Positions 1-64,000 of a stretch of 64,000 bases of DNA are shown piece by piece. A program made the position numbers and the translations under genes. The notes under the pieces are model-generated. The model was given only the letters and a program-made list of their open reading frames with translations, was not told the DNA's origin and ran no database searches. The stretch is from Mobula hypostoma (taxonomy: Eukaryota). Location of the stretch: positions 144,028,001 to 144,092,000 of the forward strand of contig NC_086097.1 of the NCBI RefSeq assembly GCF_963921235.1, given 5' to 3'. Each line of letters begins with the position of its first letter. The stretch's first letter is position 1.

Positions 1-1284
1 GATCATTCACGTAAAATATAATAATGGTTCTCCAGGATTAAGGTTTCTGTACACTGTAAATGCCTGTTCTGATCTGAGCCACTACTGCTCTCTGCTGGCT
101 AATAGTTTACTGTCAGTTTGGCTGACTGCTGACGTGAATAAAACACATTCCTTTGCACTTCCTACATTTAAAGCAGCAGCCATTTTCTGAACCATAAGAG
201 TCCACAGGAAGCAGTAATCTGATATAATAGAAAACCAGAATGCAATTTGTTTAGCAGCAGATAAACACCAAACTGCTGGGAGGTGAGGCGATAGTCAACA
301 TTTCAGGCCAAGGCCCTTTGCTCCTACAGGTACTGCTGGAGCTTGTTTTTTTCTTGCTCCAGATTCCAGCGTCTGCGGTCTCTTGTCATTCTGCAATGTT
401 GCTTTGCTGGTTGAGACCAGACTGGCACTTGGGAAATTCATTCCAATTGTTCAGAGACATACCATTCATCTCTCAGTGCAATTTTACAGCATTATCTATT
501 TCTGCCTTGATTCACTTAATATCCTCAAATCTATTAATTTCAACTCTGAATAATCTTGGTGACTGAGTCTCCCCAGCCCTCCATGGGAGAGAATTCTAAA
601 GGCTCTTCATCCCCTGCATGAATTTTATTCTTTTAATTTCTGTTCTAAGCAGCCCTCTGTTCTGAAACTGTGACTCTTCATTCTAGGCTCCTCAGCTGGG
701 GGAATCATCCCCCAGCACTGACTTCGTTGCATCTTCTAATAACTGAGATCACCACTCGATCTCTATTCATAAAAGGCAGGTCTACTTCAATGGCAAGACC
801 AGTCCCAAGAACCGGTGTGGTGAGTCCTCACAGCACTCCCTCTGTTGGCATGTACGTCCTTTTCAAGGTAAGTTTCAAGATTGTTCAATATCTCTTCCAG
901 TGTGAAGGAGGACAGAATAATCGTTACCCTAGATCTGATGCAACACAAAACAAAACCACAATAAGATAAAGAACACAATAATTGAAAAAAAAATCACAAT
1001 AAATGTTGTGGTGCTCCGGGGCCGCGTCCCTAGCTCGCCCCAGCATTCCCAGTGGCCAGTGTCACTTATTGTTCTTGTTTTAAAATGTGTTCGTGGGATT
1101 ATGGTGGAATGTTCAAGTTCATTTATTGTTACACTTTACGCACAGATTATACAGTTATTCGCTTGTGTGTTTGTGGGTCACCCTAACTGCAACTGGGGTG
1201 TGTAATAATCACCTCCCCCATCTGTATGTGACTGAGTGGGTTCTCTCCCCAGGCCATAGTGCCCGCAATGTTATTGTGCTGGTT

Positions 1285-1396
1285 TTATGTACATATGAGT
1301 GAGCATTTGGTCCACAATGACAGACGAGATAAGTGGAGATAAACAAGCTTATCTCGTCTGTCATTGTGGACCAAATGCTCACTCATATATACATAA
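1285..1396. repeat. Long inverted repeat: 41-bp perfect arms (1293-1333 / 1348-1388), 14-nt spacer, extendable to 49 bp with 1 mismatch
   Basis: ATATGAGTGAGCATTTGGTCCACAATGACAGACGAGATAAG is the exact reverse complement of CTTATCTCGTCTGTCATTGTGGACCAAATGCTCACTCATAT. Confidence 0.95.
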
Positions 1397-1610
1397 GATA
1401 GCATGTATACAGAGATTGCATGTATGTGCAGAAAGTGACGCTAGGCACAGGAGTGCTTGTACATAAAGTGACTCTGACAGGAAACGATGAAGAGGTGGTG
1501 GAGGGGCTGTGAAGGGGTGGGTTAACGGAAGGAGGTGGCGATCAGCCTTACTGCTTGCGGAAAGTAACTGTTTTTAAGGCTGGTGGTCCTGGCAAGGTCT
1601 GTTCCCTGAT
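1390..1610 (-). mobile_element. Short 3' fragment of a Rex/Babar-type LINE
   Basis: Minus-strand translation ends ...RTTSLKNSYFPQAVRL, the typical C-terminus of Rex1/Babar ORF2. Confidence 0.55.
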
Positions 1611-2124
1611 GGGAGTGGGACAGTCTATGGGCAGGCTTGGTGGGATCCTTCAAGACGTTAATGACCTTGAGAACTTCAAGTTCATTAAACACACAGAAGT
1701 GGTGAATAAAGCCCACCATTTCACAAAAATACCCATCACCTTCCCCAGCAGACACCTGTTTACTATTTCAGAAATAATTTCAGACCTCAGAATCCAAAGA
1801 ACTGGAGTGACAAATTATCCTAAATATAATAATTAATTCTTAAAATGGCAATGCATTGACCCAAGAAATGTAAGGAGACAAGAGTGTTTCAGACGCAGGC
1901 AATCAAATATGAATTTGTTACATTATCTCTCAGTTGGAAGACTGTGACGCAGAGGAGGTTTTATCATGATGGAGAGTGGGGACTAGCAACTTCTGTGAGA
2001 AGGGTTAAAATCGTGGTCAGGTGTTTCTCACAAAATGGTGTTTATAATTGCATGTCTGGGATCTTCCTGTCATCGCTCAGCAGTTTAAGATGCTAAATAA
2101 ATATGTAAAGCATTATTATAGCTC

Positions 2125-4050
2125 AAGGTTCAAAGTAAATTTATTATAATATCATCATATACAACCTTGTGGGCATTTTCTTGTGGGCGTACTCAGTAAA
2201 TCCAATAACCATAACAGGATCAACGAAAGACCACACCAACCGGGTGGAGAAGCAATGTTCAGAAAGCCAATGAACTGTGAATATTCAAAAGGAATAAATA
2301 AATAAGCAATAAATATTGAGAGCATGAGATGAAGGGTCCTTGAAAGTGAGTCCATTGGTAATGGGAACAGTTCAGTAATGGGGCAAGTGAAGTTATCCCC
2401 TCTGCTTCAGGAGCCTGATGGTTGAGAGGTAACTATTCCTGAACCTGGTTGTGCGAGCCCCGGGGCTCCTGTATCTTCTTCCCGATGGCAACAGTGAGAG
2501 GAGAGCATGACCTGGGTGGTGGGGGTCCCTGATGATGGAGCCTGCTTTCCTGTGGCAATGGTCCCTGTTGATGCGCTCAGTGGTGGGGAGGGCTTTACCC
2601 ATGATGGACTGGGCCGTATCCACTACTTTTTGTAGGATTTTCCCTTCAAGGACATTGGTGTTTCCAAACCAGGCTGTGATACAACTAGTCAATATACTCT
2701 CCACCACACATCTATAGAAGTTAGTCAAAGTTATAGATGTCATGCCAAATCTTCACAAGCTCCAAATGAAGCAGAGCCACTGCTGTGCTTTCTTCATAAT
2801 TGCACTTACAGGATGAACCCAGGACAGATCCTCTGAACTGATAACACCGAGGAATTTAAAGTTGCTGACCCTCTCCACCTCTGATCCCCCACCTCCGGTT
2901 TCCTCCTCCTGCCAGATTTTCACTCTCCCTCCTGTATGGTGATTCATCACTACCTTTGAGCCAGCCTACAACAGTGGTGTCATCAGCAAACTTAAATACG
3001 GCATTGGAGCTGTGCTTAGCCTCTCCGTTGTAAGTGTAGAGCAGGGGCGAAGCAGACGGCCTTGCGGGGCACTGGTGCTAATTGTGGAGGAGTTGTTGTT
3101 GCCAGGCCAAGCTGACTACAAGTGAGGAAATCCAAGAATCAATTGCACAATAACATACTGATGTCTAGGTCTTGGACCTTACTGATTATTTTTGATGGGA
3201 TGATGGTATTGAATGGCAAGTTTAGTCGATAAAGAACATCCTGATGTATGCACCTTTGCCGTCCACATGTTCCAGTGTTGAGTGAAGAGCAAATTAAATG
3301 GCATCTGCTGTGGACCTGTTGCACTGGTAGTCAAACTGGAGCAGATCCAAGTTGCTTCTCAGGCAGGAGTTGACATGTTTCATCACCAACCTCTCAAAAT
3401 ACTTCATCACTGTAGATGTAAGTGCTACTGGATGATAGTCACTGAGGCAGGTCACCACACTCCTCTTAGACACCGGTATAATTGAAGCCTGCTCAAAGCA
3501 GATGAGTACCTCAGGCTGCTGAAGCGAGAGTTAAAGATCTCAAGAAACACACCAACCAGTTGATCAGCACAGTTCTTTAATACTCAGCCAGGTACCCCGT
3601 CTGGGCTGGATGCTCTCCATGGGTTCACCCAGTTAAAGGATGCTTTCACGTCAGCCTCAAAGACTGAATTACGTGATTACCAGGTCTGCTGGTTCATGAA
3701 GGTTCCTCCATGTTTTGGCAGTCGAAGAGAGCAGAGAAGGCATCGAGTTCATCAGGGAGTGAAGCCCTGTTGTCACCCATGTCGCCTGAAGGAAGTGAGA
3801 GCATTCAAGCCCTGCCACAGCTGTCGAGCATCCTTCAACGGGACAAGTTTGGTCCGGAATTGACACTTGGCTTGTGAGATGGCTTTCCCGAGATTGTACC
3901 TGGACCTTTTGTAACTTTGTTGGTCATCAGACTTGAATGCCTCCGATCTGGTCTTCAGTTGTTTGCGGATCTCATGGTTCATCCAGGGCTTCCAGTTGGG
4001 GAAGGCTCTGTATGATTTTGTGGGGACACTCTCATCTTCAACTGTTTTCT
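2125..4050 (-). mobile_element. Decayed Rex/Babar-type LINE (RT region and C-terminal domain remnants)
   Basis: ORF fragments LTNFYRCVVESILTSCITAWFGN...RTTRFRNSY, VERVSNFKFLGV and EIRKQLKTRSEAFKSDDQQSYKRSRYNLGKAI; many stops and frameshifts. Confidence 0.75.
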
Positions 4051-5394
4051 GGGCCTGCGGTCTAAGATTCAGCGGTCAGTGAAATGTAAAGTGTGGGGGG
4101 GGGATGTTAAATGGGGTATCCAAACGACTCCTCTGCTCTTCTGACATAGTGGCCTTAGATCTACATTCTCCATCTTGCCACATAACAATGGTGATTAACA
4201 TTGCTTTGGAAGAACACCAATCACTCACTTTCAGCCAGATATTGCCATTGGGAGCTAGTGACAATTACTGCACAAGCTGACCTTAGAGGCGTGACCCTCC
4301 CTCACCAGAGGATACAGAGGACAACTCAGCCCCTTCCTGTTACCCCTAATGGCCCAGTGACCGAGATGACTAGTACAACTAGTGTACGGCTATCTGAACC
4401 TGCGTCAAACCAGTGACTTCATTTTGTTCTGAGGACCTTGTGGTCGTTCACCTTGTCAATGTATTGTGGATTATTGATCGCTCTACTTAGATTGGTGCAG
4501 TTTTGCAACAATCAGTCCCCTTGGTGTCAGTCCTGATCCAATTGTTTGAATGAAAGCAGCAGTTTACTAACCAGAGATGTCTGAATGTCGGAGCTGAGGA
4601 AAACTGATCACACAAGACAAGAAGAGAAGGCGGCCATCTTTAGCCTGCCTGTCATTCAATATGATCATGGCTAATCTTCTTCATGGAGATGATCCTTGGC
4701 TTGTTCCTCTTCCTTCGACAGTAATCGAACTTGCAGCAAGTAGTGTCTGCAAGAATTAGCTAAGAGTAAACATGTTAAAGAGCTGGTGGTGTTTCGCAAT
4801 TAAAGAGAACAGTTAAAGAGCTTAGAAAAATAGAGGGCTATGGGTAAGCCTAGGCAGTTCTAAGGGAGGGACATGTTCGGTACAGCTTTGTGGGCCGAAG
4901 GGCCTGTATTGTGTTGTAGGTTTTCTATGTTTCCATCATCACGATAGGAGATTCTAAAGATCCCACATTTAAACTTTATCTTTCACAACCTCAAAATATT
5001 TCAAAAAGCAGTCACCAATGTTACATAAATAATGTTACATTCTAATTTCATACACTTTATTTATACAAGTACACAGGTGGGATATCTGGAATGACAGAAT
5101 AATCTGGAAATGATTGCAATTGCTTCAATAGGAAAAATAGATTTTGATTATCATGGGTTTAAATATAATGCAAATTGGCCTTCTGGTCTGGGGGCCAGTT
5201 ATGTACACTGTAACACCAGTACCACGACATGTACCGTGGGCAGGCACTACAGAAGCCTGAACTCTCATACCACCGAGTCCAAGTAAAGATACTTCCCCTC
5301 AGTTTCAGCCCGACTGTTTACTCTTTTCCTAGATGCTGCCTGGCCTGCTGAGTTTCTCCAGCATTGTGCGTGTTGCTTCCCCTCAACCATTAGG

Positions 5395-6305
5395 TTCCAG
5401 AGTGAACTGGCACAGCCCTCATCACTGCCCTGACTCCATCAAAATGATGACCAACTGTCTTGGTAACCTGTCCACTCTTGTCAAACTCCATGTTAAATCC
5501 CTTGGTGTGATATTTGATTCCACCTTTAAGTTTGACAAGCAAGTTAATGCAGTAGTAAAAGCCAGTTTTTTCCAGCTTTGTATTATTGACAAAATCAAGC
5601 TATTTCTCTCTTTCAAAGATCTCGAGAAAGTCGTCCACGGTCTTATATCTTCCCGCTTGGACTACTCCAACTCCCTATATACTGGGATTAGTCAGTCGTC
5701 CCTGTCCCGCCTGCAACTGGTCCAGAACGCCACAGCCAGGCTCCTGACAGGTGCCCGGAAGAGGGAACATATCACTCCTATCCTGGCCTCCCTCCACTAG
5801 CTGCCAGTACGGTTCAGAATTGTTTTTAAGATTCTCCTGTTTGTTTATAAAGCCCTAAATGGGCTGGCTCCCCCTTATATCACAGACCTTCTGACCCTTT
5901 ATTCTAATTCCAGGTCCCTCAGGTCGGCTGACTTGGGGCTCCTGGCTGTCTCGCGATCTAAATTTAAGTTCAGGGGTGACTGCGCCTTTGCTATTGTAGC
6001 CCGAGACTGTGGAACGGCATTCCCCTCCCTATCAGATCTGCCTCCTCCATCGACTCTTTTAAATCCAGGCTCAAATCTTACTTTTATTCACTAGCATTTG
6101 AATCCTCCTGATGTGGCTGATTTTTGGCTTGTGCCTAGGCCCTTGTGTTGTTTCTTCTGTGCCTATAAGCTGTTTGCCTTATTGGTTATATCTGTGTTTC
6201 TCATATTTGTAATTTTAGCTATTCTGCTCTGATCTGTACAGCACTTTGGTCAACGTGGGTTGTTTTTAAATGTGCTATATAAATAAATTTGATTTGACTT
6301 GACTG
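5395..6305 (+). mobile_element. 5'-truncated L2-clade LINE (ORF2 C-terminus and 3'UTR)
   Basis: VKSLGVIFDS...SRLDYSNSL...LQLVQNATARLL...HITPILASLH*LPV motifs; ends with AATAAA and a short (GACTT)-like tail. Confidence 0.85.
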
Positions 6306-6751
6306 CAGTTTAGCAACACTATGACCATTTTAATCTTTGCTTTGTTCTAATTGTTCTTGCTGATAAAAATTGTGTATAATTTATGTTTATTTTTTCTTGT
6401 GAATGCTGATTATCTAATGCTATGTGCCTAGGAATGCCATTGAAAGTAGTTTTTTTATTGCATCTGTGTATAAATATATTTGTACAAATGACAATGAACT
6501 CTGACATTCACTCTCTCATTTCCGTTGTTGCACAGTGTCAATAAAAACACACGTTTGTGTTCAAGACCTTATGATAAGAGAAATGTATTTATCTTTAGTA
6601 CCAAAACTCGATTACCAAAATAGCTGTGATAAGAAAACAAAGTGTTGGGAACTCTTGACATGTATGGAAAGAGGGCAAAATACTTTTTTTCTGGTCAATG
6701 GTCATTTTAATTTGCAAAACTTTTACTTTTGCTCACGATGTTTATCGGCTT

Positions 6752-6828
6752 ACCAACTGTCTTGGTAACCTGTCCACCCTTTTCAAACCCCATGTTAAAT
6801 CCCTTGGTGTGATATTTGATTCCACCTT
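6752..6828 (+). repeat. 77-bp internal copy of the L2 segment at 5450-5526
   Basis: Direct repeat with 3 mismatches. Confidence 0.9.
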
Positions 6829-6914
6829 AGGGTCTGAAACAAAGAGAGAAAATGCAGAAAATTTTCAGCAGCGGCCCAATTCAATCTGGCTTCACTGTAT
6901 CTCAGCCTGCTGGA

Positions 6915-7300
6915 CATTTGCGATGCAGCAGGGGGCGCCAGAGGGCCCAACCACACCCCTAACAAACATGGCGCCTAGTGTTTTCTAAGCGGACGCCTAT
7001 TTCCCTGTAGGAAGATGGTGGCATCAAATCGTCATCCAACTGCGTCGGAAGTGTGAAGGGCTAAAGGAAGTGGGAGCTGTTCCGTTCGGAGCCGGGGTGT
7101 TCGTGCGGCGGCAAGATGATGGGTTCGGCCCGGGGTGGTGTCCGCGGGGGACAGGATCAGTTCACCTGGGAGGACGTGAAAGCGGATAAACATCGTGAGA
7201 ATTACTTGGGTGAGCAGGGACTGTCCGGTGGGGTGCGGGAGGGAGAGGGCCCGGGGAGACTCTTGTCGGTTGGGGAGAAGGGGGAGGCGGGCGGGGAGCT
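6915..7300 (+). promoter_or_regulatory. CpG-island promoter of C1orf35 with CTCF-like (6925-6938), YY1-like (ACATGGCG, about 6968) and ETS (CGGAAGTG, about 7046) motifs
   Basis: Local CpG/GC enrichment around the first coding exon; GCAGCAGGGGGCGC matches the CTCF core. Confidence 0.7.
7116..7209 (+). CDS. C1orf35: Multiple myeloma tumor-associated protein 2 homolog, coding exon 1
   Basis: MMGSARGGVRGGQDQFTWEDVKADKHRENYL matches the MMTAG2 N-terminus; donor G|GTGAG. Confidence 0.95.
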
Positions 7301-7723
7301 ATTTAGGGTCAGGGAAGGTGAGCAGGGGTACTTGTTGGGTCCAGGAGACCTGGGGTGATTGGAGAGAGGGGTGAGAAGAGGGAGTGTGAGGTCAAATCAT
7401 GAGAGTGCAATTTTCATTTAGTTATTTACTCTGCTGGTATTAGCTGCCATGTACCATTGAGTTATATTGAGAAGCAATCCAAGAACACACGCACAGAAAT
7501 AATGTTGATTTGAAATTCTCGTTTGCCTTTTCCAGGTGATTATTGACTTGGGGAAAATTAGTATTCAGCCTGGGTATTTGCGTAGTTTATAGTACAGTAC
7601 ACTAACTGGAGCACAAGGCTATGGAAGTGCAGTGATTTTTGTCGTCCAACAGTCCATGTGCTTGAAGTAGTCTTGTGATAGTTGATCTATATAAATTCGT
7701 GCCTTGTTATTGATTACACATAG

Positions 7724-7874
7724 GAAACTCGCTCATGGCACCAGTTGGACGATGGCAGAAAGGGAGGGACTTAACCTGGTACACTAAGGAAAAGAAAACC
7801 GAGGGGAAGCAATCTCGCGAAGAGGAGTTGATGGCTGTTCGGAAAGCTGAGCAGGAAGCCCTCATGGCAGCACT
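7724..7874 (+). CDS. C1orf35: MMTAG2 coding exon 2
   Basis: TAG| acceptor; [50 protein letters not shown]; donor CT|GTGAGT. Confidence 0.95.
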
Positions 7875-10084
7875 GTGAGTTGAGAAATTATGTATTCCTT
7901 CCTGCTTTATCTCCCTCCCTCTTCCAAAAGCTTGTGCTAAATTCCTGGGACTGTGTTTGCCTTCCAAAGGATACCACCAATCAGCTGCTTTTTCCTGGCC
8001 CCATGGTGGGACACTTGCCAACTCGGCAAATCGGGAAAGGGTTCCAGGATGCTTGTGGTCCTCATGGAGCTCAGCGTTAGGCAGATTGAGGTCCTGACCA
8101 TGGGGTGACTGCAGAGTGAGCCCTTCCAAAAAGGAGTAACTGGGATTTGTATTTTCGATTATATGTAGTTTTTTTTTTGCAGGATTGTATTCAAAGCACT
8201 GTCAGTGATATATCAAAGGTAAATCTGGAGGAGTAAGGGAGGTACAGATACAGTATTATGTGGTTTCTGAACATTTTTACACATTTCATGTTTACCAAAA
8301 AATAGATAATGTGTGCATTTGCACATTTTGCAAGTGATTCTGCACAGTTACTCATATCTAATAATGGTAAGTGTAGATTATATACATCTGGATTCCAAAG
8401 TGGCAACTTGTCGGATGTGTTAATGTATTAGCCTCACAGTGGTTTAGGGATTAAGGCTGTTTTGACATGCTCTCAGTTTCATATTTTCACCAAGATGCTT
8501 CGTCTTATTTGGAGCCCCGAAAATTTGCTATGCTGACGTTTCTATGATGGTATTCTTATGAAGTCAGTGTAGTCTCTCTAATTTGTGCATGAACTGGAGA
8601 TGTAACTCATAATTCAACATAGTCAATAGTCACAGAGCCTTGTTTGGAGAATGGCTAGTATTAAATAAAAAACAGAATGTGGTTAAGTCCCATCTTAGGA
8701 AAGGGTATTGGAGTTTAAGGAAAGCAAAACAGTGGATATTTCAGATTGAAACCTGATTTCACAACCTGGGTTTTTCCTCTAAATTGCTTATATTGCAAAG
8801 AGGACATTTGGCCCTTTGGGTGCAGGTTGTGTCCCAATGGAGGAATCCCATTAGTCACATTTCCCACCCTTTTTTACTACAACTCTGCACAAATTTTCGC
8901 CCTCACTGCCCAGTTTGAAGGGAAATGATAGCAAGTGGGAGATTCTTAAGAGTGGAATAGCAAGCGTACAGGAACAGGTGAAGGGTAAACCTGGCAAGTT
9001 CGGAGAATAACACAAGAGACTGGAGTAACTCAGTAGGTCAGGAAGCATCTACAGAGGGACATAAACAATCAGGGTTTCAGGCTACGACCCTTCTCAGGCT
9101 TAACCTGCTGAGCTCCGCCATTGTTTTGTGTTTTGCTCAAGATTTCCAGCATCTGTAGAATCTTTTTGATTTGTATGTTTGGGAAACCTCTGCTGATGAG
9201 TGAAATTGAGGCTGTTGTCAAGGATAAGCAGGGAACTTGCATCGGGTTTAGGAGTTGGGGTCAGTTGAAACTCTTCATGACTATAAATGAATTAAGAGAT
9301 GAGGGCAAAGAGACTGTAAGGTGCATCTATTGGGTAGGGTTAAAGAAAATCTTAAGAAGGCCTGTTAGGGAGTATTCTAGAGTTATGTGAATATAGAAGA
9401 TATTAATTCAAACAAGAACCACTCTTCAGTTCTGTAAATGGACATAAATTCAAGAAGCTTACAATTACCTTTCATTTTATTTGTAAATTGCAAGCAATAA
9501 ATTGAAGTTAGAAGAACAGGCTAAGAGATTGCATGTGTAAGAGCCAAATGGGAGTTGTATTAATTCACTTGCACCAAACCAGGCAACACTGCACCATTGT
9601 GACTTGAGTGCAAGCTGACAGACCAGATGATGATGTCACTTAGCATATCAAACGTGGTCACAGTGATAGACAATCAATAGTTTTTGTGTAATTATCATAT
9701 TAGTGTTCTCAGAGACAACCCTGACAGCACTAATTTTGGGTGTCTGCTGCTCTGTTGTCAAAAGGTTTTAGAATATTTGTGTTAATTAGTTTCTCACGAA
9801 GGTATTTGAACCTTTGGAGGTGTCTTATCAATTACAATGTGCTTCCCCAGTGTATCTCAAAGGAACCACTTGTCAACCCAAAGTATTGAAGTAACCAATG
9901 TCATTGTAACTATTGAAATTGTATTGAGTCATCTACTGTTACCTCTGATCTTAACGGTATAAAATGTGAGGTACCTTTAGGTTTGTGAGCCTCTACCAAG
10001 TATGTCAACAGAATTATCTCGTCTTGTAATGAATAGTGATTTCTGTTTCACCAGCTTCAGTGTCCCTCCGGTGACTTTGTTCAG

Positions 10085-11272
10085 TCACAACGAGATCTAT
10101 AGCTATGTTAAGGGTAAAAGAGTGGCTAGGGAGAGAATCGGTCCTTTGTAGAGATCAGCAGGGCTGCCTATGTCTTGAAGTGAAGGAGATCATGTTGTTC
10201 CACTAATGCTCTGTGGTTTATGGGTAGTGAGGTCAACCCATGGAATTAAAGACCATTGATGCAAGTAATAGGGAAGATGCTGGAGGGAATTCTGAGAGAC
10301 AGGATCTACCAATATTTGGATAGACAAAGTCTGATTAGGAGGAGTCAGCATGGCTTTGTGTGTGGCAAGTTGTGCTTGAAGAATCTTTCAGTTTTTTGAA
10401 GAGGTAACTAAAATGTAGATGAGGCTTCGGCAGTGGATGTTGTCTGTGAACTTTAGCAAGGCTTCAGCCAAGGTCCTGCTTGGTAGGCTGGTCTGGAGTG
10501 TTATGGTAGGTGTTATGGAGTCCAAAGTGAGCTAGTGGGGTGGATTCAGAATTGGCTGTGAGGTAGGAATCAGAGGGTAGTGGTTAGATGTTGTTCATTG
10601 GAATGGAGGCTGTTGACTAGTGGTGTACCACAGGGGCTAGTGTTGGGAACCTTGTTATATATTTAAATAATGAGTTTGATGCAAATATACAATGCTTGAG
10701 TAGTAAATTTACAGATGAAACAAAGTTGGATGTTGATAGTGAAAAGAGGTTATTATAGATTACAAGGTTACCTTTAACAGTTAAAGAAGTAGGCTGAGGG
10801 GATTTCAATGAAGATAGAAGCAAAAGTACATAGTTCATTGAAAGTTGCATCACAGGGCAGTGAAAAAGGCATTTAGCTTCCCGGCCTTGAGTCCAGACAT
10901 TGAGTATAGGAGTTGGGACATATTGCAGGTGGATAGGTCCATGGTGAGGCTGCACTTGAAGTACTGTACACAGTTTTGTCTCCCTGCTACAGGAAAGATG
11001 TAGTTAAACCAGAAAGAATGCAGAAAAGGTTTGTAAGGACGTTGTCAGAGCTAGAGGGCCTGTGCAGGGAGAAGTTGGTTAGACCTGGTCTTTGTTCCTT
11101 GGCACATAGTAGAATGAGGTAAACCTGTTGGAAGTGTTTAAATATATGAGACATAGACAAAGGACACGGTAACAGTTTTTTTTGGGATAAGGGGGTCCAA
11201 AACTGGGGGGGGGGCATGGATTTAGGGTTAGAGGGACCAGAGGGAAAACCTTTTCACCCGGGGGGTAGTGAG
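10085..11272 (+). mobile_element. Decayed CR1 LINE (RT to 3' region), split by the Gypsy insertion and resuming at 15216-15400
   Basis: CR1-type segments such as AGTCAGCATGGCTTTGTG, AGTGGTGTACCACAGGG and AAATTTACAGATGA; the CR1 3' sequence continues after the GTGAG duplication. Confidence 0.75.
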
Positions 11273-14200
11273 TGTTGTGTATTTAATATTTGAGTAGTAT
11301 TTTGTAAATGTATTGTTTGATTAAGCATTCTTGTGCACTTACATAATTTATTATGGGCTAGATGTAAAAATAAGTGAATTGCATACATCATGACATTGCC
11401 ATGTCATATGTGCATGTGTCACGAAGAACGTACATGAGTTATTCCTGACTCCGTGTTTCCCCTTTCAATTAGTTTTTATGTTTGGAGTTACAAAAAATAA
11501 CAATGGTGATGAGGTATTTTTAAAATGAACCCGATACAACTACCTATCTGTTGAAGCACAACAAGACGTTCAAGTTTTAAAAAAAAGCATCAAGAAATGG
11601 TCTAGTAAAAAAAATACACTGCAGCACATGTTCTTCGAAAGGGACAGAAATGGTTAAGTTTAAAAAAAGGCAAAAAATGGGCAAATTCATGGGTTCATTA
11701 ATAGTGATTACTAGGTGATTAATTCTGTGCCAAAGCAAGTGCCAATTTTGTTGAGTGCATTGGATTTAAAGACATAGTTTGCTTAGAAGTCTTAACTGCT
11801 CCAACGAAACCAGCTGAAATGAGCTTTGTTGCAGGAACATTTAGAACTGTAAGATTTCATAAGTGGAATCAAAAGGAAGGGGAGCCCATTTCAGTATATG
11901 TGGCTGAATTGAAGTCTGAGCATTGTCAGTTCAATAATGGGCTTGATGAACTGAGTGAGTGTTTAGTTTCTGGGATCTTAGAAGGAAGCACTCAGAAGCA
12001 GTTCCTAACTGAAGTACAACTTACACTTTAAAGAGCAGTTGAAATAGCTGTATCGATAGAAACAGCAGGCAGAGATACAATTGAGTTGCAGCCAGGAATA
12101 AAAGTGAGGGTGAACAAAATTGCAACATTAAACAGAAACATGCCTGGCCAATAAATTGTTAATGTTGTGGCAGGGGCTTGCATACACCTGACCAATGCAG
12201 GTGGAACTTGCAGAAAACGTAACAAAGTAGGACATATAAAGAGCACGTCAAGCAGACAAAAATAAATGGACTGCACAGGAGAGAGCTAAAGATTAAAAAG
12301 TCAAATTGCAGTTTTGAAAAGAGCACTAATCTGCATGATACTGATTTTTAAAAATCTGATCGGGATGTGAGTGATACAGGACTGTGTACCCTTGAGATTT
12401 ACAGTGTGAAAACTAACACCAGATAGCAATGTAGCTTACACCAGAAGTGAACGGCAAATTATTTAAAATGGAATTGGACACTGCCTCAGCTGCTCCAGTC
12501 ATTCCACAAAATGAGTTTAAATGGCATTTCAAAGATACTGAACTGAAACCTGCAGATATCTGACTAAGAACGTGTGCTGGAGAACCTGTGGGGATGACAT
12601 TCATAGCCCATATTGAGCTTGTACGTGGTAAAAACAGGAGGGGACCTAAGTGGCTGAGACAGCTACAATTTGATTGGAGATCCATCCACTATGTGCATGC
12701 CACATCCCCTGCAAGAGAGACAACTGAAAGCGAATTAAGGAAGGTGCTGGATGATGCCACAACTGTCTCCATGCTATACACCATGAGCCATTGCCTAACA
12801 GAGGGCAAACAGGTGTTGGTGCCATCTTCTGTGCCTCTGGTCTAACTCTGCACCAAAGTTGGTGCAGTCTTTCATTGATTCTGTTTTATTATAGATTGAG
12901 GATGCCCACAAGAAAATTAATCTCAAGGTTGTATATGGTGACATATAAATAGATACTTCATTGATCCAAAGGAAATTACAGTGTAGCATTACAAGTGCAT
13001 AGATATACAAATATTAGAAGAGAAGTAAGAAAGAATAAAAAAAAGTTACCTCAAACAGTCTAACGGGAGGGGGTCATCAATTCCCCGGCTACAGGTTGAC
13101 TCATTATAGAGCCTAATGGCCGAGGGTAAGAATAACCTCGTATCGTGCTCTTTGGAGCAGGGCTGTTGTCTTAGTTTATTACTAAAAGTGCTCCTCTGTT
13201 CAGCCAAGGTGGCATGCAGAGGGTGAGAAACATTGTCCGGAATTGCCAGGCGTTTCCATAGGGTACTTTGTTTTTTAGATTATGAAGACACGCAGTCCCC
13301 TTTTATTATCATTTAGTAATGCATGCATTAAGAAATGATACATTATTTCCTCCAGTGTGATATCACAAAACACAGGACAAACCAAGAATGAAAAAACTGA
13401 CAAAAACCACATAATTATACATAGTTACAACAGTGCACAATATCATAATTTGATGAAGAAAGTCCATGAGCACAGTAAAGTTCAAAGTTTCTCAAATGTC
13501 CCACATCTCTCGCAGATGGGAGAAGGAAGAAAAAACTCTCCCTGCCATGCCGACCACAATCCGACTCTGTCATCTGAAAACTTCGAGCTCTGATCAGCTC
13601 TCCGACACAGAGTACTGAGCGCCATCTCTGTCCAAGCGATTCGACCTCTTTCTCGGTCGCCAGAAGCAGGCTAGGCCGGGGATTTTGAGGCCTACCCTCT
13701 GAAAGATTCCCAACCACACAGTAATGACAGGAGCGGACGGGCATTTCAGAAATTTCTCCAGATGTTCCTCTGTGGTTTCACGTCCATTCTCCATCAAATC
13801 AGAATTGTCCACGGCCCCTATTTAACAGATACGACATCATTTTTCACCAGAGAGCTGCACTGCCATCTTCTCCTCCCGTTGTATCACAACCTCCAATGTG
13901 TCTAGTTTGACTCCTATAACAGAGCCAGCCTTTCTAATCAGTTTGTTATTATTTTTAGTATTTTAATGTTAGTATTTTGATAATTTACTGTGAACTTTGG
14001 TTGGAAAGCATTTGGACCAGTGAAGGACCATGCCTCTCAGTGGGATTGTGACAGTGATAAAAACAGTGGTCCGACTACAAAAGTTTTTGGAGGCGACATA
14101 TCAGAGAAAGCTTCTGATACGTTAATTGGACAGTTACTGCGAAATGTGGCTTGTTTTTAAACTGGAAGAGAGTTCAAGGAGCTTCAGGAAAGTTGCAAAC

Positions 14201-15215
14201 ATTTGTGTTTTGTGAGTATAGACAACCAGAATCTACTTTGTGTGCATTAAAGGATATTGCATGAACTTCAGGTGTGAGGGGGGGAAAAACCTGTTTGTGA
14301 AAGTCAATGCAAAGAGCAAAGACCAAAGCCCAGCTGGATGAATGGAAGGACAAAAAGAAAGGAGTCAAAGGAGATATGAAAACAGGATTTGTCAGATGAT
14401 GTGGATGCAGAAACCAAGAGGAGAGATCAGATTGTAAAGGGAACGAGAAAGGATTAATCGTACCTTCTCAAGATCAATATGCACAGACTAGAAAGAAGAA
14501 AAGGGAAAAGAGGACAATGACATATGTGCTATGGGAATGGAAGAGGATAAATGAGACCGAAATTAGAAAATTCATAGGTTCTCACAAGAAACTGGAAGAT
14601 AAAGGAAGGCAAAAAAGAGAAAGGCATGAAAGAGAAGGAACGTGAAAAAAGGAGATGAAAGGTGCTCGTACCTGTCAGATCTCCTTCCTGCATTCTGAGT
14701 CAATTGCTACATCCACGACAGAGGAGGCTCCAGAACCTGAGATTGTTTCACAGAGTTAAGTCTCACTTGCCAATCAGTGTGACCCCCACCCCACTTGGCA
14801 GGAAAGATGCTAACCCTCAAAGGTAAGCAATCCTCTACAGTAATTAAATTTTTAGATCAGAATGGGACTTTATAAAATTTACTATGCTCTGAATGTCTGT
14901 ATAGTAGTTGCATTATATGTATACTGTGTATATAATTGAGATGCATTCTTTGAGTTGGCCTTTATAGCTAAGCAAGGAGGAGTATTGTGTATTTAATATT
15001 TCGGTAGTATTTGAGTAATGTAAATATATTCTTTGATTAAGCATTCTTTAAATAATTGATTACAGGTTATATGTAAACCCTGAATTGTATACATCATGAT
15101 TTAATATGTCATATATGCATGTCACCTCAAAGCAAAGCTGACAATGTACATGAGTTATTTCTGGCTCCGTGTTTTCCTTTCAATTAGTTTTGTTTTGGAG
15201 TTTTAAAAAACAATG
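11273..15215 (+). mobile_element. Decayed Gypsy-type LTR retrotransposon: LTRs 11273-11502 and 14983-15215, 5-bp TSD GTGAG, internally deleted and interrupted by other repeats
   Basis: Two homologous LTRs of about 230 bp; PBS-like TGGTGATGAGG after the 5' LTR; polypurine tract AAGCAAGGAGGAG before the 3' LTR; gag remnant RFHKWNQKEGEPISVYVAELK; protease remnant KMELDTAS; GTGAG at 11268-11272 and 15216-15220. Confidence 0.85.
13270..13878 (-). mobile_element. Non-autonomous retroposon of about 600 bp (unclassified), nested within the Gypsy element
   Basis: On the minus strand it starts GGGAGGAGAAGATGGC (YY1-like LINE 5' end) and ends in AATAAA plus an A-rich tail; it interrupts a LINE 3' fragment. 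Confidence 0.5.
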
Positions 15216-16148
15216 GTGAGTATATGGAACAAGCTTCTAGAAGAAGTGGTTGAGGCAAGTAGAATAGTGATTTTTAAGAGGCACATGGAGAGACGGGGAT
15301 TAGAGGGCTGTGGGCTGAACGCAGGAAATTGGGACGACCTAAGTGGACACTGGTCAGCATGGTCTCATTGGGCTGAAGGGTCTGTATTGATGATGTGCTT
15401 CTCCGTCTCTGTGACCACCCCCCCCCATTCTTTTTCCCCATACCTACACTATAATTTACAATAGACATTTAACCTACTGGCACATCGTTAAAAGATGGAA
15501 GGAAACTGGAGGATCTGGCTGTACAAAGTCCGATTAAACAGTACTTCTCCCCGTAATCTTGTGGGATTTCTCCAGGTGCTCCAGTTTCCTCCCAAGTTCC
15601 AGAAACGTGTGGGTTATGGATTTCTTGGTCACATGGGTGGTGCAGGCTCATTGGGTCAGAAGGGCCTGTCACTGTGCTGTATCTAAGTAAATGCTGGGGG
15701 CGGGGTGGGGGGAGTCTGTATTTAATCTGGGTCCCTAGAACTCCGAGGCATTTCAGTAGCAGCTATGGCACCATGATGTAGAATAAAGATGTATTGGAGC
15801 AGCTTGCTTCATAATATACACATGGGTTTAGGATTATTTTGGAGTATTGTGTGCATTTTTGGTTTCTGTGCCTGAGGAGGTATTAGTCTTGAAATTGCTG
15901 CTGCCCAGATTTGCAGTGTTGATTTCAGGTAAGAGAGGGTTCTGATGTAGTGATTGAGGAAGTTTGACTTGTATCTAAATTTTAAAAATATGACATTTAT
16001 AGATTGTACAAAATTATGAAAGGATCAAATGGCGATGTTGAGAGGCTGTTTTATTTATAACTATGGGCAGATTCATGATGTTGTCCATTTGGAAGAGAAT
16101 TTAGTTGAAGTTGTAAATGTGGTAGGCTTGGTTGAGAATGTGTAAACG

Positions 16149-17915
16149 AACTTTCATCTAAATGGTTTCCTTTATATTTAACTTTGATTGGTCGTATTAA
16201 TGCAGTTAAGATGTTTTTTTTGCCAAAATTTTTATATGTGTTTCAGGCATTACCAATTTTTGTTCCAAAATCTTTCTTTGATAAAGTTGACTCTAAAATT
16301 TCTTCATTTATTTGGCAGAATAAAAATCCGAGACTGGGTAAAATACATTTACAGAAAGCTAAGAGAGATGGAGGTTTAGCATTACCTAACTTTAGATTCT
16401 ATTATTGGGCAATTAATATTCGACATATGAAATTTTGGTTACTTGACCAGGATATACTATCTATTCCTAAATGGGTAGCATTGGAACTACAATCTGTTCA
16501 GGGCTATACACTTGGCTCTATTTTAGGTTCCTCTCTCCCTTTTGATTCGAAACGCCTTAAGCAGGTGTCTAACCCGATAGTTAAATATGCCCTGCGTATT
16601 TGGTTTCAATTCAGAAAATTTTTTGATCTTAATCAATTCGGGTTAGCGATTCCTATTTTAGGTAACATATTTTTTCCTCCCTCTTTTACGGATCGCGCTT
16701 TTCAAACTTGGAAGACTAAGGGTATTTTACGGTTTTTGGATTTATTTTTAGATGGTTCCCTTATGTCTTTTGAACAATTATCTAATAAATATAACTTATC
16801 AAGAATACATTTTTTTAGATATTTACAAGTTAGAAATTTCCTAAGTACTATACTTTCTTCCTTTCCAATGCTTCCTCCTACATATATTTTAGATTCGATA
16901 ATTAACCTTAATCCATGTCAGAAAGGTGCATCGGCTATGATTTATAATATTATCATGAAACTTAGGAAAGCTCCATTTGATAAGATTAGGGTAGATTGGG
17001 AACAGAAATTGGGGCTTACCATTTCTGTGGATGATTGGGGGCAGATTTTACAATTAGTTAATACTTCCTCTATTTGTGCTAAACATTCCCTAATTCAATT
17101 TAAAGTTGTTCATAGAGCACATATGTCCAAAGATAAGTTAGCGCGTTTTTACTTGCATATTAATCCTTTTTGTGATAGATGTTCTGGGCAGATAGCCTCT
17201 TTAACTCATATGTTTTGGTCTTGCCCTACTTTGGAAACTTTTTGGAGAGACATTTTTAATATTATTTCTCAGGTATTAAATATAGATATCTCTCCTCACC
17301 CTATTACTGCTATCTTTGGACTACCTAAAATTTCTAGTAATCTTTCCCCTTCAGCCCGTAGAATGATTGCATTTCTTACTTTAATGGCGAAAAGATGTAT
17401 TTTACAACATTGGAAAGAGCTTAATGCTCCAACTACCTTTTTTTGGTTCTCTTAGACGATATTATGTTTGAATCTGGAGAAAATTAGAAGTAATCTTTAT
17501 GATTCTTCATTTAAATTTGAACAGACTTGGGGATCTTTTATTCGATATTTTCATTTAATGTAATATATACCCTTCTTGTTTTTTTTTCACTGTTTTTAAT
17601 GGAGGTCGGGATTGAGGACGTGATTTTAAGTTTAACTCTGTTTGGTTTCAAGTTAGCCCATTGCTTTGCTTTGCTTTTAGTTAGTTGCACGGTGGGTTTT
17701 TTTGGGGTTTTTTTTTTCTTTTCTTCTATTGATATATATATAAAATTTAGTATACTATTATGTTATCTTGGTTTTTTATGTTTAAATTACATTGTAGTAT
17801 TCTTTTTTTGGTATTGATACCTTTTGTAATTTTATTATATTTTAACATTGTATTAATGTTTATATGGCTTACCTTTTTGTATACTTATTCAATAAAAAGA
17901 TTTAAAAAGAAAGAA
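16149..17915 (+). mobile_element. 5'-truncated L1-clade LINE (ORF2 C-terminal third, 3'UTR), 12-bp TSD AATGTGTAAACG
   Basis: ORF 16184-17455 with GRINAVKM..LPK, GGLALPNF and CDRC..SLTHMFWSC (CCHC knuckle); in-frame TAG at 17453 with homology continuing to TAA 17561-17563; AATAAA 17891; TSD at 16137-16148 and 17916-17927. Confidence 0.92.
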
Positions 17916-17927
17916 AATGTGTAAACG

Positions 17928-18780
17928 TACATGGTATAGTTAGAAATTCGGCAGATGATACTAAAATAGGTTGTGTCATAGACGGTGAATATGGTTATCG
18001 GGAATTAGATCTTGAACATCTTGGTAAGTGGGCCAATGAATGGCAAATGGTGTTTAATTCTGGTAAATGTGAGGTGTTGCATTTTGTGAAGACATATGAA
18101 TTTATACTTTGAGGGCCTTGGGGAGTGTTGTCGAACAGAGGTGCCTTGGAGTTACAAGTGTCCTGTTCCCTGAAATTGGCGTCACAGTAGACGGTGGTGA
18201 AAAATGCTTTTGGCATGCTGGGTTTCTTCATTCTCGACGTTCTCTTCAATGTAGAGAAGTTGGGATGTTATGTGATAGTTGTACAAGATGTTGGTGAGAC
18301 TGCATTTGTAATACCATGTTCAGATTTGACTACTCTGCTGTGGTCACCAAACTGGGAAGAGTGCAGAGGAGACTTAATGAAGATGTTGATGGGACTTGAG
18401 GGAATAAGTTATTGAGAGAGGTTAAGCATTAATTTATTCATTGGAACATGAGAAGTGCTCTTAGGAGGTATATAAAATCATCAGGAGTTAGATGGGGTGA
18501 ATTATTACCGGGGTTGGGAATGAAGAGCAAGACGACACAGGTTTAGGGTAGAAGGGAGAAATTTAATAACCAGAGCACCATCTTTCCACTGATCTATTTG
18601 TGGATTTGCTGTCAGATGAAGTGCTCGAGGCACATTACCAACATTTAAAAGACACTTGGGAAGGTACATAGGTGAAGTTTTGAGAATTTGGGCCAAACAT
18701 GCAAATGGAACTAGCTTAGAACCTTGGTCAGCATAGATCATTTGGGCTGAAAGGGCTTATTTCTATGCTGTATGACTATT
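17928..18780 (+). mobile_element. Decayed CR1 LINE 3' fragment (host of the L1 insertion)
   Basis: GCAGATGATACTAAAATAGG (ADDTKIG), TGGCAAATGGTGTTTAAT and AAATGTGAGGTGTTGCATTTT; typical CR1 3' tail. Confidence 0.75.
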
Positions 18781-18861
18781 TCACAGTGCCTACAAGAGGC
18801 AGTTACTAGATGTTAACATATTAAATAAATTTGGTGTAATTTTATTTATTTTCTTTGTTAG

Positions 18862-18907
18862 AGGGTACAAGAATCCCAAAAGGAAACCAACTGGAGTAAC
18901 CAAAGAG
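18862..18907 (+). CDS. C1orf35: MMTAG2 coding exon 3
   Basis: TTAG| acceptor; (L)GYKNPKRKPTGVTKE; donor GAG|GTAAG; phases fit. Confidence 0.93.
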
Positions 18908-19502
18908 GTAAGGGATAAGTACAATATACTTCAAGAAATAAAATTTTTGTCTTAGTCATAATGTGATCTTCCACATACTTCACACAGTTTCCTTTTATTT
19001 ACACATGGGCAGTGTACTGTGTGAGAAGTGCCCCATTATTTTGCATGTCCAACTTGCCCTTGTGTGCATGTCATTTATTCTCTACATGCTGTGTGCATTC
19101 GCTGTATCTGCTACCGTCACTGAGATTCTCTATATACACCAACTCCGAACGTTAACATTATTCTCCTTACATCTTGTACTTTTGTGTATCATTTTGTTAA
19201 TGCATTGCCCTAATATTTGATTTTGTCACTTTCTTGCATTGCACTTTGTATAATGCACTTTACATTCTGCACTGAAAGTTCATACATTTTTGTGAGAGAA
19301 TTCTGTATTCATCTATCTTTTTGTATACGGTGTTTTTATGAGCGTCTTGTTTACTGTGTAAAAACACCAGAAAATTGCATTAATACTTATCACTGTTACT
19401 TTTTTACTGTTCCTGTTGATTAGTTCACAAACCTGGATGATGTTCTGCTTATGTGGAGTTGCAAAATGCTGCCTTAACAGTAGTGTTCTCATCTAATTTC
19501 AG

Positions 19503-19585
19503 GAACTGGCAGAGGTCTGTAAACGTGAGGGTGTGGACCCAGATAGCAAAGATGTTGACAGAGTCCTTGGGCTTGGCAGTTCAAG
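19503..19585 (+). CDS. C1orf35: MMTAG2 coding exon 4
   Basis: TTTCAG| acceptor; ELAEVCKREGVDPDSKDVDRVLGLGSS; donor AG|GTAGG. Confidence 0.93.
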
Positions 19586-21925
19586 GTAGGAAGATCCCAG
19601 TCTTGCCAGTTGTAGATTAATCTAGATGTCTACAGTAAGTGTCTTATTCCGAATTGTCGACTGTCTATTTCCCTCAACAGATGTGGCCTGACATGTTGAG
19701 TTCTTCCCGCAATTTTTTTATTTAGTGTACTCAAGAATGCCCTTGAATGTGTGTGTAAAGCGATATAATGCTTCTGTAATTGCTATTCAACAGATGCCAC
19801 TATGTATAATAACTACTATAAATATTTGAACATTCTAATTCTGCTGAAACAGCATATTTGATCTATCCCTGTCATTTTGTTCAGTATTTCTGTAACTGGA
19901 ATTGGTATGGAATGGTTTATTGTCATACTGTTTAATGAGATGCGATGAATAGCTTTTGTTTGTATACCAACAGACAGATCGTTCCATACACAAGAACATC
20001 CTTTCTGAGAAACTTTGTAATGCCGGACCTCCAACTTGTAAGGTTCTGCGTCATTGCTAAGTTCCTGACTTCAGTGGTTCAACTCCAACACTCGCCTTTG
20101 TACAAAAATCTATTGCGCTGCATGCATATTTAGTCTCCGCAACATTCTGGTTGTGTCTAACAAGACCTACGCAGAATCATTATTAGATATCCTCTCGCAC
20201 GTGGTGGTGACAGACATATCCTTGATTCTTGTGCTGCTAAAGAGCTGTGTAATTTGGGTGCAGCCATTTAGAGATACCCTAGAGCTAATATTAATTAATA
20301 GTGAATAGGAGCTGGGCTGTACATCCTTTTCCCAGATGATTTGACAGTGATTTTTTGAAACTGATTTTCAAAGCTCAGCATAGTCAAAGCTTAATTGGAT
20401 TTATTTTTACATTTCCTGAACACACTTACTGAATGGGAAGGAAAGCTAATAAGGAATGGCAGGAGTAGGCTATACAGCCACTGAACCTTCCCTATCTTTT
20501 AATAACATTAACTCTGCTTGATAACAATATCCCTTAATCTTATTAGTATCTCCCTTTGAATTTAACCAATAACTGAGTATCTGCTCTCTTGAGGGGAAAA
20601 TTCTCAAGATTTGGAATCTTCTTTATAAAAAAATCTCATTTCAATTCTAAATGGCCATCCTCTTATTAAGTGATATTGTCCCTTAGTTCCAGATCACTGA
20701 GTTATTCTCTTTCAGACTGTCCTATTCTAACTCAAGAATATAATGTAGGTGGTCTTGCCCAGTCTTTTCACATTGCACAACTCCATCATCATAATCTAGT
20801 GAATCTGCCTTGAATAAACTTGGAAGTTCAGTATAAATTTAGAAAAAAAACTTTGTTTTCCACTGTGTAGGGCTTCATGATAAATCTTTTGTACTCTCTA
20901 TTACCACATCCTTCCTGCTGTGTGGCAAACACATGTACATAATACTCAACTTGTAACCCTAGACTCTTTGTGTACATCAACTCTCTTAAGGTTCTTGTCT
21001 ATGTACCTCTTACTTTTTAACTAATTGCTATATTTGCACCTGTATTATTTGTTTTTCATGAACCTTTATAACATGATCACTCTGTACATTGACCATTTAT
21101 GGACAAACTTTCCAAACCTCAAATTTCCCCACATTAATCTGCCATCTATTTGGTTAACTATCTAAAAGGAACTTCAAGGGGCACTAATAAAACCAAACAC
21201 TTACAATAAGTAAATGGTTCATTCTTGTCCGTTTTGTTTAGTCCAAGTCATAAATGAGTCATTAATTATGAATAGCAGAGAACTCAATGTTGATTCCTTT
21301 CCCAAAAGTATTTCTGTCAAACTCCAAGAATGACTCCTTTATTATTTTCTATTTCTGTTCCATGAATCAACCTTTTTTTTTTAATTTTATTTTTATTTGG
21401 ATAAGGAGTTCACAATTATCATGTACTTTTTTCACACATATAACCTTTTCCATTTTTTTATATGTATAAAACTACAATTATTTATACATTCTTAAGTACA
21501 CATTGAGATGATATAAAAGCAAAATGAACATTTAAATAGATAATTATGTACTGTGGTAAATCTAACCTATTAGGCCAAGTAATGAAATTAGTTGTTAAGA
21601 AAAATGGTAATAATAGTTTCCATACAACCCTTCTGGACCATTTCCACTGGTCCAAAATGTTGCATACAAGCCTATATACCAACCATTGTAGGTGTTTATA
21701 TCCCAATTTGTTCGTGCTTGTTCCTGCCTGCAGACATAATTATCTAATCCCTATGTACTTATTTACTTAATTTTTTCATTTTTTTTTATCCCTTTCCCAA
21801 ATCTTTCCCTTTACTTGTGTTAATTCTCTATTTTCCAAAAAAAACAACAAACATTTAGACTAGGGGTGCTTACGTTAGCAATATTACTGTGTTGATGAGA
21901 AGAGCAATATAAATCATTAGGAGAG

Positions 21926-24900
21926 TCATCTAAAGTCTGCTCGCATTGGGGTTATATATTCAATCCATTTATTCAAGATTTGATAAAATGTTTCTTTTTG
22001 AGTTCTCAGGGAGTAGGTCAACTTTTCCATTCTAAATATTTCCAAGATAATTTCGTACCAATCTTCTAATGTAGGTGGTATTGGATTTAGCCATTTTCTA
22101 GTGATTGATTTCTTACTTGCCGCTAAGAGGGCCTGCAGCAACTTTATATCTTCCTTCTGTTCAAGGAACAATACATGCCCCAAATAGAGCGTCTCAAAAT
22201 TCAGAGGTATCTGGGACCTAAGTACCTTAACTAATGTTCTATGAATACCTTCCCAAAATAGACTTAATTTAGGGCAATCCCAGAAAATATGAAAATGATT
22301 TGCCTCCTTGGAGCCACACCTTCTGCAACACATCACATTTGTATCTTTATATTTTTCCTGATATGGGGTCTTGAAGTATCTTATAATGTTTTTCCAACAA
22401 TGTTCTCTCCAAGTCAAAGAATTAGTCGAGGACCATTGAAAGCTGCAGATTTTCCCCCAAGCCTCCTCTGAAAGTACCAACCCCGCTTCTTTCTCCCACT
22501 TCTCTTTAATATACAGTGTATTTACATTTTTAGCATGGGAGAGTGCATTATATAGGCGAGAAACTGATTTACTAGGTATTGAACTGCAAGCCGAATTCAG
22601 AATCTTGAAAAATTCTAATTCTACTGTTGATAGGTCTGTATATCTACAACTCTGGTTAACACAGTTTCGTATTTGAAGGTACCTAAAAAAATCATTATGT
22701 TCTAGGCCATGTTTGTCCTGCAGGATTTGGAAACTTTGTAATACTCTTTTATCTATAAATGAGAGGTAGGTTGTAAGACCTTTCTTTATCCATAGCTCAA
22801 ATCTTTTATCTCCTCTGTTGGGAAGGAATTCGGTATCATATGCACACCATCTAAAGAGTTTTAGCATGTTATTAATTCCACATGAATTAACCACCTTCTG
22901 CCATACTTTTAATGTAAGATTTATCCAAGCATTATTAAATTTTTCCAACTGAGCCATCAATCCTTTGTCAGCTATTGAGGCCTGAAGAGGAAAACTGTCA
23001 ACTAATCCAAATTCTATTTCCTTCCATCTAGCCTTATATTCCCTATTACACCAATATAACAGAGGGGTTATCTGTGAGGCATAAAAATAATTTCTCAGGC
23101 AAGGAAGAACCATACCTCCTCTTTCCTTCCCTAACTATAAGGTGTTATATCGAATTCTAGGTTTCCTTCCTTGCCAAATGAAGCGGGAAATCCATTTGTC
23201 CCATTCCCTGAATTGATTATCATCCACCTCCACTGGTAGAGTACGGAAAAGATATAATAACCGAGGAAGAATATTCATTTTTATAGTATTTATCCTTGAA
23301 TTTAAACTTAAAAAGGGGATAAGATTCCATCTATGCATATCTGCTTTTATCTCTGAGATTAATGGCCCATAATTTACCTGTGACAGTGTTGAAAGATCCT
23401 TCGGCAGGGTTATTCCTAAATATTTTAATGATTTAGCTTCCCACTTAAGATCGTATGTATCCTGCAATTTTTTGGATGGTGTATAATTTAGGGACATAAC
23501 CTGCGTTTTCTTTACATTTATTTTATAACCTGATATTTTCCCAAAGTTATCCAACAGTGTAAACAATCCTATAAATGATTTTTCTGGTACACTCAGACCA
23601 AAACATCATCTGCGAATAACGCCACTTTCTGTTCAATCCCTGCCACCTTGATACCTTTTATGATTTCGCTCTGTCTTATTAGTTGGGCAAGTGGTTCAAT
23701 ATATAGCGCAAAAAGGAGAGGAGAAATTGGGCATCCCTGTCTAGTGCCTCTCTCTAAAATGAAGGAGTCAGAGAGGTCCCCATTTATCTTAATTCGGGCT
23801 GTTGGGCTGTCATACAGAGTCTGAATTACTTTAATAAACCTTTCTTGAAAGCCGAATCTTCCTAACACTCTGTATAGGAATGCCCAACTAACCGAATCAA
23901 AAGCTTTCTCAGCGTCCAATCCTACTACCATTGTCTCTGTCTCGTTCTTATTAACCTGTTCTAATATGTGCAGAGTTCTCCTTATGTTGTCCTGTGTTTG
24001 TCTTTGTTGAATAAATCCAGTCTGGTCTAAATGGATTAGGCCAGGTAAAAGCTTTTCCAATCTGCGCGCTAATATAGATGTAAATAGTTTGTAATCTAAA
24101 TTAAGAACACTAATTGGCCGATAATTGCCACATTCTAGTTTATCTTTACCCTCTTTAGGAATAACTGAAATAATCGCTTCTCTCCAGGAAGGTGGAGTTT
24201 CTCCTCTCTGCAAGATCCAATTAAAGGTGTTAAGTAGTAATGGGGCTAACTGTCTTCAGGGACTTGTACCACTCTGAGGTAAACCCATCAGAACCCGGGG
24301 ACTTTCCAGCCTTTAACCTAGAGATGGCCACGTTCAGTTCTTTGACAGTTACTGGTTCTAATAAACTTTCATTTTGTAAATCTGTAAGTTTAGGTAGATC
24401 TAAAAAATTCAATACACTGTCTATATAGGGCTCATTGGGGGCCCGGGGTTGGGAGTACAGCTCTCGATAATACGTTTCAAAACTCTCTTGAATTTTCCCT
24501 ATTGTACTCTCCACAAGCTTTGTCTTTGGATTCTTTATTTTATGAATTGTATTGTCTGCTTGTTGTTTTCGTAATTTATATGCTAATAATCTAGCTGATT
24601 TACCTCCTACTTCATAATTCTTTTGTCTCAGGTAAAGAAAATTTCTTTGAGTTTCCAACGTATAAATATCATCAATTTCACTTTGCAATTTCCTAATTTC
24701 CTGTTTTCGATTTGAATTACTTTTGTTGCTATCTCCAACTTGAAGTTGTTTTAATTTTCCTTGAAGGTCTGCTAATTTTTGTGCATTGATTTTTTTCATG
24801 TGAGTAGTAATGGAAATAATTTTCCCTCTCAGTACAGCTTTCAATGTATCCCATAAAATCACTGGTGATGTTTCTCCCGTGTCATTAAGGTCTAGATATT

Positions 24901-25708
24901 CTTTGATTTCTCCCCTTAATCTCTCCATTACTTTTGGGTTATTAAGTATATGTGAGTTTAGCCTCCATAGTGTTTTCCTCATTTTCCTTTCCAAGATTAG
25001 AGACATAGAGACTGGGCTATGATCCGACAGATCAATTGTTGCAATATTACAGTTTTTTATCCTGAGTCTATCTGTATTAAAGATAAAGAAATAGTCTATC
25101 CTTGAATAGGCTGAATGAGGGAAAGAGTAATATGTATAATCTTTACTAGTAGGGTGTAATTCCCTCCAGACATCTATAATTCCCAACTCCTCCATCAATG
25201 AATTCACTTTCCGAGTCAGAGGTTTATTCTGAGTAACTATTCTTGAAGAATCTAATATAGGATTTAATCTAATATTAAAATCCCCTCCACAAATTACTAC
25301 CCCTCGAGAACTGACCATTAGGTCAAAAATGTGTCTATAAAATGACCATTCACTACCTGGAGGAGCATAAACATTCAGCAATGTTATTTCTGTACCTTCT
25401 ATTCTTCCTGTGATTTTTACAAACCGTCCTTCTTTGTCTCTAGTCTCTGAAATATGTTCATAATTAAGAGTACTTGATATTAAAGTAGCTACCCCTCTTT
25501 TGTGACTCAATTTATATGATGAATAAAATACATGCTTAAAGCCCATTCTTTTTAATTTTCCATGTTCAGATTGGCTCATATGTGTTTCCTGGAGGAAAGC
25601 TATTTGTGCCCTCTCTTTTTTCAATTTAGACATAATCTTATTTCTTTTAATTGGATTCAAAACCCCATTAACATTATAGGAAATTATTTTTACCAATTCA
25701 GTTTGCAT
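21926..25708 (-). pseudogene. L1 ORF2 (APE endonuclease, RT, CCHC), disrupted by 2 frameshifts (about 24245 and 23595) and 1 in-frame TAG (23135)
   Basis: SYNVNG, FLQETH, GGDFN, SRIDY, SDH (endonuclease); NYRPIS, LDAEKAFD, GTRQGCPISP, FADD (RT); CRRC..HFHIFWDC. Confidence 0.93.
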
Positions 25709-26070
25709 TTTTCTCTAGTAGAAAAAAAGCACTCTCCTTTTCTAACCAAACAGTAAGCAATCCCTTCTCAACAGTAAACCAAGACATATAACCACACCCT
25801 AGACATTTCTGAACGTATAACATTTGAAAATTTTCCCCGACTTCCCACAGTGAGGCCTCAGCACCGACCCGCCTCAGTTCAGAGGGATAACCTCTATCTT
25901 CACCCTGTGTTAGAGGGCCCTCAGCAGTTTGAATAATCATAGAGAATTTTCTCCTATTTATGTCTCGACCATATTGCTATCATTCAAGTTATTCCGCCTA
26001 GATTATTTTCAGTTACCAGTTTTCATTTTACTTTTAAGTCCGATTTACTCTTTTCAGTCATTTCTCTTAA

Positions 26071-27054
26071 TTAATCTGTATTCTCTGTACATTCGCGTCT
26101 GAATATTTGCAGCTTTTCCTTGTAGTTTGACACTCTGGTTCGAGTGGAGCGTCCTCGCCCCACTAACTGCCACAACTTCTGCCGAATCCTCTCCAGTAGC
26201 GACTCCGGTTGGGTGATAACTTTAATAGGTAGTCCCCGGTCCGCCAGGTCCGACGTTGCCTCCTCCACCGTAGCGTAAGTTTTTGTCCCTTCGTCGTAAA
26301 AGACTCTCAGCCGAGCTGGATACAGGGTCTGGAATCTGATGTTGTTTTCCTTCAGGACTCTCTGTGTTTCCGTATATTCCTTCCGTCTGGCAAGAATCCC
26401 CGGTGCGTAGTCGTGGTCTAAACTGATTTTGCAGTTGTTCCACATGAAACCTTTCTTTTGCCATGCTCTTTTAAGCACCTCTTCCTTCGTTCTGTAACTG
26501 AGAAATCTGATCAGAATCGATCTGGGCTGGGTGCCTGCCGGAGGCTGTGGTGCCAACGCACGGTGAGCCCTTTCTATCTCTAGGTCTTTTGCGGCCGGTA
26601 TATCAAGGTTCTCTCTAAGCAGCTTCTCCACGAAGGGAATCAATCCGGGTTTACCTTCAGTTCCTTCGGGAACTCCGTAGATCCTCACATTTTCCCTTCT
26701 CGAGCGGCCTTCTTGATCTATTAGTTTCCACTGGAGTTGGTCTTGTAGCTTCAGCATTTCTGCTATCACTTCCTCGGCATTTTGTAGCTTCTCTTCAATT
26801 CCAACAATCCTCGCTTCGGCTTCATCTACCCGCGAGTTAGTTTTTACTATTTCTCCTTTAATATCTTCCAGCTGTTTGCTGTTATCTTGTCGGAACTCGC
26901 GAATCTCTCCGAGAATCAAAGACAGAGTCACCGATTCCCCCTCATTATCTCCGTCCTGGCTTGCCGTGGGGGAGCTAGGCCCTTCGCCTTGCTGCATCTC
27001 TTTATGTTTATCAGCCTTCGAAGCGGACTTTTTATTCTTGTTCTTAGACATCAT
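26071..27054 (-). CDS. L1 ORF1p (coiled coil, RRM, CTD), intact 327 aa
   Basis: Heptad region, EGRSRRENVRIYGVPEG, IERAHR, PRSILIRF and LYPARL motifs typical of vertebrate L1 ORF1. Confidence 0.9.
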   Translation of the reverse strand: MMSKNKNKKSASKADKHKEMQQGEGPSSPTASQDGDNEGESVTLSLILGEIREFRQDNSKQLEDIKGEIVKTNSRVDEAEARIVGIEEKLQNAEEVIAEMLKLQDQLQWKLIDQEGRSRRENVRIYGVPEGTEGKPGLIPFVEKLLRENLDIPAAKDLEIERAHRALAPQPPAGTQPRSILIRFLSYRTKEEVLKRAWQKKGFMWNNCKISLDHDYAPGILARRKEYTETQRVLKENNIRFQTLYPARLRVFYDEGTKTYATVEEATSDLADRGLPIKVITQPESLLERIRQKLWQLVGRGRSTRTRVSNYKEKLQIFRRECTENTD

Positions 27055-27717
27055 CCTTGCCCCTTTTATTAATATAGTTATGCAATATTAAGTATTTGTC
27101 TAAATTCGATTTTGGGGCAGTTTACCTTCTTTTTTGTCGAGAGACCTTTTCCTTACGCCGCCATTCCCTTGATGACCCAGAAGTCCCCTCGCTCTCCATG
27201 AATCAACCTTCTATCCATACTAATATGTTATCACTAACCATGTGAACCTCTATTTTATGCAATGTTATGTGAACTATCAAATAAAAACCATTCAGCTAAT
27301 TCCACTGGTAATGTAATTTACCATGGTCAGTATTCAAAGTAATCTCTCAAACATGACTTCCATAAAATCATGCTGCTGCTATCCAGCAGATTCAGCTAGC
27401 ATCTGTTACGATGTCCTTAATGATGGATTCTACTGTTTTGTTGACAACCAATGCTGTTTAGTGATCTCCAGCCTCTCTGGTCCTTCTGATCTCCCAGCTT
27501 CTTCCTGACTTTCCGGGCCCCTTCAATGATCACAGTGAAACTACAGTGGTACTCAGAGATGGGCCTACCACTTGGTTGGAAACTTCTTCCTCTGTACAGG
27601 GGGTATGCCACTTGCTGGGAGTAATACACTCCTGAAAGTGTGTATTTGACGAGTCCATGATTTGTGATGGGGGAAGAGAGAACTGACCTCTGATTAATCC
27701 AGCCTCTTTCCTTACAG

Positions 27718-27790
27718 TGGTACTACTTCTAGAATGATGCTAACTAAAGAAGACCGTGAAGCAGCCAAGCTTGGACTGGCCATCTTTACG
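27718..27790 (+). CDS. C1orf35: MMTAG2 coding exon 5
   Basis: TTACAG| acceptor; (S)GTTSRMMLTKEDREAAKLGLAIFT; donor ACG|GTAGG. Confidence 0.93.
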
Positions 27791-28458
27791 GTAGGGAATG
27801 GTTCATTTTTCTATAGATCTGATTTCAGGGGGCTGGAATAACTTGTACAGAATCATAAATATACTCTTCTGTAAGGTTATGATATCAAAGGTTAAGTTAG
27901 TAGACTAGACTTGCACATTGCTGGACTGATGTGACTTGAAATTTTAGCAGGGCAGCCTGGAAAGTAAATTTAGGTAAGTAAACTTTGGAATAACTAACTA
28001 GTCCAAGAAAATACTCATTTTAATTAATTGTCATATAAAATTCTGTCCTGCTTGACTGAACCATGTGGCTAGCAATATGGTTGATTCTTCACTGTGCCCC
28101 GGTAAAAGCAACCCAGTTATACCAAAATGCTACATCAAAGTTCATTCATCATGCTGGCTGCAACATTTTAAGGCGGCAGCCTATTTTAACGTTAGCTGAG
28201 AGTAAGTAATAAATATTGCCCATGTTAGTGACATCTATATCCTGTTTGTGTATGTTTTGAGTATAATATGGGGTTTGAAATAATGAAGTGTTTCAACATG
28301 TATTGAGAAATTTTCCTTTAGGTGTTGAAAGAAAAATGAAATACATTTTAAACCTTTCCTCCAGAAAGCTATAGATAATTGTTCAGAATTATCAGGAAGA
28401 ACGATGGTGCAGGACTAGAGACATGGATAAATCCTAGCCTCATAACTATTTAATTATA

Positions 28459-29100
28459 CAGTCATCCCTCGGTATCCGCAGTTCCAGGACCCCCCCGCAG
28501 ATACCAAATTCCGCGGATGCTCAAATCCCTTATATAAAATGGCGTAGTATTTGCATATAACCTATGCACATCCTCCTGTATACTGTAAATCACCTCTAGA
28601 TTACTTATACCTAATACAATGTAAATAGTTGTTATACTGTATTGTTTAGGGAATAATGACAAGAAAAGGTCTGCACATGTTCAGTACAGACGCAACCACT
28701 GTAGCTCTTCTGCGAACACTGATGCTGCCTCGGCACTAGCTGGTGCCGATTCTCCCGTCATCTTTAAGTTCTTGAGGCTGTAGCGCTTTACATAGCTAGC
28801 CAGCCATCCCTTACTAGCCTTAAACTCCTTCCTCTCGCTCCCAACACAAGTAGTGAACAAACGAGACGTAAGGCGACCAATGCTCAAACGACGAGTGCTG
28901 GAGAGAGACTGAGGATCTGTGAAATGGCGGGAGGCTACAGCAGGGTATGCCTACACATCACTTCATTTGCGAGGATTCGGCATAGTGCTCGGCTCGGCGT
29001 GCGGCAAATTCAAGTTTTGCTTTTTGGAACTTCCTGGAATCTTTTTTCAAATATTTTCGATCCATGGTTGGTTGAATCCGCAGATACGGAGAGCCGACTG
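28459..29100 (-). mobile_element. Internally deleted Tigger/pogo DNA transposon (MER2/MER2B-like ends) with a transposase remnant; TA TSD
   Basis: TA|CAGTCATCCCTCGGTATCCGC ... GCAGATACGGAGAGCCGACTG|TA terminal inverted repeats; minus-strand FKASKGWLASYVKRYSLKNLKMTGESA (CENP-B-type HTH of Tigger transposases). Confidence 0.9.
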
Positions 29101-31709
29101 TACTCCCAATTCTTGGTTTCTTGAATAATAGATATCTTATCCTATCAATTTCTCCCCTTCCCCCCCCCCAAAAAAAAACCAAAACCTTCCACTCTTTAAT
29201 CCAGTAAATCTTAATCTGTAAATTTCTGGACATGAAATCTTTTTATGATATCTCCTTTGTGTGGGGATAAAATTGGAGGATTGGGAAAGAAATCTTTACA
29301 GGGACGGAGAATATGCAAAATCTGCTTCGATGGCATCCTAAGATAAGGATTGAATTTGACATTCTGGGCTGTATAGCAGAATAGGTTTTTTGAGCTGCAT
29401 GTCGTACCACTTCTATGTTCTTTTCTTAGAAAATAGTCAAGGTGCTTTAATTTCACTTTGCTTCCAAGATCCTCATATTTTCCTGGAGTTATTGTCTTTG
29501 GTCCCCCATGTACAATAACAACTGGCTTGCCCCTCCCTTCCTTTCCAATATTCTTTCAAGTCACCCTGGTATCATATAGGAAACATACAATCTAGCACTC
29601 TCGATCTTGATTGCAAAGATACCTTTAAATACTTGAAACAAAAACCAATAGATTTCTAGATGTGAATAATATAAGGAAATGTTGATCATCTTGTTGAACA
29701 GCAGAGTAGAGCTTAAGAGGCCAGGTAGTCTACTGTTACTGTGTTCTCTGTTGATACAATTACCCCTGTAACTTGTTTCACCATACTTCTCTTCCCACTT
29801 TGGGAGCAGCCAGCTTTAAAGTGGTAGAGTCTGTTATCCACATAGGTACATCATGCTGCTTGGAAATAATTAATTTCTGTAGACAATTATACTATCTCAA
29901 TCGGATCTGCCTACTGAGTCTTTTGGCGACAACAATCTTTGTTCTAGTCTTGCACTCCTCTGCTAAATGTGACCAAGGTTTAAGGGTAATGCTGAGCAGC
30001 CACTCATTAGACAGTATTTTTATTTAGGGGTAACGTGGATCAGACCTTTCTGGCCCAACAAGCCACACTGCACAATTTACAATGACCAAATAACTTCCTA
30101 ACCGATATGTATGTCTTTGGACTGTGGCAGGAACTGGATCACCCAGAGGAAACCCAGTCACAGAAAGTACAAACTGCTCTAGGATTGAGCTCTGAACACC
30201 CAAGGTGTAACTGCTATGCCACCGTGGTGAATATTTTTAGTTGATACTCCAGCTCAGTCTCTGGAGATGTATGCTGCTAGAACAATTTTGTCCACAAGAG
30301 GCATGTATGTACAGTAAATCTTTCATTTTACTTTGTTTCTAGGTCTTGGTGTAGAAGTGCAGAAACTGGCAGTAAAGTATTACAAGTTCTTGATTTCCAT
30401 AACAATATTGCCAAAAAAATACATACTTGAGCTTACTCTACCTACAACCACTACTCAAACCAAGAAGTAGCATATTTATTGTGCTCTAACCAAATGTTCA
30501 ATGTCGTTTCGAGCTGCATTGCAATTTCTTGAATTTTGTGATGATGGCTTTGGAAAGGAAGACAATCATATGGGTGCATTATGGAATTTTAGGGAGGGAG
30601 CTAATAGTTTCAGCAGTTCTTGCAGGCAAGGTTGTAGTTGGCTTCCTATGGAATCTGTTGATATTTGCAGCGTGTACTACTTGCCAATGTTTAAGGGATC
30701 CAGGGAAAACTAAATTGTCCAGGTTTTCTGGCCATTCATTGCTAGATACAGGTGCTGTTAAGGGATATGCCGTATGGACATAAAGCCTCCAGATATTTGT
30801 TCCCAGGACTAGACAAGTATTTTCATGGACTTTCCAGGATAACATTTTCAGGAAATTTTGTATTGTATACTTGCATTGGCTTCATTTTAGCAAGGCTCAC
30901 ACAGAATTAGTCATACAGAAATTCACTTTCTTAGACAATCTAGTATTCCTGCAGGATAAGTCCACTTGTATTCTGGGACTAGTAGAAGTAGACATGATTG
31001 TGGCCCTAGAGGAGAAACTGTAATAGAGGAATAATATGTTCTGGAAAAATTGGTCTCATCAGAACAGATGCAAAAGCCAGAAGAACTGGGAGAATATAAG
31101 AGGTTCCTTTTGGAAAGCAGGATGGAAGAATATGTAGGCAATGTAACTGTGTGAGTTCAAGAACTTGGTTGCTTACTCATCATTTGAGATGGAGCTAAAG
31201 TTAAGAATATGAATTGCATGAGTGGAAGGTAAAAGCTAGCACCAGTAGGAAAACACAAGTGGTTCTGCAGATGCTGGAAATCCTGAGCCAAATTTTTGAA
31301 TCTTGATGAAGGGTCTCAGCCCAAAACATCAATCGTTTATTCATTTCCATAGATGCTGCCTGACCTGTTGAGTTCCTCCAGCAGTTTGTCTTCTGTAGCA
31401 ATTCTCATGTTGCCTTCATGTCACTGCCAGATGTTTTCCATTAATTCAAGGGGAAAGAAGGTAGTCTAAGGAGGAGGGGTGAAACCATCTCCCCTTGTTG
31501 TACCTTCCATGCAAACACGAGATAGGTGCTGGTTACATACACATCTTCAACCTAAAATGTAACTACATCAATCACCCACTCCATTGATGCTGCCCAATTT
31601 TGAGTACTTCAGTTTCTAGATATTGGAGTAATCAAGGATATGGTGTTGAACCTCCTGAGCTCTGTTTTTCATTCTTTCCATTACTTACCACGTTCATTTT
31701 TTGTTACAG

Positions 31710-31792
31710 CACCACAAATGCAGTGAAGCTGTGGAATCGGTGAGTCAAAAGCGGAAACCGGAGGAGGAGAGAAAAGAAGAGGAGATTAAGAA
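31710..31792 (+). CDS. C1orf35: MMTAG2 coding exon 6
   Basis: TTACAG| acceptor; HHKCSEAVESVSQKRKPEEERKEEEIK (human has FT-HH at this junction); donor AA|GTAAGT. Confidence 0.85.
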
Positions 31793-32023
31793 GTAAGTGC
31801 AAGAATGTCAATGTGGCGGCTTCTCAATCAGTGTTTTTTTTTATCCTGATGCTTTGAAAAACAGGCTATTTATGTCCTCTTGTTCTGAGTATCCTCTGCT
31901 AGACTTGCAAAAGAAAGCCTTCTAAAGTTTGTTAGGGGTTCATTGAAGGAGTGGAAATGTTTTTGGATCTTTAGATTCTTTTGAACAGTTGTCTCAGTAA
32001 AGACTGCCCATCTCACTCTCTAG

Positions 32024-32131
32024 GTCAATACATCGAAAGCGGCACAAGAAAGATAAAAAACACAAAAAGGAAAAGAAAAAAAAGCACAAGAACAGAGAAA
32101 AATCATCATCCAAAACAAGCCATCAAGACAG
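32024..32131 (+). CDS. C1orf35: MMTAG2 coding exon 7 (lysine-rich)
   Basis: CTCTAG| acceptor; KSIHRKRHKKDKKHKKEKKKKHKNREKSSSKTSHQD; donor AG|GTAAA. Confidence 0.88.
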
Positions 32132-33673
32132 GTAAATACTGATAAGATGCTGGTTTGGTCAGGGACAACCTTGGCATCTATGGAGGCAAAGGGAGGTTAA
32201 GACACTGCATCAGGACAGCTTGTAGAATAAAGGTTGTCAGTATTGAGGAGGGGTGAAACCAGCACTTGTCATCCCTCCCTTTTAAACTACCTTACCTCTA
32301 CATCCTAACCTGAAGCAAGGTATCAAACCAAAGTATTAAGCATCCTAAGCCTCCAGTATTGCTGTTTGAGTCTCTTTCCTTCAGCAGTTTTTGCTCTGAA
32401 TTCCAGCAGCTGCAGATTCACGCTTCCACCTTGTCTTTGTTGAGAACATGAAAAAATTGGCACCATGAAGAGATAAATATTCATTGCAAAAGGAGCATCA
32501 AAGGCTTTTTTAATGCAAATGACCACACCATCATAGGGAAACGATTCTGAGAAGGCAAGGAAAGAAATTGAAAATTTAGCTGAAGTTGTATTTGAGAGTA
32601 TTATGGAAAGGGAATACCATGGAATATGAAGACAAGTGATACCTTAAATTTGATATGGGGAGGGGGCAATACCGAACATCACAAAGTAGATACAGTAAAA
32701 TTCTTGACCACTGGTAAAGTCTGGGATGATAGCTGAATAGGATTCATACAAGTTTTATAAGTAATTCTTTGAGAATGCAAGAGCAGCCAGCTAAATGATA
32801 CTTGAAGCATGATAACTGCATGATGTGAGCAATCTTAGGATGGAAGATGTGGAAATGTCAGAACAGAATTGACTCAAATTCTTAGATGAACCCTCCTGCC
32901 ACTATATAAAACAAATTTCAGAAGTTTTGCTATTAAGTCATTTGACACAATAGGGGTAGGAAGGGATGCTTTTTCTCCAAAGAGCATCTTTAGTGAAAGG
33001 AGAAATTTAACATTGTGCAAAAACCCCATGTCTTGAAACACTTTTGTTCATAAGGAACTTCTACTTAAAATTTCCAGTTTGACTTTCAATTACGTGCATG
33101 GCAAGAACAGGGAGTTGATAACTCAGCTGGGCAGGAGTATTCGTGCAGCAATGTGGAACTAATTTTGATTTAGAAAATATCACTCAAGTGGTCACTTGTT
33201 GCTCATTCACCTAGTTTTTTAAATCTAACTTTCAACTTTATTAAATAACAAAATAAATTCACTGGTACCATTGGTTCTATTTAAACTCTACCTTCTAAAA
33301 AGATGTGGCTAATTTTAAATGAATGTCGTGACCAGGAGTTGACATAATTTATGGAAACCGCCTAAGTGTTTAAAAGTAGTGCAATAGTGTTATTCAAGCA
33401 ACCTTTTGAAAATTTCTCAATTGTGTAAATTTATCCAAAAGTTCTACACTACTTATGATGGTTCGAACCAGCTACATAATTCTCCAAGGATATAATTCCC
33501 ATTCAGGTTTAGTTATATAGACTCTGAAAGACATCCAAAGTTGCTATCATAACTTGGATAAGGGTACATACTAAGCTTATGTGGGAAGAATTCAGATTTC
33601 TCGTTAGGTGCATTTTTACTTCATGAAGAGATCTTGGCTTCTAATGTTATTTTTTCTTTTTTTCCCCACCCAG

Positions 33674-33719
33674 AAGACATCACCAGTCAGAGAATGAAGC
33701 GAACGGCCAGCAGAGATAA
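33674..33719 (+). CDS. C1orf35: MMTAG2 terminal coding exon 8 (RRHHQSENEANGQQR*)
   Basis: Long polypyrimidine tract plus CAG; phase fits; total CDS 684 nt = 227 aa; the acceptor is a NAGNAG (CAGAAG). Confidence 0.8.
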
Positions 33720-34216
33720 CAGTCATTTAAAGGCAGTTGAACATTCCTTTACCAGTTTGTATTCATCCATGGGCTAATCTCACAGTGAGGGCAGCTTCTC
33801 CAAGAAACACAGCATGAAAATTAATGCTTTCATAATTGGTAACTTTGAGGGAGAAGATGTAGGATATTGTACAGCCAGGCCTGTCATTTTAGTATTTAGC
33901 CATGTAAGTTTTGTTAAACACCTTAAATCTACAAGAGGCTATATAGATTGCAGATTTCTGCAGGTTAATGGTTGTTAGCATTGGCAAACAAGGAGCGTAT
34001 CCTTGGAACAAATCTGTATATTGCAGGGAGAGTGGTTAATTCATTAACTGGTCTAGTGAATGTACAGATTTAATGCCCAAGATTGTAAATTCATTATTTT
34101 ACTATGTATATATTAAATGCTGTTGAAACAGTTCTTTCTCAGTTATTAGGGCTTAATATCAGAGCAGCATTGACCAATTTTTGGAGTACACATTAAACTC
34201 TGGGGTAGTAGAGGTT

Positions 34217-34222
34217 AATAAA
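34217..34222 (+). terminator. Probable C1orf35 poly(A) signal AATAAA
   Basis: First AATAAA I found downstream of the stop codon, followed by GT/T-rich sequence. Confidence 0.6.
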
Positions 34223-34321
34223 AGTTGTAAAATGTTTTATGCAGTACAAGAAAATTTCTGTACCAAAGTCATATGCATCAAATGTGCATTAAAAATTGCA
34301 ACAAGTTCAGGAATCTTAGAT

Positions 34322-34327
34322 TTTATT
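34322..34327 (-). terminator. ARF1 poly(A) signal AATAAA
   Basis: Lies within a block resembling the human ARF1 mRNA 3' end (AAGCACTGTAATT...TTAGAATAAAATCT). Confidence 0.75.
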
Positions 34328-35754
34328 CTAACAGTAGCTTTAATTACAGTGCTTTTGTCAAAATGAAAGTTGAAACGTATACAAAACATCTGATTAGTAG
34401 TGTAATGAAAGGATCAACTTCACATCAATAACTCATCCTGATCAGACTCAAGTATTCGCTCTCCAGTTTCTCAGCTGGTTTTAAAAGCTTTAAACACTGG
34501 CAAACCAAGACCTTGCAGTATTTATAATCAGATGAGTTCTGCAGGTTTGGAGAATGGTATGGGAGAAAAGGGAAATGGAATTGATGGCAATACAATGTCT
34601 TGTGCAATACCTAAAATGGAATGACTCGCACATGTAGTTTCCACACATTGGGAAAAGCAAAGAAGGTTAGGGGCTTAGGTGCATTCAATGACATTGATAC
34701 TTACTACATAAGCCATGGGACAAGCTAACAAACAAAACCCAAAAAAAACTTCTCCATCTGACCCAACAGTGCCTGCATGCTGTGATCAGTTTACCATGTT
34801 GGTAGGGGGTAAGCCACAAAGGAAAAGTCAGGAATTTAACAGGCAAAATTCCTGGCACTTCAGGTAACCACTCAAAATTTGCTGTGTTCACTAATTATCT
34901 CTTCCCCAATGCAATTCATGTTTTTGAAGTTTAAGTGGTCCCCTAGACCATGAAACCTTCAGCTTTTCACTAAAATAAATTTAAAATCAATCTGACTGAT
35001 TAAATTAAGCCATTGAGTTTGACTTTAAATTATTCAAAAAGGCAGATAAAGTAGGTTACAAGTTTTTTTATTCTGAACTTCAATTCCAACCTCCATAGGT
35101 CTAGGAAAGGGATGCTCGGATAAGCTTTAAATTGAGACCAACTCACAGAAGTGCAAGAGAATCCGAACCCAGAAATCATTGAGGTGTGTTGGCAGTTTTA
35201 AAACCAAAACTACAAGCAATCCTTCACTGCTGAAATTCCAGCTTTGGGCAATGAGGGAAGACAAGCAGAAAAATCAATAAAGGTCAGATGCAAGTTCCCT
35301 CCCTCCATCAAAAGCCATGCCCCAAACTGCAGGAAAGCCCCATTTAAGAGCTTGTAAAGCAAATCTCTTATGAGACTTTGTGCATTGTACTGTTGGGAGC
35401 GTATTCAACTCCCAATTCCAAGCTCAGTTTGTCCCCTTTCTACACTAAATTCTTACATGTCAATATGAACCGTAAAGGAAAACAGAACAATCATGGGGTA
35501 AATATTGCATAGGAGTAGCAGGAAACTGCCTCGTTACAAAAAGGGACGATATATACACATTTTAAATAAGAAACCACATTTGCTTTCAAGTCTGTACTTC
35601 TCACCCATACAGTATGGTGGTATTTATAGTTCTAGTGATCAGATGTAATGAAGCAGGTTCCTGGCACCCAATACCACAAAGTAGCAGTTGCCATACGACA
35701 TAATGAAGCAGAAATAAGGGGAGGGAGAGTGGTGAGTAGGAAGGAAGAAAGGAA

Positions 35755-35916
35755 TTATTTGTTACTTTTAAGCTGACTGGACAACCACTCCAGTCCTTCA
35801 TATAAGCCATCGCCACTGGTTGCACAGGTTGCCTGGATGAACCAGGTCCTCTGGCGGAGTGAGTGTAGACCCAGCTTATCAGTGATCTCTGCAGCATTCA
35901 TCGCATTAGGCAGATC
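35755..35916 (-). CDS. ARF1: ADP-ribosylation factor 1, last coding exon
   Basis: [53 protein letters not shown]; acceptor TTCTTAG. Confidence 0.93.
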
Positions 35917-36829
35917 CTAAGAACAGAAGAACAATTGGAAACAGCATCACATTTAGTTCTAGGCTGATCAATATCACTGTGACATCTTTAGTAATGCTAA
36001 TTATTATTGTCATAAGTACTGAGATAGTGAAAATTTGATTTACATAATGTCAAGACAGATTATACCACACATATTTACACTAAGGTAGTAAAAAGAAAAT
36101 GCAAAATCATGTTACAATTACAGATGAAGTCTATTGCAGGTAGATTGGGAGATCAAAAGTTAATCTTTAGTGTACAGGAGGTCCACCCAAGAGTTTGATA
36201 ACAGTGGGATAGAGGCTGTCCTGTAGTCTAGTGGTTCTTGCTCTTGATGGGAGAGGAGAGTGTGCTCAGGGCAGGAGGGGTCCTTGATTTTGTTAGCAGC
36301 TTTTCAATCAGCAGAAAGTATAGACAAAGGTAATGAAGGGGAGGTTGGTTTGCATGATGGGCTGCGTGGCATTCACAATTCTATGCATTTTTTTCAGTAG
36401 AGTAGTTGCATTATTAAGCTGTGATGCATCTATAAAATTTGATGAAGATCAATAGGGGAACTGCATTTGAAAGAATCTTGTGAGCATACCAGAACTAACA
36501 TATCTACCAACACAGTTAAAATTGAGACAGCATTCATTTCAAAAATGACAAAACTGAATAGAGAGTACATGTGACAAACATTACAAGCACTCATACAGCT
36601 CATGCCAATAAACAAACATGCCCAACTAACCGGAATATTAAAATTTACACTTCAGTTTCCAGATACGGTTTACCAATTAATTTGGTTGGTGGGTTTTTGT
36701 CCACATATGCTACCCAGTACACTATGGGCTGTAATTAGAAGTTCATAAACTAGAAAACCAGAAATTAGGCTATTTGGACCATCCCGTTTTCTCAGCCCCA
36801 CTCTCCATTATATGTAATAACTGCAACTA

Positions 36830-37033
<204 letters not shown>

Positions 37034-39383
37034 TCATAATATAAATATCCCATTAAGGGCCATTATGGGATCTATGCCCAAATGACTAATTCTGATGCCA
37101 TTGAATATTTAATAAGAAACCAACTGCAGAGCAATGCAAATGCATCCATTCACTTTCAAATCTCTGGTCTGGGACATTTATAATGCTGTCAAATACATCC
37201 TAAGATGCGCCGGGACACATCAGTGATGTAACCTGGAGTCATCAGATGTTTTGGGTCTTTCAACATCACTTTTTCCCCAGGTGATCCAGCCAGGGTTGCT
37301 AAAGCCCTGATTTGTATTATACGTAGCTTATGCTGTAGAGAAATTAGTAAGAAGAGAGGACTGTATTTTTCAGGGTAGAGGGACATAATGCAGAAATCAT
37401 AACCCAGTAACTGGCGGTAAGGGGGAAGAAAAGTCAAGAAAGCACAATTTTTGACAATGGCTCAGGTATGGCTTGAGCTAATGATGGATAGCTAAGCCCT
37501 TAGATTGTTAATGATCAGTGTGGGGTCCAGAGAGACATTGGTGCCCACCTTGAAACTGATCAGGGTCAATTGAGTTGAATCTTCAATATTCTCAATCAAT
37601 TACTCATCATCAATACCTATTGTTAACAAATATTAGGCCATAAAACATCTTGAAAAATAGGAGAGCAAGTTGTAAATGACACCTGGTCTACATCTTCACT
37701 TGTCCTTCAGCTGGCAAGCAGCCATTTGTTCAGTAAAAGTTTATATCAAATCCAATTTAAAATAAAACAGGAGATTTTAGTCAGATGCCTAATGGATATT
37801 TTAAGCCAGCTGAAAAAAGTTGGATGTTCTAGTCATTTGACAGGTGACTTTGTCAGTGTTCAAGATCACTGAGTCAAGGGAACAGCTAGCTACCACACTT
37901 ACCTGTATTGCTGTGAACCCTAGGAGCTGCACCATCAGTGCTAATTTAATTGTGGCCATTACAAAGGGGTCTCCCTGCTCTTATACGCCCCCTTCGTAGC
38001 AGAAGATCTGGTCTCTGAACTGCAGTGAGCAGTACCAATGTACAAGCCTTTGACTAAACCCTTTGATCCTATCAGCCAATAGGGGTTGTAAAACAGAACT
38101 TTGCCCACTAGAATTTTATTTCTTTTTACTTCACAATAGAATGCCAGCATCTTAACCACAAAGCTAATCTTAATAAGACTAGTGTCAAACATGGGTGGTC
38201 CGACTTGTGGCCCAATGCATTTATAACCAGCTCTCCATCTCCCAAATCTATATAGGTAATGTTTCAACCTACCTGTAATAAGTGAAACTAATCTACAGCA
38301 CTAATGGGGATATGTCCATTTCACCTCCAGTATTAAAGTCACCCTAAACTCAATTGTTCCACTGCAGTACATGTACAATCATTTTCTTTGTGCACATTCA
38401 GAAGCCAAGCTTTAAGGTCAACTTGTTCTCAGCAATAAATAAGAGTCTGTAGAGGTCATCTACCAACTGTCCCCTCAATACCTATTATCCATTGATAACA
38501 AAGGTTAACAATGATAATCTGGAAAACATCACTTCTCATGTCCCTCAGTGAAGAGAGATAGTGATGATGAAATATACTATTACCTTGAGTTTACCAGCAT
38601 AGTCTTTGACTGAATGAGTAAAAGTATGATTGAAAGTCAAAAACTCAAATCCCTCACAAAACTCATGGTTTTAGCATTGAAACCTGCAAATCTATACACT
38701 CCTGAAATTTAGATCATCTGTATCTGGTACCTGAAGCACTGGGGCATACCATCAATGCTATCTCCATGAAACCTTCAATCTACTGGAAGAAAAAACGTCA
38801 ACGTTCTCTCTCAGGCCAACACCCCAGCTCAGAAGCTGTAATTACACTCAGACAGCCTCATTTGTCATATAATGTTCAGCACATGACACCAGACTCTCAA
38901 AGTAAACACAAGACCTTAAGGCATGGGAGCAGAATTAGGCTACTTGGCCCAGAGCTTCGCCATGGGAAGAGACTGCCAGGTGGGCAGAAGGTTAAAAGGT
39001 GTACTCACGGCCTTCTTAAAAATTAAAATATTCCTAATAACTCCTAGGAATCTCTAGTCATTGACACCTTTGTACAAATGGAGCACTCAGAATTGTATTG
39101 AATATATCCAGTTCAAACTTTGGAAGCACATAGAAATCCAGTGTAAATGACAGAAGCACATTATTCAACATTCTAACAAAATATTGTTTCATTGGCCTCT
39201 GGCACGGTAAAGGCGGCAGGTACCACACTGGACTTATCAGTCACCTCAGAACCAGAATGGAGGCAAATCATCCTGGATCCTAAAGAGCTGCTGTCTAAGC
39301 ATGCAAAGTCTAAATTAATCTACTTAGATAAATCTTCTTTCAAATGAAAAGCCAGTGAACAAAGGTATTTTGTGGAATATTTA

Positions 39384-39587
<204 letters not shown>

Positions 39588-39744
39588 TTAATACCTTTAA
39601 CATTCAATCTTGATCAGCTGACAGCTCCAATTCCTTCAACAATGAAAACTTTTCCAATACGTCCTTACTCTTAACCTCTATTCATAAAAAAACAGCATTT
39701 GGTATCCTTCACTTAAACGATTTTCTCAACTTACTCCGCCATCA

Positions 39745-40072
39745 GTTGGGTGGTGGAATGGAGATAAGTCCCTACCAAAGAGATACAAGGTGCTGCTCCT
39801 CTCCACTAGCCTGCAGGTCACCCATTGGGCAAGGCATAGCACTTGCTTAGCCCCCTGATCAGGGTCACATTAAGCCATAAGAGCAGCTGGTGCATATCAC
39901 CAAATCCTGGGTATGCAAAGACTTACATTGGGCAGACAATCTCTGAAGAGTATTGATAATGCCTGGGGTCACCTATCTTGTAAAGACAGTGCCCAGAAGG
40001 TGGCCAATAGGCATGGTCATGAGACGATGATTGCTTACGTCATATGACATGGTATATAATGATGACGACGAC
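39745..40072 (+). mobile_element. RTE-clade-derived non-autonomous element (5'UTR-like part plus 3' end)
   Basis: Ends in CGTCATATGACATGGTATATAATGATGACGACGAC, resembling an RTE 3' end with a trinucleotide tail. Confidence 0.5.
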
Positions 40073-40759
40073 TATGCCATTACGACAAACCATGCTCCCA
40101 GATCTGTGTTCTTGTAACCATTTCATAAAAGTGTTTTCTCCTTTATCTAATCAAAATACAAATTAATTTTGCCATCATTTCACTAGCATAGCTATCCTTT
40201 GAGTTTTTTTAAAATCATTCTCTCAGTTCACCATGCCTCCAAACTTAGTGACATTTGTAAATTTGGAGATTGTGCTCCCTAAATCCTAGCTCAAGACTTC
40301 AGCTCGTACCAAGAAAAGCAGTAGACCAGCAAAATAAATGTCATGATCAAATACATTATGAGGCCCATGTATACCACACAGCCTGTTTTTCTTATTAACC
40401 CTAAAAAAACTATCAATTTGACTTTTAATCAAATTATGCTGGTCTTCTCTAATCAATTCAAGTTTGCTCAAATTAATGAAACTCCATCCCTTATATTTGG
40501 CTTTGGTATTTCTCCCAATGCCATTTTTATACTGTCTGCTCTGTAATAACCAAGCTCATCCCTTCAGTTTTAGAAACGTGGTGTAACACTGCAAATTTGA
40601 TAAGTGAAAGATTCCAACCTCAGCCTCCACTATTTTCTCCCAGGTTTCTCTTAAATGCTTGGACGATTTATACAGTAAGCATGTGGCCTTTTTTGTATGT
40701 CCTTTATATTAAATCCGTAGCCATCTCAACTCATCTTCCTATGCTGAAGATAGAGGATC

Positions 40760-42350
40760 TTCATCTGATACCAAATGCATATGCAGTACCTCAGTCCCTG
40801 AGAATAGTGAAAGACGCAGGCAAGGAGATTGCTGGGGTTTTGACAGATCTTTCTGAACTAACAAAAAGTGATGTCCCAGAGGACTAGAGACTAGCAAATG
40901 TGCCTTTGCGCCAAAAATGGGGACAATCCACGTAATTCTTAGCCAGTGAGCCTCACATCATGTGGTGAGTATATGAGGGATAGGATTTATGCACATTTGG
41001 AAAGACACAGCCTGTTTAGAAACAGTAAGCATGGGTTTTGAGGTGGTGACAAAGGAGTTTCATGAGGACAAGCGAGTGCATGTTACTTACATGGACTCTA
41101 GTGAGGCATCTGACAAAATCCCTTATGGTAGATTGACTTAGAAAAAAAAACACGCGGATCCAGGGCGAATTGCAAATTTAGATCGCGCACCAGATTGCCT
41201 GAGAGAAGACAGTAAGAGTGGAAGTTGTCTTTCCTCGCTGGAGGGCGTACTAGTGGCATTCCACAAGGATTAGTGATGGGACCTCTACATGTATCAATGA
41301 CTTGGATGAAAATGTAGTTGGGTGGATCAAGTTTGCAGTCTTGCAGATTAGTGGAGCTGTAGACAGTGTAAAGAACTTAATGTATCGATCTGTTACAGAT
41401 ATAAGCTGAGAAGTGGCAGATGGGGTTTAATCTAGGCAAGTGAGAGTTGTTGCACTTGGGAAGATCAAGTGAAAGGAGAATGTATACAGATAATCGTAGA
41501 GCTCTTCATAGAGGGATCCTGGGGTCTAAGTCTATAGTCCATTGAAAGTGGCTACACAAGTGGATTAGGGTGAATGGTGTGCTTGCCTTCATTAGTAGGA
41601 GTTGTAAGAAGTTGTGTTGTAGCTATATAAAACTTTAGACCACAACTCGAGTATTGGTTGCCCCATTATAGGAAGGATGTAGAGAGGGTGCAGAAGATGT
41701 CTAACCTACAAGGAGAAGTTGGTGTGCTTGCCTTCATTAGTAGGAGTTGTAAGAAGTTGTGTTGTAGCTATATAAAACTTTAGACCACAACTCGAGTATT
41801 GGTTGCCCCATTATAGGAAGGATGTAGAGAGGGTGCAGAAGACGTCTAACCTACAAGGAGAAGTTGGACAAACTTAGCTGCTCTCCCTAGAGTATCAGTG
41901 GCTGAGAAGAGACCTGATAGGTTTTCTTAAAAAATTATAAAATCATAAGAGGCAAAGATAGGGTAAATAATCCGAATCTTCCCCCACCCCACCCTGAGTA
42001 GAAATATGAAACACCAAAAGATCAAACTGATTCCACTGCAATCACTGTTAACCTTTTAAAGACACCTACCACCCTCACATCGCCTTTAAAAAGCACTCCC
42101 CAAAACACATTTCTAAGTTAGGGTGGGGGTGGAGTTTAAAAGTGGTATGAGGATAGTAGGTGTCTGCAACGGGTTACCAGTGATTGTAATAGAATCAGTT
42201 TGGTAGAGTTTGACGTTTTTCTAGGTTAACATTCAAATACGAAGGGAATGGGGTAATGTGGATGATACACAGGAGGATATTTAGTACAAATTGGCAAGAC
42301 GACACAATATTGAGAGATGAATTGCTTTCCCAGTAATGTACTGCTCTATG
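40760..42350 (+). mobile_element. Decayed CR1 LINE
   Basis: CR1 segments such as GCAGTACCTCAGTCCCTGAG, AGTGGCATTCCACAAGGA and AAGTGGCAGATGGGGTTTAAT. Confidence 0.7.
41576..41865 (+). repeat. Tandem duplication, 2 x 145 bp, 1 mismatch
   Basis: 41576-41720 equals 41721-41865 except one T/C; TGG microhomology at the junctions. Confidence 0.95.
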
Positions 42351-42657
42351 TTCCTACCTTTCGGCAACTCTTTTCCCTCTCTGCTGGGTATGGATAGTTT
42401 AAGTCCCTCACTGGATCAGTACGACCTTTGAACACCTTCAATTCTCCTTTATTGGTGGCTAGGGATACTCTTACAAATAATACTTCAAATAAAATCATAA
42501 AATGCTGGAAATACTGTAAATTTCAACCTTTCTACATATCCTGCATTATCTGGACATTTAGAGCACTGAGTTTTTAATTTTCATGTCCACCATGTGCAAC
42601 TTAAGTTACAACATCTCTATTATATCATGTCTCCATGTATTAAATTCTGACAACTCA

Positions 42658-42846
<189 letters not shown>

Positions 42847-44554
42847 TTATTTATCTGAAAGAAAATAACAAAACATGTCAGGCACCAAATGCAGAAAAAA
42901 AACTAATGGCACAAAATATTTGCAACAGCACTGTTTTCGGTGTAAATTAGAAAAAATCTGCTCCAGTAATCATATGCAGTGGAATGCAGCTACAATTGAA
43001 CATTCAGCCTGGCATACGGTATGGACACAGGCCCTTTAGCCCACTGACTGCACACCACCATTTAAAAAAAATTCACTCTTCCCTAATCCAATTTTATTTC
43101 CTGCCACATTCCAATTAACTTCTTCACCTAGACTCATCTACCAACCCAGACTCCCTTCAGGTGTTGGTCGATATTTCTTTTCAGGGTGACACCAAAGGTT
43201 TAATTCTCATTTTTATTGTTAGGGCACATGTACAGAAAGAACACGTGACTGCCCCTCTATTGAATTTCCTCCAGAAAGTTGATCTGGGTCACCCAAGACA
43301 AGTTAAAGCAGATCCTGCTGATAATGGGTCTCTCAAGATCTGCCTTTCTGAATTAGATCCAGTACAATTATACTTCTGTAAATGAACAAGGACTTTGAAT
43401 ATAATTCATTTGGACAATAAATCCAATGCTACTAGAGCACAACTAGTAAATTGTATTATTTAGGGACTACCTATAGTGTATGCTGGGGATGGGTTTAACC
43501 TGATACCAACTTCAGCCTGTCAGCAGAAATAAGAACCACATCAAGGAATACATTTCAAATGTGTGCACAAATAAACACCAGCAGTGCTCTAATCATGGCC
43601 GCAAGCCCCGATTACATTTCCTATTTGCTGTTTATTTCTCCTATTTGGATTTCACAGGTCTGATAGTTCAAAAAGGCCTCAAAGTTATTAGGGAGAAACA
43701 GCCAAAACTAGAAAGCTCATTAATTAAACAAAGCCAAGTCTTTAAAAATAAAACTGTTTACACTTAAATTTCAAAACATAATCACAGCAGCATGGTTTTG
43801 TCAGCTTCCAATGCAATCTCTACTGACACTTCCCGCATCTGCAGTTTCACATGTCTGCTAGAATTTAATTGTTTTTCTTTTGCATTGTTGCAGTTACATT
43901 CACCAGGCCAAAGCAGAGTATTCTTTTACTTCATTTATGCCTTAGGGATGGTGGAATGACTTTCAGGTGTCAGTCCCTTGTTTGCTCTTGCAGCCACAAT
44001 ACTTAAGTGGCTATTCCACTCAAGTTTCTGGTCAATGGTGACTTCCAACAACTCCTTCAGCATTGTTTGAACTGAGATGACTGATACACAACTAGAATCA
44101 TCTTTCTTTATGCAAGGTATGATGTTGCAGGGTCAGACCCCATAGGGTTCACTAAGAAAATTACAGCAACTTAACACCAAATATTGCTCACTTTTCACAT
44201 TTTTTCCATTATGATCTATACTGGCTCCTGCCCAAAACCTTAAATCGAGCCTCATCCCTAAAGCCTTTTGTGATCTCAATGGTCTCATTCCAAACTCCCA
44301 ACAAATTTGCAAATTCCAACCAAAGACACATAGTTCATGAAATTATATATTAGTGTTTTGTAAACCTTGCTTTTTACCCGATTCTGACAGATATGACTAC
44401 AGCTGGCTACACTCCAAACTCAATAATCCACCAAATGCACAAAACACAGCAAGCTTTTGCACACCCATCCTACTACACCCTTTAGAGTACTATATTCTGA
44501 AGCACTTTGGAACACTTGCTTTTATGCTTTAAAATGTGACAAAAAGCTTTACTT

Positions 44555-44850
44555 GTTACAAGTACATTGCAACATACACTGAAGCGCATCGTTAACATCG
44601 AAGACCAACAGTCCAGGATTTGATGGGGGCAGCCTGCAAGTGTGGCAATGTTTCCAGCACCAACACAACGTACCCACAACTTACTAACACTAACCTATAC
44701 GTCTTCGGAATGTGGGAGAAAACTGGAGCACCCAGAGGAAACCACGTGGTCAAGTAGAGAACGCACAAACGCCTTAAAGACAGTGGCAAGCATTGAACTG
44801 GGATCACTGTACTGCAAAGCGTTATGCCAACCACTGAGCTACCATGCAAC
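44555..44850 (-). mobile_element. tRNA-derived V-SINE (HE1-like)
   Basis: Minus strand GGTAGCTCAGTGG box A, GTTCAATG box B-like, V-domain-like GGTTTCCTCTGGGTGCTCCAGTTTTCTCCCACA. Confidence 0.7.
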
Positions 44851-46661
44851 GTCCTCCTTTGGTAAGCGTATACAAATGCAAGTTATTATCTTACTTCATG
44901 AACTTATTTGCCCAACAGTTATCACAATAACAGATCTATGGCCATGAGGAATTCACCCCAGTTCTCATGATGTAACTGAGAAAGACAAATTCTTATGTTA
45001 CATTGACAGGTGTTCTTTACAGTTCACATACTAAATATTACATGCTTCAATGACTATCTAGCAGAAACACAATACATCAATATAAAAGCCCATGGGATAG
45101 TATTTCCACGTCACCATTCGAACAAATCCTTTGGGTCCTCATAAAATATTCATTGATATCAAAATGTTTGCCTAATATTATGGTAAAGAGTGGGTTTAAT
45201 ACTGCACTATATTCCCCATAGTTTTGCTTCTGTAAATCTAAAGGCAGAGTAAACTTAATTTGGCCTATAATGCTTGTATGAGTTTGTAGTAATACACCTT
45301 CATGATAACTAATATATCTTCATCATGGAGAATGAGGTGATTTTAAGTGTCTTCAAATTTTGAGGAATTAATAAAGTGAAGCTTTTCAAATTGTTCATAT
45401 TCATGAGAAATAAAAAGATACATTTGAAACATGTATTCAATGAACTCTAGCTCTTCAAGATGAATGGCCTATTCACCAGCCCAATCAATTCATATTTATT
45501 AAAAAATTTGACATGCTCATTAATTTTTTTTTAACACTAGCAGGCCTCACTATAGACACTTTATCGAGGGGGGAAAGAGGAGGAAGAGGGGAAAACACAC
45601 ACACAGGAAGAACGTAACAGAATTACATGTTTGGATTCCTTGTTTCTACTCACTTAGTTTCGATAAGCTAACTCAATGCTTTAAGAACAGTTCTCCAGCA
45701 CCAAAGTTCAAAGTACATTTATTATCAAGCATGTATGCAGTATACAAGCCTGAGATTCATCTTCCCATAGACAGCCATGAAACAAAGTAACACCAGGGAA
45801 CCCATTCAAAGAAAACATCAAGTACCCATCACACAAAAAGAAAATTGCACAAATGGCTAAAACCAAGCAAAAAAACCCCCACAGAATATAATATTAAACC
45901 ACAGAGTCATCAAAACAGTCTAGAAATGTTTAGTTCAGTTTAATCTAGTGCTGTGTCATTCAATGACTGCAAGCTGGAGAGTCAATCTGCCCTGATCAAA
46001 AAAAGATCATACAAAATAACAAGAGCAAGCAGAGACACATAATAACATGAACTGCAAGTTCAAACCACATTGATTAAACCTTGCCCAAGACCCCAGCACC
46101 ATTGATTGACAGTGGGGGAGACAGAGAGGGGGACTGGTCAAACACAAATATCCACTTGCCTTCCACTCCTGCCCTTGTTAATTTCAATCTTACTTGATGC
46201 TTTAATCAGCGAGCTATGGAGTCAATCATGGACTCCAGGCTTCTCAACCTCCAGGCCTCACAATGCTTGAAACCTCATTGAACTTCCTTGGAGACTGCAA
46301 AGTGCCAGATCACTGAACTGGCCCAAAAACACACCATTGAAATAAATCACAGGTTCCAACAGTAGCAGAATCATGTTTGAAAGAAGTAAAAGTAAAATAA
46401 GCAGTCTCGTGAACTGCCTTTAGTTGCATTGTTTGCTAGTGCCATCTCCTTCAATGTCAGTTCTATATTCTTTGAAGAAAATATAAATGCACACATATTT
46501 TCTTCTGTAAGCAAGCTGGTTAACTGGGAGGTAACCACAGACATTTGTACCACAATTATCTATTTAACAAATGAAGCAGCTCTGGAGGGAAGTTCTTGCA
46601 GATTTCTCTCTCCCTTCTTTCCAAATTTAGGTATAATGAGCCAGGTACAGTAAAAAAAAAT

Positions 46662-46860
46662 TAGCCATGGTAGCATGGCAGTTAGCTCAAAGTTGTTACA
46701 ACTCGGGTCATCAGAGTTTGGAGTTCAATTTTAGTGCCATCTCTTAGGAGTTTATACGTTCTCCCTGTGACCACGTGGCTTCCTCTGGTTTCTTTCCACA
46801 GCCCAAAGATGTACTGGTTAGTAGGTTATTGTAAATTGTCCTGTCATTAGGCTAGGGCTT
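46662..46860 (+). mobile_element. V-SINE (HE1-like) fragment; related fragments at about 15540-15690, 30025-30230 and 55470-55620
   Basis: GGAGTTCAATT box B-like; GTTTATACGTTCTCCCTGTGACCACGTGG V-domain. Confidence 0.65.
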
Positions 46861-46869
46861 CAAAGGTAG

Positions 46870-47430
46870 TCATAGTCGAAGGGTGGTAGTGGGGACGAGC
46901 TCCCACTGCTAAACAAATGCTCTTCATGACGTGCGTCTCAAACAGCCTCTCACAACCAAGTCCAACTCCTGGCCTTCACGTGTGGCATAGTTCTTCTGCC
47001 CAGCGGAACTGTTCTCGCTGACAGGAGAAGGGGCAAAGGCAGGCCACTGGCGCCTTACAACCAGTTGCTCTGGCAGATGGGGTTCGTTAACCACGGATGG
47101 TAGCTCATCTTGGAGAGGGAAAACTCCGATTTCAAACCTCCACTGCCTTGCGGCTATACCCGCTCACGGGAAAGGCTTTGGGAGTAAACCCTGAGGAAAG
47201 ATCCAGAGTCGGAGTCCCGAAGGTGGCTGACTGCTGTACCCAGTACTGGCACGGCAACTCCTGCGATGCTGCTGGCATCAAACTGAATCGACTTTCGTCG
47301 TTCCTGTGGACCTGTCATCAGCATGCACTGCACGGGCAACAGACAGATCTCCATATCAATTCTGCCCTAGGCCACTCCCCAGTGACTACCAGAGGCACAG
47401 TATCCATGGTCGACCATGAGCGACAGAGGC
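46870..47430 (+). mobile_element. Non-LTR retroelement 5' region (Vingi/Ingi-like)
   Basis: GGAAAACTCCGATTTCAAACCTCCACTGCCTTGCGGCTATACCC segment; an inverted homolog is at 48880-49270; family assignment from memory. Confidence 0.5.
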
Positions 47431-48879
47431 CACACACAGGCCAAGGTCGAACAGGGGGGTTGCTGGGTGACATGGCTTGTTGGACTGGAAGGACCTGCTC
47501 CACACTATAGAAACAGTGCCTGTGGTGAGTGCAAAGATACAAGCAATAGCCACTAGCCCAGTTTAAGCACCAAAGAATTAATTCATGAATTCTGTAAGTT
47601 ATTGTCCCTGTTGGAATTACCAGCACAGCCAGAAGATGGGCCTGTGCAGAAGCAGTTGAATGACAAAATTTTAAGGGTGCTATAAAAGGTTTTTATGTTG
47701 TGAGGACAAGGGGATTTATGATTAGGAACATCAGCATGACTGCCCAGCTAAAGCAGGAAGAAGAATTCACATTCTCAGAGTGTGAAAAAAGCAACACTTA
47801 AATCTTATGGAAAAAGGGAGCAGGGTCTTAACGTCAGAATAGAAAGTGAAAAAACTTCTGTATTATAGCTGACCCCAGATTCTAAAACAAAGCAGCAAAA
47901 AGAGATAAATCAAAATGCTATTAGTGTATAAACAAATAAATTCAGATACAATAAAGGCTCAAAAATTGGGAAAATAAATGGTGTCCGTACAACATAGTTT
48001 CTAAAATAAGACTTCAGTTTCTATAGATAACTGACTTCAAGATCAAAATATTTTCAGGTGGGGCATTCATGGTACTGAAAAAGGCTAGGTTAAGACAAAA
48101 TCCATATTTATTGTGGTTAAGAAATAGAAAGTTAGTTTAACAGATTGGAAATGATCAGTATACACTAATTAATCTCAATACGAGAACAAAGTCAAAATTT
48201 AGTATTAAGCAAACCAATGGCACAGAAAAGTAGGTCCATTTTGGCATTTAGAAATTTTCAAACAAGTGGAAACAAAATAAAGATAACTTAAAAGCACTAA
48301 GTTGAAAAAATGCAATTTCTGAATAAAAACAAATTAAACATGAAGAGGAAGCAAAGATAATTGAGGAACAGTGACAATGCAAGGGAAATTGAAATAGAAA
48401 GTTTATCAATTAAGTATGAAGAAAATATAAACAGTGATACTTGCTCTTTTGAACCACTGAAGCAGAAGAACATGAATGCCTAACTGGAAAAAAAAGCACA
48501 AACCATCTTCAGAGAATATGGGTCATTGTTAGTGATTAGTCTTTAAATATATAAATAGTGAGACAAACTTCATTTGTAATTTAGCCACTCAATAACTGTG
48601 GATAGTCTTGGAAACTACAAGCAGAGATATCACAAACTGTGAATTAATGAAGATAACTTGTATGAAGTTTCATTTAATAGCTCAATAGTTTCATTATTTC
48701 CAACTGGAAATCAACTTAATGAGGGTGTTATCTAGAACTACAAAAGATTGCGCAATTTATTTGTACTTAACCATGTGATCTGGTTTTCTGGTTCATGTTT
48801 CCTTAACACAGAATCTAATTCCCATCCAGAAACCTTGCTAAGCTTTCAGATCTGAAAGCCAATTTGTTAAAGAAACTCA

Positions 48880-49270
48880 CTTGGAGGTGTGTTTATCATA
48901 GAGGCCCTCCATTGGTCAGGACTGACCATGGATGTTCCATCCAGCTGTCTATGGGATACGCAAACCAGGGCAGTATGATATGGAGAGCAAGCTGTTGCCC
49001 AAGCAGCTGGCTCCCTCTCTCCACACAGCTGATGAATCCAAAGGAATGGCACAGACTGATATAGTCTGGCACCAGCGTGTCACAGGAGTTGCCAGTCAGC
49101 GTTGAACTCAATGTAAGACTGCCTTAGGGACTCCAACTCTGGAATTTTCCATGGGGTTTACTCCCCCAAAGCCTTCCCCATGAGTGGTTATAGTTGCAAA
49201 GCAGTGGAGGTTTGAGATCAGAATTTTCCTTCTCCTAGATGAGTTGGCAATCACAGCCGGCCAATCCCAT
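48880..49270 (-). mobile_element. Second copy of the Vingi-like element, opposite orientation
   Basis: Reverse-complement homology to about 47070-47410. Confidence 0.6.
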
Positions 49271-50154
49271 CTGCCCCAGAATTCATCATACTTGCACTAA
49301 TATTTTCAGGCACACAAATATGCAATCACCCTCAGTGTTAATCATCAATGTAGTAGCCAATTCGAGTCACAGGTTCCAGTTTGGCAGAGAAACCAGCGAA
49401 AAATGTCTTGTACTCATTTCATCAGCAGTCTTGCTCAAAGGCAAGATGTACTAATTTACTTTGCATATTACCACATCTAGCAACTTCAGTCCAATCAGAA
49501 ATTACACTGATGAAAGGAGATATGAACAAAATCGATTAGTGGATATCTCAATAAGAGCTGATTAAAACCTCAACTCATTATCCGTGTTTTTTTGGGTTTT
49601 AGCATTGCCTAAGAAACTTGGGTGCATCTTCATTTTATTAAAACCAGCAGGTCAAAGCACATTTTGCTGAATGCCCTGGTGTTTGCAAAGCAGCAATATG
49701 CTTTATTTCTGAAGTATTAACTTGATTATAACAATAATGTACACAATGAATCAGAAACAGATTGGCAAATCAGAGCTGGTCAGATCAAAATGAGTAAACA
49801 TTGTACACCAGTCAGTGCTTGGTTCAATTTGCTTGGCTCACAGTTACGCATTTAAAACCAGAATCAGCATGAAATAGCTTAATCAACCTGATGCCAAAGA
49901 TTAAAGTATCTATTAGGAATATGAGACTATAGCAAGTGAGAGGCAATGAAGGCTGACAGCTTCAAGGTAAAATTTAATGCAAGCTTTTCAAACTGGCCAA
50001 ATTATTTCAAAAATAAACAAAAGTACTCTGAAAACAAATAACTAACCTCACTTTCAGTAGTCTGTATAAAGAACGGCTTCAGTTAAACTAAACTAAGTGC
50101 TTCAGTAGAAAACCATGACAGGCATGGGAAGCAACATGGCTTCTCTTTTTCCTC

Positions 50155-50192
50155 CAGTCCTGCTGAAGGGTCTTGGCCTGAAACGTCAACTG
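50155..50192 (+). ncRNA. Penelope-associated minimal hammerhead ribozyme motif, degenerate (CUGCUGA instead of CUGAUGA)
   Basis: CAGTC-CTGCTGA-AGGGTCTTGGCCT-GAAA-CGTC-AACTG. Confidence 0.65.
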
Positions 50193-53100
50193 TACTCTTT
50201 TCCATCGATGCTACCTGGCTTGATGAGTTCCTCCAGCATTTTGTGTGTCTTACATGGCCTGCTTCAATTTTGAAACACTCTTATTCCTACCATCATGTGG
50301 TAGAGGGGCCTTAAGACACACACTTAACATTTTAGAAACAGCTTTTTCCTCTCTGCCATCATATTTCTAAACAGCCCATGAACACTACCTTACACTCTTC
50401 TGTACTACTTTTATTGTAATTTGAGGGAACTTTTGAAGTCTTCTGCATTGTTGCCACAAAACAAAGCCATGGCATATATCAGTGATAACAAATCTGATTC
50501 TGACTCGAGGATGGTCAGATAGGAAGTAACGTTTGGAGAAATATCAGTGGCACAATGATAGCCAAAATCTTAAACAAATTTAAGTGTAGCAATCTCCTGA
50601 GCCAAAATCTGCATACAACAGATATAATCAGGAAGCCAATCAATACATTTAAAGAACTAGTTAATGAACTTACCAATGAAAGCTCACTGATGTGAAACAA
50701 AACTGCTATCTGACATAAGTATTTCCAACAACTGCACTATTTAGTTTGCTTTACTAAATGCCATTTTTACTCTTAAGGAGAAATTAATTTTCAAGAGTGC
50801 AATAGACATGGGATTGGGAGATACACACATAATCTGCAAAGGTCCATGGTAAGCTTATCACTCATTTATTCCATTTAGACACACTAATCCAACTTGCTTA
50901 TTCCCATGGCAAAAATATCTTCCCCATCATGCATGCCTACAATTAAAAGCAACCTAGATACCTACATTTAAAAGAAAACACTTCCTACGTTAGTACTGAT
51001 CCTCAAATTGATAAAATCCGGAAATGCTACATCTTTGGAAAGAGAAAAGTTAACATTTCTGATCAAAAAACCTTCATTAGAATCTGTTCTGATACAGGAT
51101 CTCAAACCTGAAACATTAACTCCTGCCCAGCTTCAGCCTAATCTGCTGCAAATTCTAGCCTTAGTGGTTGAATTTTTGTATTTCCAGTACCTGTAGTTTG
51201 ATTCTCAAACTGGGATATATTGGAAAACATGAATTGACGATTTCATGACTTAATGTAGCGACAATGGAAGGATGTGATTGGTCCTATACATCCCATCAGA
51301 AGCAGTGAAACAGTTCTCAAAATCCACAGTCCACAAGATGTAACGAATAGTCTGCATTACAAGCTTAAATCAATGTAACTATTACCAAAGGACAATTTGA
51401 GAAGAAACTTGACTTGCATTAATACCTTTTTACTCTTTATTGTGCAAGATACATTTTGCATTTATTTGAAAGAAGAGTACCAAATCAGATTTACTGGCAA
51501 ATCCTTACACTGTTCCCATCTATAAAAGAATTGGAGTAGAATGGCAACAGAACAACAGGGAATTGGAGAGCAAGCGATATAAATAATACATTTTTCATCG
51601 CAATATACAGGAAGAAATCTTTGACTCTGCAAAGTAACAGCATGTCAATTCCATCATCTCTTGTTTTAAAACAATAAAGAGGCTCCCAATATAATGGTTA
51701 GGTAAATAATTACAAATATTCTACATCTGATCCGATGACTAAGAACCAGCTCTAGTTCGCAAATCATTATTTCAAATGAAACTGAATGGAAGACTAAATT
51801 TGTAATTAGCTTGAAAACTCTCACCAGTAGATTTTATGTCCAAAAGTGTTTTACTCCTTATCTTTTGCTCCTGAAAGCCTTCAATCAAGTATCCATTTCA
51901 TTGTCTGTTATTATGAAAGAGATGCACTTGAGCATCTAAAATAAGCCAGCAGTCAAATCATTAGTTCTTTCCAATTCTGCACTATTTATCTGATATTTGC
52001 AAGTTATAATTTCCCCTTCACAACAGATGAGCCAAAATTCAGCGTTGACAATTTGACACCAGTAGTACAATGGATCTTAACATGGGTTTTCAGTAGCTTT
52101 TTAATATATTCAGCAAATCTATACACAAATGGTTTGCATATTGCAGCAAGACTAAGAAGAGCTCAGGAACAGGCTAGAATATGATCAAAATTCTGAATGA
52201 CATTGAAGTTCATGCTGTAAAGATAAAAAGACCTGCTAGAGATCGCATGACACTGCTTACAGATTTTTCCAATATCCCAGCTAATATTCATTTGTCAATC
52301 AACATAAGTTATGGAAGTGACACTGCCACTTGATCTACAATATCTTGAAAGGCACAAAACAGCTACTGCATTGTCTCCATATACAGTAACTAATGTTTAA
52401 AAGTAATGTGCTATGTAGGACTGACTTCAGTACTTATTGTGGATTTTACAAAACAGTGAGATGTTAAGGAGTCTGCAGAGCTGCTATCTCTATGGTCTTA
52501 AGCAACCTCTTGAACAAGTCAACATGGACACAAATGGCTAACCAATAAGCTGCACCTCCCAATGCTATTTAATAGCACTGTAGTTCTGCTTTCAGTATTT
52601 ACTGAGTTCTATACTGGAAATAGTTTTGACTAATTATATTTCCACCATCTTGATGGGCAAGGAGTACATTTGAATCTGTTTTCCTTGCATGCAATTTGTT
52701 TACCATGTCTTTTATTAGCTCTTACAAATTTTAATTCTTTTAATTTTCACCCTTAACCAAGTTGCATTATGGCCTATTTGCAACCTGGTGATAAGGAAGT
52801 GGTAGTCATTACTGTAACCACAGTCTGATTCCTTATTAAGGAAGTATAGGCCAAATGCACTGGAATCATTTCCCCTACAACAATTATACAGTTCTACAAA
52901 ATTATCAAAGAACTTTATTGAGCCAATATATTCAAGAGGGGGGAAACCCAAATTTAGGAATCTAATATTAAAAAATCATTTTCAAAAGGCAACAGTAACA
53001 AATAAGAGTAACTGATCTAAAGGTTTAAATATTTCAAGTGAACATAAAGGAATAGGAAATTCTCTAGATGAAGTGAGTTGATTTAGGATAGGAGACTCTG

Positions 53101-53524
53101 CTCATGGGGCGCATATAACAAGACTGACTATGCTTCATATAAATTTCTAGAACTATATGTATAATGGAAGCTGTCCGGGTGAACATATACTGTAACATCT
53201 TTCTTTCAGTGAGGATGGTGTAATCACAGCAATGACAATTTTTATATAAATTAGTTCCATTACTTTACGATGAATTTGTATCTGTAATTATAACTTGGAA
53301 GGAATCACACTAGAAAAAGGTGATAGTTGCAGAATATCTGCAGATTGGAGAATTCAGAGGGCTTATAGTGCGGAAAGATTTCAAAATATGCAAATCATGT
53401 CATTATAACCATTTTCAATGTCAAAAAGTGCTATTTAATAGAAAGACACAAGTTAACCACTACAAAGTTTTCACACTAACTGCAGTTTTTTTGATTAATA
53501 AATTTAAAAAAAGCAAAAAGGAAG

Positions 53525-54390
53525 AATAAATGGGTGCTTCCTGGGTTGGCAGCAGTGACTAATGGAGTACCACAGGGATCAATGCTTGGGTCTCAACCAT
53601 GCAATTTGGTTGAAGAAACCAAACATTACATTTTCAAGTTTGCCAAGGACAGTAAACAAGGTAGAAATGCAGGTAGTAACAAAGAGCCACTGAGTGGGTA
53701 GACAACAACATTGCACATAGCGTTCAAATGGCAATATGCAAAAATATCCATAGAAAGCTCAAAAATGACAACAGGTTGGATACTGGTCAAATGGGGCCTG
53801 AATGTCCTTCCAAACAAGTCACTGCTAGTTAACAGGTGCCTTTAATGCAAGATAATTTAATTGAAAAATTAAAAATGTTTCACTACAATTTTAAGGGACC
53901 TTGTTGAGACCATACCTGGAACAAGAGGTACAATTTTAGTCTCCTTACCAAAAAAATACTTGACGCAAGAGAAGATTTTCCACACTGATTCCAAGAATGG
54001 CTGGTCTGTCCTTATAGACAGAAAATGGACTCAGGCGACTATTCTTAACAGTTTAAAAATTAAAGTTCATTTCGTTCAAAACATAAAAAATATTTAGAGA
54101 GCTTAATAGAGTGGACATTGAGATATTTCCACTGGCGGAGGGATCGGGAACTCCGGAGATAATAATGTCAAAATAAGGTAAAGGCCAATTCCGAGAAATT
54201 TCTTCACTGCTCGATCATTTTTTTCTAGTTTTCTACCCGAATGTCGTGGGGTCACGGATTAAATTCAAAACTAAAAACCATAATTTCTGAAATATTAGAT
54301 GCATATTAAAGTAATATGCCGAAAATGGCGTTAAAATACAAGATTGGCCCGATCGTATCGAATGGCGGAGGGCTTAACAGCCTTCTCTTT
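53525..54390 (+). mobile_element. Decayed CR1 LINE fragment abutting the ARF1 CpG island
   Basis: GTGACTAATGGAGTACCACAGGGATC and AAGTTTGCCAAGGAC; CR1 3' tail. Confidence 0.6.
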
Positions 54391-54399
54391 CCCCTTTCA

Positions 54400-55260
54400 C
54401 ATTGAAATATTTATGAATATAATTACTGCATATCGTGAGGACAGAAATCTTTTAATATTGAAACAGGTGGTACGCCGGGAGCACATTTACAAGCGGCAGC
54501 CTCCCTCCCCAGCCCAACACAGAACTAGTCATTAACCCAAGATGGCGGCCCTCAGATCGCGTCCCGGAAAAGACGGCCAAAAAAAACCGAAATTTGACTG
54601 CTCGACAGAAAACCCAAAGATCCATCGGAGCAGCTACCCTCGGAAGCCCTCCGCCTGGGTGCTCGATACCCCAGGCGCTGGAAAAGTAACGACAGCCACT
54701 CGCAACCTAGCGGCCCGATGATCGCAGCCCCGCCGAACCTGAACAGCGACCCTTTCTCTTCTCGACTGAACACTAAAACCTGCGGCCTCCGTCCCTTTCC
54801 TCCCGCGAACCAGCAAGTTTCCCGTCCCGCTTCATACGTTCGGCACCAAGCTGGCTTGCTCTACATCACCTTCGTTTAAAAAATAACGGGGAAATGTCCC
54901 AGCTTCGCTCGCTTGCCTCCGCTCTCTCTGCGCCACGTCAAGGAGAAAGTGGAAAGGAGGGGGTGGAGGGGGGGAGTCGATGGGATGATGTCACGTCGAT
55001 AGGGCAGCCGGTTGCTACAGCAACCCAAGGACGGCCAAAGTCATTTAAATCGTGATCAGAGGAAGAAACAGTTACTCCACCCTCGAAGGCTTACTTCGTA
55101 ATTTTCGTTCTCTGCCAGCGGCTGGAGGCACGGAAGGAGGTCAGGAAGCGGTCAGCGAGGAGAGGCACGAAGGCGCAGCTCAGAGGCCGGGGGCAGTGGG
55201 CCCTGAGGCGGAGGAGGAGCTGTTGCTGAGAGCGAGGCAGAGGTTGGGGGGGAAGGGATA
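54400..55260 (-). promoter_or_regulatory. ARF1 CpG-island promoter with candidate non-coding first exon(s); candidate donors AAG|GTGATG (exon end 54870) and GAA|GTAAGC (exon end 55095)
   Basis: Dense CpG; YY1 motif CAAGATGGCGGC 54538-54549; TGACGTGGC on minus 54932-54940; X-box GTTGCTACAGCAAC 55011-55024; ARF1 genes have a non-coding exon 1 and a long intron 1. Confidence 0.7.
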
Positions 55261-55540
55261 GATGGGCCGAAGGGCCTATTTCTGGGCTGTACTTTTCTCG
55301 ATGAATCTATGATGTCATTAAAACAGAACTTCACTCATATAACCTGTAGATGCAGGAATTCAGAAATAAAAATAAAAAAATTCTGAGGGAAAAATACTCA
55401 GCGGGGGAAAAAAATTGGAAAACAGTTCCATTGTGTTCTAATTTCCCCACATTCCCATCAAATACCCCTGAGGGGCGACTTACGGTAGTCACTTAGCCTA
55501 CCAAGCTGCAAGTCTTTAGGATGTGGGACAAAACTGAAAC

Positions 55541-55543
<3 letters not shown>

Positions 55544-55571
<28 letters not shown>
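55544..55571 (+). repeat. (AG)n microsatellite
   Basis: Visible dinucleotide run. Confidence 0.95.
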
Positions 55572-57095
55572 ATGGGAGGCCAGGGTTAAACCTGGGTCAC
55601 TGGAGATGTGAGGCAGCAAGTCTGGAGACAAGAGAGCATGCAGATGTTGAAAATCTGGAGCAAAGCACAAAAATGCAGGAAGAACTCATCAGGTCTGTCT
55701 TCTGGCTCCATCTGTCAACCATCCTTCATTTCTTCTTTATCCATCAGAAACATTTGACAATTAATCCCCGCCTCACTTAACCTACTGAATTCCTCCAGCA
55801 GATTGTTTGTTATTCCAGATTCCAGCTCTTGCTGTCACTCCTGTCTTTTGTTTCTCAATAGAATGTATATTTAAGAACTTTGAAATGTGTCTTTAAATTA
55901 ATCTAATTTCCACACTTAAATAACTGATCCACCATTTTAATTTAATAATTTGGTTTTTTTTGAATTATCAGTCTCTAGTTACTGACTGAACTGTCTCGTT
56001 TTTAAAACTATACTAGGATCACCTTTTCACGGGATCCCATTACAATGAGATTACTAATTAACTCTGATTTATTCATTATACAAGATAAGTTCTAAGATAA
56101 CTTTTCCCCCAACAGCTTCTAAGACAATTGGTGGAACTGCCTCAAATGACATCCATGAACTATAGTATTCTTTAAACTAATGTTATCTATTTGATCTGTA
56201 CAGTATAAATGATAATTAATGTACACGTAATTGCGGTATTAGCTCCCCTATAAGCTGTTCTTATTAATTCTCTCTCCAGTTGTGTTACTCCTGCTCAAGA
56301 ATCCATAAACTGGTCGTTTTTGTCCCATGTTATATCTTACCTCCAACATACTGCTTTTCCTTTCTGTTCCAAAGGACAAAGTTCATACCTCAGTACTGGC
56401 CTATGCCATTTCTTTATTAGCTAAGACCTCTCCACACTGCTCTCCACAACCACCTTTGTTTTCTGATGAAGAGTCTTGTTCCGAAATATCAACTGCTTAT
56501 TCCCTTTTATAGGTTCCTCCTGACTTTCTAAGTTCCTCTGGCATTTTGTGTGTGTTGCTCAAGATTTTCAACATCTGCAGAATGTCTTTGCTTTTTTTTG
56601 TTTTATATGACTTGTTAAAATATTAAGGACCTTGAAATATCTTACATCTTTGTTGTCCTGCAACTATGTAATACCAATTAGATCAAGCTTTATTTTAAGT
56701 TTTTTTATTGTCATCCATTTTTATTGCATGCCCTGTGGATTCCAGTGCAATTCCTTTAATTTAAGCTTTTTTAAAAAATTTTCCTTGAGTTTACTATTTA
56801 TTTGCTATTATTTTGTTACCATTAATATCTCAGCCCCTTTCTGCCTCATTTTACCAGTCAGTGCCCAAACTGCTAATTTGACTTGTTGCCTCGACTTCTT
56901 GGACAGATATTGAAAATAATTAAAATAATTTACAGGAGTTAATAGAATGATGGCTTTTAAGTATGGAGAACTGTAGTGCAAGGCAGGAAGATAATGATAC
57001 AAAGCTCTGGTACTGAAGGTACTGTGAGTAGTTCAGAAGGCACGTATAGCTGATGGACCAGAGGAAATCGCCAAATCATGACACCATTAACTGTC

Positions 57096-58373
57096 CACGG
57101 ACTCTCACAGCTACCTGGACTATTTCTCCTCTCACCCTGTCTCTTGCAAAAATGCCATCCCCTTCTTGCAATTCCTCCGTCTCTGCCGCATCTGCTCTCA
57201 GGATGAGGCTTTTCATTCCAGCACGAAGGAGATGTCTTCCTTTTTTAAAGAAAGAGGCTTCCCTTCCTCCACCATCAACTCTGCTCTCAAACGCATTTCT
57301 CCCATTTCACGTACATCTGCTCTCACCCCATCCTCCGGCCACCCCAGAAGGAATAGGGTTCCCCTTGAACTAACCTACCACCCGACCAGCCTCCAGGTCC
57401 AACATATAATTCTCAGTAACTTCTGCCACTCCCAACGGGATCCCACCACTAAGCATACCTTTCCCTCCCCCCCTCTTTTTGCTTTCTGCAGGGATCACTC
57501 CCTACGTGACTCCCTTGTCCATTCGTCCCTCTCATCCCTTCCCACTGATCTCCCTCCTGACACTTATCCTTGTAAGCGGAACAAATGCTACACATGCCCT
57601 TACACTTCCTCCCTCACCACCATTCAGGGCCTCAGACAGTCCTTCCAGGTGAGGTGACACTTCACCTGTGAGTCGGCTGGGGTGATATACTGCGTCCGAT
57701 GCTCCCTGTGTGGCCTTCTATATATCGGCGAGACCCGACGTAGGCTGGGAGACCGTTTCGCTGAATACCTACGCTCTGTCCGCCAGAGAAAGCAAAATCT
57801 CCCAGTGGCCACGCATTTTAATTCCACATCCCATTCCCATTCTGATATGTCTATCCACGGCCTCCTCTACTGTCAAGATGAAACCACACTCAGGTTGGAG
57901 GAACACCACCTTAACACCGTCTGGATCGCCTCCAATCTGATGGCATGAATATTGACTTCTCTAACTTCCGTTAATGCCCCTCCTCGCCTTCACACCCTAT
58001 CCCTTATTTATTTATTTTATATATATTCCCCTTTTTTTTCTCTCTTTTTTTCTCCCTCTGTCCCTCTCACTATAACTCCTTGCTTGCTCTCCACCCTCCG
58101 GGCTCCCCTCCCCACTTCTCTTTCTCCCTAGGCTTCCCTTCTCCAGCTCTTAGATCCGGCCTTCCCCTGCTGTCTTCTATCATTTCGGATCTCCCCCTCC
58201 CACTCCCACTTTAAAATCTCTTACTATCTCTTCTTTCAGTTAGTCCTGACGAAGGATCCCAGCCCAAAACGTCGACTGTACCTCTTCCTATAGATGCTGC
58301 CTGGCCTGCTGCGTTCACCAGCATTTTTTGTGTGTGTTGCTTGAATTTCCAGCATCTGCAGATTTCCTCGTGT
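57096..58373 (+). mobile_element. Penelope-like element, 5'-truncated (RT thumb region, GIY-YIG endonuclease, 3' tail); 14-bp flanking duplication CACCATTAACTGTC
   Basis: QFLRLCRICS...ERGFP; VIYCVRCSLCGLLYIGETRRRLGDRFAEYL...VATHFN (GIY-YIG); duplication at 57082-57095 and 58374-58387. Confidence 0.9.
58241..58278 (+). ncRNA. Penelope-associated minimal type I hammerhead motif (G12->A, likely inactive)
   Basis: TAGTC-CTGACGA-AGGATCCCAGCCC-AAAA-CGTC-GACTG. Confidence 0.7.
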
Positions 58374-60235
58374 CACCATTAACTGTCTTCTATTGACAAC
58401 ACTCTAACAACCTTTGCAGCGTCTGTCTTTATTTTGATGCATTAGTAAATATGTGGGTACTTTACTTTATTGACACCAAACAATTGATACTAGAGCGTAC
58501 AATCATCACAGTGATATTTGATTCTGTGCTTCGCGCTCCCTGGATTACAAATCGATAGTAAATATTAAAAATTTAAATTATAAATCATAAATTGAAAATA
58601 GAAAAGGGGAAGTAACGTAGTGCAAAAAAAACCGAGAGGCAGGTCCGGATATTTGGAGGGTACGGCCCAGATTTTAACTTTAGGTTGATCATTGATGGCA
58701 CCATGAGCCAGTCCATTAACATCAGTTTTAGTGCACACTAAAAAGTATTAAAGCAACTAAAATGCCACGGAGAAACATCTTGAGGACCAGGCATGCATTT
58801 GCATTGCCTGTTTTTGTTGTGACCTGATGACACTATTGGTCTGCTAATATTACTTTGCTCATATACAAACATAGGGAATGGAAGCAGCAATGGGTTACGT
58901 AGTCCCTAGACTGCTGCGTCTTTCACTGAGATCATGGCTGATCTGAACTTTGCATCAGATACACCTTCAGCCCAGATTCCTCTACTCTATTTGATTCCCT
59001 CTATTGTCCAAATTTAATTTCAAAATTCAGTATACTTAATAATTGAGACTGTATTGGAAGGCTTGAGGTGTAAGGAGAGATGGGATTGACTGTATTTATT
59101 CTCCCTTGAACAAAAAGGGCTGAGAGGTGATGTGACAGATATATACAATTGTAAGAGGCATAAATGGGCAGAGTATGTTTCCTTGGGTAGGGATCTCTAA
59201 TAGTAGAGAGCAAGAATAAGTTAAAAGTGAGAGGGAAGAGGTTTAAAGAGGATCTGAGGGATGCATTTTTCAAACAGGGAGTAGTCGATATCTGGAATGA
59301 TCTGCCTGAGGTGGTGATAGAGGAAGGCACAGCAATACACTTAAGGGTCGCCTGGAGAAGTACTTGAACAAGTGCATAGAGGGAGCTAAAAACAAACTCT
59401 GGAGGAACCTAGTGGATTAGGCTGGATCGTAGAGAAAAATGATAGTCATGTTACCTAACCATGTTAATGCATAGATTCCATCTCATTAATGTTAGATTTG
59501 CTGACACTTTTTTGGTACTCCATACTTTCTCTGACGTTTGCTGTTTTTGAGTGCAGATGGTGTGGATCTGAAATAAGCCTCAAATAACATATTAAGAAGT
59601 GTTTACTGAGAGAGGAAAAACAAGTTAGACCATTGCTCCAAATCAGGGTTTCTCAACCTGGGTTGTGATGTCAGCCTCTCCCTCCCAAATTACCTCCCCA
59701 AACTTCCCCTTTCGTGCCACCAGCTGACTTAATGGGAGCGAATAAACTCTGGCAGCCTAGTAGAAAAGTGAAGGGGAAATTTTCATTCTAAAGAAGGAAT
59801 TTTTACACATCATGACTCAGCAGAACTTAATACCCAGAAAAGGAAAAGTCACACAGTTGGTGAGAACCTAATAATGCCAGCATGTAAAACCATAGTAGTA
59901 AAATGCTAGGACAAGATGCAGTATGAGAAATTGAAGAAGTTTCACTCCCAATTTGTACTATAAGTTGCGTATTGATAAATGTCAATAAATGTCATGTTGT
60001 AGCATTTTTAAGATTTGTAAATGATGGTGAAATTCAAGAAAACGTTTTCTCTTGCAAAGAGCTGCCAGAAAAGCCAAGGTATATTTAATATTTCGTCTTC
60101 ATATCTGGAAACAAAAGATCTGTCTTGGGGTAACTGTGTTGTCATCTGTACTGACGGTGCCCCATCAATGGTTGGCTCCATGAGAGGTTTTGTTTCCCTT
60201 GCAAGAGAAGAAAATCCTGACATTGTCACAACACA

Positions 60236-62000
60236 AACAAGACAAATTCTGCAGATGCTGGAAATCCAAGTAACATGCACAAATTGTTGGAGGAACTCGG
60301 CAGGTCAGATAGCATCTATGGAAAAGAATACTGTCAACATTCCAGGCCAAGACCCTCAGCAGGACTGGAGAAAAATAAATGAGCAGTCGGAGTTAGAAGG
60401 TGAGTGAAAGGGAGGGAGAAAAACAAAGTGATAGGTGAAACTAGGAGCGGGAGGGGTGAAATAAAGAGTTAGGAAGTTGATTGGTAAAAGAGATACAGGG
60501 GGAATCTAATAGGAGAGGACTGAAGGCAATAGAAGGAATAAAAAGGGGGAGGAGCACCAGAAGGAGGCAATGGGCAGGCAAGGATATAAGGTGAGCAAGG
60601 GAAAAGGGGACGGGGAATGGGGGCAGGATCATTACCAGAAGTTCGAGAAATCGATGTTCATGCCATCAGGTTGGAGGCTACACAGACAGAATATAAGGTT
60701 GCAAACACGAGGAAATCTTCAGATGCTGGAATTTCAAGCAACACACATCAAAGTTGCTGGTGAACACAGCAGGCCAGGCAGCATCTCTAGGAAGAGGTAC
60801 AGTCGACGTTTTGGGCCGAGACCCTTCGTCAGGACTAACTGAAAGAAGAGATAGTAAAAGATTTGAGAGGGGGAGGGGAAGATCTGAAATGATAGGAGAA
60901 GACAGGAGGGGGTGGGATGGAGCCAAGAGCTGGACAGTTGGTTGGCAGAAGGGATATGAGAGGATCATGGGACAGGAGGCCCAGGGAGAAAGAAAAGGGG
61001 GATGGGAGGGAAAGCCCAGAGGATGGGCAAGGGGTACAGTGAGGGGGACAGAGGGAGAAAACGGAGAGAGAGAGAAAAAAAGAATGTGTGTATATCAATA
61101 AATAAATAACGGATGGGGTATGAGGGGGAGGTGGGGCATTAGCGGAAGTTTGAGAGGTCTATGTTCATGCCATCAGGTTGGAGGTTACCCAGACAGAATA
61201 TAAGGTGTTGTTCCTCCAACCTGAGTGTGGCTTCATCTTTACAGTAGAGGAGGCTGTGGATAGACATATCAGAATGGGATGGGATGTGGAATTAAAATGT
61301 GTGGCCACTGGGAGATCCTGCTTTCTCTGGCGGACAGAGCGTAGGTGTTCAGCGATACAATCTCCCAGTCTGTGTCGGGTCTCGCCAATATATAGAAGGC
61401 CGCATCGGGAGCACCGGACGCAGTATTTTATCACCCCAGCCGACTCACAGGTGAAGTGTCCCCTCACCTGGAAGGACAGTCTGGGGCCCTGAATGGTAGT
61501 GAGGGAGAAAGTGTAAGGGCATGTGTAGCACTTGTTCCGCTTACAAGGATAAGTGCCAGGAGGGAGATCAGTGGGGAGGGATGGGGGGGGGGACAAATGG
61601 GCAAGGGAGTCATGTAGGGAGCAATCCCTGTGGAAAGCAGAGGGCGAGGGAGGGAAAGATGTGCTTAGTGCTGGGATCCCGTTGGAGGTGGCGGAAGTTA
61701 CGGAGAATTATATGTTGGACCTGGAGGCTGGTGGGGTGGTAAGTGAGGACCAGGGGAACCCTATTCCTAGTGGGGTGGCGGAAGGATGGAATGAGAGCAG
61801 ATGTGCGTGAAATGGGGGAGATGCGTTTGAGAGCAGAGTTGATGGTGGAGGAAGGGAAGCCCCTTTCTTTAAAAAAAGAAGACATCTCCTTCATCCTGGA
61901 ATGAAAAGCCTCATCCTGAGAGCAGATGCGGCGGAGACAGAGGAATTGCGAGAAGGGGATGGTATTGCTCCTCCAACCTGAGTGTGGCTCATCATGGCAG
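60236..62000 (-). mobile_element. Composite Penelope-like insertion: older copy (60236-60700 plus 61963-62000) with a younger copy (about 60703-61962) inside; 13-bp flanking duplication TTGTCACAACACA
   Basis: Duplication at 60223-60235 and 62001-62013; minus-strand SQFLCLRRICSQDEAF and YCVRCSRCGLLYIGET. Confidence 0.85.
60800..60837 (-). ncRNA. Penelope-associated minimal type I hammerhead motif (G12->A)
   Basis: Minus strand TAGTC-CTGACGA-AGGGTCTCGGCCC-AAAA-CGTC-GACTG. Confidence 0.72.
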
Positions 62001-62487
62001 TTGTCACAACACACTACTTTCTTCACAGAGAGGTGCTGATGTCAAAAGCTCTTGAAGATGAAATAAAGTTCTGCATGATGTTGCAAAAATATTTAACTTC
62101 ATTAAACAAAGACCAGTTCACTCGAGAATGTTTAAAAAAAACTGAAAATTTGGACAAAGAGCACACCAATCTCCTGCTACATATAGAAATCTATACTCTA
62201 TATCTATAATAATCTATATTGGCTTAGCAGAGGAAGCGTTCTCAAAGGATGCTTGAGATGAAAGGTGAATTGCTGGAGTACCTTCAAGAAAATAGTAGGC
62301 CAGATTTTGCTAAGTGCATTGAAGATGAAGAATGGCTGCAGAAACAAGCCTACTTAGCAGACATTTGTCATCATATGAACCAGTTGAACAAGTCTCTGCA
62401 AGGCCCTGGAGAAAATGCTTTGACTTCAAGTGACAAAATCCTTGGATTTAAAAGGAAACTGACACCTTACTGATCATGCTAATGTAC

Positions 62488-62657
62488 CATGAGCTGTACA
62501 GACATCCCACCCTGCAAAAGCTCATTTCAGGGAGGTAGCACCTCCCACCCCCCACAACCCCATATACCCCACCCGCGGTCGACCTCCAAGAGTACATGTG
62601 TACAGGACATTTGATTATGAAAGAACACAACAATTTATTTGATCACATATTGAAACT

Positions 62658-62701
<44 letters not shown>

Positions 62702-64000
62702 TCCTTGTTGAGTATTTTGTTGGCAGTCTCAATGCTAATAGCTAAATGCTAATGCAAATAGCTTTCTATTTCTTTTGCAAACATTCCTTGTACTGTGATG
62801 TGGCTTGCTTGGCAGATTTGAGCATTTTTCCGGAAGTCTCAACCTCATAGTAGTCTGTGTCAATGAATTTGTTAATTTTGCAAAACATCAGATTCGCAAG
62901 TGTTTTGTGAGACAGCTGATTTCTGAATTCTGTCTTAATGTGACGCACCATGCTGAATGCCCTTTCTACATCACAATTAGAATTTGGCAGCACCAAAAGC
63001 AGCTTCATCAACTGGCAGAGCTCTTTGAATCTCAACTGCCCTGAGCTCACAGATTTTACTTTGGACAGCTTCCCCCAGAACTCATCAACTGGCAAACTTC
63101 TGTAGTTTGGCACCAGTCCTTCAAGGTTAGTTGAGACATAATCCAGGACTTCCAAGTGGAGCTGCTCTCTTGCATCTGCCTTGATCACATTTGGAAATCT
63201 CTCTGCCAAAGTTAAAATCTGGTCTGGATTCACCTCATCTTGGCTCTCTGTATTGACCACTGACAGACTTTTCAAGATTTGTCCTCTCATTGGGAACTTC
63301 TGCAAGATTTTTTGAAAGCACCTGACATAGAATGCTCTAGCATCTTTGAAGAACTGTTTTGTCTTGTAAGGGGGGATCTCCTGTGCTTCCTCGCTTAGCA
63401 ACTGCCTCCTTGCCAGGTACTCGGTAAAAAGCTCTTCATCTGGGCGGTGAATTTCAGGGTTGCTCACATCTATCTCCTGAATGTTCTGTTCTCTCAATAC
63501 CTTTGGCTCAATAAATCTGCTTGCTATGTCATGCAGGAGCTCTTCTACACTCTGATCCAACTTGAAGAAGATAGGTACCTTGTTTTGAAAAATCAAATTG
63601 AATTTGTCAAAACATTGTGTGACATTATGGAGAAAGCAAGTGTATATTTTCATTTGGGGGTTTCTTCACATTTCAGCCTCTTCTGAATATGAAATGTCTT
63701 CTGATTCTCACTCTTTGACTCAAAATATGAAATAAAGGCTGGCCATTGGTGGAGCAGATGGTCCAAACCTTTTCCTAAAGAAAGCCAGCGTGTAGGACAA
63801 TGCTTTTGTACTCTCTGCTGAGCAACATTGCAGAACTCTTGAAACTGTTTTAGGTCTTCTCTTCGTTTGGAACTTTTCTCAAAGTACTAGTAGATGTCAA
63901 TGAGCAGTTGTTCAGGTGACTTTGAGAGCTCCTTAGCAGCAGTTTTGGCACAAATGTTAACCAGGTGACTTGGACAGCCAACGCTGTAAATATGAGGGGC
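62488..64000 (-). mobile_element. hAT transposon 3' part (transposase pseudogene, ZNF862-like lineage); runs off the window edge
   Basis: GCPSHLVN (CxxH), KHCPTRWLSL and C-terminal dimerisation domain LLVLPNSNCDVERAFSMVRHIKTEFRNQL; in-frame TAG at 63887-63889 and a frameshift near 63660; longest ORF 62766-63653. Confidence 0.85.
62663..62700 (+). repeat. (CA)n(TA)n compound microsatellite
   Basis: Visible run. Confidence 0.95.

Follow-up and report, generated by a model that had tools for sequence, protein, structure and literature searches.

A deletion-derived Tigger copy in the ray Mobula hypostoma connects MER2-type ends with a family of intact transposases

Introduction

Tigger/pogo transposons insert at a TA target, possess short terminal repeats starting with CAG and encode transposases with a CENP-B_N domain, an HTH_Tnp_Tc5 domain and a catalytic triad of the DD29-36D type (PMC7386202, PMC9219625). 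Horizontal spread of Tigger elements together with derivatives that arose by internal deletion is already known. DNA transposons that stay within a genome evolve neutrally, unless transfer intervenes, and transfers involving mammals are rare: mammals or birds took part in 24 of the 975 events of the largest screen of vertebrates (PMC7070016). For Tigger families other than the one treated here, transfer involving a carnivore and two sharks has been claimed, with a distance of 0.65 for one pair (PMC9219625).

MER2 (345 bp, 8377 human copies, median divergence 18.5%) and MER2B (336 bp, 2224 human copies, 19.2% diverged) are short repeats (PMC1914374, supplements), and the activity of MER2 has been placed near the divergence of the placental orders (PMC1914374). 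Repbase assigns both to the Mariner families but does not count them among the coding ones (PMC5753468). In the papers searched, we found neither a link between MER2 and cartilaginous fishes nor the name of a coding parent of MER2.

An earlier note on DNA from the ray Mobula hypostoma had pointed to a Tigger element with ends near-identical to MER2/MER2B that retains transposase sequence. Here we analyze this element within the window, i.e., the whole 64-kb stretch of DNA to which the note referred. We describe it as a deletion derivative of a Tigger transposon that connects MER2-type ends with a family of intact transposases.

Results

The internally deleted Tigger/pogo element occupies positions 28459-29100 (642 bp) of the M. 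hypostoma window sequence and is bordered on both sides by TA target-site duplications, located at 28457..28458 on the left and 29101..29102 on the right. It lies on the minus strand, such that its 3' terminal inverted repeat is found at 28459..28481 and its 5' terminal inverted repeat at 29078..29100; the two match at 17 of 23 bases. With the whole window as control, this score was reached by 3 of 208,116 TA-to-TA pairs at a spacing of 300-1000 bp, and the two pairs other than the element are AT-rich low-complexity sequence. The TA-flanked inverted repeats reported in the earlier note are therefore real, and TA target and short repeats match the description of Tigger elements, for which repeats of 8-33 bp are given (PMC9219625). 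The CpG observed/expected ratio is 0.84 in the element vs. 0.19-0.23 in its flanks. No second copy is present within the 64-kb window, Rfam returned just two chance-level matches for the element, and no unusual single-stranded DNA fold was detected for it (z 0.06).

The element is situated ~7 kb beyond an ARF-family gene, as counted from the stop codon, and its immediate neighbor on the left is a near-full-length L1-type element. The former encodes a small GTPase on the minus strand (~35750-42800, exons near 42.7, 39.5, 36.95 and 35.8 kb) and harbors two head-to-tail 145-bp copies that are 99% identical (41575-41867). The latter (21926-27087, minus strand) consists of ORF1 and a broken ORF2, and a second L1 fragment lies at 16136-17455 on the plus strand. 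Further to the right, two inverted copies of a 1.2-kb repeat (57151-58373 and 60705-61966; 84% identical, 2.3 kb apart) are presumably Penelope-like; a Pfam search with their two ORFs identified no family, for which reason no conclusion on the host was drawn from them. Finally, a 299-codon C-terminal fragment of a hAT transposase is located at 62766-63665 on the minus strand.

Positions 28699-28839 (minus strand, 47 codons) comprise the second helix-turn-helix and the linker of a pogo/Tigger transposase, i.e., the end of HTH_Tnp_Tc5 and the adjoining linker, corresponding approximately to residues 131-177 of the full-length proteins P0009 and P0002 introduced below. The match to Pfam HTH_Tnp_Tc5 has an E value of 6e-4 and a score of 20.2 bits, which for this fragment falls just below the cut-off of 22.2 bits, and the alignment of the minus-strand peptide with full-length transposases covers residues 124-179 of the latter, in agreement with the helix-turn-helix remnant proposed in the earlier note. 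The remnant possesses neither a start codon nor a CENP-B_N domain nor a DDD catalytic domain; the catalytic triad has been deleted from the element, as expected of a non-autonomous derivative.

A protein search with the remnant yielded matches to seven proteins among 46 candidates. Its best relative, P0002 (JGI, 607 aa), is encoded on a contig of 2416 bp, which is the size expected for a full element. P0002 is 95.6% identical to its cluster mate P0009 (Logan, 611 aa). Both contain CENP-B_N, HTH_Tnp_Tc5 and DDE_1 domains, pass the Pfam cut-offs for CENP-B_N and the helix-turn-helix and have an intact catalytic triad (D194/D308/D341, corresponding to DD32D), such that intact transposases of this family do exist. 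Residues identical to the remnant number 39 of 47 in P0009 and 38 of 47 in P0002. They decrease to 36-37 of 47 in three of four ray GTF2I fusions (32 of 47 in the fourth, which has an internal deletion), 29 of 47 in a Trichuris protein and 24 of 47 in elephant and horse proteins. When P0002 was used to scan JGI data, 77 distant Tiggers with 29-72% identity were found, the P0002 contig itself not being among them, while a scan of IMG/VR found no relatives of P0002. An Atlas lookup assigned P0002 to a generic TIGD1-like cluster and returned nothing for the peptide from the non-coding end.

The nearest named sequences to the remnant are the N-termini of GTF2I-like gene models from Hemitrygon, Hypanus and Mobula. 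These NCBI gene models (P0003, P0004 and P0010-P0028) start with residues 1-192 of a Tigger transposase (CENP-B_N plus helix-turn-helix), which are 85-88% identical to P0009, and end with a hAT-derived region. The fusion is common to dasyatid and mobulid rays, and no published report of a ray Tigger-GTF2I fusion was found in our literature search. As far as the gene models indicate, the ray GTF2I-like gene represents an apparent double transposase capture that parallels placental GTF2IRD2. Judged from these ray relatives, a myliobatiform ray is the probable host of the window sequence. The ray fusions are followed by skink genes (74%), in which a catalytic aspartate has been lost, and by elements from Trichuris suis (68-73% amino acid identity).

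Phylogenetic trees were calculated from 38 rows over residues 1-192 and from 31 rows over residues 1-470. The rows were picked from the best matches and represent near relatives only, most of them named TIGD1-like, with no reference outgroups (pogoR, Passer, others). P0002 and P0009 fell into a clade that includes the ray fusions, skink genes and whipworm elements and that received a support of 90/90 (not starred) in the 38-row tree and an SH-aLRT value of 97 in the 31-row tree. In both trees, elephant, sirenian, horse and opossum proteins fell apart from this clade. We examined whether these proteins, which include an elephant KRAB-transposase fusion, might form the mammalian branch of the family, and rejected this, since they constitute a separate clade; a clade uniting P0002/P0009 with the elephant and manatee proteins was likewise rejected (AU p 7e-34). 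Therefore, the family contains no named mammalian protein.

Two further groups of proteins are worth mentioning. An elephant KRAB-Tigger fusion with intact triad and a close manatee relative (P0033, P0146-P0148, P0151) belong to a sister Tigger family; the word "elephant" is absent from the main text of the preprint by Cosby (10.1101/2020.05.07.082677). Skink gene models and two further relatives (P0029, P0007, P0006, P0008) belong to the same Tigger clade as the remnant; in three of them the first aspartate of the triad has been lost, and one carries a fused SCAN domain. At the level of sequence, the lost aspartates and the SCAN fusion suggest domestication of this Tigger clade in squamates.

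Tigger elements of Trichuris suis rank among the closest known systems. P0173 and P0193 belong to the same transposase clade as P0002/P0009 (SH-aLRT 97), and Trsu-Tig1F has a terminal repeat similar to that of the ray element (PMC7386202, Table S1). On the other hand, the 68-73% amino acid identity renders the Trichuris suis elements too distant as donor, and the motifs searched for were absent from the first 400 bases given for Trsu-Tig1F (PMC7386202, Table S1). The elements in the proposed shark-mammal transfer are much more distant from each other and have other terminal repeats than the ray element (PMC9219625), whose terminal repeat is absent from the five chondrichthyan rows and the mammal rows of Table S1 in the same paper. 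The remnant motif was not found in the supplements of PMC9219625 and PMC7386202, where the first 400 characters of long cells were searched.

DNA searches found no copies of the element's ends in plasmids, phages, IMG/VR, GTDB or the 77 JGI loci; the IMG/VR locus L078 was considered as such a copy and rejected as a chance match. The left non-coding end is stop-free over 72 codons in one frame and was therefore searched as a peptide in order to catch spurious open reading frames over related copies. When this peptide served as the query in a phmmer search of 1.84 billion protein representatives (E<=1e-3), 423 matching proteins were obtained, and the best 150 of these were examined. To judge from their sequences, these best 150 of 423 are spurious open reading frames over short copies of one family. 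None of the 150 contains a Pfam family or resembles the P0009 transposase. All 150 cover positions 28525-28599 of the window, 44 also match the right end (28900-29110), which was absent from the query, and a single one touches 28715-28940, at chance level. None of the 175 window-wide HSPs of these best 150 at E<=1e-3 lies outside the element. Public protein collections contain hundreds of spurious open reading frames over MER2-type repeats (P0298-P0447).

When the cut-off was relaxed, both ends were found joined in 62 peptides, and their junctions form clusters near 29045/28700 and 29000/28629. Four peptides, which stem from three loci, extend to ~28949 and then join near 28618, such that the common right end reaches ~150 nt in these four and not the ~100 nt that the earlier note had assumed. 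Twelve peptides with both anchors imply a length of the short copies of 278-329 bp, with one outlier of 174, to which ~21-36 nt missing from the window copy have to be added, resulting in ~300-365 bp overall. The element can thus be divided into a non-coding 3' end common to the short MER2-type family (28459..28700, minus strand), in which the window copy carries several small deletions compared with the short copies, the transposase remnant, an inner segment (28840..28948, minus strand) and a non-coding 5' end common to the short family (28949..29100, minus strand), which is devoid of ~15 nt of subterminal repeat present in the latter. The inner segment, probably 5' non-coding DNA of the parent, lies outside the short-family peptides apart from one chance-level match of 11 residues, and a match to the transposase extends at most over its last few codons.

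The short family is represented by peptides in three frames, which allowed the likeliest base to be inferred at each determinable site. The inferred bases are identical to the window at 95 of 101 sites in the right end and at 196 of 205 sites in the left end, i.e., at 291 of 306 sites (95%) in total; several of the best 150 of 423 peptides represent the same locus twice. The best random start of the inference gave 95 of 101 and 192 of 204 sites, respectively. For calibration, 12 simulations (six divergence levels, two each) were run through the same pipeline. True identities of 92-98% were recovered as 94-100%, those of 88-91% as 84-91% and those of 79-85% as 82-89%. Based on these simulations, true substitution identity amounts to about 94-96%, a figure that refers to substitutions at determinable sites, leaves out indels and was calibrated without CpG decay. 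The near-identity of the ends to MER2/MER2B claimed in the earlier note is supported indirectly, via a short family of fitting size, and it is not limited to the terminal inverted repeats but extends over ~300 non-coding sites inside the 23-bp repeats.

In 16 of the 150 peptides we recognized flanking repeats which we take to be Alu-derived (eight), ruminant SINEs (two), pig SINEs (two) and mammalian L1 (four). The 16 peptides with mammal-type flanks alone are identical to the window at 188 of 195 sites, the eight Alu-flanked peptides alone at 125 of 135. Five of the seven differences between the 16 peptides and the window are common to the other 134 peptides, and the 16 and the 134 are therefore regarded as one family. 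Counted by eye, 38 of 73 columns agree between one of the L1 flanks and human L1 ORF2p, compared with 29 of 70 for the window's own intact L1 over the same stretch. For the second L1 flank tried (P0411), no L1 match was obtained, and sequence searches provided no confirmation of an Alu-type flank. An all-against-all comparison of 72 flank pieces linked two pairs and no more. From the flanks recognized in 16 of 150 peptides and the one modest L1 comparison, the short family is likely mammalian. The name MER2/MER2B for it is our assumption, supported by size. As ~300-365 bp brackets the lengths of MER2 (345 bp) and MER2B (336 bp), the label fits, and the short family is likely to be eutherian MER2/MER2B.

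Discussion

The element at 28459-29100 is a longer sister derivative of MER2/MER2B and not a MER2 copy, given its 642 bp and its helix-turn-helix remnant. It resembles MER2/MER2B in both non-coding ends (~95%, estimated via the short family of fitting size), in the TA target and in the lack of coding capacity of its own. It differs from MER2/MER2B (336-345 bp) in its length, in the possession of 47 transposase codons and of ~110 nt more inner sequence and in its occurrence in a ray. We consider it quite probable that we are dealing with a doubly deleted, non-autonomous Tigger copy, the ends of which are ~95% like those of likely MER2/MER2B, and that horizontal transfer brought the family into rays and placentals, likeliest by separate invasions from a third host. 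Non-coding identity of ~95% would be difficult to explain if the ends had been inherited vertically for more than 400 My; thus, horizontal transfer is likely, and the earlier note's argument that such identity would be unexpected is supported by the ~300 sites now compared.

In this scenario, a full-length parent of ~2.3-2.4 kb would have lost most of its open reading frame in two deletions. The parent would have comprised at least 250 nt of 5' sequence, an open reading frame of ~1830 nt and at least 240 nt of 3' sequence, which adds up to a length similar to the 2416 bp of the P0002 contig. As the derivative retained the transposase-binding ends, the family transposase could have bound its terminal repeats in trans, excised it and inserted it into a TA, whereupon the copy would have decayed by ~5% and suffered small deletions. 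The same parent may, through deletions reaching further into its ends, have given rise in mammals to at least three short classes with junctions near 29045/28700, 29000/28629 and 28950/28618. Since the short classes would be deletions of the same parent, an enzyme of the P0009 type likely was the mobilizer of MER2/MER2B.

Among the alternatives, a direct jump from a ray to an early placental mammal, or the reverse, without a long-lived third host is improbable, though it fares better than the others. In its favor, the ray copy combines all the end sequence that is distributed over the short classes. Furthermore, the activity windows in rays and placentals may overlap, as the GTF2I fusion is common to dasyatids and mobulids (Hemitrygon, Hypanus, Mobula) and MER2 activity dates to near the divergence of the placental orders. 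However, there is no known ecological route for such a jump, and the transposase clade also contains a parasitic nematode and skink genes, which favors separate invasions from a third host.

Very improbable is a chimeric origin, in which a MER2-type element captured a piece of another Tigger's transposase and P0009/P0002 would not represent the MER2 parent. The remnant sits between the ends just as a simple internal deletion would have left it, with respect to both order and orientation, and the terminal repeat of a Trichuris suis DD32D Tigger matches the right end at 18 of 24 positions by eye (PMC7386202). The divergence of the remnant (39 of 47 residues identical to P0009) is also in line with that of the ends.

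An even smaller chance has to be assigned to vertical inheritance of one Tigger lineage since the gnathostome ancestor with ends held constant by transposase binding, despite the presence of related Tigger transposases in skink, turtles, lizards, coelacanth and mammals and the slow evolution of chondrichthyan DNA. The ~95% identity continues over ~300 non-coding sites, deep into the element's interior and well past the 23-bp repeats, and the clade contains a nematode element at 68-73% amino acid identity. A topology joining the vertebrate rows with P0002/P0009 was rejected (AU p 0.012), this group having been chosen after seeing earlier trees. In addition, human MER2 copies alone have diverged by 18.5% since insertion (PMC1914374). 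The least credible explanation, i.e., that the window contains contaminating mammalian DNA or has been misassembled, or that the short-family peptides stem from rays and not from mammals, is contradicted by the inner 250 bp that are missing from the short copies, by ray genes as the source of the nearest named proteins, by both intact TA duplications in flanks of continuous low-CpG DNA and by a single one of the 72 flank pieces matching the window elsewhere, weakly (E 0.007).

Returning to horizontal transfer of a deletion derivative, we lean, with somewhat better than even confidence, towards P0009/P0002 being the intact transposase of the missing MER2/MER2B parent, one family having swept through myliobatiform rays, early placentals and possibly arthropods at about the same time, with capture of its N-terminus together with a hAT C-terminus by GTF2I in rays. 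Spurious open reading frames deposited as proteins are usable as a proxy library for non-coding repeats. If the proposed relationship is true, the ~95% non-coding match between a ray and eutherians would constitute a clean case of transfer, and a repeat family with ~10,600 human copies would obtain a natural, intact candidate transposase, with which its requirements in cis and in trans would become testable.
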